In this document: positions 1-44,661 of the stretch, piece after piece
Layout of the letters: the number at the start of each line of letters is the position of its first letter
Numbering within the stretch: the first letter of the stretch is position 1
Sequence record: PP759150
Length of the DNA: 44,661 nucleotides
Source: Escherichia phage HH3
Strand: one strand, 5' to 3'
Notes under the pieces: model-generated
The model's database searches: none
Told to the model about the DNA's origin: nothing
Seen by the model: the letters and a program-made list of their open reading frames with translations, nothing else
Position numbers and translations under genes: made by a program

Positions 1-59
1 AATCCGGGATTGCATAATACACGGCAGCGGGGTGCGGATTGCGGTCGTCGATGAACTAG

Positions 60-190
60 GCAACCAATGCGAGTTGCAGAATGGTGGGTGAGAAATGCAG
101 TTTGCGGACACAGCAGATAGCGATCGACTTTTTCATGCGCGTGATTAATATTGGTTGCATTCGTGCCCGCACCCTGCTAGATTGGTTGCA
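60..190. promoter_or_regulatory. Cluster of three copies of the 9-mer TGCAACCAA / TTGGTTGCA upstream of the first plus-strand ORF
   Basis: gcaaccaa at 60-67, ttggttgca at 151-159 and 182-190; the last is followed by caccaacacgagg and the ATG at 212. Confidence 0.5.
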
Positions 191-211
191 CACCAACACG
201 AGGACTGAGCG

Positions 212-502
212 ATGAGAAAATTAATCTGGAATTACACAATGGCCCTGGCGAAGCCGGTCGAAGTGAAACACACAAACGGCAGCGCACCCGAGGCGTTCAT
301 GACCGCTCTGGCCTGGCAAGCGATCGTGAACGCGACCGCGGGCCTGAAAGACCCCGAACCACTGCGCATGGCAATCCAGGCCTACGCGCTGGCATTTGCC
401 CGTGAGCGCCTGGCGTATCGCTTCGGTGTCGGTGAGACGGCAGCGACAAACATCGCCCGGATTGCAGCCCAACGCGAGCTATTCGCCCAGCTTGCGAAAT
501 AA
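212..502 (+). CDS. hypothetical protein (96 aa)
   Basis: ORF with upstream acgaggac RBS-like sequence; no recognisable motif. Confidence 0.5.
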   Translation: MRKLIWNYTMALAKPVEVKHTNGSAPEAFMTALAWQAIVNATAGLKDPEPLRMAIQAYALAFARERLAYRFGVGETAATNIARIAAQRELFAQLAK

Positions 503-511
503 GGGGCCAAA

Positions 512-781
512 ATGGACCGTAGACGAGCTAAACAGCTTTCGTGGCATATTCCACTGCATTGCATACGAATATGGGCGCAGAATGCGGTTGAGGGCGATTC
601 TGTGTTCTGGTGCTATCGCGACGATGTGAAGCCATTAACGCAGACACGCTACTTGCACCAGTTCGCAGCAAAACACGATTTCAGGGTGCGGACTTCCTTG
701 CAACCAATGGGAATCCGTATTACATTACGCCGGAAGCCCGCCGTTGAGCGGGTAGGCAAACACTGGAGACTGAGCAAATGA
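512..781 (+). CDS. hypothetical protein (89 aa)
   Basis: ORF with RBS aagggg 7 nt upstream of ATG; contains one in-frame copy of the gcaaccaa motif at 700-707. Confidence 0.5.
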   Translation: MDRRRAKQLSWHIPLHCIRIWAQNAVEGDSVFWCYRDDVKPLTQTRYLHQFAAKHDFRVRTSLQPMGIRITLRRKPAVERVGKHWRLSK

Positions 782-921
782 CACCAGCACTAATGGCGGG
801 ATTCTCGCAGAAGTTTATTTCTGTTGATGCCTGCATAGCAGATTATGAGATAGACGGCATCGCTACTGTGTGCGATGGCGACACGAAAACTGCCGATGAG
901 ATTGAGGAGACAGAACAATGA
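778..921 (+). CDS. small hypothetical protein (47 aa)
   Basis: Hand-translated; ATGA overlaps with both neighbours (778 and 918) suggest translational coupling; not in ORF track because under 60 aa. Confidence 0.3.
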   Translation: MTPALMAGFSQKFISVDACIADYEIDGIATVCDGDTKTADEIEETEQ

Positions 922-1448
922 AATTACTATTCCGCCGCAAATCAGACGGTTATATCCTAAAGCCGATCCAGGCCCTGACTAAGCATGTGCGCCTGCAGCA
1001 TGTCGCAAGTGATCGGGTCTGGCGGGCGACAAAAGCAAGGATGCCGGAAGACTACGAGATTCTCACGCATGATATTGAGCGCGGCGATGTGCTGCGTGAT
1101 ATCCGCGACGGTAGTATGTGGATCGTGGAGTATGTCGGGCCGCACGCGTTGCGTATGCAAAACCGCAAGGATGGCGTAGCCGGTATGACTTACTTCGGCC
1201 TCGTAAATTACGAGCGAGTGGGTCGCAAATACAGCCTTCGGGGCCGCCAGCCGCATGAGCGAGCGAACACCTACGACGCCCACCAGGTGCAGGCGAAGAT
1301 GAAACGCGCCGCACACGAAATCATCAATCGCTTTGACGCCGTGACGAATGCACAGCGCCATGCGCAGGAATACGGCGTTGGATTCATCCGGGTAGAACGA
1401 GACGGCAGCATGAAAGCCATCGACCCGCGCTCGGTGATTCTGAAATGA
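918..1448 (+). CDS. hypothetical protein (176 aa)
   Basis: ORF, RBS gaggagacagaacaATG. Confidence 0.55.
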   Translation: MKLLFRRKSDGYILKPIQALTKHVRLQHVASDRVWRATKARMPEDYEILTHDIERGDVLRDIRDGSMWIVEYVGPHALRMQNRKDGVAGMTYFGLVNYERVGRKYSLRGRQPHERANTYDAHQVQAKMKRAAHEIINRFDAVTNAQRHAQEYGVGFIRVERDGSMKAIDPRSVILK

Positions 1449-1532
1449 ATAAATTCGATTTAGTGCGGGATAAATTAACCCGCGATTTGTATCTGGTTGT
1501 AGCCGTAACCCATTACCAGGTTAAACTACGTA

Positions 1533-1736
1533 ATGTGGCTACTAAGCAAGCGCACTGGGCACCACGCCATAACCCACATCTGGAGGTCGTATCCCGTGTC
1601 GGCTGTGATTCGTGATTTGTTGGTGTATAACCGCTTTGAGATAGGCGGTCGGGTATTTCGCAATTACTTCGTGGCGCGTGCATGGGCGCGCCATATTGGC
1701 AAACCGGAAGGGGCAATTAGATGTTACACGATGTGA
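1533..1736 (+). CDS. hypothetical protein (67 aa)
   Basis: ORF overlapping start of next gene by 16 nt; weak support. Confidence 0.3.
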   Translation: MWLLSKRTGHHAITHIWRSYPVSAVIRDLLVYNRFEIGGRVFRNYFVARAWARHIGKPEGAIRCYTM

Positions 1737-2008
1737 TTTATTGGTTTGGTTTGATCTGCGGGCTGTGCCTGCTTACAGCGGTGCTGTTGGGCGTCCTGAT
1801 GTTCGTAGTGTGGCCCGCCGTGGAAGCCGCCAGCATTACCCGCATGACGTTCGAGATATACAAGCGCCGTGGAATCACGGAGCACCCGCCCCGGCTTCGG
1901 ATGTGGTGGCTGTGGTATCGGGATATGATAGGCGGTCGAACATTCGAAGCCGTCCGATCATCCGGGTGGGAGTGGAAAGGCGTCGGCAAGTGGTCCATTT
2001 TCGATTAA
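1721..2008 (+). CDS. small membrane protein (95 aa, one N-terminal transmembrane segment)
   Basis: Hydrophobic stretch WFGLICGLCLLTAVLLGVLMFVVWPAV. Confidence 0.5.
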   Translation: MLHDVIYWFGLICGLCLLTAVLLGVLMFVVWPAVEAASITRMTFEIYKRRGITEHPPRLRMWWLWYRDMIGGRTFEAVRSSGWEWKGVGKWSIFD

Positions 2009-2060
2009 TTATGCAAGCGTGATATAGTCCCAGTGAGATAAAACTTACTGGGACTTTTTT

Positions 2061-2351
2061 ATGGATAAGCTAAACGAGTGGCTATTCGCCCTGGCATGTC
2101 TGGCGGGTGGCTTCGTAGGCGCACGCATTCATGGCGATGCTACGAAGGGGCCGCTAAACTTCGTTTTGTATGTCGTAGTTGGCTTCCTGTGTGCCATATT
2201 TGGCGCACCGGCTATTGCCGAGTGGGCTGGTTTGTCGGGGGAGCGCACTGTCGCCGGTTTGGGCTTCGTAACCGCAATCTTCTGGATGCCAATCGCCGAC
2301 CGGATCAGGGAGACTATTGCGTCGTTCCGACTTCCGGGAGGTGCAAAATGA
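2061..2351 (+). CDS. holin-like membrane protein (96 aa)
   Basis: Two to three hydrophobic segments; immediately upstream of the endolysin; ATGA overlap with next gene. Confidence 0.6.
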   Translation: MDKLNEWLFALACLAGGFVGARIHGDATKGPLNFVLYVVVGFLCAIFGAPAIAEWAGLSGERTVAGLGFVTAIFWMPIADRIRETIASFRLPGGAK

Positions 2352-2593
2352 TTATCTCCGTCCTGTTGTTTGTTATCATCGGGGCTTCGTCCCTGTTTAA
2401 CGTGTATGCGCCGTCCGTCCAGGATGGCATTTTCGGTCGGGTGCTGTATCTGCTAACGGCAATGGTCTGTATTATCGGATTGTTGCAAACAGGAGACGTA
2501 TCTGATACCACCTGGACCGCGTTAATCTGGCTGTTTGCATTGCGCACCCTGCGTAATGCTGTTTTGAATGAGGTAAAACATGCGATTCAGTGA
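2348..2593 (+). CDS. small membrane protein, holin or antiholin partner (81 aa)
   Basis: Strong RBS gggagg; two hydrophobic segments; C-terminal part of track ORF 2078-2593, which I consider N-terminally over-extended. Confidence 0.5.
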   Translation: MIISVLLFVIIGASSLFNVYAPSVQDGIFGRVLYLLTAMVCIIGLLQTGDVSDTTWTALIWLFALRTLRNAVLNEVKHAIQ

Positions 2594-3071
2594 CAACGGT
2601 CTAAGATTCACGGCAGCATGGGAGGCTTTCAGCCCGGTGCCGTATTTCGCGACCAAGAAAGAGCAGGCCCGCGGCCTGTACACCTGGGGTTATGGTCATA
2701 CAGGCACTAATCCGCCTCGAAGCATTACCCGCGAGGAAGCGCTGGCACTGCTCAAGCGCGATGTGGCGTATGCCGAGGCTTGGGTGAACAAATACGCGCA
2801 TAAGAGCATTAACCAGGCGCAATTCGACGCGCTGGTGGACCTGGTAATCAACGCCGGTCCTGGCCCGATCGTACCGGATGACGTCGCCGGTGACTTCGAC
2901 GATGCTGTCCGCCTGGGTGACTGGGCAAAAGTCCGGGCTACACTGCCACAATTCCGCAAGCAAGGCGGGGAAGTGCTTAAGGGTCTGGTACGCCGTGCAA
3001 TCGGCAGACAGGCGTTATTTGATGGTAAGCAGTGGGACGTTGCCGAGCGAATCGGTCGTAACGCTGCATAA
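2580..3071 (+). CDS. endolysin, glycoside hydrolase family 24 (T4-lysozyme-like)
   Basis: Motif region ...KKEQARGLYTWGYGHTG... matches the GH24 lysozyme catalytic-region pattern; follows holin-like genes. Confidence 0.8.
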   Translation: MRFSDNGLRFTAAWEAFSPVPYFATKKEQARGLYTWGYGHTGTNPPRSITREEALALLKRDVAYAEAWVNKYAHKSINQAQFDALVDLVINAGPGPIVPDDVAGDFDDAVRLGDWAKVRATLPQFRKQGGEVLKGLVRRAIGRQALFDGKQWDVAERIGRNAA

Positions 3072-3087
3072 TACGAGGTGACACGAT

Positions 3088-3255
3088 ATGTTAAAAAGTA
3101 TTCTTGATCATAATGCGGACGCGCTTGCCGCACTGGCTAAAACCGAAGACCCAGGCGCACGCGCTATCATCGCGGACACTATCAACCACGCTGGGGTCTT
3201 TGATGCGAAGCTGCCAAGCCCACCACCGCCGGAAGAACCCGGCCCCGAAGCGTAA
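3088..3255 (+). CDS. small hypothetical protein (55 aa, Pro-rich C-terminus)
   Basis: Hand-translated ORF with RBS gaggtg; below ORF-track size cutoff. Confidence 0.3.
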   Translation: MLKSILDHNADALAALAKTEDPGARAIIADTINHAGVFDAKLPSPPPPEEPGPEA

Positions 3256-3262
3256 ACAATCA

Positions 3263-3286
3263 AGCCCGGTTAATTCCGGGCTTTTT
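3263..3286 (+). terminator. rho-independent terminator
   Basis: agcccgg-ttaatt-ccgggct followed by TTTTT. Confidence 0.7.
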
Positions 3287-3327
3287 ATTGCTTGACTTGC
3301 AACCAACCAACAAGAGGAGTAATCAAG

Positions 3328-3486
3328 ATGGCACGTAAAGATGTTTGGGTATTGGCAATCTGGACCACCGCGGCTTTTATCGGCATGGTTATTTGCGAAT
3401 TGATATTGCCCGCCGCCATATGGACCGTGGTATATTGTCCACGGTCCACTAATCAGGAATTAATTAAATATGCACCCGCAAACTAA
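3328..3486 (+). CDS. small membrane protein (52 aa)
   Basis: RBS agaggag 8 nt upstream of ATG at 3328; hydrophobic core VWVLAIWTTAAFIGMVICELILPAAIWTVVY; 9-mer motif at 3299-3306 just upstream. Confidence 0.45.
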   Translation: MARKDVWVLAIWTTAAFIGMVICELILPAAIWTVVYCPRSTNQELIKYAPAN

Positions 3487-4612
3487 AATTACCGATGAGC
3501 AATTGATCGCAGAAATTCAGGCAGGGACTACGGTTAAAGAGATTGCGAAGAAATACGGCATTGCACTTCGAAATGTCTATATGCGCAAAGCCCGCCTATC
3601 GAAAAAGGGAATTGGTCACGGTAATGATGCCGTGATCCGTAAGCGAGTTGCAGATGGCTTCGGGGTTAAACGCGTGTCTGCCCTGGTGCGCGGTAATGGC
3701 GAAGAGGTCATGTCGTGGGTCATCACTGAGCAGGATAAGGAGCGCCAACTCGAAGCCATGCGCGCTGTGGTCGAGGGTATGAACAGCGAAATCACACCGG
3801 CAGCGCCCGTAAACGCCCCATGCCAGTATACCCAGGCGCTCGACTTGCTCAACCTGTACACTGTGTCCGACTTCCACCTGGGTATGCTGGCATGGGGCGA
3901 GGAGACTGGAGAAGATTGGGATATGGCGATCGCCGAAGACCTGTTCTACCGCTGGTTTGTCGAAGCCTTCGCACGCGCACCAGACGCAGGCACTGCCGTG
4001 ATCAACATCCTCGGGGATATGGCCCACTTTGATAGTCTCGATGCCGTCACCCCTGCCAGCGGGCACGTATTGGACGCCGACACCCGGTACCAGAAGTTGG
4101 TCCGCTACATGATTCGCATGGTGCGCAACGTCGTAGAACTTGCGCTGCAAAAACACTACAAAGTCAAACTGCTAATCGTCCAGGGTAATCATGACGAATC
4201 CGGTATGATTTGGCTTGCTGAGATGTTCAATACCTTGTATGAGAACGAGCCGCGCGTCGATGTGGACACGTCCCCGGACGTCTACAAAATGGTGCAGCAC
4301 GGTAAGACTACGCTATTTTTCCACCACGGGCACAAAGCGCGATTCGATGTTATCGAGCAGGTTATGATCGCTAAATTCAGACAGGCGTTCGGGGCGAGCG
4401 AATACAGCTACGCGCACGTAGGCCATTTGCACCACCAGAAGATTGTTGAATCCCGCAACATGATTGTTGAACAGCACCGGACGCTCGCAGCGAAAGACGC
4501 CTACGCCAGTCGTGGCGGTTGGATGTCCGGTCGCAGCGCAAACGTCATCACCTATAGCGCCAACTACGGAGAAGTAGCGCGCTTAACCATTAGCCCGGAA
4601 ATGTTGAAATGA
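3470..4612 (+). CDS. HTH domain fused to calcineurin-like metallophosphoesterase (Mre11/SbcD-like motif set), 380 aa
   Basis: N-terminal HTH-like TTVKEIAKKYGIALRNVY; phosphoesterase motifs SDFHLG, GDMAHFD, GNHDE, GHLHH in canonical order. Confidence 0.6.
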   Translation: MHPQTKITDEQLIAEIQAGTTVKEIAKKYGIALRNVYMRKARLSKKGIGHGNDAVIRKRVADGFGVKRVSALVRGNGEEVMSWVITEQDKERQLEAMRAVVEGMNSEITPAAPVNAPCQYTQALDLLNLYTVSDFHLGMLAWGEETGEDWDMAIAEDLFYRWFVEAFARAPDAGTAVINILGDMAHFDSLDAVTPASGHVLDADTRYQKLVRYMIRMVRNVVELALQKHYKVKLLIVQGNHDESGMIWLAEMFNTLYENEPRVDVDTSPDVYKMVQHGKTTLFFHHGHKARFDVIEQVMIAKFRQAFGASEYSYAHVGHLHHQKIVESRNMIVEQHRTLAAKDAYASRGGWMSGRSANVITYSANYGEVARLTISPEMLK

Positions 4613-4821
4613 TCAGACAAGTATTCATGAGCACGCAGGCCACCCGCCTGAAAGAACTACGCAAACAACTCGAAGGCTTGCGCCGATTCGAACAAACGGC
4701 AGCGGCGGTAGGCATGTCTATCAGCGAACGGATCGAGATACTATCGCAAATACGCTACACAGAGGGCGCGATAAGCGAAGTACAAAGCATGTTAACCCGA
4801 TACTACGGGCGCGACGTTTAA
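4609..4821 (+). CDS. hypothetical coiled-coil protein (70 aa)
   Basis: ATGA coupling with upstream gene. Confidence 0.4.
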   Translation: MIRQVFMSTQATRLKELRKQLEGLRRFEQTAAAVGMSISERIEILSQIRYTEGAISEVQSMLTRYYGRDV

Positions 4822-4938
4822 ACCGCATAGCCTGCCGATTTGGTGGGCTTTTTTGTGCCTGTTATAATCCCCCTTAGATGGCAGGGCCGTCTCCTATGTT
4901 GCCGATGGTCGGCGCATATGAACAAAAGGGCTTATATC

Positions 4939-5490
4939 ATGGCAGAAATCAAAGTTAAGGGCCGACGCGCCAAACTGGACGGACGAGTAGCAGTAACCCC
5001 GCGCCGTAAACCAGGCGAGCAAACCGAGCATACCAATCTCGGACCTGAAATCGAGTACGGAAAGCGCCGTAAAGGCGGCAAATGTGGACGCCCTACTGAC
5101 TACCGATCCGTTTACTGCGACCAGCTTCGCCGCTATTTTGCCGACGCCGACGCCTGGCAGGTAAACTACTCCGATAAAGGCGCTGCGCAAGTAATCCCCC
5201 GCAACAAAATGCCAACCTTCGGTCGATTTGCCGCGGAAATCGGTGTGGGCGTAGCTTGCCTGTATCGCTGGGCGCGTGCGCATGAGGAGTTCGCCGAGGC
5301 GATGGCTGACGCTATGGAGTTGCAGAAAACCTTCCTGATGGAAGCTGGCGGCGTGACCATCGCGGCGGGCTTCGCTACATTCCTGCTTAAAGCAAACCAC
5401 GGCGTCCGCGACGACGTACCGCTGGATGACGACGAAGATGATAACGGCGACGTCGTTGTGGAACCTACCGGCAAAGGTCAGGGTGATTAA
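4939..5490 (+). CDS. terminase small subunit (start uncertain, 4918 or 4939)
   Basis: Position directly upstream of TerL; TerS-like segment FGRFAAEIGVGVACLYRWARAHEEFAEAM; acidic C-terminus. Confidence 0.6.
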   Translation: MAEIKVKGRRAKLDGRVAVTPRRKPGEQTEHTNLGPEIEYGKRRKGGKCGRPTDYRSVYCDQLRRYFADADAWQVNYSDKGAAQVIPRNKMPTFGRFAAEIGVGVACLYRWARAHEEFAEAMADAMELQKTFLMEAGGVTIAAGFATFLLKANHGVRDDVPLDDDEDDNGDVVVEPTGKGQGD

Positions 5491-6875
5491 TGCGTAACTA
5501 TGCGGCAGAACATCGCGCACTGGAACGCGCGATCGCAAAGCGCAACCGACCGCCACGCCCTACACGCGTTGCGCAGGCCGTCCGCCTTTACCAACCTGAT
5601 TGCCTTCCGCACCAGGTCGAACTATTGCGCGACACGAAGACTAAAATCCTCGGCCTGTGTTCCGGCTTCGGTGGTGGAAAGTCGTGGGTCGCTGCGCGTA
5701 AGGTCATCCAGCTTTTAACCCTGAACCCAGGCCATGACGGCATCGTGACCGAACCGACTATTCCACTCCTGGTTAAAATCATGTATCCGGAACTGGAGAA
5801 GGCATTCGACGAGGCTGGCTTCCGGTGGAAGTTCAATAAGCAGGACAAGATCTACAACGTGCTGGTGAAAGGCAAATGGACCCGCGTTATATGTGAATCA
5901 ATGGAGAATTATACCCGCCTGATCGGGGTCAACGCCGCGTGGATTGTTGCCGATGAATTCGACACCACTAAGCAAGACGTTGCTATGGCGGCATATCACA
6001 AATTGCTCGGTCGTCTGCGTGCTGGCTTCGTCCGCCAGTTCGTCATCGTGTCAACGCCTGAAGGCTACCGGGCGATGTACCAAATTTTCGAGGTGGAGAA
6101 AGACAACCAGAAACGCTTGATCCGGGCGAAGACCACGGACAACCACCATTTACCGGCAGACTTTATCGACACGCTGCGCAGTCAGTACCCGGCTAACCTG
6201 ATCGACGCGTACCTGAACGGCCTGTTTGTTAACCTTACGTCGGGCGCGGTGTACAAGATGTTCAACCGCGAGGAGAACGCCAGCACCGAAGAAGTGAAGC
6301 CGGACGACACGCTGATTATCGGTATGGACTTTAACGTCACGAAGATGGCGGCGGTTGTGTACGTCAGACGGCAGCGAGTCACCGAGAACAAGGAGTTCCG
6401 TGACGAGATTCACGCGGTGGATGAATTTGTGGACCTGTTTGACACCCCGGCTATGATTGAGGCGATCGAAGAGCGCTACCCGGAACATTGTGCCGCCGGT
6501 AGGGTCGTCGTTTACCCGGATAGCAGTGGCAAGTCCCGCAAAACGGTTAACGCGTCGTCGTCCGATATCGCACAACTGGAAGACGCTGGCTTTGATGTGG
6601 AATATGACAGCGTTAACCCGCCAGTGAAAGACCGATTGATCGCGATGAATACGATGATGTGCAACTCGAAGGGGGTGCGCCAGTATTTTGTCAACCTGGA
6701 TAAATGCCCTACACTAGCGAAATGTCTGGAACAGCAGGTGTATGACCTGAAGAAAGGCGAACCGGATAAGACCGCCGGTGTGGACCACATGAATGACGCG
6801 GCTGGCTACCCTATTGCGCACTTGTTCCCTGTGATTCGTCCGATCGCCGTTGTTCCAACCGTAGACTTCTACTAA
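5490..6875 (+). CDS. terminase large subunit (461 aa)
   Basis: Walker A-like LCSGFGGGKSW near N-terminus; size and position before portal. Confidence 0.85.
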   Translation: MRNYAAEHRALERAIAKRNRPPRPTRVAQAVRLYQPDCLPHQVELLRDTKTKILGLCSGFGGGKSWVAARKVIQLLTLNPGHDGIVTEPTIPLLVKIMYPELEKAFDEAGFRWKFNKQDKIYNVLVKGKWTRVICESMENYTRLIGVNAAWIVADEFDTTKQDVAMAAYHKLLGRLRAGFVRQFVIVSTPEGYRAMYQIFEVEKDNQKRLIRAKTTDNHHLPADFIDTLRSQYPANLIDAYLNGLFVNLTSGAVYKMFNREENASTEEVKPDDTLIIGMDFNVTKMAAVVYVRRQRVTENKEFRDEIHAVDEFVDLFDTPAMIEAIEERYPEHCAAGRVVVYPDSSGKSRKTVNASSSDIAQLEDAGFDVEYDSVNPPVKDRLIAMNTMMCNSKGVRQYFVNLDKCPTLAKCLEQQVYDLKKGEPDKTAGVDHMNDAAGYPIAHLFPVIRPIAVVPTVDFY

Positions 6876-6886
6876 GGAAACCGACC

Positions 6887-8407
6887 ATGACCGTTAACGT
6901 TGACAACCAGCACCCGCTCTATGCGCGCATCGCGCCAGAGTGGAAAATGATCCGTGACTGCGTAGCAGGGGAGCGCGCCGTGAAGGCGTGCGGCCCATTA
7001 TACCTGCCACACCCCGCAAGCGGCGACACCACCGACCCTAAATCGCGTGCGCGTTATAAGGCGTATAAGCAGCGCGCCGTCTTCCTGAACGCCACCGCCC
7101 GAACCCTTAACGCACTGTTAGGTGTCGCCTTCGCCAAACCGGTGAGTCTCGACCTTTCCGGGGCAATGGCTGACCTGATTGATGACGTCGACGGCAGTGG
7201 TATGCCGCTGCCGCAACTCCTGCGCGGTGCTATGTCGGAAGTGCTGCAATCAGGCCGTGCGGGCTTTATGGTGGACTACGATCGCCAGGCGCATTTTGAT
7301 GAACTTGGTAACGTAGTGCCGCAGACAGCCGCTGAGATGGCGTCACACCGCCCGCTTATCCGCCTGTACACGGCTGAACAGATCATCAACTGGCGGCAGA
7401 CACACGGTGTCGACACGCTAATCGTGCTGAAGGAAACGGACGAAATCAGCACCGAAGACCCGGACGACTTCGCAAACCACGAGGTAACCATCTGGACCGA
7501 GCTTCGCATGATTGACGGCAAGGCACATGCCCGCCGCTGGTTTTACAACGCGGACACGTCCGAGGTGCAAATGGACTTGCCGCGGGGATTCACCCGCACC
7601 GACCTTGTACCACTGGTGGATGCCGCTGGTAACGCGCTTACGCAACTGCCTTTCTGTTGGTGTGGCGCGGTGGATAACAATGCAACACCAGATGCAGCAC
7701 CGCTGGCGGATATAGCGTCCATCAACATTAAGCACTACAACGCCGAAGCAGACGTCGCCGAGATTGCGCACATCGTGGGTCAACCTACACTCATTGCGAC
7801 GGGTCTGACCCAATCATGGGCGGATAAAAACCTGAAGGGCGGGATCGCACTCGGGGCAACTAAGGGCGTTATCCTGGGCCAGAACATGGACGCTAAACTG
7901 CTTCAGGCGGAGGAGAGAAACCTGTCAGTTGCGCTGTGTGAGCGACGCGAGTTGCAAATGGCTAAACTGGGAGCGGCCCTGGTCGAGAAGGGGACCGCAC
8001 CTAAGACGGCAACTGAAGCAGCCTACGATGCGCAGACTGATAACAGTATCCTGTCACTGATTGCCGGTAACGTTGAGAAGGCTTTCAACCGTGCGCTGCA
8101 AATCGTCAAGCTGTTCACTGGCGACACCGCAGATCAACGCGTAACGCTGAATAAGTTCTACACCGAGATCACGGTTGATGCACAGCTTATGACCGCGATG
8201 ATGGCGGGTGTGCAGACCGGTACGGTCCGTCTGGCGGACTTTATCAAGTGGATGATGGCCCAGGGCGTTATCGATGACTCGCAAACCGTTGAGCAGGTGG
8301 AAGACGAATTGCGAAATCAGAATCCATTGCCTCAAATGTCACCGGATGCGGTAGAATCTACCGAAGAAGACCCGGACAAGGTAGCGGACAATGGCGAAGA
8401 CAATTAA
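6887..8407 (+). CDS. portal protein (506 aa)
   Basis: Size and position immediately after TerL; acidic C-terminal tail. Confidence 0.75.
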   Translation: MTVNVDNQHPLYARIAPEWKMIRDCVAGERAVKACGPLYLPHPASGDTTDPKSRARYKAYKQRAVFLNATARTLNALLGVAFAKPVSLDLSGAMADLIDDVDGSGMPLPQLLRGAMSEVLQSGRAGFMVDYDRQAHFDELGNVVPQTAAEMASHRPLIRLYTAEQIINWRQTHGVDTLIVLKETDEISTEDPDDFANHEVTIWTELRMIDGKAHARRWFYNADTSEVQMDLPRGFTRTDLVPLVDAAGNALTQLPFCWCGAVDNNATPDAAPLADIASINIKHYNAEADVAEIAHIVGQPTLIATGLTQSWADKNLKGGIALGATKGVILGQNMDAKLLQAEERNLSVALCERRELQMAKLGAALVEKGTAPKTATEAAYDAQTDNSILSLIAGNVEKAFNRALQIVKLFTGDTADQRVTLNKFYTEITVDAQLMTAMMAGVQTGTVRLADFIKWMMAQGVIDDSQTVEQVEDELRNQNPLPQMSPDAVESTEEDPDKVADNGEDN

Positions 8408-9494
8408 TCAATATATGGCGGATCGAATGATTCGCCGACACATCTTCACCCAGCGCCTGAGTAATGACCAGGCGCGAAGGGTGCTGTCCATGTGGGGGAA
8501 GTTCCGGCCTACATTACTGGGAAAGCTGACTGAGTTACTTGATGGCAAATCGTCAATGAATAACAAGGCACTTTCCACTCTGTTAACGCAAATCGACAAG
8601 ACTGTTAAAGCAGAATTGCGCACCGAGTTTAAGGCGTTGGCTGAAAGCCTTCAGGAGTTTGCCGACACCGAGGCCGATTATCTCGCCGACACATTAACGG
8701 CAGCGATCCAGCCGGTGGTCGCCGTACCTGCGGTCGAGGTGGTTGGCGTAGTGACCGGTGCGCAGATCGCAGCGACTGCGATGAAGAACCCGTTCCAGGG
8801 TAATACTATGATGCAATGGCCTGACTCACTTTCTGAGTGGACCAGGACGCAGATCGGTAATCAGGTGCGGGCGGGATTCATCCAGGGCAAGCCAACGATG
8901 GAAATTATAGCGGACGTGAGGCGCGCACTCGGCGGTCGTAGTGCGCAAGCTATCTCAAGCGTTGTTAAGTCCGCAGTCAACCACTATGCGGCGACAGCCC
9001 GCGAATTAATGGTGAAAGCTAATGACGATATTCTCGAAGGTCGCCAATGGTTATCTACATTGGACACGCATACTTCTCCCATGTGCCAGCTACGCGATCG
9101 CCTGTTTTATCCGGTTGATGTTACTCCCGACACCAAAGGAAAGCGCGGCGGGAAAATGGTGGCTGGGTCACAATATGGCGCTGGGCCGGGCAAGTTGCAT
9201 TATTGTTGCCGGTCTACGGAGACGTGGAAGGTTAAAGGCATGGAAGATTGGCCCAGTGGTAAGCGTCCGGCACTAAAGGCTGACGCGGGCAGATTGCTGA
9301 GTGAGCAGGTTGACGCGCAGACTGATTTCTTCTCATGGGTGCAGCGCCAGCCGCGCCATATCCTGGAAGAGTTATACGGAGTGCAACGCGCCGACCAGAT
9401 TATGCGCGGCGTGAAAGTGCCGAAGATGTTCACCGATTCCGGCGAACTAATGACTATCGCACAGCTTAAAAACCGGGGGTTATGGCGTGATTAA
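8391..9494 (+). CDS. head morphogenesis protein (Mu gpF / SPP1 gp7-like minor head protein)
   Basis: Follows portal; contains the GKLHYCCRS Cys motif typical of the Mu F-like domain. Confidence 0.65.
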   Translation: MAKTINQYMADRMIRRHIFTQRLSNDQARRVLSMWGKFRPTLLGKLTELLDGKSSMNNKALSTLLTQIDKTVKAELRTEFKALAESLQEFADTEADYLADTLTAAIQPVVAVPAVEVVGVVTGAQIAATAMKNPFQGNTMMQWPDSLSEWTRTQIGNQVRAGFIQGKPTMEIIADVRRALGGRSAQAISSVVKSAVNHYAATARELMVKANDDILEGRQWLSTLDTHTSPMCQLRDRLFYPVDVTPDTKGKRGGKMVAGSQYGAGPGKLHYCCRSTETWKVKGMEDWPSGKRPALKADAGRLLSEQVDAQTDFFSWVQRQPRHILEELYGVQRADQIMRGVKVPKMFTDSGELMTIAQLKNRGLWRD

Positions 9495-9816
9495 GTATGC
9501 GGCTATTGGGCTGGTTATAGGTCTGGCGGTAGGATTCTGGCTAGGTGACTCCTATCGCGCTGGCGTAGTGGCGGAGGCGGCGCAAGAAGCGCAAGCCGAA
9601 GCACAACGGCAGCAAACTAAAGTTGTTGAGCGCTCCGTGCAGGCAGAACAAGCCCGCGACGTGGAATACCGGACTATCACGAAAGAGGTTGTAAAATATG
9701 TTACGCGCCCTAACCGCCCTGATTGTAGTTTTGATGCTGAGCGCGTGCGGATCAAGCAACGTGCCGTTGATGCCGCTAACGGAGTCGGCACTGCGACCGC
9801 CGTGCAAGTTCGATAG
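9487..9816 (+). CDS. Rz-like i-spanin (109 aa)
   Basis: N-terminal transmembrane anchor IGLVIGLAVGFWLG followed by charged coiled-coil region. Confidence 0.6.
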   Translation: MIKYAAIGLVIGLAVGFWLGDSYRAGVVAEAAQEAQAEAQRQQTKVVERSVQAEQARDVEYRTITKEVVKYVTRPNRPDCSFDAERVRIKQRAVDAANGVGTATAVQVR

Positions 9817-9928
9817 CCCGTCCGCAGACCCCGACGAGGATTTGATGATTGACGTGAAAAATATGGAATGCGGGGCGAAGCTAAGGGCGCAGGTGCTGGA
9901 GTTGCAGCAAATAATTAAGGGGCCGTAA
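9698..9928 (+). CDS. Rz1-like o-spanin lipoprotein (76 aa), overlapping Rz in another frame
   Basis: Signal peptide with lipobox LSAC, Pro-rich mature part; out-of-frame overlap with Rz-like gene is the classic spanin arrangement. Confidence 0.6.
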   Translation: MLRALTALIVVLMLSACGSSNVPLMPLTESALRPPCKFDSPSADPDEDLMIDVKNMECGAKLRAQVLELQQIIKGP

Positions 9929-9941
9929 TGGCCCCTTTTTC
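9917..9941. terminator. bidirectional rho-independent terminator
   Basis: ggggcc-gtaat-ggcccc followed by TTTTT; lies between convergent genes. Confidence 0.7.
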
Positions 9942-9942
9942 G

Positions 9943-10707
9943 TTAGCGCGGAATGCCACAAATCTCGTTGAGTGTTTTCACGTCCAGCGCCACCGCCGTG
10001 GTTTTTGGCTTGTCCGGGTATGGGATGAATTGCTCAACTTCAGGCCATGCCTTAATCAGCTTCTTGTCAGTATTGTGCAGGTCCAGCACACCGGTAACGG
10101 TGAGTTTGAACGCATCAAACTTCGCGCGCAACTCGCGACGGGCATTGTCGTTTCGGTCCAAGCGCTTACAGAAGTCATGGCCCGCCGGGTAGTCTACGCG
10201 ACCGCGAGGAAGATATATCGGCAGCGCTTTCCCGTCCTCGTCAACTTCGCACACTGACGCGAGCATAACTGTCTCGAACCCCGGAACGATATCGCCGAGA
10301 TCAGGCGCGAGCTTATTCATATATTTCTCTTCCCAGTATCCTCGATGTACGCGGTATTGGCGACCGTCACCGCTCAAGGACAAGGTGCGAACATTTCCGC
10401 CTGCGTTGATTTCGAAAGTGGCGTCGTAAACGCTGCCGATACCTTTCGGGCGGTCGGTGTTATAACTATACGTCGCCTTGTTGGTGTATACGCTGACGCC
10501 GTACATCTGCGACTGGTCATCGCGGATTGACAGGATATGCTCGCGTAGCGCGGCGAATGTGCGAATGCCGTCCGGCATACAGTCCAGCGTGATTGCGTAC
10601 GCCAGGTCGCGAGAGTCCATCATGATTGTTTTGGCTTCGGTAGCGATTTCGTGGTCGCGCAGGATGTTAGCCAGGATCTGATTTTTAATGTCTTTCGTCA
10701 GTCTCAT
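9943..10707 (-). CDS. hypothetical protein (254 aa), second gene of antisense cassette
   Basis: Minus-strand ORF inside plus-strand morphogenesis block; no motif recognised. Confidence 0.6.
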   Translation of the reverse strand: MRLTKDIKNQILANILRDHEIATEAKTIMMDSRDLAYAITLDCMPDGIRTFAALREHILSIRDDQSQMYGVSVYTNKATYSYNTDRPKGIGSVYDATFEINAGGNVRTLSLSGDGRQYRVHRGYWEEKYMNKLAPDLGDIVPGFETVMLASVCEVDEDGKALPIYLPRGRVDYPAGHDFCKRLDRNDNARRELRAKFDAFKLTVTGVLDLHNTDKKLIKAWPEVEQFIPYPDKPKTTAVALDVKTLNEICGIPR

Positions 10708-10746
10708 TTTTATGTCCTCATTTTAGGGGCTTTCGCCCCGATTGGT

Positions 10747-11061
10747 TTAGTTGAATTTGATGTTGCCACCGGTGGAAGTTAAGCGAGCACATACAGCTTC
10801 AACGGCATCGACGCACATGAAATCGTTAAAGGCTTCGACCAGGGCGTTTATGAAAGATGCCGGAACCAGGCAGCAAGCCGGATTATCGAATGTAGCGGAG
10901 TTGATCGCCGCTTTTGCCGCTTCAGAAGCATTCATGCTCTGGCACAGATTCAGCGCTTCCGCGTTACGCATTGCGTGAAAGGTAAAGGTATTCGCTACGG
11001 TAGCTTTATTGAAACGGGCCATTGCGGCGTCTACTGGAGTTGCTACGGTCATGTTAGTCAT
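10747..11061 (-). CDS. hypothetical protein (104 aa), first gene of antisense cassette
   Basis: Start chosen at ATG 11061 with strong RBS aaggaag; track ORF is extended to 11121. Confidence 0.5.
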   Translation of the reverse strand: MTNMTVATPVDAAMARFNKATVANTFTFHAMRNAEALNLCQSMNASEAAKAAINSATFDNPACCLVPASFINALVEAFNDFMCVDAVEAVCARLTSTGGNIKFN

Positions 11062-11085
11062 TTTGTCTTCCTTCATATCTCTGTT

Positions 11086-11115
11086 GGTGTGCAACCAATA
11101 TAAAGCAACCAACAT
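11086..11115. promoter_or_regulatory. Divergent control region with two TTGGTTGC copies (minus-sense reading TTGGTTGCTTTATATTGGTTGCACACCAACAGAG)
   Basis: Motif copies at 11089-11100 and 11106-11113 between minus gene 10747-11061 and plus scaffold gene. Confidence 0.45.
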
Positions 11116-11215
11116 CCGCAATGCAAGCGAATTTTGCGATTATTTTTATCGCTGATAATATTAAGGCGTGAAGTCAAGCGGGTGGCCCGCTTTGCCACAA
11201 TCCCAGGGGGATAGC

Positions 11216-11920
11216 ATGAAACTTACTAAAGCAGAATATGACGCGTTGCCGGAAGGTATGAAGGCGCTTTTTGTCGCCGATGGCGACGGGTACAAATCAA
11301 CGTTCATGACCGCCGAAGAAGTACAGGCGGAGATCAAGGGTCTGAAAGACAACAACGCGAAGCTGGTTAGCGAGAAGAAAGCAGAAGCCGAACGTCGCGC
11401 CGAAGCCGAGCGCATCGCGAAAGAGAAAGAGGAAGCCGCCGCGCGCAAAAATGGCGACCTCGAAGCGATCGATAAGTCCTGGAAAGATAAGTTCGCGAAA
11501 CACGAAGCAGACACATCAGGGAAAATCGAAGCCTATCGCAAGCAGATCCACGACCTAACCATCGGCAGCGCTGCCAAAGATTTGGCCTCGAAGCTGTTCG
11601 GTAAGAATGCCGGCATCATGCAACGCCACGTTATGGACCGCCTCACGCTGGAAGACGGAGAAGACGGCAGCCTGAAGGTGCGGGTATTGAAGGATGGCAA
11701 ACCGTCCGCGCTGACTATGGACGAACTGGAGAAAGAATTCCGTAGTAACGCCGATTTTGCATCCGTCCTGGCGGGCACGCCAGCCGGTGGTGCGCCGAGC
11801 AAACCGACGCAGGTCGTAGAAGATGTGAAGTCGAAAATCACTATGGGCCACAGCTTCGGTATCACTGACTTGACGAAACAGGCCGGGGATATCATCGCTA
11901 AAATGGGCGACGACGAGTAA
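11216..11920 (+). CDS. scaffolding protein (start at ATG 11216; track ORF begins at GTG 11168)
   Basis: RBS aggggg; Ala/Glu/Lys-rich coiled-coil sequence; directly upstream of major capsid gene. Confidence 0.6.
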   Translation: MKLTKAEYDALPEGMKALFVADGDGYKSTFMTAEEVQAEIKGLKDNNAKLVSEKKAEAERRAEAERIAKEKEEAAARKNGDLEAIDKSWKDKFAKHEADTSGKIEAYRKQIHDLTIGSAAKDLASKLFGKNAGIMQRHVMDRLTLEDGEDGSLKVRVLKDGKPSALTMDELEKEFRSNADFASVLAGTPAGGAPSKPTQVVEDVKSKITMGHSFGITDLTKQAGDIIAKMGDDE

Positions 11921-12017
11921 GCAGATCGCCCGCGAAAGCGGGCGATTTTGCGAGCGCGTAATTCTAAGGTAACATTAACGGTACTGGGCGAATGCTCACA
12001 ACTCAAAGGATTTCGAT

Positions 12018-13118
12018 ATGTCTTTAACAGTGTTCCAGCGTAAACTCGTCACCGCGGTTACGCAAATGATCCCTGATAACCTGAACGTGTTCAACGCTGC
12101 CGCTAACGGTGCTGTTGTTCTCGGCACGGGTGAAGTGCTGAAGGACGTTGTAGAAAAAATGTCCGTAGGCTTGATCGCCAACCTCGTTACCGACCGTAAC
12201 GCCTATGCCCCTGTTGGTACACCGGCAACCGCAAAAGTGCTGGCGCGTATGCTGACCAACTCGGTTAACCTTTCCGCGAAAGTGGGTCCGGTTGCGATCA
12301 CGAAGGCCATGATGGCTAAGATCGAAACCAACGTTAACAGCGTTGCGGCTGAGATTGCGGCACAGGCTACTCAAGCGATTATGCTGCATTACCTCAAAGC
12401 TGGTATCGGTGCGGGCAAAGCCGCTATTGAAAGCAACTCAGCGGCAAACTACACCCAACCTGCTCGCGTCGATGGCGTTGGTGGTCGTACCTTCCCGACC
12501 CTGGCAGACTTCCCGCTGGCGGCTTCTAAGTTTGGCGATCAGGCGTCTTTAATTAAATCCTGGTTTATGGACGGCGTTACCTGGGCTAACTTCATTGCTT
12601 ACCAGGCGCTTCCTTCCGCCGAGCAGGTATTCGCGATCGGCGATCTGCAGGTAATGGGCGATGGCCTGGGCCGCCGTTTCATTATCTCCGATGCCGCTGC
12701 CGATGCAATGGGTGCTGGTAAAATGCTGGGTCTGGTCCCTGGCGCGGTTGCAGTTACCACCAATGGCCTTGATATGCTGGCGCAAGAAAAAGGCGGTAAC
12801 GAGAACATTGAGCGCTGGTGGCAGGGCGAGTTCGACTTCAACGTGGCTGTTAAAGGCTATCGTCTGAAGGCGTCCGCTCGTACTCCGATCGAAGGTGTTC
12901 GCTCGTTCAAACTGGACGATATTACCACTTCCGCTAACTGGGAACTGGACCAGGGCCAGGTAGACAACGCACCGGCAACCGTGCAGGACGTGGGCACTGT
13001 TGGTGATGGCGATACCAAAGGCCGTCGTAAGACCCAGGCCGCACAGGCAGTGCCTACCCGTCACATCAAGGAAACGGCGGGCGTACTGGTTACTCTGACG
13101 GCGACCACAGCGTCCTAA
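12018..13118 (+). CDS. major capsid protein (366 aa)
   Basis: Position after scaffold, size, followed by a strong terminator. Confidence 0.7.
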   Translation: MSLTVFQRKLVTAVTQMIPDNLNVFNAAANGAVVLGTGEVLKDVVEKMSVGLIANLVTDRNAYAPVGTPATAKVLARMLTNSVNLSAKVGPVAITKAMMAKIETNVNSVAAEIAAQATQAIMLHYLKAGIGAGKAAIESNSAANYTQPARVDGVGGRTFPTLADFPLAASKFGDQASLIKSWFMDGVTWANFIAYQALPSAEQVFAIGDLQVMGDGLGRRFIISDAAADAMGAGKMLGLVPGAVAVTTNGLDMLAQEKGGNENIERWWQGEFDFNVAVKGYRLKASARTPIEGVRSFKLDDITTSANWELDQGQVDNAPATVQDVGTVGDGDTKGRRKTQAAQAVPTRHIKETAGVLVTLTATTAS

Positions 13119-13135
13119 CAGGCGCACATCCCAAA

Positions 13136-13161
13136 GGGGCGGGCTTATGCCCGCCTTTTTT
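13136..13161 (+). terminator. rho-independent terminator after capsid gene
   Basis: ggcgggc-ttat-gcccgcc followed by TTTTTT. Confidence 0.75.
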
Positions 13162-13176
13162 ATAGGAGTGAATGAA

Positions 13177-13677
13177 ATGTATGGCGACCCACAAACCTTT
13201 ATTGATTATGCCGCCGCGCGAGGCGTTGAAGTCACGCTGAGCGATGCAACGCGACACCTTACCATCGTTAATGACTTCCTTAACGGCATCAACTGGATCG
13301 GAGAACCAGCGGACCAGACAGGCATCGACGCATGGCCCCGCATCAATTACCCATCTGACGGTAAGCCGGTGCGCGACACGCTCACTGAAGTTTTGGCAGT
13401 AGTGCCTGCGGGGCAAATCGTAGACTTCGCATCAATCCCAGTTGCCGTTGAGCAAGCCGTTTACAGGTTGGCGATGTTGGTGGCGGACGAGGTCGATATT
13501 TCTCCTGTGGGCAGCGGTAAGGAGACTATCCGCGAAACTGTTGGCCCGATCACGATGGAATATGACCCTGCGACGATTGGTAGCGGTGTCTCGTTCCCGT
13601 GGTGGGATGGCTTGCTGGGCCACTGGATTAACTCAGACGGCAACGCAGCGGGTAATTTTGACGTATTCCGGGGGTGA
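13177..13677 (+). CDS. head-tail connector / adaptor protein (putative)
   Basis: RBS aggag; position after capsid; start trimmed from track ORF 13147 because 13147 lies in the terminator stem. Confidence 0.45.
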   Translation: MYGDPQTFIDYAAARGVEVTLSDATRHLTIVNDFLNGINWIGEPADQTGIDAWPRINYPSDGKPVRDTLTEVLAVVPAGQIVDFASIPVAVEQAVYRLAMLVADEVDISPVGSGKETIRETVGPITMEYDPATIGSGVSFPWWDGLLGHWINSDGNAAGNFDVFRG

Positions 13678-13678
13678 T

Positions 13679-13795
13679 ATGAATCCTGCATTACTGGCGG
13701 CTATTATCGCCGCAAATACTAAACGCCAACCAGAACAGGAACCAGCGCCAGAACCGGAACCACCGGTGCAGGAGGATGAAAATGGCGGGCTTTAA
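13679..13795 (+). CDS. small hypothetical protein (38 aa)
   Basis: Hand-translated; start overlaps upstream stop; low support. Confidence 0.25.
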   Translation: MNPALLAAIIAANTKRQPEQEPAPEPEPPVQEDENGGL

Positions 13796-14135
13796 TTACG
13801 CGGGATTAAAGCGGAAAGTCAATCCGCTGATTAAAAAGTACGGCATGACGGCTACGGTGACGCGTCCTGGTACAGTCGACCGCGTAGAAGGCGACGAAGT
13901 GGTCATCCCTCCGACCTCGTTTGATGTTATCGGACTTCGCGAGGAGTACAAGCCTAGCGAGATCGACGGGACGCGTATCGTTGCTGGGGATGTGAAGTTT
14001 TTGTGCCAGGCCGTCCAGCAGGTGAGGGTAGGGGATTTGGTTAGCCTGAACAATACAGACTACAGGGTTATCAATCCAAACCCACTGCAACCGGCGGGCA
14101 CTACCATGCTGTTTCAACTACAGCTAAGGGGCTAA
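13776..14135 (+). CDS. neck / head-tail joining protein (putative, 119 aa)
   Basis: Position in morphogenesis cluster. Confidence 0.45.
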   Translation: MKMAGFNYAGLKRKVNPLIKKYGMTATVTRPGTVDRVEGDEVVIPPTSFDVIGLREEYKPSEIDGTRIVAGDVKFLCQAVQQVRVGDLVSLNNTDYRVINPNPLQPAGTTMLFQLQLRG

Positions 14136-14136
14136 T

Positions 14137-14730
14137 GTGGCTGAAGTCTATTCATTCGCCGCCACTATCGCTACATGGGTGGATAAGACGAAGGAGAACA
14201 ACGATAAGGCGGTGCGGGCGTACGGGATGCAAATACTCGGACGCCTTATTGAGATCTCCCCGGTGGGCGACCCTCGCCGGTGGAAGATTAACAAGGCTTA
14301 TGCAATGGCCCGCCAGCACGCGAACAAGGTAAACGCCGCACAGCGCCGCAAGAATGGCGGCAAACTGAAGCGCGGTCAGAAGAAGCACGCCAGTGTGCTG
14401 GTATCATTCAAAACTAAAAACGGCAACGTCACGTTCCGCCAGCGTGGCTGGGCTGCGAAGAATTACACCGGCGGACGCTTCCGGGGAAACTGGCAGGTTA
14501 CGTTCGACCGCCCGGCTGTTGGCGCTATTGACCGCGTGGATAAGGCAGGAACGGCAACATTAGCCGCTGGGCGTGAAGTGCTGGCGCACTACGATTCGAG
14601 TGAATACGGGTCGATCTGGTTTACTAACAACGTGCCATACGCGCAGCGCCTAGAGTATGGCTGGAGTAAACAAGCGCCCGCGGGAATTGTTCGCGTTGTA
14701 GCGGCAGAAATTAATTCGAAGGTGAAATAA
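14137..14730 (+). CDS. head closure / tail completion protein (HK97 gp10-like, putative)
   Basis: GTG start; position; basic central region. Confidence 0.45.
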   Translation: MAEVYSFAATIATWVDKTKENNDKAVRAYGMQILGRLIEISPVGDPRRWKINKAYAMARQHANKVNAAQRRKNGGKLKRGQKKHASVLVSFKTKNGNVTFRQRGWAAKNYTGGRFRGNWQVTFDRPAVGAIDRVDKAGTATLAAGREVLAHYDSSEYGSIWFTNNVPYAQRLEYGWSKQAPAGIVRVVAAEINSKVK

Positions 14731-15152
14731 TGAGCAATACTGAAATCCGCAAGGCGCTTAACCGCGTAATAGAAGAATTATCGGTAAGCCTCAGCACCAG
14801 CCAGCGTCCGATCCAGGTTAACTGGGAGAACGTTAGCGGCGACCACGCAAACGGCAGCGGTGTCTACCTGGAGCCGTACCTGCTACCGGCCCCGACCCAG
14901 TTTGTGGGCTTCCAGCAGAAGGGCCGGATCTATGCTGGCGTATATCAGGTTGCCGTGGTGTTTCCAGCGGGCACGGGCACACAGTACGCGAGCGAACTGG
15001 CTGACGCCATCGCGACGTCGGATAAGTGGCTGGCGGTGAAGATTTCGGGAGCGGCCTTCCAGCTTCAGGACTCGCCTTATACCAGTTCGGTGGTCGAGGA
15101 CGTTGATCGCGCCCGCATCGTGGTTACAGTCCCCTACACCTGTTGCGCCTGA
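14730..15152 (+). CDS. tail terminator / tail completion protein (putative, 140 aa)
   Basis: Position immediately before major tail gene; ATGA coupling. Confidence 0.45.
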   Translation: MSNTEIRKALNRVIEELSVSLSTSQRPIQVNWENVSGDHANGSGVYLEPYLLPAPTQFVGFQQKGRIYAGVYQVAVVFPAGTGTQYASELADAIATSDKWLAVKISGAAFQLQDSPYTSSVVEDVDRARIVVTVPYTCCA

Positions 15153-15213
15153 TTTGGCGCAATTCTGCGCGTGCTGTATCATTAAACCGTATATCTAAAC
15201 AGGAGCGTTCATT

Positions 15214-15936
15214 ATGGGTTATCAACTTCCTAACGGGTCCAGCGTCCAGATCGGGTCCGTACTAGGCAATGGTATCGCGGTTACGGCAGCTACCAACGCC
15301 GCTGCGTCGATCTCCGACCTTACGCAAGGTTGCGTAATTACCTGCGCGGAGTCTCACGGTCTGGTTGTTGGCGACGTTGTTATGTTCACTAAAACCCCGT
15401 GGGTCCGTGCGCTGAACCGCGCGTTCATCGTGGGTAAAGTGTCCGGGAACGACGTGACGCTGGCGCGCTTCGATACTCAAGACGCCACCAAATACCCGAC
15501 CGGTGCTTTCGGCGTAGGCACACCGGGTGAGGTCGTGAAGGTGTCGAGCTTTATCGACTTCCCGTTTATCACTAACGTTGCCGTGTCGGGTGGCGACCAG
15601 CAGACCACCACCTTCCAGCCGTTGCAGGTGAATACCGCGATCAGTCTGAACACCACGAAAAACCCGTTGGTCCAGACCTACACTTTCACCCACGACGAAG
15701 AAGACCCGATCCGCCCGATTCTGGAAGACCTGGACGACACACAGAAAACCACTGTGATTAAGTTCACTAACCCGGCAGCGGCAAGCGGCAAAGGTGAAAT
15801 CCGTATTTACCCGGCTAAGGTGTCTTTCCGCAAGATTCCGTCGGCTGAAGTAAACAACGTGGAGACGGTGGAGTCCACCCTCACTATGCAGTCCGATATG
15901 GTTATTTACCGTAAGGACTTGGTCGAGGCGCTGTAA
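15214..15936 (+). CDS. major tail (tube) protein (240 aa)
   Basis: Strong RBS aggag; position before chaperone G/GT; followed by terminator. Confidence 0.6.
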   Translation: MGYQLPNGSSVQIGSVLGNGIAVTAATNAAASISDLTQGCVITCAESHGLVVGDVVMFTKTPWVRALNRAFIVGKVSGNDVTLARFDTQDATKYPTGAFGVGTPGEVVKVSSFIDFPFITNVAVSGGDQQTTTFQPLQVNTAISLNTTKNPLVQTYTFTHDEEDPIRPILEDLDDTQKTTVIKFTNPAAASGKGEIRIYPAKVSFRKIPSAEVNNVETVESTLTMQSDMVIYRKDLVEAL

Positions 15937-15966
15937 TTTGGTCGCTTAAATAGCGGGTGTTAATAT

Positions 15967-15989
15967 GGGGCCAGTACGGCCCCTTTTTT
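15967..15989 (+). terminator. rho-independent terminator after major tail gene
   Basis: ggggcc-agtac-ggcccc followed by TTTTTT. Confidence 0.75.
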
Positions 15990-16005
15990 ATTGGAGAATT
16001 ACATA

Positions 16006-16368
16006 ATGGCTAAATCACCACTCTTCACACTTGACCCTAAACCGACCTTTAAGCTGCCGATTGAGATCCCGCGCCCTGGTGAGAACGAACCGGGCAAAAT
16101 GACGTTTACCGTGCGCCACCGCCCTATCGACGAATTTTCGCAGACCATGCAGGACACTGAGCGCAAATTGTCGGAGTATGACGACAATGACCCGGAAGGA
16201 TTTAACGTTATGGTCGAGGCCATCATGCACGTCGCTGAAGGCTGGAATTTACCGGACGAATTTAATGCGGAGAACGTCCGCCGCCTGGTGGTCAACTACC
16301 CGCGCGCGTTCGGCGTGTTCCATACTTCGTACTATCTCGAACTGATGGGATTGCGTGAAAAAAACTAA
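16006..16368 (+). CDS. tail assembly chaperone G
   Basis: Position between major tail and tape measure genes; ends 3 nt after the slippery heptamer. Confidence 0.65.
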   Translation: MAKSPLFTLDPKPTFKLPIEIPRPGENEPGKMTFTVRHRPIDEFSQTMQDTERKLSEYDDNDPEGFNVMVEAIMHVAEGWNLPDEFNAENVRRLVVNYPRAFGVFHTSYYLELMGLREKN

Positions 16369-16682
16369 TTGAGGCGGCGCGACGATTTTATGGCCCGCCG
16401 CCACCCTCAGAAGATTTAGCCGCGAGTTTATGGGGCGCGACACCGGAAGACGTGTGTCCGCCTGTTGCGCTATGGCCCGACAACGCGAAGGTAGTCGCCG
16501 TATTCACAGATTGCTCCACGCAATGGCGCACCGGATTCGGTGGCGCATACGGCATCGACTACGGCGTTTTAGAATGGCTGTTTAAGATGCACGGTATCGA
16601 AAACGCGCAACGTGCGTTTAAAGATATTAAGCTAATGGAGCGCGTTGCGCTGGATGAAATGGCACGGCAGAACCCTGCATAA
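16359..16682 (+). CDS. T extension of tail assembly chaperone GT, reached by programmed -1 frameshift
   Basis: Slippery heptamer A_AAA_AAC at 16359-16365 in G frame; the -1 frame is open from 16359 to the stop at 16682 (checked codon by codon). Confidence 0.6.
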   Translation, partial: KKLIEAARRFYGPPPPSEDLAASLWGATPEDVCPPVALWPDNAKVVAVFTDCSTQWRTGFGGAYGIDYGVLEWLFKMHGIENAQRAFKDIKLMERVALDEMARQNPA

Positions 16683-17013
16683 TGGAGCGGGACAGGCGGG
16701 ACGTCCCGCTTTGTCCCGATCTGTCCCGCCCTCTAAAAACTGCATACCTATTCAGTTTTACTGCATAACCTGAAAGCGGGACGGCGGGACGTCCCGATCT
16801 GCCCCACCCCCCCAAAATGTGAATGGTTATGCAGTTTTCGTGCATAAAACAAACGGGACAAAAAGCGGGACAGAATGGGGCGGGACAAAGCGGGACGTCC
16901 CGCCGTCCCGCTCAGTGCTGCCGCGGGTTTCAGCCGATCGGGACAGGCGGGACAAAGCCCAGTCTTTCAGACTAGACGGGGGTCATTGGCCCCCCTCGTC
17001 TGAGACTGCATAA
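16683..17013. repeat. Repeat-dense non-coding element, copy A: about 17 CGGGAC(A) units in both orientations, three GCGGGACGTCCCGC palindromes, CTGCATAA repeats, terminal long hairpin (16960-17008)
   Basis: Read directly; last 187 bp (16827-17013) are a diverged copy of 44475-44661. Confidence 0.85.
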
Positions 17014-17077
17014 GATTTGTTTTAAATTCGCTGATACAATAACCCACGGCAACTGCATAAAAAGGGGGGACTGCATA

Positions 17078-19717
17078 ATGGCAGATCAGGCAGCGGGCAT
17101 TACGCTCAAGGCGGACGTCGCGCAAATTAAAACGGCGAATACTGTGCTGGACACATTTGCGCAGAAATCCGAGAACACAGAACAGAAAGTAAAGAAATTA
17201 AACGACACCCTCGGCAACACGAAAAAGGTCACTGGTGACGCCGCGGGTGGAATGGGGAAGTTAGCGACTGAATCGCAGCGCGCCGCCGACGGCATGACGA
17301 AACAGGAGCGACTCGCCAGCCGATTAGGCATGTCGACCAAAAACCTGGGATTCGCATCGCGAAACGCCGCATTTCAGTTACAGGATATCGCGGTAACGCT
17401 TGAAATGGGTATGCCGGTGCATCGAGTCATGCTTCAGCAGCTACCACAGCTTACTGGGGCGTTTGGCGGGTTGGGTAACACACTGCGTTATTTCGTCGGC
17501 ACCCTCGGCCCGTTAGGGGTTGGCCTCGCGGCATTAACGGCAACGCTAGGCGTAGGGGTGGCAATTACGTCCCGCGCAGAAAACCAGGTAGCGGCGCTCA
17601 ACAAGACGCTGGCGCTTTCCGGTAATATTTCTGGCCTCACCGCTAACCAGATCCTGGTGCTATCCGAGAACGCCGAGCGGATGGGCGGGTCATTCCGCAA
17701 GACGCGAGACACAATTCAGTCACTGGCGGCGGCGGGTGTGAAAGCGGGTGCGGACTTCGGCGGGTTAGCTAAGGTGGTTAATGACTTTGCAAAGACGTCG
17801 GGCCAGCCTATTGAGGACGTGGTATCGTCGGTGGCGAAATTGTCAAACGACCCAGTAGGCGGTTTGCGCGCACTGGCAGATAAGTATCACGTCGTAACCG
17901 AAGCGCAGATCCAGCAGGTGCAGTCATTGGTGAACGTGGGCCGCGAGACAGATGCGGTTGCGCTGGCGAACAAAACCGCCGCGGCGTCGTTTACCACTAT
18001 GACAAACGATATCAAGGCGAACATGGGTACGCTTGAGCGGTCGATGAACGTCGTCACATCGGCAGCTAAATCCATGTGGGACGCCATCCTGGATGTGGGC
18101 CGCGCTCAGTCCTCCAATGAGTCAGAGATGAAAGCGCGTGAATCCTTGCAGCGCATGACCACGGCTTACTATGCCGAGATGAAAGCGGTACACGCTGCCG
18201 GTGGGGTAATGACTGAAGCGCAGAAAGCACGTATTAACATGCTTTACAGCGAAATGGTCGCCCAGGAAAAAGTAGTGGCGTCGCTCACCCTGCGCAACCG
18301 CGCCGAGCGAGACAACGCCCGCGCCTCGGACGAATCAGCGAAGGAGAACGAGGAGGCCAACCGCGCTGCCCGCGACCGCGCCGCATTTGAGAAGGAATTC
18401 GCCACCAACGCGAAGAGGCGCTCCGACGAGATCGCCCGCCTCAATTTGCTGAATAAGCGCGGCGTGATTAGCGAGAAAGAGCTTGCCGAGGCGGTGAAGC
18501 AGGTAAACGAGCGCTACAAAGACCCCGCCCCGAAGAAGGCCGCCTCTGTACGGGTCGATGCCGGTACGAAAATGCTGGAAGTCGCACGGAGCGAACTGGC
18601 CCAGCTTCGAGAATCCGGCAAGCAGATCGAAGCCAACGCATCTGCGCAGACCCGCACGCAACGCGCTCAAGCGGCCTTAAACAAGCTGATCGCCGACCAT
18701 GAGCAGTTAATCGCTGCGAGCAAAGAAAGAGCGCTAACGGCAGCAGAGAAGCAGCAGATGGTGGAATTTGGACGCGTGAAGGAAGTCCGCGAGCAGATCG
18801 TCGAAGAAGCCAAATTGCTGGATGCGAAAGAGAAGCAGATCAAAGCCCACGCGCAGGTAGACGCTTTCCTCAAGAATCAGAACGCCGAAATAAAGGCCAC
18901 CGCTGCGGGCTACGCACTGTCTACGCGCGAAGCGGCTAACCTGCGCGAAGAATTGCAGCTAATCGACCGTCTGAAGAGGGTTGGCGCTAACGATACCGAT
19001 ATAGACAAGGCGGTGTCTAAGCTGCGGGAAGTGCAGGAGGCGCAGACCGGTGCTAACGCCTCGCTATGGGATGGCTTCAGCCACGGGCTTAAGGATAGCG
19101 TGGATGAAATGGGTAACGGATATACGCAGATGGCGTTGCTTACGAAATTCACGTTCAGCGCTATGCAAGACACGATGAACGAGTTTTTCGAGACCGGCAA
19201 GCTGAACGCAAAGGATATGGTTAAGTCCATCCTGAGCGAATTAATCAAGCTGGCTACCTCGCAAGCGTTCAAGTCCATCGTTGGCGCTTTCGGTGGCGGC
19301 GGCAAAAACGGATTGTTCGGCGCTATCTTCTCGGGCCTCACTAAGAATGCGGACGGCGGAGCGTACGCAGGAGGCAATCTCGCGGCCTATTCGGGGAAAG
19401 TGGTAAGCCAGCCCACCTTTTTCAGTTATGGCGTCCAGGCGTTCGCTAAGGGCGCAGGATTGATGGGTGAGGCTGGCCCCGAGGCCATCATGCCACTGAA
19501 GCGCGGGCCGGACGGGAGACTGGGCGTTGCCGCTTCTGGCGCAGGCGGAGGTATGGTCGTGACGACTAACGTTTACACGGGGGCCGGTAAAACAGACACC
19601 AGTGTGAGCGGCCCAGACCCCCGCACAGCGCAGGCGTTCGGCAAGCAAATCACCGAGGCGGTGAAGGCCGAGATCGTGAAAGCGACGAAACCGGGTGGAG
19701 TACTTTACAAACGATGA
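17078..19717 (+). CDS. tail tape measure protein (879 aa)
   Basis: Size, Ala/Gly-rich helical composition, position after G/GT and before tail-tip genes. Confidence 0.85.
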   Translation: MADQAAGITLKADVAQIKTANTVLDTFAQKSENTEQKVKKLNDTLGNTKKVTGDAAGGMGKLATESQRAADGMTKQERLASRLGMSTKNLGFASRNAAFQLQDIAVTLEMGMPVHRVMLQQLPQLTGAFGGLGNTLRYFVGTLGPLGVGLAALTATLGVGVAITSRAENQVAALNKTLALSGNISGLTANQILVLSENAERMGGSFRKTRDTIQSLAAAGVKAGADFGGLAKVVNDFAKTSGQPIEDVVSSVAKLSNDPVGGLRALADKYHVVTEAQIQQVQSLVNVGRETDAVALANKTAAASFTTMTNDIKANMGTLERSMNVVTSAAKSMWDAILDVGRAQSSNESEMKARESLQRMTTAYYAEMKAVHAAGGVMTEAQKARINMLYSEMVAQEKVVASLTLRNRAERDNARASDESAKENEEANRAARDRAAFEKEFATNAKRRSDEIARLNLLNKRGVISEKELAEAVKQVNERYKDPAPKKAASVRVDAGTKMLEVARSELAQLRESGKQIEANASAQTRTQRAQAALNKLIADHEQLIAASKERALTAAEKQQMVEFGRVKEVREQIVEEAKLLDAKEKQIKAHAQVDAFLKNQNAEIKATAAGYALSTREAANLREELQLIDRLKRVGANDTDIDKAVSKLREVQEAQTGANASLWDGFSHGLKDSVDEMGNGYTQMALLTKFTFSAMQDTMNEFFETGKLNAKDMVKSILSELIKLATSQAFKSIVGAFGGGGKNGLFGAIFSGLTKNADGGAYAGGNLAAYSGKVVSQPTFFSYGVQAFAKGAGLMGEAGPEAIMPLKRGPDGRLGVAASGAGGGMVVTTNVYTGAGKTDTSVSGPDPRTAQAFGKQITEAVKAEIVKATKPGGVLYKR

Positions 19718-19724
19718 TAAAATG

Positions 19725-19753
19725 GCCCCCACAACCATCGTGGGGGCTTTTCT
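19725..19753 (+). terminator. rho-independent terminator / attenuator after tape measure gene
   Basis: gcccccac-aaccatc-gtgggggc followed by TTTTCT. Confidence 0.6.
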
Positions 19754-20353
19754 ATGGCACAAGGTACAATCACACTAACGAACGGAAGTAAGACCGTTAC
19801 GGGCGCAGGGACGGCGTTCTTGAGCGAGATCGGGAAGGTCCGCGTATTCGCCCGCATCGACGGCAACGACTACACCGGCAAAATAGCCGCATTCAACTCG
19901 GATACAGAAATCACCCTGGCGGATAACTGGGCCGGTCCAACGAAATCCGGTGCGGTATATGAGCTAATCGAAGCGCACGACCCGCGGTCAAACGAATGGC
20001 CCTATTACTGGCACATGCAATTGCAAGGCGGCGGGGACGTGCAGTTGGCTTTCCGGTCCGAGGAATTGCAATTTGGTAACGGTTACGGTCAGAACATCGC
20101 GGACGGCCCGAACGCCGAAACTAAACAATTCCCCGTGCAATTCGTCGGACTGACTACCGACAAGTGGTGTAACCCTAAGCTGGTTTACAACTTCCTTCGC
20201 GGGCACTTCGTCAAGCCGTTTGTCGTCACAGCACCGGATGGCGAAACAGGTTTATTCGTGGTCGAGCGTTCGAGCTTGTCGTACACTGACAACGGGCACT
20301 ACACGGCAACGGTGTCCGCCACCCTTAAGACAGCTATTGGATTCGTAAGATGA
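19754..20353 (+). CDS. minor tail protein (lambda M position), 199 aa
   Basis: Position; N-terminus GTITLTNGSKTVTGAGTAF resembles the tail fiber N-terminus at 26659. Confidence 0.55.
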   Translation: MAQGTITLTNGSKTVTGAGTAFLSEIGKVRVFARIDGNDYTGKIAAFNSDTEITLADNWAGPTKSGAVYELIEAHDPRSNEWPYYWHMQLQGGGDVQLAFRSEELQFGNGYGQNIADGPNAETKQFPVQFVGLTTDKWCNPKLVYNFLRGHFVKPFVVTAPDGETGLFVVERSSLSYTDNGHYTATVSATLKTAIGFVR

Positions 20354-21138
20354 ATAAACTATATCGCGAGGCAACGCGCTTTGACCCATCGGGCCGCGTT
20401 CGCCTGATTCACATTGACGCACAGGACGTGGAGCCAGGCGACGGCGCGATCGGCGCAGGCCACCACTATTTTCACTATTGCTTTATTCCGCACACTGCCG
20501 ATGATATTGCCGCCGCCGGGGGAGACGAAGACAAGCTGAAGCCGAAATCCATCTTCTTCGGTGGGCAGGAGTTTGAATTTTGGCCCTTCGATTTATCCGG
20601 CCTTAACTTCTCCACATCAACGGCAGCAGAACCGCAGCTAACCATCGTCGATATTGGCGGGGTTATCACCAGGCTATCCCTGAATCACGACCAGCTACTG
20701 GGCGCGAAGGTTGAAATCATCGACACGTTTGCGAAGTTTCTGGACAACGGACCTGATCCAGACCCAACGCAAAAACGTGTCCAGGAGTTTTACATCGACG
20801 CCCAGGTGGGCCGAAATCCAGGCAAGCAAATCACCTTCGCATTATCCTCCCCCGCGGATATGGAGGGGCAAGTAGTACCCCGCCGCCAGATCATGAACAT
20901 GTGCGAGTGGGCGCTCAATGGGAAGTACGCCAGCGGGGACGGGTGCACCTGGAACCTTGCGAAGCCCGGTATCAAGTATTACGACGAGCGAGGTAATGAA
21001 GTCATAGCGATGAACATGGACCGATGCGGTGGCTGTTTGTCCGACTGTTATCTTCGATTCGGTCAAGGGCTTGCAAACCCTAAAGCTGCGGTACTTGACT
21101 TCGGCGGCTTTCCGGGATCCAGATTAATTAAGGGGTAG
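20350..21138 (+). CDS. minor tail protein L-like (262 aa)
   Basis: Position; C-terminal Cys cluster CEW...GDGCTW...RCGGCLSDC as in lambda gpL-like proteins. Confidence 0.65.
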   Translation: MNKLYREATRFDPSGRVRLIHIDAQDVEPGDGAIGAGHHYFHYCFIPHTADDIAAAGGDEDKLKPKSIFFGGQEFEFWPFDLSGLNFSTSTAAEPQLTIVDIGGVITRLSLNHDQLLGAKVEIIDTFAKFLDNGPDPDPTQKRVQEFYIDAQVGRNPGKQITFALSSPADMEGQVVPRRQIMNMCEWALNGKYASGDGCTWNLAKPGIKYYDERGNEVIAMNMDRCGGCLSDCYLRFGQGLANPKAAVLDFGGFPGSRLIKG

Positions 21139-21140
21139 TC

Positions 21141-21881
21141 ATGTTAACGAAGAAGGTTAAAAGCGATATCGCCGCACACGTCGCGGCATGTCTGCCGGAG
21201 GAAGCCTGCGGCCTGGTTGTAATGGCGGGCCGTAAACAAGTTTTTGTCCCATGCCAGAACGTTTTCGAAGACCCGACCGGTGCGCGCTCACGTAGAGACG
21301 CGTTTACTATTAGTGATACGGCATGGATGGATGCGGAGGATATGGGCGACGTCGTTCGCGTAGTCCACTCCCATCCAGGCCAGCGCGAGCTAACCCCATC
21401 ATTGGGCGACGTTAACGGATGCAACGGCAGCGGCATAGTGTGGGCCATTACCAATGAGTATGGCGACTTTATCGAGATTGACCCGGAAGACCCGCCACTG
21501 GTAGGTCGACGATTTGTTCTCGGAATTACGGATTGCTATGGCCTCGTCATGGACTGGCACAAAAAGCAGGGCGTGATTCTGCCGGACTTCCGCGTGCCGT
21601 ACAACTGGTGGGAAATGGGGGAGAACCTGTACATGGATAACTGGTACGGAGCAGGCTTCAGGGAATGCGAGGAGAATACACCGGGGGCGATGGTCATCAT
21701 GCAGATTAGCGCGCCAGTGCCAAACCATGCTGGGATCTTCCTTCCGGGCAACCAACTCCTACACCATATCTACGGCAGCATGTCGAGCGTCGTTCCCTTC
21801 CGTGCAGGATTTTTCCGCGACAATGTGGTTAAATGGGTACGTCATAAAGACCTACCGGGGAATATCACAGAATGGCAATGA
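21141..21881 (+). CDS. tail assembly protein K-like (JAB/MPN plus NlpC/P60-type domain)
   Basis: JAMM-like motif VVHSHPG; position between L-like and I-like genes. Confidence 0.7.
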   Translation: MLTKKVKSDIAAHVAACLPEEACGLVVMAGRKQVFVPCQNVFEDPTGARSRRDAFTISDTAWMDAEDMGDVVRVVHSHPGQRELTPSLGDVNGCNGSGIVWAITNEYGDFIEIDPEDPPLVGRRFVLGITDCYGLVMDWHKKQGVILPDFRVPYNWWEMGENLYMDNWYGAGFRECEENTPGAMVIMQISAPVPNHAGIFLPGNQLLHHIYGSMSSVVPFRAGFFRDNVVKWVRHKDLPGNITEWQ

Positions 21882-22486
21882 CCACCTTTAAATTATACGG
21901 CGTCTTAGGGCGTCGTTTTGGTAAAGTGCACAAGCTGGACTGCTTCACACCAGGCGAAGGCATCACCGGCCTGTGCGTGAAGTTACCAGGCTTACAGGAC
22001 TTTCTAATGTCGGCTCACCTGGAAAACATGATGTTCAAGGTGCGCAAGGGCAATCACACAATGACCGGTTACGACGAGTTGGGCGAGTTCCACGGTAACC
22101 GCGTAGTGACCATCGCGCCGGTTATGACTGGCGCAAAAAGAGGGCTAGGACAATTACTGGCGGGCGTAGCCATCGTGGTGGCATCATTCTACACTGGCGG
22201 GCTTGCTACTGCCGCTTTTGGTGCTTCAGCCGCGACCGCGGCTGCTATTGGTACGGCTACGTTTTCGTTCGGGATGTCGATGGCGCTGGGTGGCGTTATG
22301 CAATTGCTATCCCCGCAACCGAAAGGATTGCAGACACGGCAGGACGTGGACAACAAGGCGTCTTATGCGTTCGGCGGACCGGTAAACACGACCGCGCAAG
22401 GTACGGCACTTGGTGTATTATGGGGCGAGCGTGAGATCGGCGGCGCTATTATTTCCGCCGGAATCGTAACAGAGGATTTGAACTAA
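21872..22486 (+). CDS. tail assembly protein I-like (204 aa)
   Basis: Position before J; hydrophobic Gly/Ala-rich C-terminal half. Confidence 0.6.
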   Translation: MAMTTFKLYGVLGRRFGKVHKLDCFTPGEGITGLCVKLPGLQDFLMSAHLENMMFKVRKGNHTMTGYDELGEFHGNRVVTIAPVMTGAKRGLGQLLAGVAIVVASFYTGGLATAAFGASAATAAAIGTATFSFGMSMALGGVMQLLSPQPKGLQTRQDVDNKASYAFGGPVNTTAQGTALGVLWGEREIGGAIISAGIVTEDLN

Positions 22487-25400
22487 TGACGATTATCTAC
22501 GACGTCACGGGCCATAAAGGCGGCGGTGGTAAACAGCACACCCCGCAGGAAACTCCCGACAGCCTGCACTCGCAGGCTAAAGCCCGCATCTTGCTTGCAC
22601 TGGGTGAAGGTGAGTTCGAGGGGATCCCGAGCACCCGCGAATTACGGCAGCGCGTATATTTGGACGGAACGCCGATCCAGAACGCCGACCGGTCCGAAAA
22701 CTTCCCCGGCGCGCGCGTGGAGTTCCGCCCAGGCACACAGCATCAGGACGTGATTCACGGATTTTCCGCGGTGGAAAGCGAGCAAACAGTTGGTGTGAAA
22801 CTGGAATACGGCACGCCGTGGGTGCGCCAGATTAATGACACCAGTCTTGACGCCGTGCGCATTCGAATCGGTATTCCGGCTTTGTACACCAACAAAGACA
22901 ATGGCGACCTGGTGGGTGGGCGCATCGACTACAAAATTGTTGTGTACACCGACAACGCAAGTCCGCGCGAGTTCCGTTTCTCTGCCGTCGGCAAAACAAT
23001 GTCGCTGTACGAGCGAGACCACCGCATCGAGCTGCCATCGAACGTGAATACCGGCTGGCTCGTGGAGGTGCACCGCTTAACGGCAGATTCCACCTCTGCA
23101 AAAGTGGTTAACGATATCCGGGTACAATCCATTACAGAGATTATCGATGCCCGCCTGCGATATCCGCTAACCGCACTGTTGTTCGTGGAGTTCGACGCAA
23201 AGGCGTTCCAGAACATCCCGCGCGTATCCATTAAGTGCAAAGGACGAAAAGTTCTAATCCCGAACAACTACGACCCGATTAATCATACTTATTCTGGCGA
23301 CTGGGACGGGACGTTTAAACGCGCATGGACGGATAACCCGGCGTGGCACTGGTATGATATCTGTATTACGGAGCGCTTCGGCCTCGGTCGCCGGATAAAG
23401 CCGCAAATGCTAAACCGTTACGCGCTCTACCAGATTGCGCAGCGCTGCGATCAGATGGTAAGCGACGGAAACGGCGGACGGGAAATCCGCTTTAAGAATG
23501 ATATGTACATCCAGTCGCAGACCGACGCATGGACCGTGCTTAAGGATTTAGCAGCCATCTTTGCTGGTATGACCTGGTGGGGAAACCAGATGTTGAATAT
23601 CGTCAGTGACCAGCCGGTCGCAGCGGTATCGCACACTATCACCAACGCCTCGGTAATTGATGGGCGATTCGACTATGCGTCTGGCAGCCAGAAAACCCGG
23701 TATTCCACGTTCGCGGTAGCATACGGCAACCCGAAGAACCACTACGAGGACGCCATCGCAACGGGCCAGCGCGTCGAACTGGTGCGTCGCCATAAGATTA
23801 ACCGCCTCGATATTACGGCGATCGGCTGTACGCGTGAGTCTGAAGCGCAACGCCGTGGGCACTGGGCGCTAATCTCCAACCAACTCGACCAGCAAGTTAG
23901 CTTTAAGGTTGGCATGGAGGGACTTTTCTTTATTCCGGGTAGCGTAGTCGCTATCGCGGATACTAACATTTCCGGCGGCTTCGAGACCCGCGGCGGACGC
24001 CTGTTGTCAGATCCGGGCACGCGTACTGTGCTGAACACGGACAGCGAAATCACGTTCCGCCCTGGTGACAAATTCCTGGTGCGCACCGATAGCGGTAATG
24101 TGGAGACTCGCGAGATTGCCAGCGTCAACGGCAACAAGGTTATGCTGAAAAACGCACTGGATGCCGACCCGATTCCCGATCAACCGTTTTGCGTTGATGG
24201 CGATGATATCCAGTTGCAGAAGTTCCGCATCACCGACCTGGAATATGACGACGCTACCAGCACTTTCTCGGTGCGCGGGATTGAATACCACGACAGCAAA
24301 TATGATGCCGTTGATAATGGCGCGCGCCTTGATCCGGGCATCTTTACGCAAGTTCCCGACGGCGTAATTAAGGGGCCGGAATCCGTGACCATCACCCCGT
24401 CGCAGATCTCATCACAAGGCCAGCTAATCACCAACGTGGATATTGTTTTCCCTCCGGTGAAAGATGCCGTTGTGTACGAAATCCAGTGGCGGCGCACCAG
24501 CTTGCAGAATATGGAAATCCAGTGGGGTAACGACTGGGTGAATATCCCCCGCACGGCATCGAACGGCGCGCACATCCCTAACGTGTTCTCCGGCAACTAC
24601 CAGGCCCGCGTCCGCGCGATCGGTATGGGCGAGATTTCATCCCCGTGGGTGGAGTCTGCCATCACGCCGGTAGAAGGTCGTCTCGGCGGGCTTAACGCGC
24701 CTATCATCACCAACGCGATTTCTGGCCTCCACCAGATTTTGTGGAAGTGGAACCATAACAACGCCGCGACGGATATCTCTTACACCGAGCTTGAAGTGCG
24801 TAAGACCGGAGAGACGGAATGGAAATTTCTTACAAACGTCCCATACCCGGGGGCGGAGTATGCCCAAACGTCGCTGGAGTTCGGGATCTATCAGCAGTTG
24901 CGCGCCCGTGTAGCTGATAAAATCGGCAACCTGTCGGACTGGTCGGACCCGTTTGAAGGGCAGGTGAGTGACAAAGTTGACGAGTACATGAAGGGGCTTG
25001 ATGACGAGTTCTTGACTTCCGAGGATGGTAGACGCTTCCAGGAAGCGATCGACACCATGCCGCAGGGCATTTACGAGGCGATTCTCACCGACGCGCAGCA
25101 ATTATTTAACGCCCGCGCCGAGTACAAGGGTATTTATGCGGAAATCTCGGTGGCATATAACGTGGCGGCGGACGCCCACAAGGCTGTCGCTCAACTGGAG
25201 ACGTTGATCGGCACGCGACTCGACGATGCTGAAGCGGCGATCCACACGTTGCAGACGGCACAGAGTACGCAAGAACAAGCCTTCGCCCAGTATCAGCAAA
25301 CTGTTGCCGCTAAGTTCGCGGATCAGGAAGCTGCCATCCAGCAGGTACAAACGGCAACGGCGGACGTAGCTGGCGCGCTGGCGGAGTACAAAACCCAGGT

Positions 25401-26304
25401 CGCGGCACAGTTCGGTCAGCAGTCCGCCGCTATTGAGCAGAAGATGACGTCCTCGTTTAACCATGCGGGTGGTAACGCCACGTACAGCCTTAAGGCGGGC
25501 GTGACGTATAACGGGACCTACTATGACGCCGGTATGCAGCTTTCCGTCGTGGCGGAGGGTGGCGCGGTTAAATCCCGCATCGCGTTCAAAGCGGACCAGT
25601 TCTACATCATGCACCCGTCTAATGGGACGCTTTCGTCCGCGTTTATCGTGGATGGCGGGCAGGTGTATATCGACACGGCGCGCATTAAAGACGCATCTAT
25701 CAACTTTGCGCAGATCACGGACACGCTGCGGTCTGATGGCTTCTTAACAGGGTCACGCGGCTGGAACCTGCCTAAATCGGGTAATGCGGAGTTTAACAAC
25801 GCGACAGTCCGCGGCACCGTTTACGCGAGTGATGGTGTGTTTAAGGGCACGGTTTATGCAAGGGATGGGGTATTTACCGGAACGGTCGAAGCCACCAGCT
25901 TTGTCGGTGACGTTGCAAATATGTGTGTTATTGGTGCGAAAGCAATCCCAAACACAGACAGGAATGGGTCAAGGTCATGGTCGGTGACTTTCAACGACTC
26001 GTCCAGGTCATCGAAACTCAAAGACTTTGTGTTGCTGTTAAGTTACTCACTGGTCGGGCACACCGCAAGCCAGTCAAGTCGCATTGCTGTTACCGCCAAT
26101 ATTGGCGGTAAAGTAGTATCAAGGACTATTGAGCGAGCGGCAAGCGGAAACGCAATCCATACAACGATTCCTTTAGCTGCGGAAGGTGTAGCGGCGGGAA
26201 GTGTAACAATTAAAGTGACGGAAGTGTATACAAACGTCTACGGCAGCACATTGCACCCATCTGTAATATTAATGACTCGTGGAACTGGTAGCTGGTCGCA
26301 ATAA
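22486..26304 (+). CDS. host specificity / central tail fiber protein, lambda J-like (1272 aa)
   Basis: N-terminal GHKGGGGKQHTP and internal YSGDWDGTFKRAWTDNPAWHWYD...RCDQMVSDGNGGRE segments closely resemble lambda gpJ as I recall it. Confidence 0.9.
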   Translation: MTIIYDVTGHKGGGGKQHTPQETPDSLHSQAKARILLALGEGEFEGIPSTRELRQRVYLDGTPIQNADRSENFPGARVEFRPGTQHQDVIHGFSAVESEQTVGVKLEYGTPWVRQINDTSLDAVRIRIGIPALYTNKDNGDLVGGRIDYKIVVYTDNASPREFRFSAVGKTMSLYERDHRIELPSNVNTGWLVEVHRLTADSTSAKVVNDIRVQSITEIIDARLRYPLTALLFVEFDAKAFQNIPRVSIKCKGRKVLIPNNYDPINHTYSGDWDGTFKRAWTDNPAWHWYDICITERFGLGRRIKPQMLNRYALYQIAQRCDQMVSDGNGGREIRFKNDMYIQSQTDAWTVLKDLAAIFAGMTWWGNQMLNIVSDQPVAAVSHTITNASVIDGRFDYASGSQKTRYSTFAVAYGNPKNHYEDAIATGQRVELVRRHKINRLDITAIGCTRESEAQRRGHWALISNQLDQQVSFKVGMEGLFFIPGSVVAIADTNISGGFETRGGRLLSDPGTRTVLNTDSEITFRPGDKFLVRTDSGNVETREIASVNGNKVMLKNALDADPIPDQPFCVDGDDIQLQKFRITDLEYDDATSTFSVRGIEYHDSKYDAVDNGARLDPGIFTQVPDGVIKGPESVTITPSQISSQGQLITNVDIVFPPVKDAVVYEIQWRRTSLQNMEIQWGNDWVNIPRTASNGAHIPNVFSGNYQARVRAIGMGEISSPWVESAITPVEGRLGGLNAPIITNAISGLHQILWKWNHNNAATDISYTELEVRKTGETEWKFLTNVPYPGAEYAQTSLEFGIYQQLRARVADKIGNLSDWSDPFEGQVSDKVDEYMKGLDDEFLTSEDGRRFQEAIDTMPQGIYEAILTDAQQLFNARAEYKGIYAEISVAYNVAADAHKAVAQLETLIGTRLDDAEAAIHTLQTAQSTQEQAFAQYQQTVAAKFADQEAAIQQVQTATADVAGALAEYKTQVAAQFGQQSAAIEQKMTSSFNHAGGNATYSLKAGVTYNGTYYDAGMQLSVVAEGGAVKSRIAFKADQFYIMHPSNGTLSSAFIVDGGQVYIDTARIKDASINFAQITDTLRSDGFLTGSRGWNLPKSGNAEFNNATVRGTVYASDGVFKGTVYARDGVFTGTVEATSFVGDVANMCVIGAKAIPNTDRNGSRSWSVTFNDSSRSSKLKDFVLLLSYSLVGHTASQSSRIAVTANIGGKVVSRTIERAASGNAIHTTIPLAAEGVAAGSVTIKVTEVYTNVYGSTLHPSVILMTRGTGSWSQ

Positions 26305-26310
26305 ACAATT

Positions 26311-26337
26311 AGCCCCTCATTCGAGGGGCTATCTTTT
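26311..26337. terminator. bidirectional rho-independent terminator
   Basis: agcccctc-attc-gaggggct followed by ATCTTTT. Confidence 0.65.
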
Positions 26338-26578
26338 AATAATCAATGACGCAGTTTGATGGGGAACCAATCCTGCGGTGTTCGTGGCTAATCTCCTGGC
26401 ACCACTGACCGGTATATGGTAGCTTTTCGGTATCGTAAACCAAAGACCCGTCTTCATGTCGCTCAATAGGATGAGGTATTACACCCGAATTTGGAACGCC
26501 TGTGTTTAAGCCATTGCCACATGCTGTCATTAGAAGGCACGCCGCGGGTATTATCAGATTTTTGATTAAAGTTTTCAT
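26336..26578 (-). CDS. small lipoprotein (80 aa), candidate receptor-blocking superinfection exclusion protein
   Basis: Strong RBS ggagatga; signal peptide MKTLIKNLIIPAACLLMTAC with lipobox Cys; encoded antisense between J-like gene and tail fiber gene. Confidence 0.55.
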   Translation of the reverse strand: MKTLIKNLIIPAACLLMTACGNGLNTGVPNSGVIPHPIERHEDGSLVYDTEKLPYTGQWCQEISHEHRRIGSPSNCVIDY

Positions 26579-26658
26579 GGTATCATCTCCTGTATTGGGT
26601 TGAGTTTTAGTATTACACCGCTCAACCAAGAATGCAACCAATTTAAGAGGATTCAGCT

Positions 26659-28980
26659 ATGGCAGCGGGTACGCTCTCCGTAACGAACAATAGCAAGGCG
26701 GTAGTAGGGGTTGGCACAACGTTTACCGCGTTCAAGGCTGGCGACTTTCTGTCGCTGGTAGTGGGGCAAGCCCCTTACACAATCGCAATTTCATCCATTG
26801 AAAGCGACACTGCGCTAACGCTGGTGCTGCCGTTCGACGGCCCAACGGCAACGGGACTCGCCTGGGACGGCATCAAACGTGACACCATGTCACTGGCAAC
26901 GATGGGCGTAACCGTACAGGCACAGAAAGCATTGCGCTTGATGATTGCAGATGAAAACAACTGGCGTGCAATCTTCGGCGACGCTGAAGAAATCACAGTC
27001 ACACTCCCGAACGGGCAGGTTATGCAGGGCATGTCATGGGGCTATCTGTCGCAGTTGATGAAGGAAATCGACCCCGTTGAGATGCGCAACCTGCAACAAC
27101 AAGCCGCTGCGGCGGAGGCTGCCGCGCAGGGGTTTTGCAATGAGGCCGAAGGCTTCAAAAACGACACCAATACCATCAAGACGCAGACCGACCAGATTAA
27201 GACTGATACGCAGGCCATCAAAGACCAGACGAACCAGATTAAGACTGACACCGGCGTTATGAGGGACGAGGCCAACACCGCGAAGACGGACGCGCAAGCT
27301 GCCAGCGCCGCCGCGCAGGGCTTCCGCGATCAGGCCGAAGAATTGGCGCAAAGCATAAACCCAGATAACCTGCTAACCAAATCCGGCAACCTGGCAGGAC
27401 TCACCGACAAACCGCAAACCTGGCTTAACGTTCGCCCGGACGGGGCGACGCCACTGGCGGGCGACCCAGTAGGTGACTACGACGCCGCGACAAAGCGTTG
27501 GGTAGAGAACCTGATTAACACAGGTACTGTCGGGCCTACTATGAACGGCGTGATGAACTACGGTGTAGGTCAGGTTACGCTGTGGCATTCTCGCGCGTTC
27601 ATTCCGTCTTACGCAGTTGTTGCAGACGGCCAGTTGTTGTCACGTACAGCTTACCCTGAACTGTGGGCACATGCTCAGATGCACAACCCTATCAACGACA
27701 GCGTATGGTTAACGGGTAGCGGCAATCGCGCTAAATTCTCAACAGGTGACGGTAGTACCACGTTCCGTGTACCGGACCTCAACGGTGTTCAAGCTGGGTC
27801 GCCGGCGAATCTTTTCGGGCGCGGGTCCAACGGGTCCAGTAATTTGCTACCCGGTACAACCTTGGAAAGTGCGTTACCTGATATCGCAGGTGAAAGCCCT
27901 TCGACTCTGATTCGTTACGTCGACGCAGCTTCTGCGGCGTTTCGGACTACGGAGGTAAGTACTTACGGTTACGGCTCGGATACAAACAACGCGCCTATCA
28001 AGTGGAAGCAGCTGAGCTTCCGGGCCTCACGGTCATCTCCTGTTTACGGTCGCTACAATACGACCGAGGTTGTACCGAACTCTTTCGTCGGCGTATGGAT
28101 TATCCGCGCATCTGGCGGCTTCGTGGCGGCAAATACGTCGTGGTCGGTAATTAACGGTGACGCGTCTCGTCCGGCAGACGGGACGACAGCTGATGGCGGT
28201 CGCGTAATTTCGAAGTACCAGGTTAACGGAGTTGATGAAGCTATCACATCTCTTCAAGTGATGGCCCAAATTGGCGGTAAATATTATACCAGGTTGGCCG
28301 TTGAAAATGCCACGTCAAGTAATGTTGCTTGGTATGATTTTAATGAGGATGGCGGATTTTCGGCTGGCTCAATAAACTCTGCTGATAAAGTAACAGCAAA
28401 TGGACCGTTTTACTCAAGGGGTAATGGATACCCAAGCATTTGCTTTTTGTCTGATAGATACAACAATCCAAACACAAACATAGGCGCGATCACAGTCTTG
28501 GAATGCACAGGCACTGATGGAAACGTATCAACCGTCAACTTAATCAGAAGGCGGGGGGATGGAAGTCATACAGGGCAGGTGACTGTGAAATTCCCGACTA
28601 CAACAGGAACATTAGCACTGCAAGGAACATCGGGCCGCGAGTATAAGAAAGACATTGCCGATGCGGACGCAAGCGAAGCTATGGACCGCATTAACAGCCA
28701 GCGCCTTGTTAACTTCGTGTATAAGGATGATGCGCAAGCCCGCCAGCGCTTCGGTATTATCGCCGAGGAAGCGGAGTTAATTGCGCCGCAGTACGTTAAG
28801 CACCACGAGTTCCCGATCGAGGATATTCTCGACGAAGACGGCAACAAGATCGGGGAGAAAATGACGGACCGCCCATCCATCGACGTTAACCCTATCGTCA
28901 TGGATTTGATGGGATGTGTTCAATATCTCAATAAGCAGGTGGAGGATTTGAAGGCCGAGATCGCGGCGTTGAAGAAATAA
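26659..28980 (+). CDS. tail fiber protein with C-terminal intramolecular chaperone (peptidase S74-like) domain, 773 aa
   Basis: RBS aagagg; C-terminal ~150 aa resemble self-cleaving chaperone domains of endosialidase / L-shaped tail fibers; Thr/Gln-rich repeats at 27140-27300. Confidence 0.7.
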   Translation: MAAGTLSVTNNSKAVVGVGTTFTAFKAGDFLSLVVGQAPYTIAISSIESDTALTLVLPFDGPTATGLAWDGIKRDTMSLATMGVTVQAQKALRLMIADENNWRAIFGDAEEITVTLPNGQVMQGMSWGYLSQLMKEIDPVEMRNLQQQAAAAEAAAQGFCNEAEGFKNDTNTIKTQTDQIKTDTQAIKDQTNQIKTDTGVMRDEANTAKTDAQAASAAAQGFRDQAEELAQSINPDNLLTKSGNLAGLTDKPQTWLNVRPDGATPLAGDPVGDYDAATKRWVENLINTGTVGPTMNGVMNYGVGQVTLWHSRAFIPSYAVVADGQLLSRTAYPELWAHAQMHNPINDSVWLTGSGNRAKFSTGDGSTTFRVPDLNGVQAGSPANLFGRGSNGSSNLLPGTTLESALPDIAGESPSTLIRYVDAASAAFRTTEVSTYGYGSDTNNAPIKWKQLSFRASRSSPVYGRYNTTEVVPNSFVGVWIIRASGGFVAANTSWSVINGDASRPADGTTADGGRVISKYQVNGVDEAITSLQVMAQIGGKYYTRLAVENATSSNVAWYDFNEDGGFSAGSINSADKVTANGPFYSRGNGYPSICFLSDRYNNPNTNIGAITVLECTGTDGNVSTVNLIRRRGDGSHTGQVTVKFPTTTGTLALQGTSGREYKKDIADADASEAMDRINSQRLVNFVYKDDAQARQRFGIIAEEAELIAPQYVKHHEFPIEDILDEDGNKIGEKMTDRPSIDVNPIVMDLMGCVQYLNKQVEDLKAEIAALKK

Positions 28981-28984
28981 ATAA

Positions 28985-29009
28985 AAGGGGCCATGCGGCC
29001 CCTTTTTTA
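28985..29009. terminator. bidirectional rho-independent terminator
   Basis: ggggcc-atgc-ggcccc followed by TTTTTT, A-run on the other side. Confidence 0.75.
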
Positions 29010-29582
29010 GTTTGAGTTTTCCCAGTCCATTTTGCGCCGCACCAGCGGGCTTTCGTAATATTCTTTACCCTCAACTTCCACTAAAGGCCAGTCATTAACA
29101 ATCACGTACGGCTCCGCGATATCTTCAATAACTCCGTGCGCGCTTTGCGGCCCTAACGACACACCAACCAGGATAACACCGGCAACGCGACGGGTCAGAT
29201 ATTCGCGAGCGCAACGAGCCTCTACCAGTCCGCGACGGATGCCGCTGGTGGCTTTAACCTCGTAGGTCCAGACGGCATCAATCATGTGCTCTTTGTAGTC
29301 GGGACCGGATTTTACCTTGCGCTTGCCGACCATGATAATATCGCCGCGGTCGATAGTGTTAGCGCTAAACAGGCCCGTACGCATGAGTAAGCCTTGCGGG
29401 ATACAACTTCGACCGCCTGCCTGCCCTTCGAGGTACATGCCTGCAAACATTTCGCCCAGCACACCGACAAGACGGCTTTGCTTGCACGCGTCAGACTTGT
29501 ATCGCCACTGGTCAAACTCGATGCTTGCTATCATTGCCGCCAGGTGGAATTGTTTACCAGATATTTCGTATTCGCCGTACAT
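29007..29582 (-). CDS. hypothetical protein (191 aa), possible PD-(D/E)xK-type nuclease
   Basis: RBS gaggga; weak GDII ... DAVWTYEVK motif pattern. Confidence 0.5.
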   Translation of the reverse strand: MYGEYEISGKQFHLAAMIASIEFDQWRYKSDACKQSRLVGVLGEMFAGMYLEGQAGGRSCIPQGLLMRTGLFSANTIDRGDIIMVGKRKVKSGPDYKEHMIDAVWTYEVKATSGIRRGLVEARCAREYLTRRVAGVILVGVSLGPQSAHGVIEDIAEPYVIVNDWPLVEVEGKEYYESPLVRRKMDWENSN

Positions 29583-29623
29583 TGTGGATCCCTCATTGAT
29601 GCGGGCCGAAGCCCGCGATTAAA

Positions 29624-30133
29624 TTATTTAAGTGCGCCAGTCACCAGTGTTTTTTCCATGTTACGGAAATCTTCCTGCGTCATGCAGATTTTCGATCCGT
29701 CTTCACCGGTTAGCACGACCATAGGCTGGACGTCCTGGGCTACAACTCCAAAATTGGCGGCTGTAACCGTTTTACCGGGGGTAAATGCGCCGCCTGTTTT
29801 GACGGGCCAACCTTTGAGGCTATCGAATTGTGCTGCCGTTGTATCGATCTGAATCTCGTCATGCACGGTCATGTAAGACTCGCCCAGCAGGGCGGCATAC
29901 GCCACCAGATCCACGATGTTATCTTCCTGGTGCTTACGGTGCTGGCGCACCAGCTTCAGGCAGATCAGGAAGGTCCAGGCTTCTTGCTCGGTAAGGTCGC
30001 GCCCGGTAAGCGCGTTAAACACGGCAGCGATTTGTTTAGCGCTGCGTTCTTCTTTCGCGTTGTCATAGCCGTTTTCTTTCCCGCGCTGTTCCATAGTGGT
30101 GGCGGCGTTTTTGCAGTATTCGTATGCTTTCAC
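29624..30133 (-). CDS. hypothetical protein (start uncertain, GTG 30133 or ATG 30094)
   Basis: Track ORF runs to 30214 but would read through the palindromic operator and hairpin; trimmed. Confidence 0.4.
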   Translation of the reverse strand: MKAYEYCKNAATTMEQRGKENGYDNAKEERSAKQIAAVFNALTGRDLTEQEAWTFLICLKLVRQHRKHQEDNIVDLVAYAALLGESYMTVHDEIQIDTTAAQFDSLKGWPVKTGGAFTPGKTVTAANFGVVAQDVQPMVVLTGEDGSKICMTQEDFRNMEKTLVTGALK

Positions 30134-30191
30134 AGTATTACCCTTTTTTTTTAGCGAGGGGGCGGTATTGCCCCCGACACGTTTACTATAG

Positions 30192-30213
30192 TGCAACCAA
30201 CCTATTGGTTGCA
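30192..30213. promoter_or_regulatory. Perfect palindrome TGCAACCAA-ccta-TTGGTTGCA (full dyad of the recurrent 9-mer)
   Basis: Read directly; overlaps the last codons of the HAD-like gene and precedes the next minus gene; followed by hairpin 30156-30178. Confidence 0.7.
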
Positions 30214-30672
30214 AGTGAATTTTGCAACGTTTATTGCGTAAATTTTCGGGACCAAATCACCACACGCCCGACGAATTGCCGCGATGTTCTTCTCGCAATC
30301 TTCAATGATGACCAGTTCAGACACGTCCGCGTAACATACCATTTTGAACACGGCGCACGCTTTAAACTCTGGCGGCGGGGTGTCGTCCAGCATGTGGCGC
30401 ATAAACAACCTGCCTACCGGGAAGACCTCCAATTGCTCGGCGGTGGTGTCCCAACATTCTCGCTGCCGGTTGGTCAGATACGCGATCTCGAAGCCTTGCT
30501 CTTTATACATGCGCAGTAGCGGCAGCATATCCATGTTAAGGTCTTCGCGGACGTGCGCTTTGTGCCACTTCGCCCAGAAGGTGGATTTAGTTTTTATGCC
30601 CGGCACCAGGTCGGCACGCGCATCGCTTGACCCATTAATAACGCCATCCAGATCACAAATCAGTAATTTCAT
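30202..30672 (-). CDS. HAD-superfamily hydrolase (phosphatase-like), 156 aa
   Basis: N-terminal motif LLICDLDGVI (HAD motif I DxDG). Confidence 0.65.
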   Translation of the reverse strand: MKLLICDLDGVINGSSDARADLVPGIKTKSTFWAKWHKAHVREDLNMDMLPLLRMYKEQGFEIAYLTNRQRECWDTTAEQLEVFPVGRLFMRHMLDDTPPPEFKACAVFKMVCYADVSELVIIEDCEKNIAAIRRACGDLVPKIYAINVAKFTCNQ

Positions 30673-30893
30673 TTCAATTCCTCAATAAGGGTGTATCGGG
30701 CGCTGCGCGCGGTTAAGGAGTTGCACACGAAATGGCAACGCCGAGTCATGACAAGCCAACCGGTGAGGTCAAGGCCCAGGATGTATTCGGGGCGAGACGC
30801 GCGCACCACACGATTGCGTCGCGGGTCGATGTTATAGTCTCTTAGCATTTGGTCTACGACCGCGGGGTCGCGGTCAACGATTAAGATATTCAT
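30669..30893 (-). CDS. hypothetical protein (74 aa)
   Basis: ORF, ATGA coupling with the HAD gene. Confidence 0.4.
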   Translation of the reverse strand: MNILIVDRDPAVVDQMLRDYNIDPRRNRVVRASRPEYILGLDLTGWLVMTRRCHFVCNSLTARSARYTLIEELK

Positions 30894-31359
30894 GTAACTC
30901 ACTCTCGCTCATTATTTCAATTTGTGCGCTGCCGATGGGCGGCGCTTCGTCAAATATTATTAATTGCTGGCACTTGTTATTGCTCGGACCGACTTCGCCG
31001 GTGGCGGCGTGAATGAATCTAATCCGCCAGTCCAGAAGAATTATCATATTGGCGGTATTCCGGGCCAGCTTCGCCCACTTAGTCGACGTGTCCTGATTCA
31101 GTAGCATGACGGTCCGGCGTCCGTGCGCTGCGCACTCGACCCACGGCAGCGGATCGGAATACGGCGGATTGCACCACTTCCACCCTTTCAACTCTGCCCA
31201 GTCCACATCAAGCGCGCTGTGCTCTGCCGTGAAGTAACGCGGTAGAAGGTGGTTGGCGTCGCTTGCCGCCATATCGTAACGGAATCGGTATTTCCGACGA
31301 AGCGGTTTAAATAACGCTGGCGGCGTGCGCCAGCTATCTTTTTGCTCATTCTTCGTCAT
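30874..31359 (-). CDS. DNA N6-adenine methyltransferase (phage Dam-type), 161 aa
   Basis: Catalytic motif NPPY in WKWCNPPYSDPLPW; N-terminal WRTPPALF pattern typical of small phage Dam enzymes. Confidence 0.8.
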   Translation of the reverse strand: MTKNEQKDSWRTPPALFKPLRRKYRFRYDMAASDANHLLPRYFTAEHSALDVDWAELKGWKWCNPPYSDPLPWVECAAHGRRTVMLLNQDTSTKWAKLARNTANMIILLDWRIRFIHAATGEVGPSNNKCQQLIIFDEAPPIGSAQIEIMSESELHEYLNR

Positions 31360-31804
31360 GGTCGGGGGCTATCGCGTACAGGGCGATATTGTTGCCTTTC
31401 TTCAGGACCCGCTGCACGCGCTTTGACTCCTCGGCGCTCATAGGGCGACCATGAAAATAGCCATTTGTGGGATTGCGCCACGCCACAAGCACCAGATCTT
31501 TACGGTCGATCTTAGACTGGCTACCCTTCGGACGCACGTACTCCTCGGCCCGTTTGCAATGCTCGCGCAGACCTTCGGCAGTGATGCGGTTTAGCGAGAC
31601 GGTGGTGGTGTATCCGGTGCGCTGCATAATACCCATCAATTTGAAAAGCAGTTCGAAGCGCTCCTCTAGCTCCTTGCGCATCTTTTCCTCGCCTTCATAG
31701 CTCGCCAGGTAGGTATCCGCCAACGCGTTCGCCCGTTCGGCTTGCTCGCGGGCTTCGAGGCATTGCGCGGCCCAGTAATCTTTTTCTTCTTGTAAAATTT
31801 TCAT
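31346..31804 (-). CDS. hypothetical protein (152 aa)
   Basis: ORF in replication block. Confidence 0.5.
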   Translation of the reverse strand: MKILQEEKDYWAAQCLEAREQAERANALADTYLASYEGEEKMRKELEERFELLFKLMGIMQRTGYTTTVSLNRITAEGLREHCKRAEEYVRPKGSQSKIDRKDLVLVAWRNPTNGYFHGRPMSAEESKRVQRVLKKGNNIALYAIAPDHDEE

Positions 31805-32047
31805 TTATTTAATCTCCGTAGTGCGAATCTCTTTGCGTGGGATAAATTTGCCGTCCATCTCCACCCAACAGACTCCGTATCGCCATTGGGTGTTACGACC
31901 TGTTTGCTCGGCGTACACGGTCTTGCATCCGTAGCGTTCCGTGTAGTAAATAGCTGCGGTAGGTACGCAAACACAAACGGCAATCATGAGGGTGAGTATC
32001 ACCCAAAATCTAAGGTCGCCGTCGTAGTCAAAAAATAATGATTTCAT
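31805..32047 (-). CDS. small membrane protein (80 aa)
   Basis: RBS ggagac; hydrophobic segment FWVILTLMIAVCVCVPTAAIYY. Confidence 0.5.
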   Translation of the reverse strand: MKSLFFDYDGDLRFWVILTLMIAVCVCVPTAAIYYTERYGCKTVYAEQTGRNTQWRYGVCWVEMDGKFIPRKEIRTTEIK

Positions 32048-32065
32048 CGTTATGTCTCCAGGTAT

Positions 32066-32091
32066 TAAAAAGGGCGTCCAACCGGACACCC
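32066..32091 (-). terminator. rho-independent terminator (minus strand)
   Basis: Minus-sense gggtgtcc-ggtt-ggacgccc followed by TTTTT; 9-mer motif at 32101-32109 immediately upstream. Confidence 0.6.
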
Positions 32092-32110
32092 TCAATATAA
32101 TGCAACCAAT

Positions 32111-32434
32111 TTACGCATAAAAGTTAGGGTCGCGCGCTACGTCTACCAGATACAGGTTACTAATGCGGTTGCCGTAGTGGCCTGGTGTGCGCTGACGGCA
32201 CACTACGGCATAGCCTGGAGGGATTGTATTGCCAGTCTCAATAATCCACGCCACGCGTGCGCCAGACAGCGTCTTACCGTTGTATTCGATACGTGTTCCG
32301 CCATCGGCAGTGTTAAGGTTGCCAATCTTGCAGCCTGTGGACTTCAGGCGAATGACGCCGGTCTTGCTGTCGTATGAAAAAAGCTGATTGGTCATTGCCA
32401 CTGAAAAGTCGATGGCGTCGAATGTAGTATTCAT
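32111..32434 (-). CDS. HNH_3-like small protein (107 aa), possibly degenerate homing-endonuclease-like
   Basis: Pattern YNGKTLSGARVAWIIETGNTIPPGYAV...PGHYGNRISNLYLV resembles HNH_3 endonucleases but the canonical DH-NG core is altered. Confidence 0.45.
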   Translation of the reverse strand: MNTTFDAIDFSVAMTNQLFSYDSKTGVIRLKSTGCKIGNLNTADGGTRIEYNGKTLSGARVAWIIETGNTIPPGYAVVCRQRTPGHYGNRISNLYLVDVARDPNFYA

Positions 32435-33141
32435 TTTAAATTTTCCTCGTTAACCGCTATCGCGAAGCCGCGCGGGGTGAGTGAGCGGATTAATTTTGTA
32501 CGAGCGGATTTACCACCGAGGCGACTATACTGTTTCGAGTACCCTTTTTCAACGAAAACAGGTTTCTTCTCTGGCATACGGAAGCCGTTGCCGGTCCATA
32601 AGCAGGTCAGCTTCGGATATGAATCGCGGGCGTTGATGTATTCAGGGAATAACGGGTGTACGTCATCCTCTGGCAAATAGCCGCCATACTCCCACGGGTC
32701 AAACGAGTGGTCCGGCTTACGCCATTGAGTGGAGAGCACGCTGCGCGGATTCTCAATCATATATGGCACTTCGAAGAAATCGCCCAGGTAAGCGGCGATC
32801 TTCGCGGTGCGCACCGCCTTAAGCTGGAAGGCAGGGTCGCGGGCGCGTTTGCGCGGGAAAGCTGGCGCGCCGCTCACCGCCAGATCAGTACACGGCGGGA
32901 ATGCATAGATAATATCCGGCGTGCCGAAGTCGCCATTCATCGCGCGGTCCACGAAGTCCAGGTCAATAAACTCATTGCGATATCGGATACCGCGACCATA
33001 GATACGGTAATCAAGGTAAGACCCGTGATCGGCTTCGGAGTAGTTGAAGCAATAACACTTATGCCCCATCTCGGCAGCACGCTCAATCATCAAGCCGCTG
33101 CCGTCAAACAATGACCAGATTGTCATTTTAGCAATAGTCAT
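32431..33141 (-). CDS. compact DNA C5-cytosine methyltransferase-like protein (236 aa) with variant motifs
   Basis: Motifs in C5-MTase order: I SLFDGSG, IV FPPCTD (PC-T instead of PC-Q), VI ENP (instead of ENV), VIII-like QWRKP; about 100 aa shorter than typical C5 MTases. Confidence 0.55.
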   Translation of the reverse strand: MTIAKMTIWSLFDGSGLMIERAAEMGHKCYCFNYSEADHGSYLDYRIYGRGIRYRNEFIDLDFVDRAMNGDFGTPDIIYAFPPCTDLAVSGAPAFPRKRARDPAFQLKAVRTAKIAAYLGDFFEVPYMIENPRSVLSTQWRKPDHSFDPWEYGGYLPEDDVHPLFPEYINARDSYPKLTCLWTGNGFRMPEKKPVFVEKGYSKQYSRLGGKSARTKLIRSLTPRGFAIAVNEENLK

Positions 33142-34562
33142 TTGCGCGCCTTTTTAGCTTTCATGTACTCCATCAAGTCGTCCTGTATATCTCGCTTACT
33201 GTCGCGACGCTCGGCGACCAGTTCGTCCAGTGTCCCGCGCGCCTGGATAATATAGACGAATACTGGACGGGGGTGTCCGGCTTGCATCTGGCGAACCGGC
33301 CCGATACGCTCCACGATCTGCGAAAAGTGCTCAAAGTTCCAGGTGTCTGAGAAGATAGCAAGGTGGTGTCCGCCGTCCTGCAGGTTGAGGCCGTGGCCCG
33401 CCGATGCCGGGTGCGCAAACATGATGGGGATCTCGCCCCTGTTCCACGCTTCCATATCCTTATTGCCCTGCTTGCCCTTGCCCAACGCAACGCCGTGCGG
33501 GAATTTCTTCTTGAGACGCGCCAGATCATGCTTGTACTGGTACGCGACGAGCAACGGTGCGCCGTTCAACTCCTCCACGATACTTTCCAGCGCGTCCAGT
33601 TTAGCGTCGTGAATTTTCACCCATTCGTCGGTCCGTTCGCCGTCTTCGTCGACCTTATACACGGCCCCGGAAGCAAGCTGAAGGCACTTAATGGTCTTCG
33701 AAGCAGCGTTCGCCGCCTCCACCGTTCCGCTTTCCAGTTCGGCAAATAGCTCCGCTTCGAACTGGTCATAAATCTTGCGGGCTTTCTTCGGCAGGTCCAC
33801 TACAACCGGCGTATAGATTGGCTTGTCACATCCGAAGTATTCAGCCGCATCAACGGTGAGCGACACGTCGGACAGGCGTTGTTGTATTTCTTTCTCGGAG
33901 TTCTTAAGCGGGGCGTGCTGCATAGAAAAGCTGCCAGGCTTAACAGGCTTGCTAATAAACCAGCGATCCGTGAATGCCTTATAACTACTGCCGAGACGTT
34001 CGCCGCCATCGACAAACCACGTCTGACCCCACAGGTCTTTCAGTCCGTTTGGTGCGGGTGTGCCGGTGAGGTTAATCCATCGCTTGACGTGCTTATGGGC
34101 AATCGCCGCCAGTGCGCGGGCGCGCTTACTCCCCTGCTTGCTTCTATAGCCTTTCAGCTTAGTGGATTCATCGGCAACAACGACCGTAAAGGGCCACGCA
34201 TCGCCGTAATAGTCAACCAGCCACTCAACTACATCATAGTTAACACAAACCACGTTAGCGTCGCTCTCGAGAGCAGCAATGCGGTCCTTCTCTGGTCCTG
34301 TGCCGTCTACTACCAGCAGGGCGGGGAAGCGCCATTTCTCCTGCTCCGGGGGCCATGTACCGGACGCAACGCGCAGCGGGGCCAGCACCAGTACGCGGTC
34401 CTCCTGGTTGGACAGGATACCAGTCTGGAACATTTTATTCAGTGCCCACATGGTCGCGCCAGTTTTACCCGACCCCATTGTCGCCCATATATTGCATCGC
34501 TTATGCTTGAGGATGAACGCGGTTATCAACTTCTGATATTCGCGACGTCGGAAACGTGCCAT
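33138..34562 (-). CDS. SNF2/DEAD-like superfamily 2 helicase (about 474 aa; start at ATG 34562)
   Basis: Walker A MGSGKTGAT, DExx-like VVADEST, C-terminal helicase domain; track ORF over-extended to 34652. Confidence 0.75.
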   Translation of the reverse strand: MARFRRREYQKLITAFILKHKRCNIWATMGSGKTGATMWALNKMFQTGILSNQEDRVLVLAPLRVASGTWPPEQEKWRFPALLVVDGTGPEKDRIAALESDANVVCVNYDVVEWLVDYYGDAWPFTVVVADESTKLKGYRSKQGSKRARALAAIAHKHVKRWINLTGTPAPNGLKDLWGQTWFVDGGERLGSSYKAFTDRWFISKPVKPGSFSMQHAPLKNSEKEIQQRLSDVSLTVDAAEYFGCDKPIYTPVVVDLPKKARKIYDQFEAELFAELESGTVEAANAASKTIKCLQLASGAVYKVDEDGERTDEWVKIHDAKLDALESIVEELNGAPLLVAYQYKHDLARLKKKFPHGVALGKGKQGNKDMEAWNRGEIPIMFAHPASAGHGLNLQDGGHHLAIFSDTWNFEHFSQIVERIGPVRQMQAGHPRPVFVYIIQARGTLDELVAERRDSKRDIQDDLMEYMKAKKARK

Positions 34563-34566
34563 ATCT

Positions 34567-34785
34567 TTATTCCGCCTTTTTCCAGACTTCTGTCTCACTG
34601 TTCCAGTTCCTTTTTGTGGCGTCGTAGTTGGTGCGGTGACCGATGTGCACACCCGTCGCCCGGAAGCTCTTAAATTTTTGCCAGCACACCGTTAACGGCA
34701 GCGGGTTATTCATGCCTGCGATAAACCATACGCGATCGCCTGGTTTGCATTCGCCCAGTGTGGTGAGTCGATAATGTTCTTTCAT
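34567..34785 (-). CDS. hypothetical protein (72 aa)
   Basis: RBS gggaga 9 nt upstream of ATG 34785. Confidence 0.4.
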   Translation of the reverse strand: MKEHYRLTTLGECKPGDRVWFIAGMNNPLPLTVCWQKFKSFRATGVHIGHRTNYDATKRNWNSETEVWKKAE

Positions 34786-34796
34786 CGTCATGTCTC

Positions 34797-34821
34797 CCAA
34801 AAATGGCGGGACAAGCCCGCC
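34797..34821 (-). terminator. hairpin GGCGGGACAAGCCCGCC with T-run on the minus strand
   Basis: Contains the same GCGGGACA unit as the iteron elements. Confidence 0.5.
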
Positions 34822-34828
34822 GTATTAA

Positions 34829-35002
34829 TTATTTTTGCTCTGCGCGGTAGCGGCGCTGCCGTTCGCGCTCTTTCTTATTGCGGCACGATTTGCACTCGGC
34901 CCGATACCCGTCTGGACTGCGCGCAGTCTTTCCGGTGTATTTGTGGAACTGGGAAAGCGGTTTAACGCAACCGCAATTACTGCAGCGTTTTTCTTCAATC
35001 AT
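34829..35002 (-). CDS. small zinc-ribbon protein (57 aa)
   Basis: CSNCGC ... CKSC four-Cys arrangement; RBS gagga. Confidence 0.5.
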   Translation of the reverse strand: MIEEKRCSNCGCVKPLSQFHKYTGKTARSPDGYRAECKSCRNKKERERQRRYRAEQK

Positions 35003-35042
35003 TTCTAAAATCCTCGATAGTGCTAACCTGCTCACTATACTG

Positions 35043-35321
35043 TTAAGCGACCAATTCAGCAACCAATAAATCACAGTCGGCTATGTTGTCTATGACGCGA
35101 ACGTCCGCACCGCGGCGGGCCATTCGCTCATGTTCTCGTACCTGGTGCGGCTTCGGTTTGCCACCGGGGCGCTTCACCTCGACGAACACTATTCTGCCGT
35201 TGATGATGATTATCAGGTCTGGCGCACCTGCTCGCCCCTCCCACGCCACTTTGCGGCAGAATCCGCCGACGGCTTTCACCCGTCTCATCAAGTGACTTTG
35301 AATCTTGCCTTCGGGTGTCAT
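35043..35321 (-). CDS. VRR-NUC domain nuclease (92 aa)
   Basis: GAPDLIII ... VFVEVKRPGGKPKPHQ motif; start overlaps the Pol I stop. Confidence 0.7.
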   Translation of the reverse strand: MTPEGKIQSHLMRRVKAVGGFCRKVAWEGRAGAPDLIIIINGRIVFVEVKRPGGKPKPHQVREHERMARRGADVRVIDNIADCDLLVAELVA

Positions 35322-37612
35322 TATTTTCTGTACCTGTACATAATGTCGCCTTCCGCGGCAAGCGGGAAGCCTTTCGCCCAAACCGGCAGGTCGCACATCA
35401 GCGCGCACAACTCCTCAGTTGTGTAGTCGTCGGTATCCGGCACTTCGGTTATCAGTTCATCGTGTACGGACAGTACGATCTCATATCCCGCAGCTTCAAC
35501 GCCAGGCATGGACCATGCGAGGATATCGCGACACAGCGCCTGCACGATGTTCTCTGTCAGTTTGCCGCCGTAGGTGTACTGGGATCCCCACTGGCGCGTC
35601 GTCTGATTCTCACCCTGGTATTTAATGCGGGTGCTGGTGCGTTTCTTGCCGGTGTCGTCGTCGATCTCGGTCGTCACTGACAGCGCAATGCCTGGATAAC
35701 TCATAATACGCCCAGACGGCAACTCAATTTTCAACCACCACCCCGCGGCGTTCGGGTCGTCGCGTTCCTCGTCGAAGGTTGGGTCATGCTTCGCCTTCGT
35801 GCGGACTATCTTGAGCGCTTTCTTTCCATCCGGGCGAACGTTCGCTCCAGCCCAGTACGCTTTGCCCGGATTGCGGATTGCACACAACACCGCGTCCTCA
35901 AGCTCGGCCCAAAAAGCTACCGTCTTCGGGTGAGCCTCGCGCCACATGCGTTTAATCGCATCACACGTAAGCCATACGTTTTTCGGCAGTATGTAAGTCG
36001 GACGCTCGTCCTTCTTGCCCGGCTTCGGCGGGCGCTTAGCTTCGTTAATGCGGGCATACTCATAACCACGTTTCGCCGCGGCCCAAATGTGATCGGGGAA
36101 TGTGCCCTTCATCACGTCAGCCATCGCATAAAGGTCGAGGCCCAGGTTTTTAGCGAACTGCAAGAACGCCGCCACGCCGCCGCCATAGCCTAGTCCCAAC
36201 TCACACGCCTTACCGATCTGGCGTAAGTCTTTGCGGTTGGCTTTAATGTATTCCGGATCGAGGCCGAACATCTTACCGGCAGTCTCACAATAAATATCGC
36301 GACCGGCCCTAAACACCATTAGCGCGGTTTTCTCTCCAGCGATCCAGGCGAGGCCACGCCCTTCCACGTTGGAGTAGTCCGCCACGACAAACTTCTTACC
36401 CTTCGCCGGAATAATGCACCCGCGAACAGTCGAGGCTGTTAGCTTCGATATGTCATACGCCCAGTGCGCTGTCCCGCGTAACAGGGAGTTGATGCCGTTG
36501 GTGAGCATGTGCGACCGGACCCAAAAAGAAACGTCGCTCTCGCCTTCACGGCGTTTAATCTTCCCTTCGTGGTCATCACTATACTCGCCGCGTGCCAGGT
36601 TTTGCGGCTGGAAGCCTTTACCAGCCCAGCGCAGCGTGCGCTTTGCCCCACCATACTGAAGACAACCACGGCGGCGACCATCGGAAGACAGGCCATTTAC
36701 GAGCGGATTGTACTTAGTCGATGCCGTTGATGATGCCCCGAGGCGCATCTCGATAAGCACTTTGCCTTCGTCTGGGAAGTCCGGGTCTTCCAGCAGGTCG
36801 TTAAGTGTGGACTTCTGCGCGTTGTGGATCGTGAACGCAGGCGCGAGGTCGCGCAGCGCGGGCAAGAAGTCATTGCCGGTCAGCTTACCGCCGAAGCGCT
36901 CCCAGGCTTCTTCCTTCAATTCTTCTTTATGCGCCTGTACCGCTTTGATCGCGGCGTTCGCCAGATCAACGTCCACGTAGAAGCCGCGGTCGTTGATCAA
37001 CTGGTCAATAAGCAGGATTTCGTCTTCCTTCGGCGTGTTGCCCCAGTCCGGTATGCGCCAATAGACTTCCCTCATAGCGATGATATCCAACGCGGCATAG
37101 CGAAGGAATTTAGCCCACTCCTCTGGGTGCGTCTCGCGCGTGTAGCGGCGGATTTTGTAGGTCTTAGGGGTAGGCTTACAGAATCGTTTGATCAGCGCCT
37201 TGCCCGCCTTATCCTTCGCGTGCTCTGCATCAACGCCCAACACCTGACACTGCATATCGAGGCCGCCCGGCAACGCGTGCCGAAAGGCCATAATCATGGT
37301 GTCTTCGATCTGGCACACGGGGAGGTCAATGCCCCACTTCTCGCGAATAACCAGGCGGTCAAACAGGAGGCCGTTAGCCATCACGATTTTTGCTTTCTTG
37401 CGGGATACCCGGCGGAGCGCCTTGCGCAGTTCACGCGGCATTGTGGGGGACTCGGTGCAATCCCACGTTTGCACGCGGCCCTCGTCGATGGCGTATGTGC
37501 AAATCATAATCTCAGTAGTTGGGTGTTCCGCGTAGGCGTATGCGCCCACTTTCTTCAGATCCACCCCGCTAAATGTCTCGGTATCGAGAAACAGGCGTTC
37601 AAAGTCTTTCAT
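35321..37612 (-). CDS. DNA polymerase I (family A) with 3'-5' exonuclease domain, 763 aa
   Basis: Exo I motif FLDTET near N-terminus; C-terminal motif C region SVHDELI; size. Confidence 0.9.
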   Translation of the reverse strand: MKDFERLFLDTETFSGVDLKKVGAYAYAEHPTTEIMICTYAIDEGRVQTWDCTESPTMPRELRKALRRVSRKKAKIVMANGLLFDRLVIREKWGIDLPVCQIEDTMIMAFRHALPGGLDMQCQVLGVDAEHAKDKAGKALIKRFCKPTPKTYKIRRYTRETHPEEWAKFLRYAALDIIAMREVYWRIPDWGNTPKEDEILLIDQLINDRGFYVDVDLANAAIKAVQAHKEELKEEAWERFGGKLTGNDFLPALRDLAPAFTIHNAQKSTLNDLLEDPDFPDEGKVLIEMRLGASSTASTKYNPLVNGLSSDGRRRGCLQYGGAKRTLRWAGKGFQPQNLARGEYSDDHEGKIKRREGESDVSFWVRSHMLTNGINSLLRGTAHWAYDISKLTASTVRGCIIPAKGKKFVVADYSNVEGRGLAWIAGEKTALMVFRAGRDIYCETAGKMFGLDPEYIKANRKDLRQIGKACELGLGYGGGVAAFLQFAKNLGLDLYAMADVMKGTFPDHIWAAAKRGYEYARINEAKRPPKPGKKDERPTYILPKNVWLTCDAIKRMWREAHPKTVAFWAELEDAVLCAIRNPGKAYWAGANVRPDGKKALKIVRTKAKHDPTFDEERDDPNAAGWWLKIELPSGRIMSYPGIALSVTTEIDDDTGKKRTSTRIKYQGENQTTRQWGSQYTYGGKLTENIVQALCRDILAWSMPGVEAAGYEIVLSVHDELITEVPDTDDYTTEELCALMCDLPVWAKGFPLAAEGDIMYRYRK

Positions 37613-37779
37613 TGCTTAATCCTCACCACGGCGTCAGCACTGCCGATCATGGAGAAGATACCGTCGGAAAGGGTAATCTCCTCGCCGTTGTTGCGAATCT
37701 CGGCAACTGTGAAATATTCGCCCAGCATTTTGGACCATACTCGCATTCCGACTTTTACTTCGCTGGCTTTAATGCGCAT
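37609..37779 (-). CDS. small hypothetical protein (56 aa) coupled to Pol I
   Basis: Hand-translated; stop overlaps Pol I start (ATGA); RBS agga. Confidence 0.4.
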   Translation of the reverse strand: MRIKASEVKVGMRVWSKMLGEYFTVAEIRNNGEEITLSDGIFSMIGSADAVVRIKQ

Positions 37780-37795
37780 TTTTCATTGTCCTATT

Positions 37796-37817
37796 AAAAA
37801 GCCCGCATTAAGCGGGC
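37796..37817 (-). terminator. rho-independent terminator (minus strand)
   Basis: gcccgc-attaa-gcgggc with TTTTT on the minus strand. Confidence 0.65.
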
Positions 37818-37837
37818 TTGAATAGTGGGCTTTGCCC

Positions 37838-38626
37838 TTAACGGCGACGTTTACGCGGTGCTTTGTCTTCGTCGTCGTCGTCGTCGTCGTCGTCGTCCTC
37901 ATCTTCGTCATCGCGTGGCTTACGACGTTTGCGAGGTGTTTCATCATCGTCGTCATCGCGGCGCTTGGACTTTTTGGACTTGCGCGGCTTGTCGTCTTCA
38001 TCATCGTCATCGCGACGTTTTGACTTTTTGGACTTGCGCGGGCTTTCATCTTCGTCATCGTCGCCCAGGTCCTCGTCCGAGCAAGAAGACCCGCCACCGC
38101 CGAAGGCTTCACCGTCATCACGGAAGCGTAACCCCAGCAAGCCCGCACCGAGTCCCTTGCCGTTGGTATTGTTCCACGCCCAAATATCCAGGGACACGTT
38201 GCAATAACAACCGGAGTAGATCTCCTGGCCTTCAATCTCGTCGCCTTCTACGGTCAGACCCTGTTCGGTCTGCTTCTCGCCGAGTGACGTTTGAATGATC
38301 GGCTGTTTGAACGATTTGGCGTTGATGTACAACATGCCTTCGAATTCTTCGGTTACTTCGTCGCGCTCGTCACCGTCGCGAACTGCGCATTCCTTAGAAT
38401 CCTGGGCGTAGTGGCGGTCCATCCACTTATCAGCATTCTTCTCGGATTTCAGCTTGTCGGTGAGCACTGCGCGCGCTGCCGCTTCCACTTTGTCCACCTG
38501 CGGATCTTCTTTATCAAGAAGAATCACTGCACGGTATGCCGGTTTTTGTCCATCCTGTTTAGGGGTATCGCGCTCCCAAATTTTAAGGAAACATACGCGC
38601 ACATTTTTCAGGTTGACTTTAGCCAT
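37838..38626 (-). CDS. putative ssDNA-binding protein (gp2.5-like / DUF2815-like) with C-terminal poly-Asp and Lys/Arg-rich tandem repeats
   Basis: N-terminus MAKVNLKNVRVCF; position between Cas4-like nuclease and Pol I (a module order I recall as common in phages); start at ATG 38626 with RBS gaggaa. Confidence 0.5.
   Translation of the reverse strand: MAKVNLKNVRVCFLKIWERDTPKQDGQKPAYRAVILLDKEDPQVDKVEAAARAVLTDKLKSEKNADKWMDRHYAQDSKECAVRDGDERDEVTEEFEGMLYINAKSFKQPIIQTSLGEKQTEQGLTVEGDEIEGQEIYSGCYCNVSLDIWAWNNTNGKGLGAGLLGLRFRDDGEAFGGGGSSCSDEDLGDDDEDESPRKSKKSKRRDDDDEDDKPRKSKKSKRRDDDDDETPRKRRKPRDDEDEDDDDDDDDDEDKAPRKRRR
37857..38070. repeat. In-frame tandem repeat (about 57-bp unit x2 plus GAC/GTC triplet run) inside the SSB-like gene
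   Basis: cgtcgtcgtcgtc run and duplicated ...gactttttggacttgcgcgg... unit. Confidence 0.7.
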
Positions 38627-38716
38627 TTTCCAATTCCTCATTCTCGCATGTATCGGGGTTATTATGAGCCACCCCGTTCGGCTTGGTTGCTAATCTACTT
38701 GGTTGCGCCTGGGTGG

Positions 38717-38959
38717 TCAAGCATTTTCATTAAAAAGATTTCGGGTCACGTAGTTGGTGGCGTTCTCGACCCAGCTTAGCGGCGGGCGTTCGATGTTCTT
38801 TTCCACCCAATAGACGGCAGCTTCGCTATAGCCGTCGTCCAGCCAGCGGGTCGGGTGGCGAATCATCCAGGCCACCATTAACACGCCTTGCACACAATGC
38901 AGGATAAAGCCCAGTGCGCCGAGCAAAAACATCAATAAGATTGCGAATACTTTATTCAT
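38717..38959 (-). CDS. small membrane protein (80 aa)
   Basis: Two hydrophobic segments FAILLMFLLGALGFIL and VLMVAWMI. Confidence 0.5.
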   Translation of the reverse strand: MNKVFAILLMFLLGALGFILHCVQGVLMVAWMIRHPTRWLDDGYSEAAVYWVEKNIERPPLSWVENATNYVTRNLFNENA

Positions 38960-40382
38960 TGCTTAAGTCCTCGTCTGTAGCTTCCGACCACGCAGGGCGC
39001 GGGTCGTCGATTGGTGCTAACACAGGTTTAGCGGGTGCGCGTGTGATTTTAGCACACAGCTTCGCCCACACTTTCGGTTTTTCGTCCTTCAGCACCTTCT
39101 CGGCATCTGTCGGGCTGAGCAATGTTTCTTTGTACATCACATCGCGCTTGATCCGGGCCTTCGTGAATATTTCAATCACTTCGCTCTCGTCCGCCCACTT
39201 ACGGATCCCTTCCTTACCGGCAACCATCTTAAGGCCCAACGATTCGCCATCGCCCGCCATGACCGCCTTGAATACCGCGGATTCGATAGCTTTGATGTGC
39301 TGGCGCATTGCGTCAAGTCCTTCATAAGCCTTGCGCAGTTCCGCCGCGCTCATAGCGCCTGGGGTGGATTCCTTCTTGCCCCGTTTAGCACGTCGGGCAG
39401 CCTTCCGGGCTTCGCGGGCCATATTGCGGTCGTGGTTGGCGCACTCTTCCTCGGTTGCCACGCTCACGTCGTCGCCCAGGTCTTCGTCGGTTGCCGTTGG
39501 TGGCGTCATCGTGTCGATTGCGGCCTTCGCCCGGATGCTGCACTGGTCCGCAAATCTGCACCACTGGCACGCATCGACGCTGGGCCGGAAGTCGGCGCGG
39601 GTTAGTCCCTTCTTGCCGCGGGCGTATGCATCGAGCGCGGCGATAGCACGCTTGGACGCAAACGTCGCGAATATCTCCAGCGCTTCCACTGAGATATCCC
39701 ACTCTGACGCCCCGCCGCAATACGGCTGGAAGATGACCAGGCGCACGGTCGTAATGTCATACATGGTTTGCAGCTTGCGCAGCAGTCCGAGCGCGTACAA
39801 CATAAGCTGTTTGTTTTCTTTCGCCTCGACCTTATGCCGCCCGGTCTTCAGGTCGCCAACAATCAGCATGTACGTGCCATCGGTCTTCTTCGTGACCATG
39901 ACCATATCGGCAGTGCCGAACGTCTTAACCTTGTTACCGTCGATCTCGACTCCTGGGTGGAGGACGCGGGTGAGATCGGCGCGCATCTCAAGCTGGACAA
40001 ACTCCGCCACTTCGAGGAGCGGTCGCCAGTGGTCGATGTACGCGTCGCACTGTTTCACCATATCGTCGTTGACCAGTACGCCGCCTTTCGGTGCTTTCGG
40101 GTGCGCCTTTACTGGCCCCTTGCCTTCATTCTCGACGTAACACCCTTTATACGTCTTTGCTGTTATCAGCTTTTCACCGGCGATAATGCGGTTTAGCACC
40201 ACTTCAGATACGGTGTGCATACTCGTACCATTAATCGCGGCCTGTCCTGATTCGTTCGGGATATCTTTTTCGACCACCAGGGCGGCGGGACACCCCATCC
40301 ATTTTTTAGCACCGGATGGGCCAAGTAATGAGTGTTCCGTATTGCTACCGGATTGCGTTTTACGTTTTGGTTTAATCGCCAT
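38952..40382 (-). CDS. PD-(D/E)xK exonuclease, Cas4/RecB-like (DUF2800-like), 476 aa
   Basis: N-terminal HSLLGPSGAKKWMGCP signature; C-terminal Cys cluster CQWCRFADQC. Confidence 0.65.
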   Translation of the reverse strand: MAIKPKRKTQSGSNTEHSLLGPSGAKKWMGCPAALVVEKDIPNESGQAAINGTSMHTVSEVVLNRIIAGEKLITAKTYKGCYVENEGKGPVKAHPKAPKGGVLVNDDMVKQCDAYIDHWRPLLEVAEFVQLEMRADLTRVLHPGVEIDGNKVKTFGTADMVMVTKKTDGTYMLIVGDLKTGRHKVEAKENKQLMLYALGLLRKLQTMYDITTVRLVIFQPYCGGASEWDISVEALEIFATFASKRAIAALDAYARGKKGLTRADFRPSVDACQWCRFADQCSIRAKAAIDTMTPPTATDEDLGDDVSVATEEECANHDRNMAREARKAARRAKRGKKESTPGAMSAAELRKAYEGLDAMRQHIKAIESAVFKAVMAGDGESLGLKMVAGKEGIRKWADESEVIEIFTKARIKRDVMYKETLLSPTDAEKVLKDEKPKVWAKLCAKITRAPAKPVLAPIDDPRPAWSEATDEDLSNE

Positions 40383-40570
40383 TATTCCACCCTTGAAAAC
40401 TGAGCAATGTAATAGTCATGTTTAACACCGGCCCGCTTCGCGGCTTCGTTCATGGTAGCCGCCAAACCTCTGGCTTGAGTCCAGCAGCAATTCCAGTTCT
40501 GATTCATAACGATTTCTGGTTGCGCATCGCCGGTAATACGGCAGCGAAATAAAACGAAAAATATAGCCAT
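40382..40570 (-). CDS. hypothetical protein (62 aa)
   Basis: RBS gggaga. Confidence 0.4.
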   Translation of the reverse strand: MAIFFVLFRCRITGDAQPEIVMNQNWNCCWTQARGLAATMNEAAKRAGVKHDYYIAQFSRVE

Positions 40571-40822
40571 TTATTTTGTCTCCCAGCGGTCAATTGTTTT
40601 TGCTTCGGATGCAACGGCGAAACGAACATATTCCGGATTTGAATCCGCCCAAATATAAAAGTCTGGATTGGTAAATGTGGTGCGCTTAATTTGCGCGGGG
40701 GTGTTACGGCGTTTATCTATTACGGCAACGCGTGACTGAAAGCTGCCGATACGTTCGAATAGCCAATAATATGGGCGCTGGTCGCGGGAATCCACCGCCT
40801 CGATTAGCGTGAAGCGTGCCAT
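40571..40822 (-). CDS. hypothetical protein (83 aa)
   Basis: RBS gaggacgag; follows terminator. Confidence 0.45.
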   Translation of the reverse strand: MARFTLIEAVDSRDQRPYYWLFERIGSFQSRVAVIDKRRNTPAQIKRTTFTNPDFYIWADSNPEYVRFAVASEAKTIDRWETK

Positions 40823-40833
40823 TGTCTCGTCCT

Positions 40834-40862
40834 CTAAAAAGAGGCCCGCAGATTAGCGGGCC
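40834..40862 (-). terminator. rho-independent terminator (minus strand) after the first early gene
   Basis: ggcccgc-taatct-gcgggcc followed by TCTTTTT on the minus strand. Confidence 0.65.
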
Positions 40863-40870
40863 GTATAATA

Positions 40871-41386
40871 TTAGTCTTCCAGTTCGAAATAGGTTTCTAC
40901 GATTTCTTTAAGTTCTGTGTGGAAGTCCGCCACGTCGTCGTCTTCCAGTTTAGCGATTGATTTGATCTCGAACGATTCCAGCAGGTCGTCGAATTCGTCG
41001 TTCGCATCGTCATCATCACCGCCTGCGATAATCGCGGCATACTGTTTGATCTCGTCGCGCATCTCCGCCAGCGGATCGGCATCTTTCTCACCTTTGCCTT
41101 TCGCTGGTGCTTTTTTACCCTTCGCCGGTTTTTCGTCTTCGGCGTCATCCTCGTCGTCATCATCCTCTACGACTTCTTTTTTGGCCTTACCTTTCGCCGG
41201 GGCTTTTTTGGTTTTCGCTGGTGCTTCGTCTTCAGCGTCGTCATCTTCTACGACTTCTTTTTTGGCCTTAGACGGCTTTTTATCTTCCTGCTTACCAACG
41301 GCAGCGCCAACGGTTTCATAATGTTTAGCGATGATTTCCAGTGCTACTACGCCGCGAGTGATCAGGTTTACGATTTGCTCAAACAT
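40871..41386 (-). CDS. highly acidic early protein with tandem mixed-charge repeats (171 aa), candidate DNA mimic
   Basis: Start ATG 41386 with RBS ggag; repeats EVVEDDDAEDE...PAKGKAKK; first gene downstream of the leftward early promoter. Confidence 0.55.
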   Translation of the reverse strand: MFEQIVNLITRGVVALEIIAKHYETVGAAVGKQEDKKPSKAKKEVVEDDDAEDEAPAKTKKAPAKGKAKKEVVEDDDDEDDAEDEKPAKGKKAPAKGKGEKDADPLAEMRDEIKQYAAIIAGGDDDDANDEFDDLLESFEIKSIAKLEDDDVADFHTELKEIVETYFELED

Positions 41387-41789
41387 GGTATATCTCCGAT
41401 TGGTTAAGTTTAGGTGTCGACAGTTAACTTCGTCGGTGGCCTTAACATAGTGCCTGGTTGCGCGTTCTCCCTTTCGGGTAGTGGACCAGGTTATATAATC
41501 ACGGTTGGGAATCCTGACACTTCGATCCGGCCCCTGCGTTGCCCCTCTCCAGTTTGCGTCCTGCATCCTGTCGACGGGGTGAATAATAGATTGGTTGCAG
41601 GATAGGTGTCAACAACTAATTTCAAAAAAAAAAGCGCCGAAGCAAAATGCGACGGCGCTAACCAATAAGAGACAATGAGACGGGAGTATTATTACACGCG
41701 TGCGCGCCCGTTTCAATATCCCAAAGGATTTGACACCTTGCGGTTTTAGGTGTAGTTTCGTTGGTCATTAACCAACTGGGGGCAGAGCA
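41387..41789. promoter_or_regulatory. Divergent early control region: leftward promoter (TTGACA at 41612-41607, TATTAT at 41589-41584, 9-mer in the spacer), rightward promoter (TTGACA 41730-41735, TAGTTT 41753-41758), GTCGAC-containing inverted repeats
   Basis: Hexamers read directly; region separates divergently transcribed replication genes. Confidence 0.5.
41623..41659 (-). terminator. rho-independent terminator on the minus strand inside the control region
   Basis: agcgccg-13 nt loop-cggcgct followed by ten T on the minus strand. Confidence 0.6.
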
Positions 41790-42119
41790 ATGAATGTAAA
41801 CGACGCAATCGAAATGTTAACGAAGACTGTTAGCAGTGAAACAAGCCGGTCCTGGGCTTATACCGATGCCGTTGGGGCGGTGTTATTTGAGGTCGAGCGC
41901 CTGCGCAGTGTAGAAAAAGAATTACGCGCCAGGCTGGAATTGCTCAACGGTACGGCGGCGAGCAAGCTACAAAAACACAATGAAGAAATGGAAGAATACA
42001 AAAAACAGGTTATCCGTTTACGTGATGAGGGGAAGTCATGGGCAATGATCGCGGAGTTGACAGGAATTAATCAGAGCACCGTGCGATCCTGGGTACGCAA
42101 TAACAAAACTTCTAAGTAA
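41790..42119 (+). CDS. HTH DNA-binding protein (109 aa), candidate transcription regulator
   Basis: C-terminal helix-turn-helix-like WAMIAELTGINQSTVRSW; first gene of the rightward early operon. Confidence 0.55.
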   Translation: MNVNDAIEMLTKTVSSETSRSWAYTDAVGAVLFEVERLRSVEKELRARLELLNGTAASKLQKHNEEMEEYKKQVIRLRDEGKSWAMIAELTGINQSTVRSWVRNNKTSK

Positions 42120-42129
42120 GGCCACGGCA

Positions 42130-44394
42130 ATGAGCTTAATTAAATTCGCTGTAACACGACCCGCTAAAAAAGGCGAAAAAGCCAGGGCGGAAAACTTCCA
42201 GATGACAACTGATGAATTTTTCGAATTTATCAATGACGCGAAAGAAATCTCATCGGTGCACATCAACAAGACCGAGGATAAAGCCGAGTATGCGCGCCGC
42301 AAGCGCAAGGCCGATGGCATCGTGGCATATACCAGTGACGGCCTACGCCGTAAGACCAGCGCGGTGGACCGCTCGATCCTGTTCTTTGATATTGACCGCA
42401 CCGACACTCGCACCTTGCGCCGCTGCCGTAAGGCTTTCATCGACGCGGGCCTGGAACACGTATTCCACACCACAACCGGCGACCGTCACCCACTGAAAGG
42501 CGGCACGCGTTGCGCCCGTTTCCTGGTGTTGACGGACAAGCCTGTCCCGGCGGAAGACCTGGGCCGTGTCCAGTATGCGCTATTACACCAACTTGGTCTG
42601 TCAGATGTGGACTTCGACGATTGCACGAAAGACACAAACCGCCTGATGTACCTGCCGCACCAGCAATCGGTTATTAAGTGCCACTACGGCAAACGTGCCA
42701 ATGTGCGGCGTCTGCTCCGCCTGGCGGACAAGCTGGGGGTGGAGAAAGAGGAAGTACGCCGCGAACTAACCCAGGGCGACGACGAAGTGGCTGACGGCAT
42801 TCTTGATTGGTGCTTTCAGGCTGGATTCGAGCCACTATCGTCCGGGCGTGGCTATGAAGTGCCGTGTCCGAACGAACATCTGCACAGCGGCGAAGGGTCG
42901 ACGGCTATCATGGTCAAGGATGGCGAGATCCGTTTCAAGTGTATGCACACCGGAAACGAGTGTTGCTCGGAACTGAACCGACACCAGCACCTGGCGCTAC
43001 GTCTTATCGGGATCCCGGACCACCTGAACGTCGAGCCACACAATATGTCCCGTAAGCAAATCGCCGCCATCCTGCCAGGTCTGGACGACGAGGAAGTCGA
43101 ATCCTTATATGATCACATTGTTGATGCGGTTGGCGACGGCGAAGAATATGGCGTGTGCACCGATGCGGATCTGGATAACGAGCCGGTTGCGCTGTTCAGT
43201 AAGCACGACCCGATCATCGAAGGTCTGATTAACTTCAAATCGACCTGGTATATGGCGGGCGAGTCGAACATCGGCAAGTCCTTCTATGTGCTGGGGCAGA
43301 TGGGCGCGGTTGCCGCGGGTATCCCGTTTGGCGGTGCGAAGGTCGTCCAGTCTCATTGCTTCTATTTCGACGCGGAAGGCGGCGAAGCCTCCAACCAGCG
43401 CAAAGAAGCATTGCAGATTAAATACGAGCACGACCTCGACAAGCTGCACATTATCGATCTGCAGTCACGCGGATGGGATATCACCAGCAAGTCCGGTTTG
43501 CGCGAAGTTATCAGCTATATCAACCGCACTGCTAACGGCGAGCCGGTCGGCCTGGTGGCGTTCGACTCACTCAACCAGACTGTTGCGCTGCGGTCCGCCG
43601 AGGCTAAACCGTTCGACGAGAACAACGCCAGCGATATGGGTGAAGTAGTCAAAGCGCTGAAAGCCATTGCGGAAAACACGGGCGGCAGTGCGGGCGTCAT
43701 CCACCACCCGGCGAAGGGTGCAAACGGCAGCAGATCCCCGCGTGGGTCCGGTGCGCTTCATGGCGCTGTCGATTCCGCTTTCTTCCTGGAACAGCCGGAC
43801 GACAACCAGCCGGGGCAATTGAACCTTTATCACGAAAAGTCACGTAACGGCATCAAGCAAGCGCCGCGTGGCTTCGTCCTGCTCAAGTGCAAGGTGGCGG
43901 TAGATCTCCGCAAGTCAGAAGCGTTCGCGTCGCACCAGTCCACCAGCACCGGGCCAGACTTCGGTGACGTAGTTGCTGGTTGGGACGTCAAACCAATTGC
44001 GTCCACCCCGCGCGACGAGACTTTATACCTCGTACCGGTCGCCCTGGCACCGTTCGCTATAGAACAGGCGAAGGCCGCAGGAAAAGCCGCAGTTAAGGAA
44101 GAGAACACCGCCGGACCGCGCACCGAAAAAGAGAAAGTGCTTTATGCGGCCCTGGAAAAACTGATGGAAGATAACCCGGACCATACTGGTTTCAGTAAAT
44201 CGGCAATCGTCCGCCAGGCGGGACTCGCAAAGGGTGGCACTTCGACGAAGGCAATAGACGATATGGTCGAGCGCGGCGTGATTGGTTTCTATACAGACCC
44301 GCACACCGGGGCCATATATGGGTCATCGAATTTAGTCATTAAATCGGATATCCCCATTACACTTTCTGCGACCGATGACGACCTGAAAGATTAA
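42130..44394 (+). CDS. primase-helicase (AEP-type primase-like N-terminus, zinc-binding region, P-loop ATPase C-terminus), 754 aa
   Basis: LFFDIDRTD acidic motif, Cys cluster CPNEHLHSGEGS...CMHTGNECC, Walker A GESNIGKS, Walker B LVAFDSLNQ. Confidence 0.7.
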   Translation: MSLIKFAVTRPAKKGEKARAENFQMTTDEFFEFINDAKEISSVHINKTEDKAEYARRKRKADGIVAYTSDGLRRKTSAVDRSILFFDIDRTDTRTLRRCRKAFIDAGLEHVFHTTTGDRHPLKGGTRCARFLVLTDKPVPAEDLGRVQYALLHQLGLSDVDFDDCTKDTNRLMYLPHQQSVIKCHYGKRANVRRLLRLADKLGVEKEEVRRELTQGDDEVADGILDWCFQAGFEPLSSGRGYEVPCPNEHLHSGEGSTAIMVKDGEIRFKCMHTGNECCSELNRHQHLALRLIGIPDHLNVEPHNMSRKQIAAILPGLDDEEVESLYDHIVDAVGDGEEYGVCTDADLDNEPVALFSKHDPIIEGLINFKSTWYMAGESNIGKSFYVLGQMGAVAAGIPFGGAKVVQSHCFYFDAEGGEASNQRKEALQIKYEHDLDKLHIIDLQSRGWDITSKSGLREVISYINRTANGEPVGLVAFDSLNQTVALRSAEAKPFDENNASDMGEVVKALKAIAENTGGSAGVIHHPAKGANGSRSPRGSGALHGAVDSAFFLEQPDDNQPGQLNLYHEKSRNGIKQAPRGFVLLKCKVAVDLRKSEAFASHQSTSTGPDFGDVVAGWDVKPIASTPRDETLYLVPVALAPFAIEQAKAAGKAAVKEENTAGPRTEKEKVLYAALEKLMEDNPDHTGFSKSAIVRQAGLAKGGTSTKAIDDMVERGVIGFYTDPHTGAIYGSSNLVIKSDIPITLSATDDDLKD

Positions 44395-44407
44395 ATTTTG
44401 CGCGCAT

Positions 44408-44468
44408 TGGTTGCCATTTTGAGTGTTTTTAGCCGGTCGCATTGGTTGCCGTGTAGTGTAAATATAAT
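44408..44468 (+). promoter_or_regulatory. Two direct CATTGGTTGCC copies followed by a consensus TATAAT hexamer
   Basis: ttggttgcc at 44408-44416 and 44442-44450, tataat at 44463-44468. Confidence 0.45.
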
Positions 44469-44474
44469 GCATAG

Positions 44475-44661
44475 TTATGCAATAAAACTGCATAAAGTAG
44501 GCGGGACAAAAAGCGGGACAGACCAGGGGCGGGACAAAGCGGGACAGCACCCCGTCCCGCCCCGGATGACGCGGCCTGGAGAGGAGCGGGACAGCGGGAC
44601 AGCACCCCAGTCTTTCAGACTAGACGGGGGTCAACGGCCCCCCTCGTCTGAGACTGCATAA
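44475..44661. repeat. Repeat element copy B: six or more CGGGACA units plus terminal hairpin (44608-44656) ending in CTGCATAA at the window edge
   Basis: Aligns with 16827-17013 over 187 bp; hairpin arms identical and only the loop differs by two bases. Confidence 0.85.

Follow-up and report, generated by a model that had tools for sequence, protein, structure and literature searches.

Described iteron origins and the locus at the window edge

Satellite phage P4 reportedly carries iterons of ~8 bp, in both orientations, in two clusters (ori and crr), details that are said to go back to Ziegelin and Lanka and to Flensburg and Calendar. The iterons of the IncQ plasmid RSF1010 are 20-bp repeats. 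In P4, the winged helix of the alpha protein binds the origin repeats (PMC4234260). In RSF1010, the iterons are bound, RepA unwinds the DNA, and a dedicated primase acts on the stem-loops, priming 3' of the hairpin (PMC4234260). In pRN1, an origin with a required stem-loop is found immediately downstream of orf904 (primase-polymerase, helicase and winged helix), which is preceded by the repressor gene orf56 (PMC4234260).

We compared these systems with a locus at the edge of the window, i.e. the whole 44,661-bp stretch of DNA that was analysed. Matches to the window were found in 158 phage records, and in 150 of these they extend over at least 80% of a 3-kb query. Nearly all the records are from Dhillonvirus (HK578-like) phages of Escherichia, Shigella or Sodalis, whose genomes are 43–46 kb long. 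The window therefore represents a complete genome, with an overall GC content of 54.5%. Its layout is as follows:

212 to ~28,980, plus strand: block of small genes and lysis, terminase, head and tail genes
16683..17077, plus strand: copy A, the longer duplicate of the repeat module, between the tail-chaperone gene (DUF1799, ends at 16682) and the tape-measure gene (starts at 17078)
~29,000 to 41,566, minus strand: replication genes
41790-44394, plus strand: short operon, 109-aa HTH gene and then 754-aa helicase-primase gene
41790..42119, plus strand: 109-aa HTH protein (Pfam HTH_23/Sigma70_r4_2/HTH_28), directly upstream of the helicase-primase gene
42130..44394, plus strand: helicase-primase gene (754 aa) with primase-like N-terminus, Cys/His cluster, RepA-like helicase and C-terminal winged helix

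The AF2 model of the helicase-primase contains an N-terminal alpha/beta domain, the Cys/His cluster, a RecA-fold helicase (residues ~360-590) and a C-terminal helix-helix-helix-strand-strand domain, which includes the predicted winged helix (residues ~664-738, nt 44119-44343). The helicase is AAA_25 (Pfam)/RepA-like, and its core is structurally closest to RSF1010 RepA. The primase assignment comes from weak PHROG matches only. No Toprim or SF3 domain was found in the protein, Pfam at E ≤ 10 returned nothing usable for its N- and C-terminal parts, and a profile search of PDB sequences with the replication protein returned nothing significant (RepA had an E-value of 0.094). A match to BurrH in the PDB-sequence search was discarded as a spurious repeat match. 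The 109-aa HTH protein is probably a transcription regulator.

Like P4 alpha, the helicase-primase combines primase, hexameric helicase and C-terminal winged helix in one polypeptide, and as in P4 ori/crr, iterons of ~8 bp are found in direct and inverted orientation in two separated clusters of the same iteron per genome (copy A and, beside the helicase-primase gene, copy B); relatives with a single cluster exist (FSL SP-031). P4 alpha has a Toprim primase and an SF3 helicase, whereas the helicase here is AAA_25/RepA-like, and only the domain order is analogous. The locus also resembles RSF1010 oriV in having iterons, an AT-rich segment, a GC-rich segment and a stem-loop, together with a RepA-type hexameric helicase; RSF1010 is primed 3' of the hairpin, and here the conserved CACGGCAGC is found directly 3' of the hairpin. 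Unlike in RSF1010, where they are split among three proteins (RepA, RepB' and RepC), the functions are fused in one protein here (no RepC-like gene was identified near the element), each element has one hairpin as compared to two ssi sites on opposite strands primed by RepB', and the iterons are 8 bp long at an irregular spacing of 8–16 bp. As in pRN1, a gene for a small DNA-binding protein is followed by a primase-helicase-winged-helix gene and then by a candidate origin with a stem-loop, but pRN1 is archaeal, lacks iterons and has an SF3 helicase, and the likeness is one of layout. With neither SF3 helicase, Toprim primase nor RepC, and with a different number of hairpins, the locus thus fails on homology as a member of these systems, and the resemblance is mechanistic only.

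Organization of copy B and its junction with position 1

An earlier note on this DNA had placed the second copy of a repeated element at the very end of the window, which we could confirm: copy B (44455-44661) stops at the final base, and the 3' end of the window reads ...CCCCCCTCGTCTGAGACTGCATAA (the last bases are also given as ...GAGACTGCATAA), while its first bases are AATCCGGGATTGCATAATAC. Copies A and B form a diverged direct repeat whose offset stays at 27648-27649 nt throughout (the last ~200 nt of the window repeat 16,8xx-17,013), with identities of 81%, 78% and 89% over segments of 95, 55 and 35 nt, respectively. The intergenic region from the stop of the helicase-primase gene through the junction to the gene at 212 contains the following parts:

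44395..44454, plus strand: proximal intergenic part with two ATTGGTTGC motifs (44406-44414 and 44441-44449), a separate regulator-type motif
44455..44499, plus strand: AT-rich box segment (45 nt), candidate DNA-unwinding element, sequence TATAATGCATAGTTATGCAATAAAACTGCATAAAG, with boxes TAGTTATGCA and CTGCATAAA
44500..44561, plus strand: iteron block 1, direct GCGGGACA at 44501, 44513, 44529 and 44539, then inverted GTCCCGCC at 44554-44561
44562..44585, plus strand: spacer between the iteron blocks (~24 nt), different in sequence between copies A and B
44586..44601, plus strand: iteron block 2, two adjoining direct GCGGGACA at 44586 and 44594
44608..44656, no strand: GC-rich imperfect hairpin/palindrome, CAGTCT TTC AGACT AGACGGGGG loop CCCCCCTCGTCT GAGACTG
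44654..44661, plus strand: terminal CTGCATAA box, the last bases of the window and the 3' limit of the A/B homology
1..211, plus strand: distal intergenic part with TGCATAA at 11-17, conserved ACACGGCAGC at 19-28 and ATTGGTTGC sites

In total, copy B contains six direct iterons and one inverted GCGGGACA. Over the whole window, GCGGGACA is found 15 times as compared to 2.1 expected (6 in copy B and 5 in copy A), CTGCATAA 11 times as compared to 1.15 expected (7 of the 11 inside the two copies), and ATTGGTTGC 12 times as compared to 0.47 expected, the last being scattered over intergenic regions genome-wide. Given this strong over-representation, the copy B/copy A observation is real and not due to chance. 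An iteron origin is expected to have at least three short non-coding repeats far above chance and an adjoining AT-rich, easily melted segment, and both are found here; positions 44459-44498 (22.5% GC) form the joint second most AT-rich 40-nt stretch in the genome.

Treated as DNA, the copy B hairpin has a predicted energy of -13.3 kcal/mol (z -4.1), and none of 200 shuffles was equally stable. It is possibly a structural element of an origin, such as a priming or loading site, and it could also be a weak terminator of the helicase-primase transcript. A scan for intrinsic terminators called none in either copy, and the hairpin is not directly followed by a T-run: the sequence after it is GCATAAAATCC in copy B, and in copy A a T-rich stretch starts ~10 nt later. 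Lacking a T-tract, the copy B hairpin is therefore not a canonical terminator. Neither copy, nor the start of the window, gave a canonical element when scanned for consensus promoters and terminators. In the distal part, ATTGGTTGC sites are found at 60-68 (minus strand), 150-158 and 181-189, and two of them overlap a sigma-70-like TTGCAT(154-159)-17-TAGATT(177-182) upstream of the gene at 212, which was recognized by eye and not called by the consensus scan. GC and AT skew over the whole window reflect gene orientation only, without an independent origin signal (the cumulative GC-skew minimum is near 41-42 kb, at the gene-orientation switch, and not at 44.5 kb), and Rfam covariance models had zero matches at gathering score in the whole window.

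Conservation of the two copies in Dhillonviruses

The repeat regions themselves are already known from the record of Sodalis phage SO-1 (NC_013600.1), of which the earlier note was unaware; repeat regions A and B are annotated there with a 'possible ...' function. Region A of SO-1 is directly upstream of the tape-measure gene, the same position as copy A, and the 480-nt region B extends from the helicase-primase stop to the next gene, the same position as copy B plus the window start (according to the record, the two regions resemble each other and consist of direct, inverted and palindromic repeats). We found no publication testing or analysing the SO-1 regions A/B, and no study of these elements in the literature on Dhillonvirus or Guernseyvirinae origins, promoters or iterons.

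The hairpin sequence is found twice per contig in ~16 Dhillonvirus contigs of IMG/VR. An alignment of 16 distinct B copies and 15 distinct A copies showed little or no variation across the genus in the GGGAC cores, the boxes (including TAGTTATGCA and TGCATAAA upstream) or the stems of the hairpin, and ACGGCAGC, on the window-start side, is invariant in the B copies. Spacers and loops vary in the same alignments, with 1-nt indels, which indicates that the region is non-coding and selected as a set of binding sites. Since the hairpin stems never vary in Dhillonviruses, covariation gives no evidence for or against their pairing, and the only informative comparison is the replacement of the hairpin sequence between lineages. 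As for the TGCATAA boxes that the earlier note had pointed out on both sides of the junction, both are present here (the one near the window start at 11-17), but the pair is not a conserved feature of the genus, as the boxes vary in the B copies: the terminal box is TGCATAA in 10/16 and TGAATAA in 5/16, and the box at 11-17 reads TGCAAAA in 12/16. In most A copies the terminal box is TGAATAA.

Copy A contains 11 GGGAC and 6 GTCCC cores, including three GGCGGGACGTCCCG(C/A) palindromes, with a box segment at ~16814-16853, a hairpin at ~16960-17008 and CACGGCAAC at 17045-17053; its equivalent of the AT-rich segment has 30% GC. At 16675-16682 a CTGCATAA box overlaps the stop codon, and at 17071-17078 another overlaps the start of the tape-measure gene. 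Copy A is found in nearly all Dhillonvirus records (mostly two matching places per record) and, among the genomes examined, only in Dhillonviruses: the whole genome of Cornellvirus FSL SP-031 has no iteron cluster before the tape-measure gene, and searches of distant relatives with exact hairpin patterns gave one match per contig only. We note that the inside of a tail operon is an odd place for an origin. Copy A may be a second origin, or may act in cis as an auxiliary site, as crr does for P4.

The window edge as a probable linearisation point

The earlier note had joined copy B to the first 210 bp as a single region, should the genome be circular or circularly permuted, and one continuous intergenic region is supported: a 260-nt query across the junction is unbroken in 156 of the 158 records, a 761-nt query across 44661->1 is likewise continuous in relatives, and SO-1 has the entire interval annotated as its 480-nt region B. 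Its other proposal, a genome terminus at 44661/1, is not supported, as no listed relative ends here, and both the terminase families and the published packaging data fit headful packaging. With the junction continuous in these 156 records, related genomes do not share fixed ends at this position. The terminase is not of a cos or DTR type; TerL belongs to Terminase_6N/6C (Pfam), a family typical of headful packagers, and TerS (terS at 4840-5490, ~4.8 kb from copy B) has weak matches to the P22 gp3 (GP3_package) and Sf6_terminase models, below the Pfam cut-offs.

The published evidence includes PhageTerm or restriction data, and most analyses of the genus indicate headful or permuted genomes. 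Headful packaging is reported for Opt-212 (PMC9022532) and, with a pac site, for UDS3lw (PMC13348001), and four of five bovine isolates are 'circular permutated', with fixed termini reported for one Dhillonvirus (PMC8407724). TerL of Dhillonvirus K19 groups with that of the headful phage P1, and a sister Jerseyvirus has a circular-like restriction pattern (PMC10783031). The sole cos claim is a predicted 10-nt 5' cos end, ATCTTAAGGG, for phage EE09 (PMC10673088). The window does not contain this exact sequence; allowing one mismatch gives two matches (20322 and 39226), which are at chance level and far from region B.

The final base of the window is also the final base of a 26-nt exact repeat (16988-17013 = 44636-44661), which, together with a neighbouring 28-nt one, is the longest exact repeat in the genome, simple triplet runs aside. 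A cut exactly at the end of the 26-nt A/B repeat suggests an assembly or editing artefact, and the simplest reading of this non-random cut is an assembly break at the repeat boundary or a deliberate choice of start point. Position 44661/1 is most likely an arbitrary linearisation point of a circularly permuted genome and not a physical DNA end. For a repeat that ends at a sequence edge, an artefact of assembly or linearisation is the likelier explanation than a genome terminus.

The same architecture in Guernseyvirinae-like phages

A search for homologues of the helicase-primase found ~330. Those with 37–48% identity are found in Guernseyvirinae-like phages, and we examined relatives including Cornellvirus FSL SP-031, Shemara; Pantoea AH01; Hafnia TS33; Enterobacter phiEap-2; and several metagenomic contigs. 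The majority of them have an element of the same order directly 3' of the gene: two (G)TGAATAGTTATGCA boxes homologous to those of the AT-rich segment, iterons that are first direct and then inverted, a spacer followed by two further iterons, a hairpin, CACGGCA(G/A)C, and the sigma-70 promoter of the next operon (a clear TTGACA-17-TATTGT in the distant relatives). The iteron differs per lineage (GGGGAGA, AGGGATA, TCCGACA, GGGGAT(G/A), CGGACAA and ACTCGCAA), and the hairpin is found at the same place with a different sequence. At the metagenomic loci L145 and L146 the layout is looser, with iteron arrays of their own. Downstream of four other homologues (L049, L050, L054 and L056) there are terminators and reverse genes instead of an array; the layout is thus widespread without being universal. 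In the whole genome of FSL SP-031 the single iteron cluster adjoins the helicase-primase gene, and the position next to this gene is therefore ancestral. At the position of the small HTH gene, the Guernseyvirinae-like phages encode a non-homologous Cro-type HTH protein, whereas the Dhillonvirus protein is HTH_23.

Candidate iteron-binding domain

Using pairwise comparisons among 13 genomes, we examined the identity of the winged helix relative to that of the helicase-primase core. Dividing winged-helix identity by core identity gives a ratio of 0.89 where the two genomes share an iteron (n=6 pairs) and of 0.60 where their iterons differ (n=72 pairs). For example, L052 and AH01, whose iterons differ, share 96% identity over residues 1-640 and 47% in the winged helix, and the window and L046, which have iterons in common, share 85% in the winged helix, 83% in the core and 60–75% in the N-terminal third. 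Phages with the same iterons also share the sequence of the predicted recognition helix, e.g. GGGN(K/S)RRR in AH01 and phiEap-2. The small upstream HTH protein does not follow the iterons: despite different iterons, AH01 and L052 share 99% identity in this protein and phiEap-2 and L058 share 93%, and AH01 and phiEap-2 share only 51% despite the same iterons.

Since the iterons track the winged helix and not the small HTH protein, the C-terminal winged helix of the helicase-primase is the best candidate for the iteron-binding initiator domain, a proposal made from sequence comparison. The small upstream HTH protein was rejected as the iteron binder for the relatives, and the 109-aa protein is, by analogy, not favoured as the binder in Dhillonviruses. 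Another DNA-binding protein could bind the iterons, and because the winged-helix coding sequence adjoins the iterons, recombination of the two as a cassette could give the same pattern without recognition.

Alternative explanations

A transcriptional control region is unlikely in our view. The iterons would then be operators or activator sites, the hairpin would terminate or attenuate transcripts, and the two copies would gate the genes from 212 and the tape-measure and distal tail genes from 17078. Such a role fits the position of both copies directly upstream of plus-strand gene blocks, the HTH/sigma-70 region-4-like protein encoded nearby, the CTGCATAA boxes that overlap the stop codon at 16675-16682 and the tape-measure start, and the hairpin at the end of the helicase-primase transcription unit. 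However, a canonical promoter or terminator is called in neither copy, the operon after copy B has its own promoter-like site ~150 nt further on with a different motif (ATTGGTTGC), and the distant relatives have their clear TTGACA-17-TATTGT at the corresponding place. The iterons also track the winged helix of the replication protein instead of the neighbouring HTH regulator, the Cornellvirus genome has no copy before the tape-measure gene, and no Rfam RNA family matches. For copy A in particular, this explanation is less unlikely. It is quite unlikely that the iterons bind the replication protein for titration, autoregulation or handcuffing, like P1 incA or plasmid control iterons, with the origin found elsewhere (e.g. 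in the divergent region 41566-41790). The covariation of winged helix and iterons fits this equally well, two separated arrays per genome resemble control-iteron layouts, and the cumulative GC-skew minimum is nearer to that region than to copy B, but this minimum merely coincides with the gene-orientation switch, in every lineage the iterons come with an AT-rich segment and a hairpin, as in an origin, and a lytic phage has little obvious need for copy-number control.

The pac sites of some phages, e.g. P1, hold arrays of short repeats, and the last base of the window coincides with the 3' limit of the element, as it would if the edge were a real DNA end, i.e. a pac site bound by the small terminase or a cos or terminal-repeat end. 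The fixed termini reported for one Dhillonvirus (PMC8407724) and the predicted cos ends (PMC10673088) also agree with this explanation. We nevertheless consider it very improbable: 156 of 158 records run through the junction, the terminase families fit headful packaging and most analyses find permuted genomes, and the predicted cos end of EE09 is not present as an exact sequence in the window, with its two 1-mismatch matches far from region B. Moreover, the element is tied to the helicase-primase gene in all lineages, ~4.8 kb away from terS, in or near which a pac site is usually found, it covaries with the replication protein, and two copies 27.6 kb apart would yield two packaging series. Hardly credible is a selfish or functionless repeat (a MITE-like insertion or a recombination scar), as might be suggested by a duplicated non-coding segment in an unusual place between the tail-chaperone and tape-measure genes. 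The motif cores are invariant while the spacers drift, the architecture is kept beside the same gene at ~40% helicase-primase identity with lineage-specific iterons, and neither terminal inverted repeats nor target duplications were seen at copies A and B.

Proposed origin and mechanism

The earlier note had suggested an origin next to the primase gene, and the comparative evidence (the architecture kept beside a homologous gene, the lineage-specific iterons and the winged-helix covariation) supports this by inference. Our preferred reading, which we hold to be rather probable, is that the window is an arbitrarily linearised headful Dhillonvirus genome whose replication origin consists of copy B plus the first tens of window bases. 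The winged-helix domains of the helicase-primase would bind the GCGGGACA iterons (six direct and one inverted), and multimerisation at the iterons would load the RepA-like hexameric helicase and open the adjoining AT-rich box segment. Structural, loading or priming signals for the primase domain may be provided by the GC-rich hairpin and by the conserved CACGGCAGC directly after it. Both stay constant while the iterons change, which suggests that they are read by a conserved part of the machinery. After priming, the phage's own DNA polymerase would take over.

A wider reading, which we find rather doubtful, is that Dhillonviruses and Guernseyvirinae-like siphophages share an undescribed modular origin, in which an exchangeable winged-helix/iteron cassette would set replicon specificity. 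The hairpin and CACGGCAGC would then be an ssi-type priming signal, giving IncQ-like initiation in a tailed phage, and copy A would have been added as a crr-like second copy, either required in cis or linking replication with the expression of late genes. As a kind of element, an iteron origin beside an initiator gene is ordinary. Mildly unusual are the duplicate inside the tail operon and the clear exchange of winged-helix/iteron cassettes among relatives.

Few therapeutic or biocontrol coliphages and Salmonella phages are isolated as often as Dhillonviruses and Jersey-like phages, and we found no paper that defines the replication origin of either. A defined origin with its cognate winged-helix/iteron pair would guide genome engineering (which sequences to spare, and how to design replicons or phagemids) and might account for replication specificity or for interference when relatives co-infect. 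Record conventions and mis-annotations would be put right as well. In existing records, the HTH protein is mislabelled as 'transposase', 'resolvase' or 'nuclease inhibitor gamma', and small ORFs are called across the iterons.

Apparent exchange of binding domain and iterons

Helicase-primases of two relatives, locus L052 and Pantoea phage AH01 (L147), share 96% identity over aa 1–640 and only 47% in the predicted C-terminal winged helix, and the iteron arrays 3' of their genes are also unlike each other. Judged from these sequences, a DNA-binding domain and its binding sites have apparently been swapped between phages as a cassette. The phage phiEap-2 locus (L149) and L058 are given as a second pair for such a swap.

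Dispersed motif and copy A

The motif ATTGGTTGC occurs 12 times in the window (0.47 expected), with most of the occurrences found at gene boundaries:

60-68, 700-708, 11091-11099, 26634-26642, 32102-32110, 35059-35067: ATTGGTTGC, minus strand
150-158, 181-189, 30204-30212, 41590-41598, 44406-44414, 44441-44449: ATTGGTTGC, other sites

Two of the copies sit on the promoter-like TTGCAT-17-TAGATT that precedes the gene at 212, overlapping its -35 and its -10/+1, an arrangement that resembles the operator of a phage regulator. Cornellvirus and other relatives carry a related motif (TGTTGGCTG/CAGCCAAC) flanking the iteron element, and eight copies of GCAACCAAC lie 3' of the helicase-primase gene in locus L057.

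Tail-chaperone and tape-measure genes are as a rule adjacent or overlapping. In the window, one CTGCATAA (16675-16682) overlaps the tail-chaperone (DUF1799) stop codon and another (17071-17078) the tape-measure ATG, which places copy A, the duplicate element, as an insertion flush between these two genes.

Linearisation points and packaging calls

Two Guernseyvirinae records, phiEap-2 (KT287080.2) and AH01 (MZ501269.1), are also linearised no more than ~600–900 nt downstream of the helicase-primase gene, so cutting near this intergenic region seems to be a common depositor or assembler habit, not a biological end. Dhillonvirus packaging calls, all based on PhageTerm, conflict in the literature: a 5' cos was predicted for one phage (PMC10673088), several calls are headful or permuted (PMC9022532, PMC8407724, PMC13348001), and one gives 'fixed' termini (PMC8407724). 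Ends at region B, the element 3' of the helicase-primase gene, are reported in none of these four papers.

Annotation in relatives

The Sodalis phage SO-1 record already has both elements as repeat_region entries, with functions worded as 'possible ...':

NC_013600.1 11214-11597: 'region A' (L033)
NC_013600.1 40178-40657: 'region B' (L032)

Many relatives have small 'hypothetical protein' ORFs annotated over the iteron/hairpin region (counterpart of window 44395-44661 plus 1-211), e.g. PV637039.1 40315-40449. The ORFs there in the window are:

44398-44661, plus strand
44332-44550, minus strand

Single-base indels among relatives argue that these are not genes. GenBank labels for homologues of the 109-aa HTH_23/sigma-70 region-4-like protein (41790-42119) vary between records ('transposase', 'putative resolvase', 'DNA recombination nuclease inhibitor gamma'); they are mutually inconsistent and probably wrong.

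Other repeats

Three near-identical terminator-like hairpins, AAGGGGCC...GGCCCCTTTTT, were detected both as a family of direct repeats and as inverted repeats of one another:

9916-9940: end of a plus-strand gene block
15964-15988: end of a plus-strand gene block
28984-29008: end of a plus-strand gene block

Runs of GAC/GAT-type triplets, with 54- and 81-nt tandem-like repeats, lie at 37866-38077 and 40996-41270, within two ORFs:

37838-38641, minus strand
40871-41566, minus strand

The stretches that they encode in these two early-region proteins are repetitive and highly acidic, and the only match for the proteins is a weak one to BUD22.
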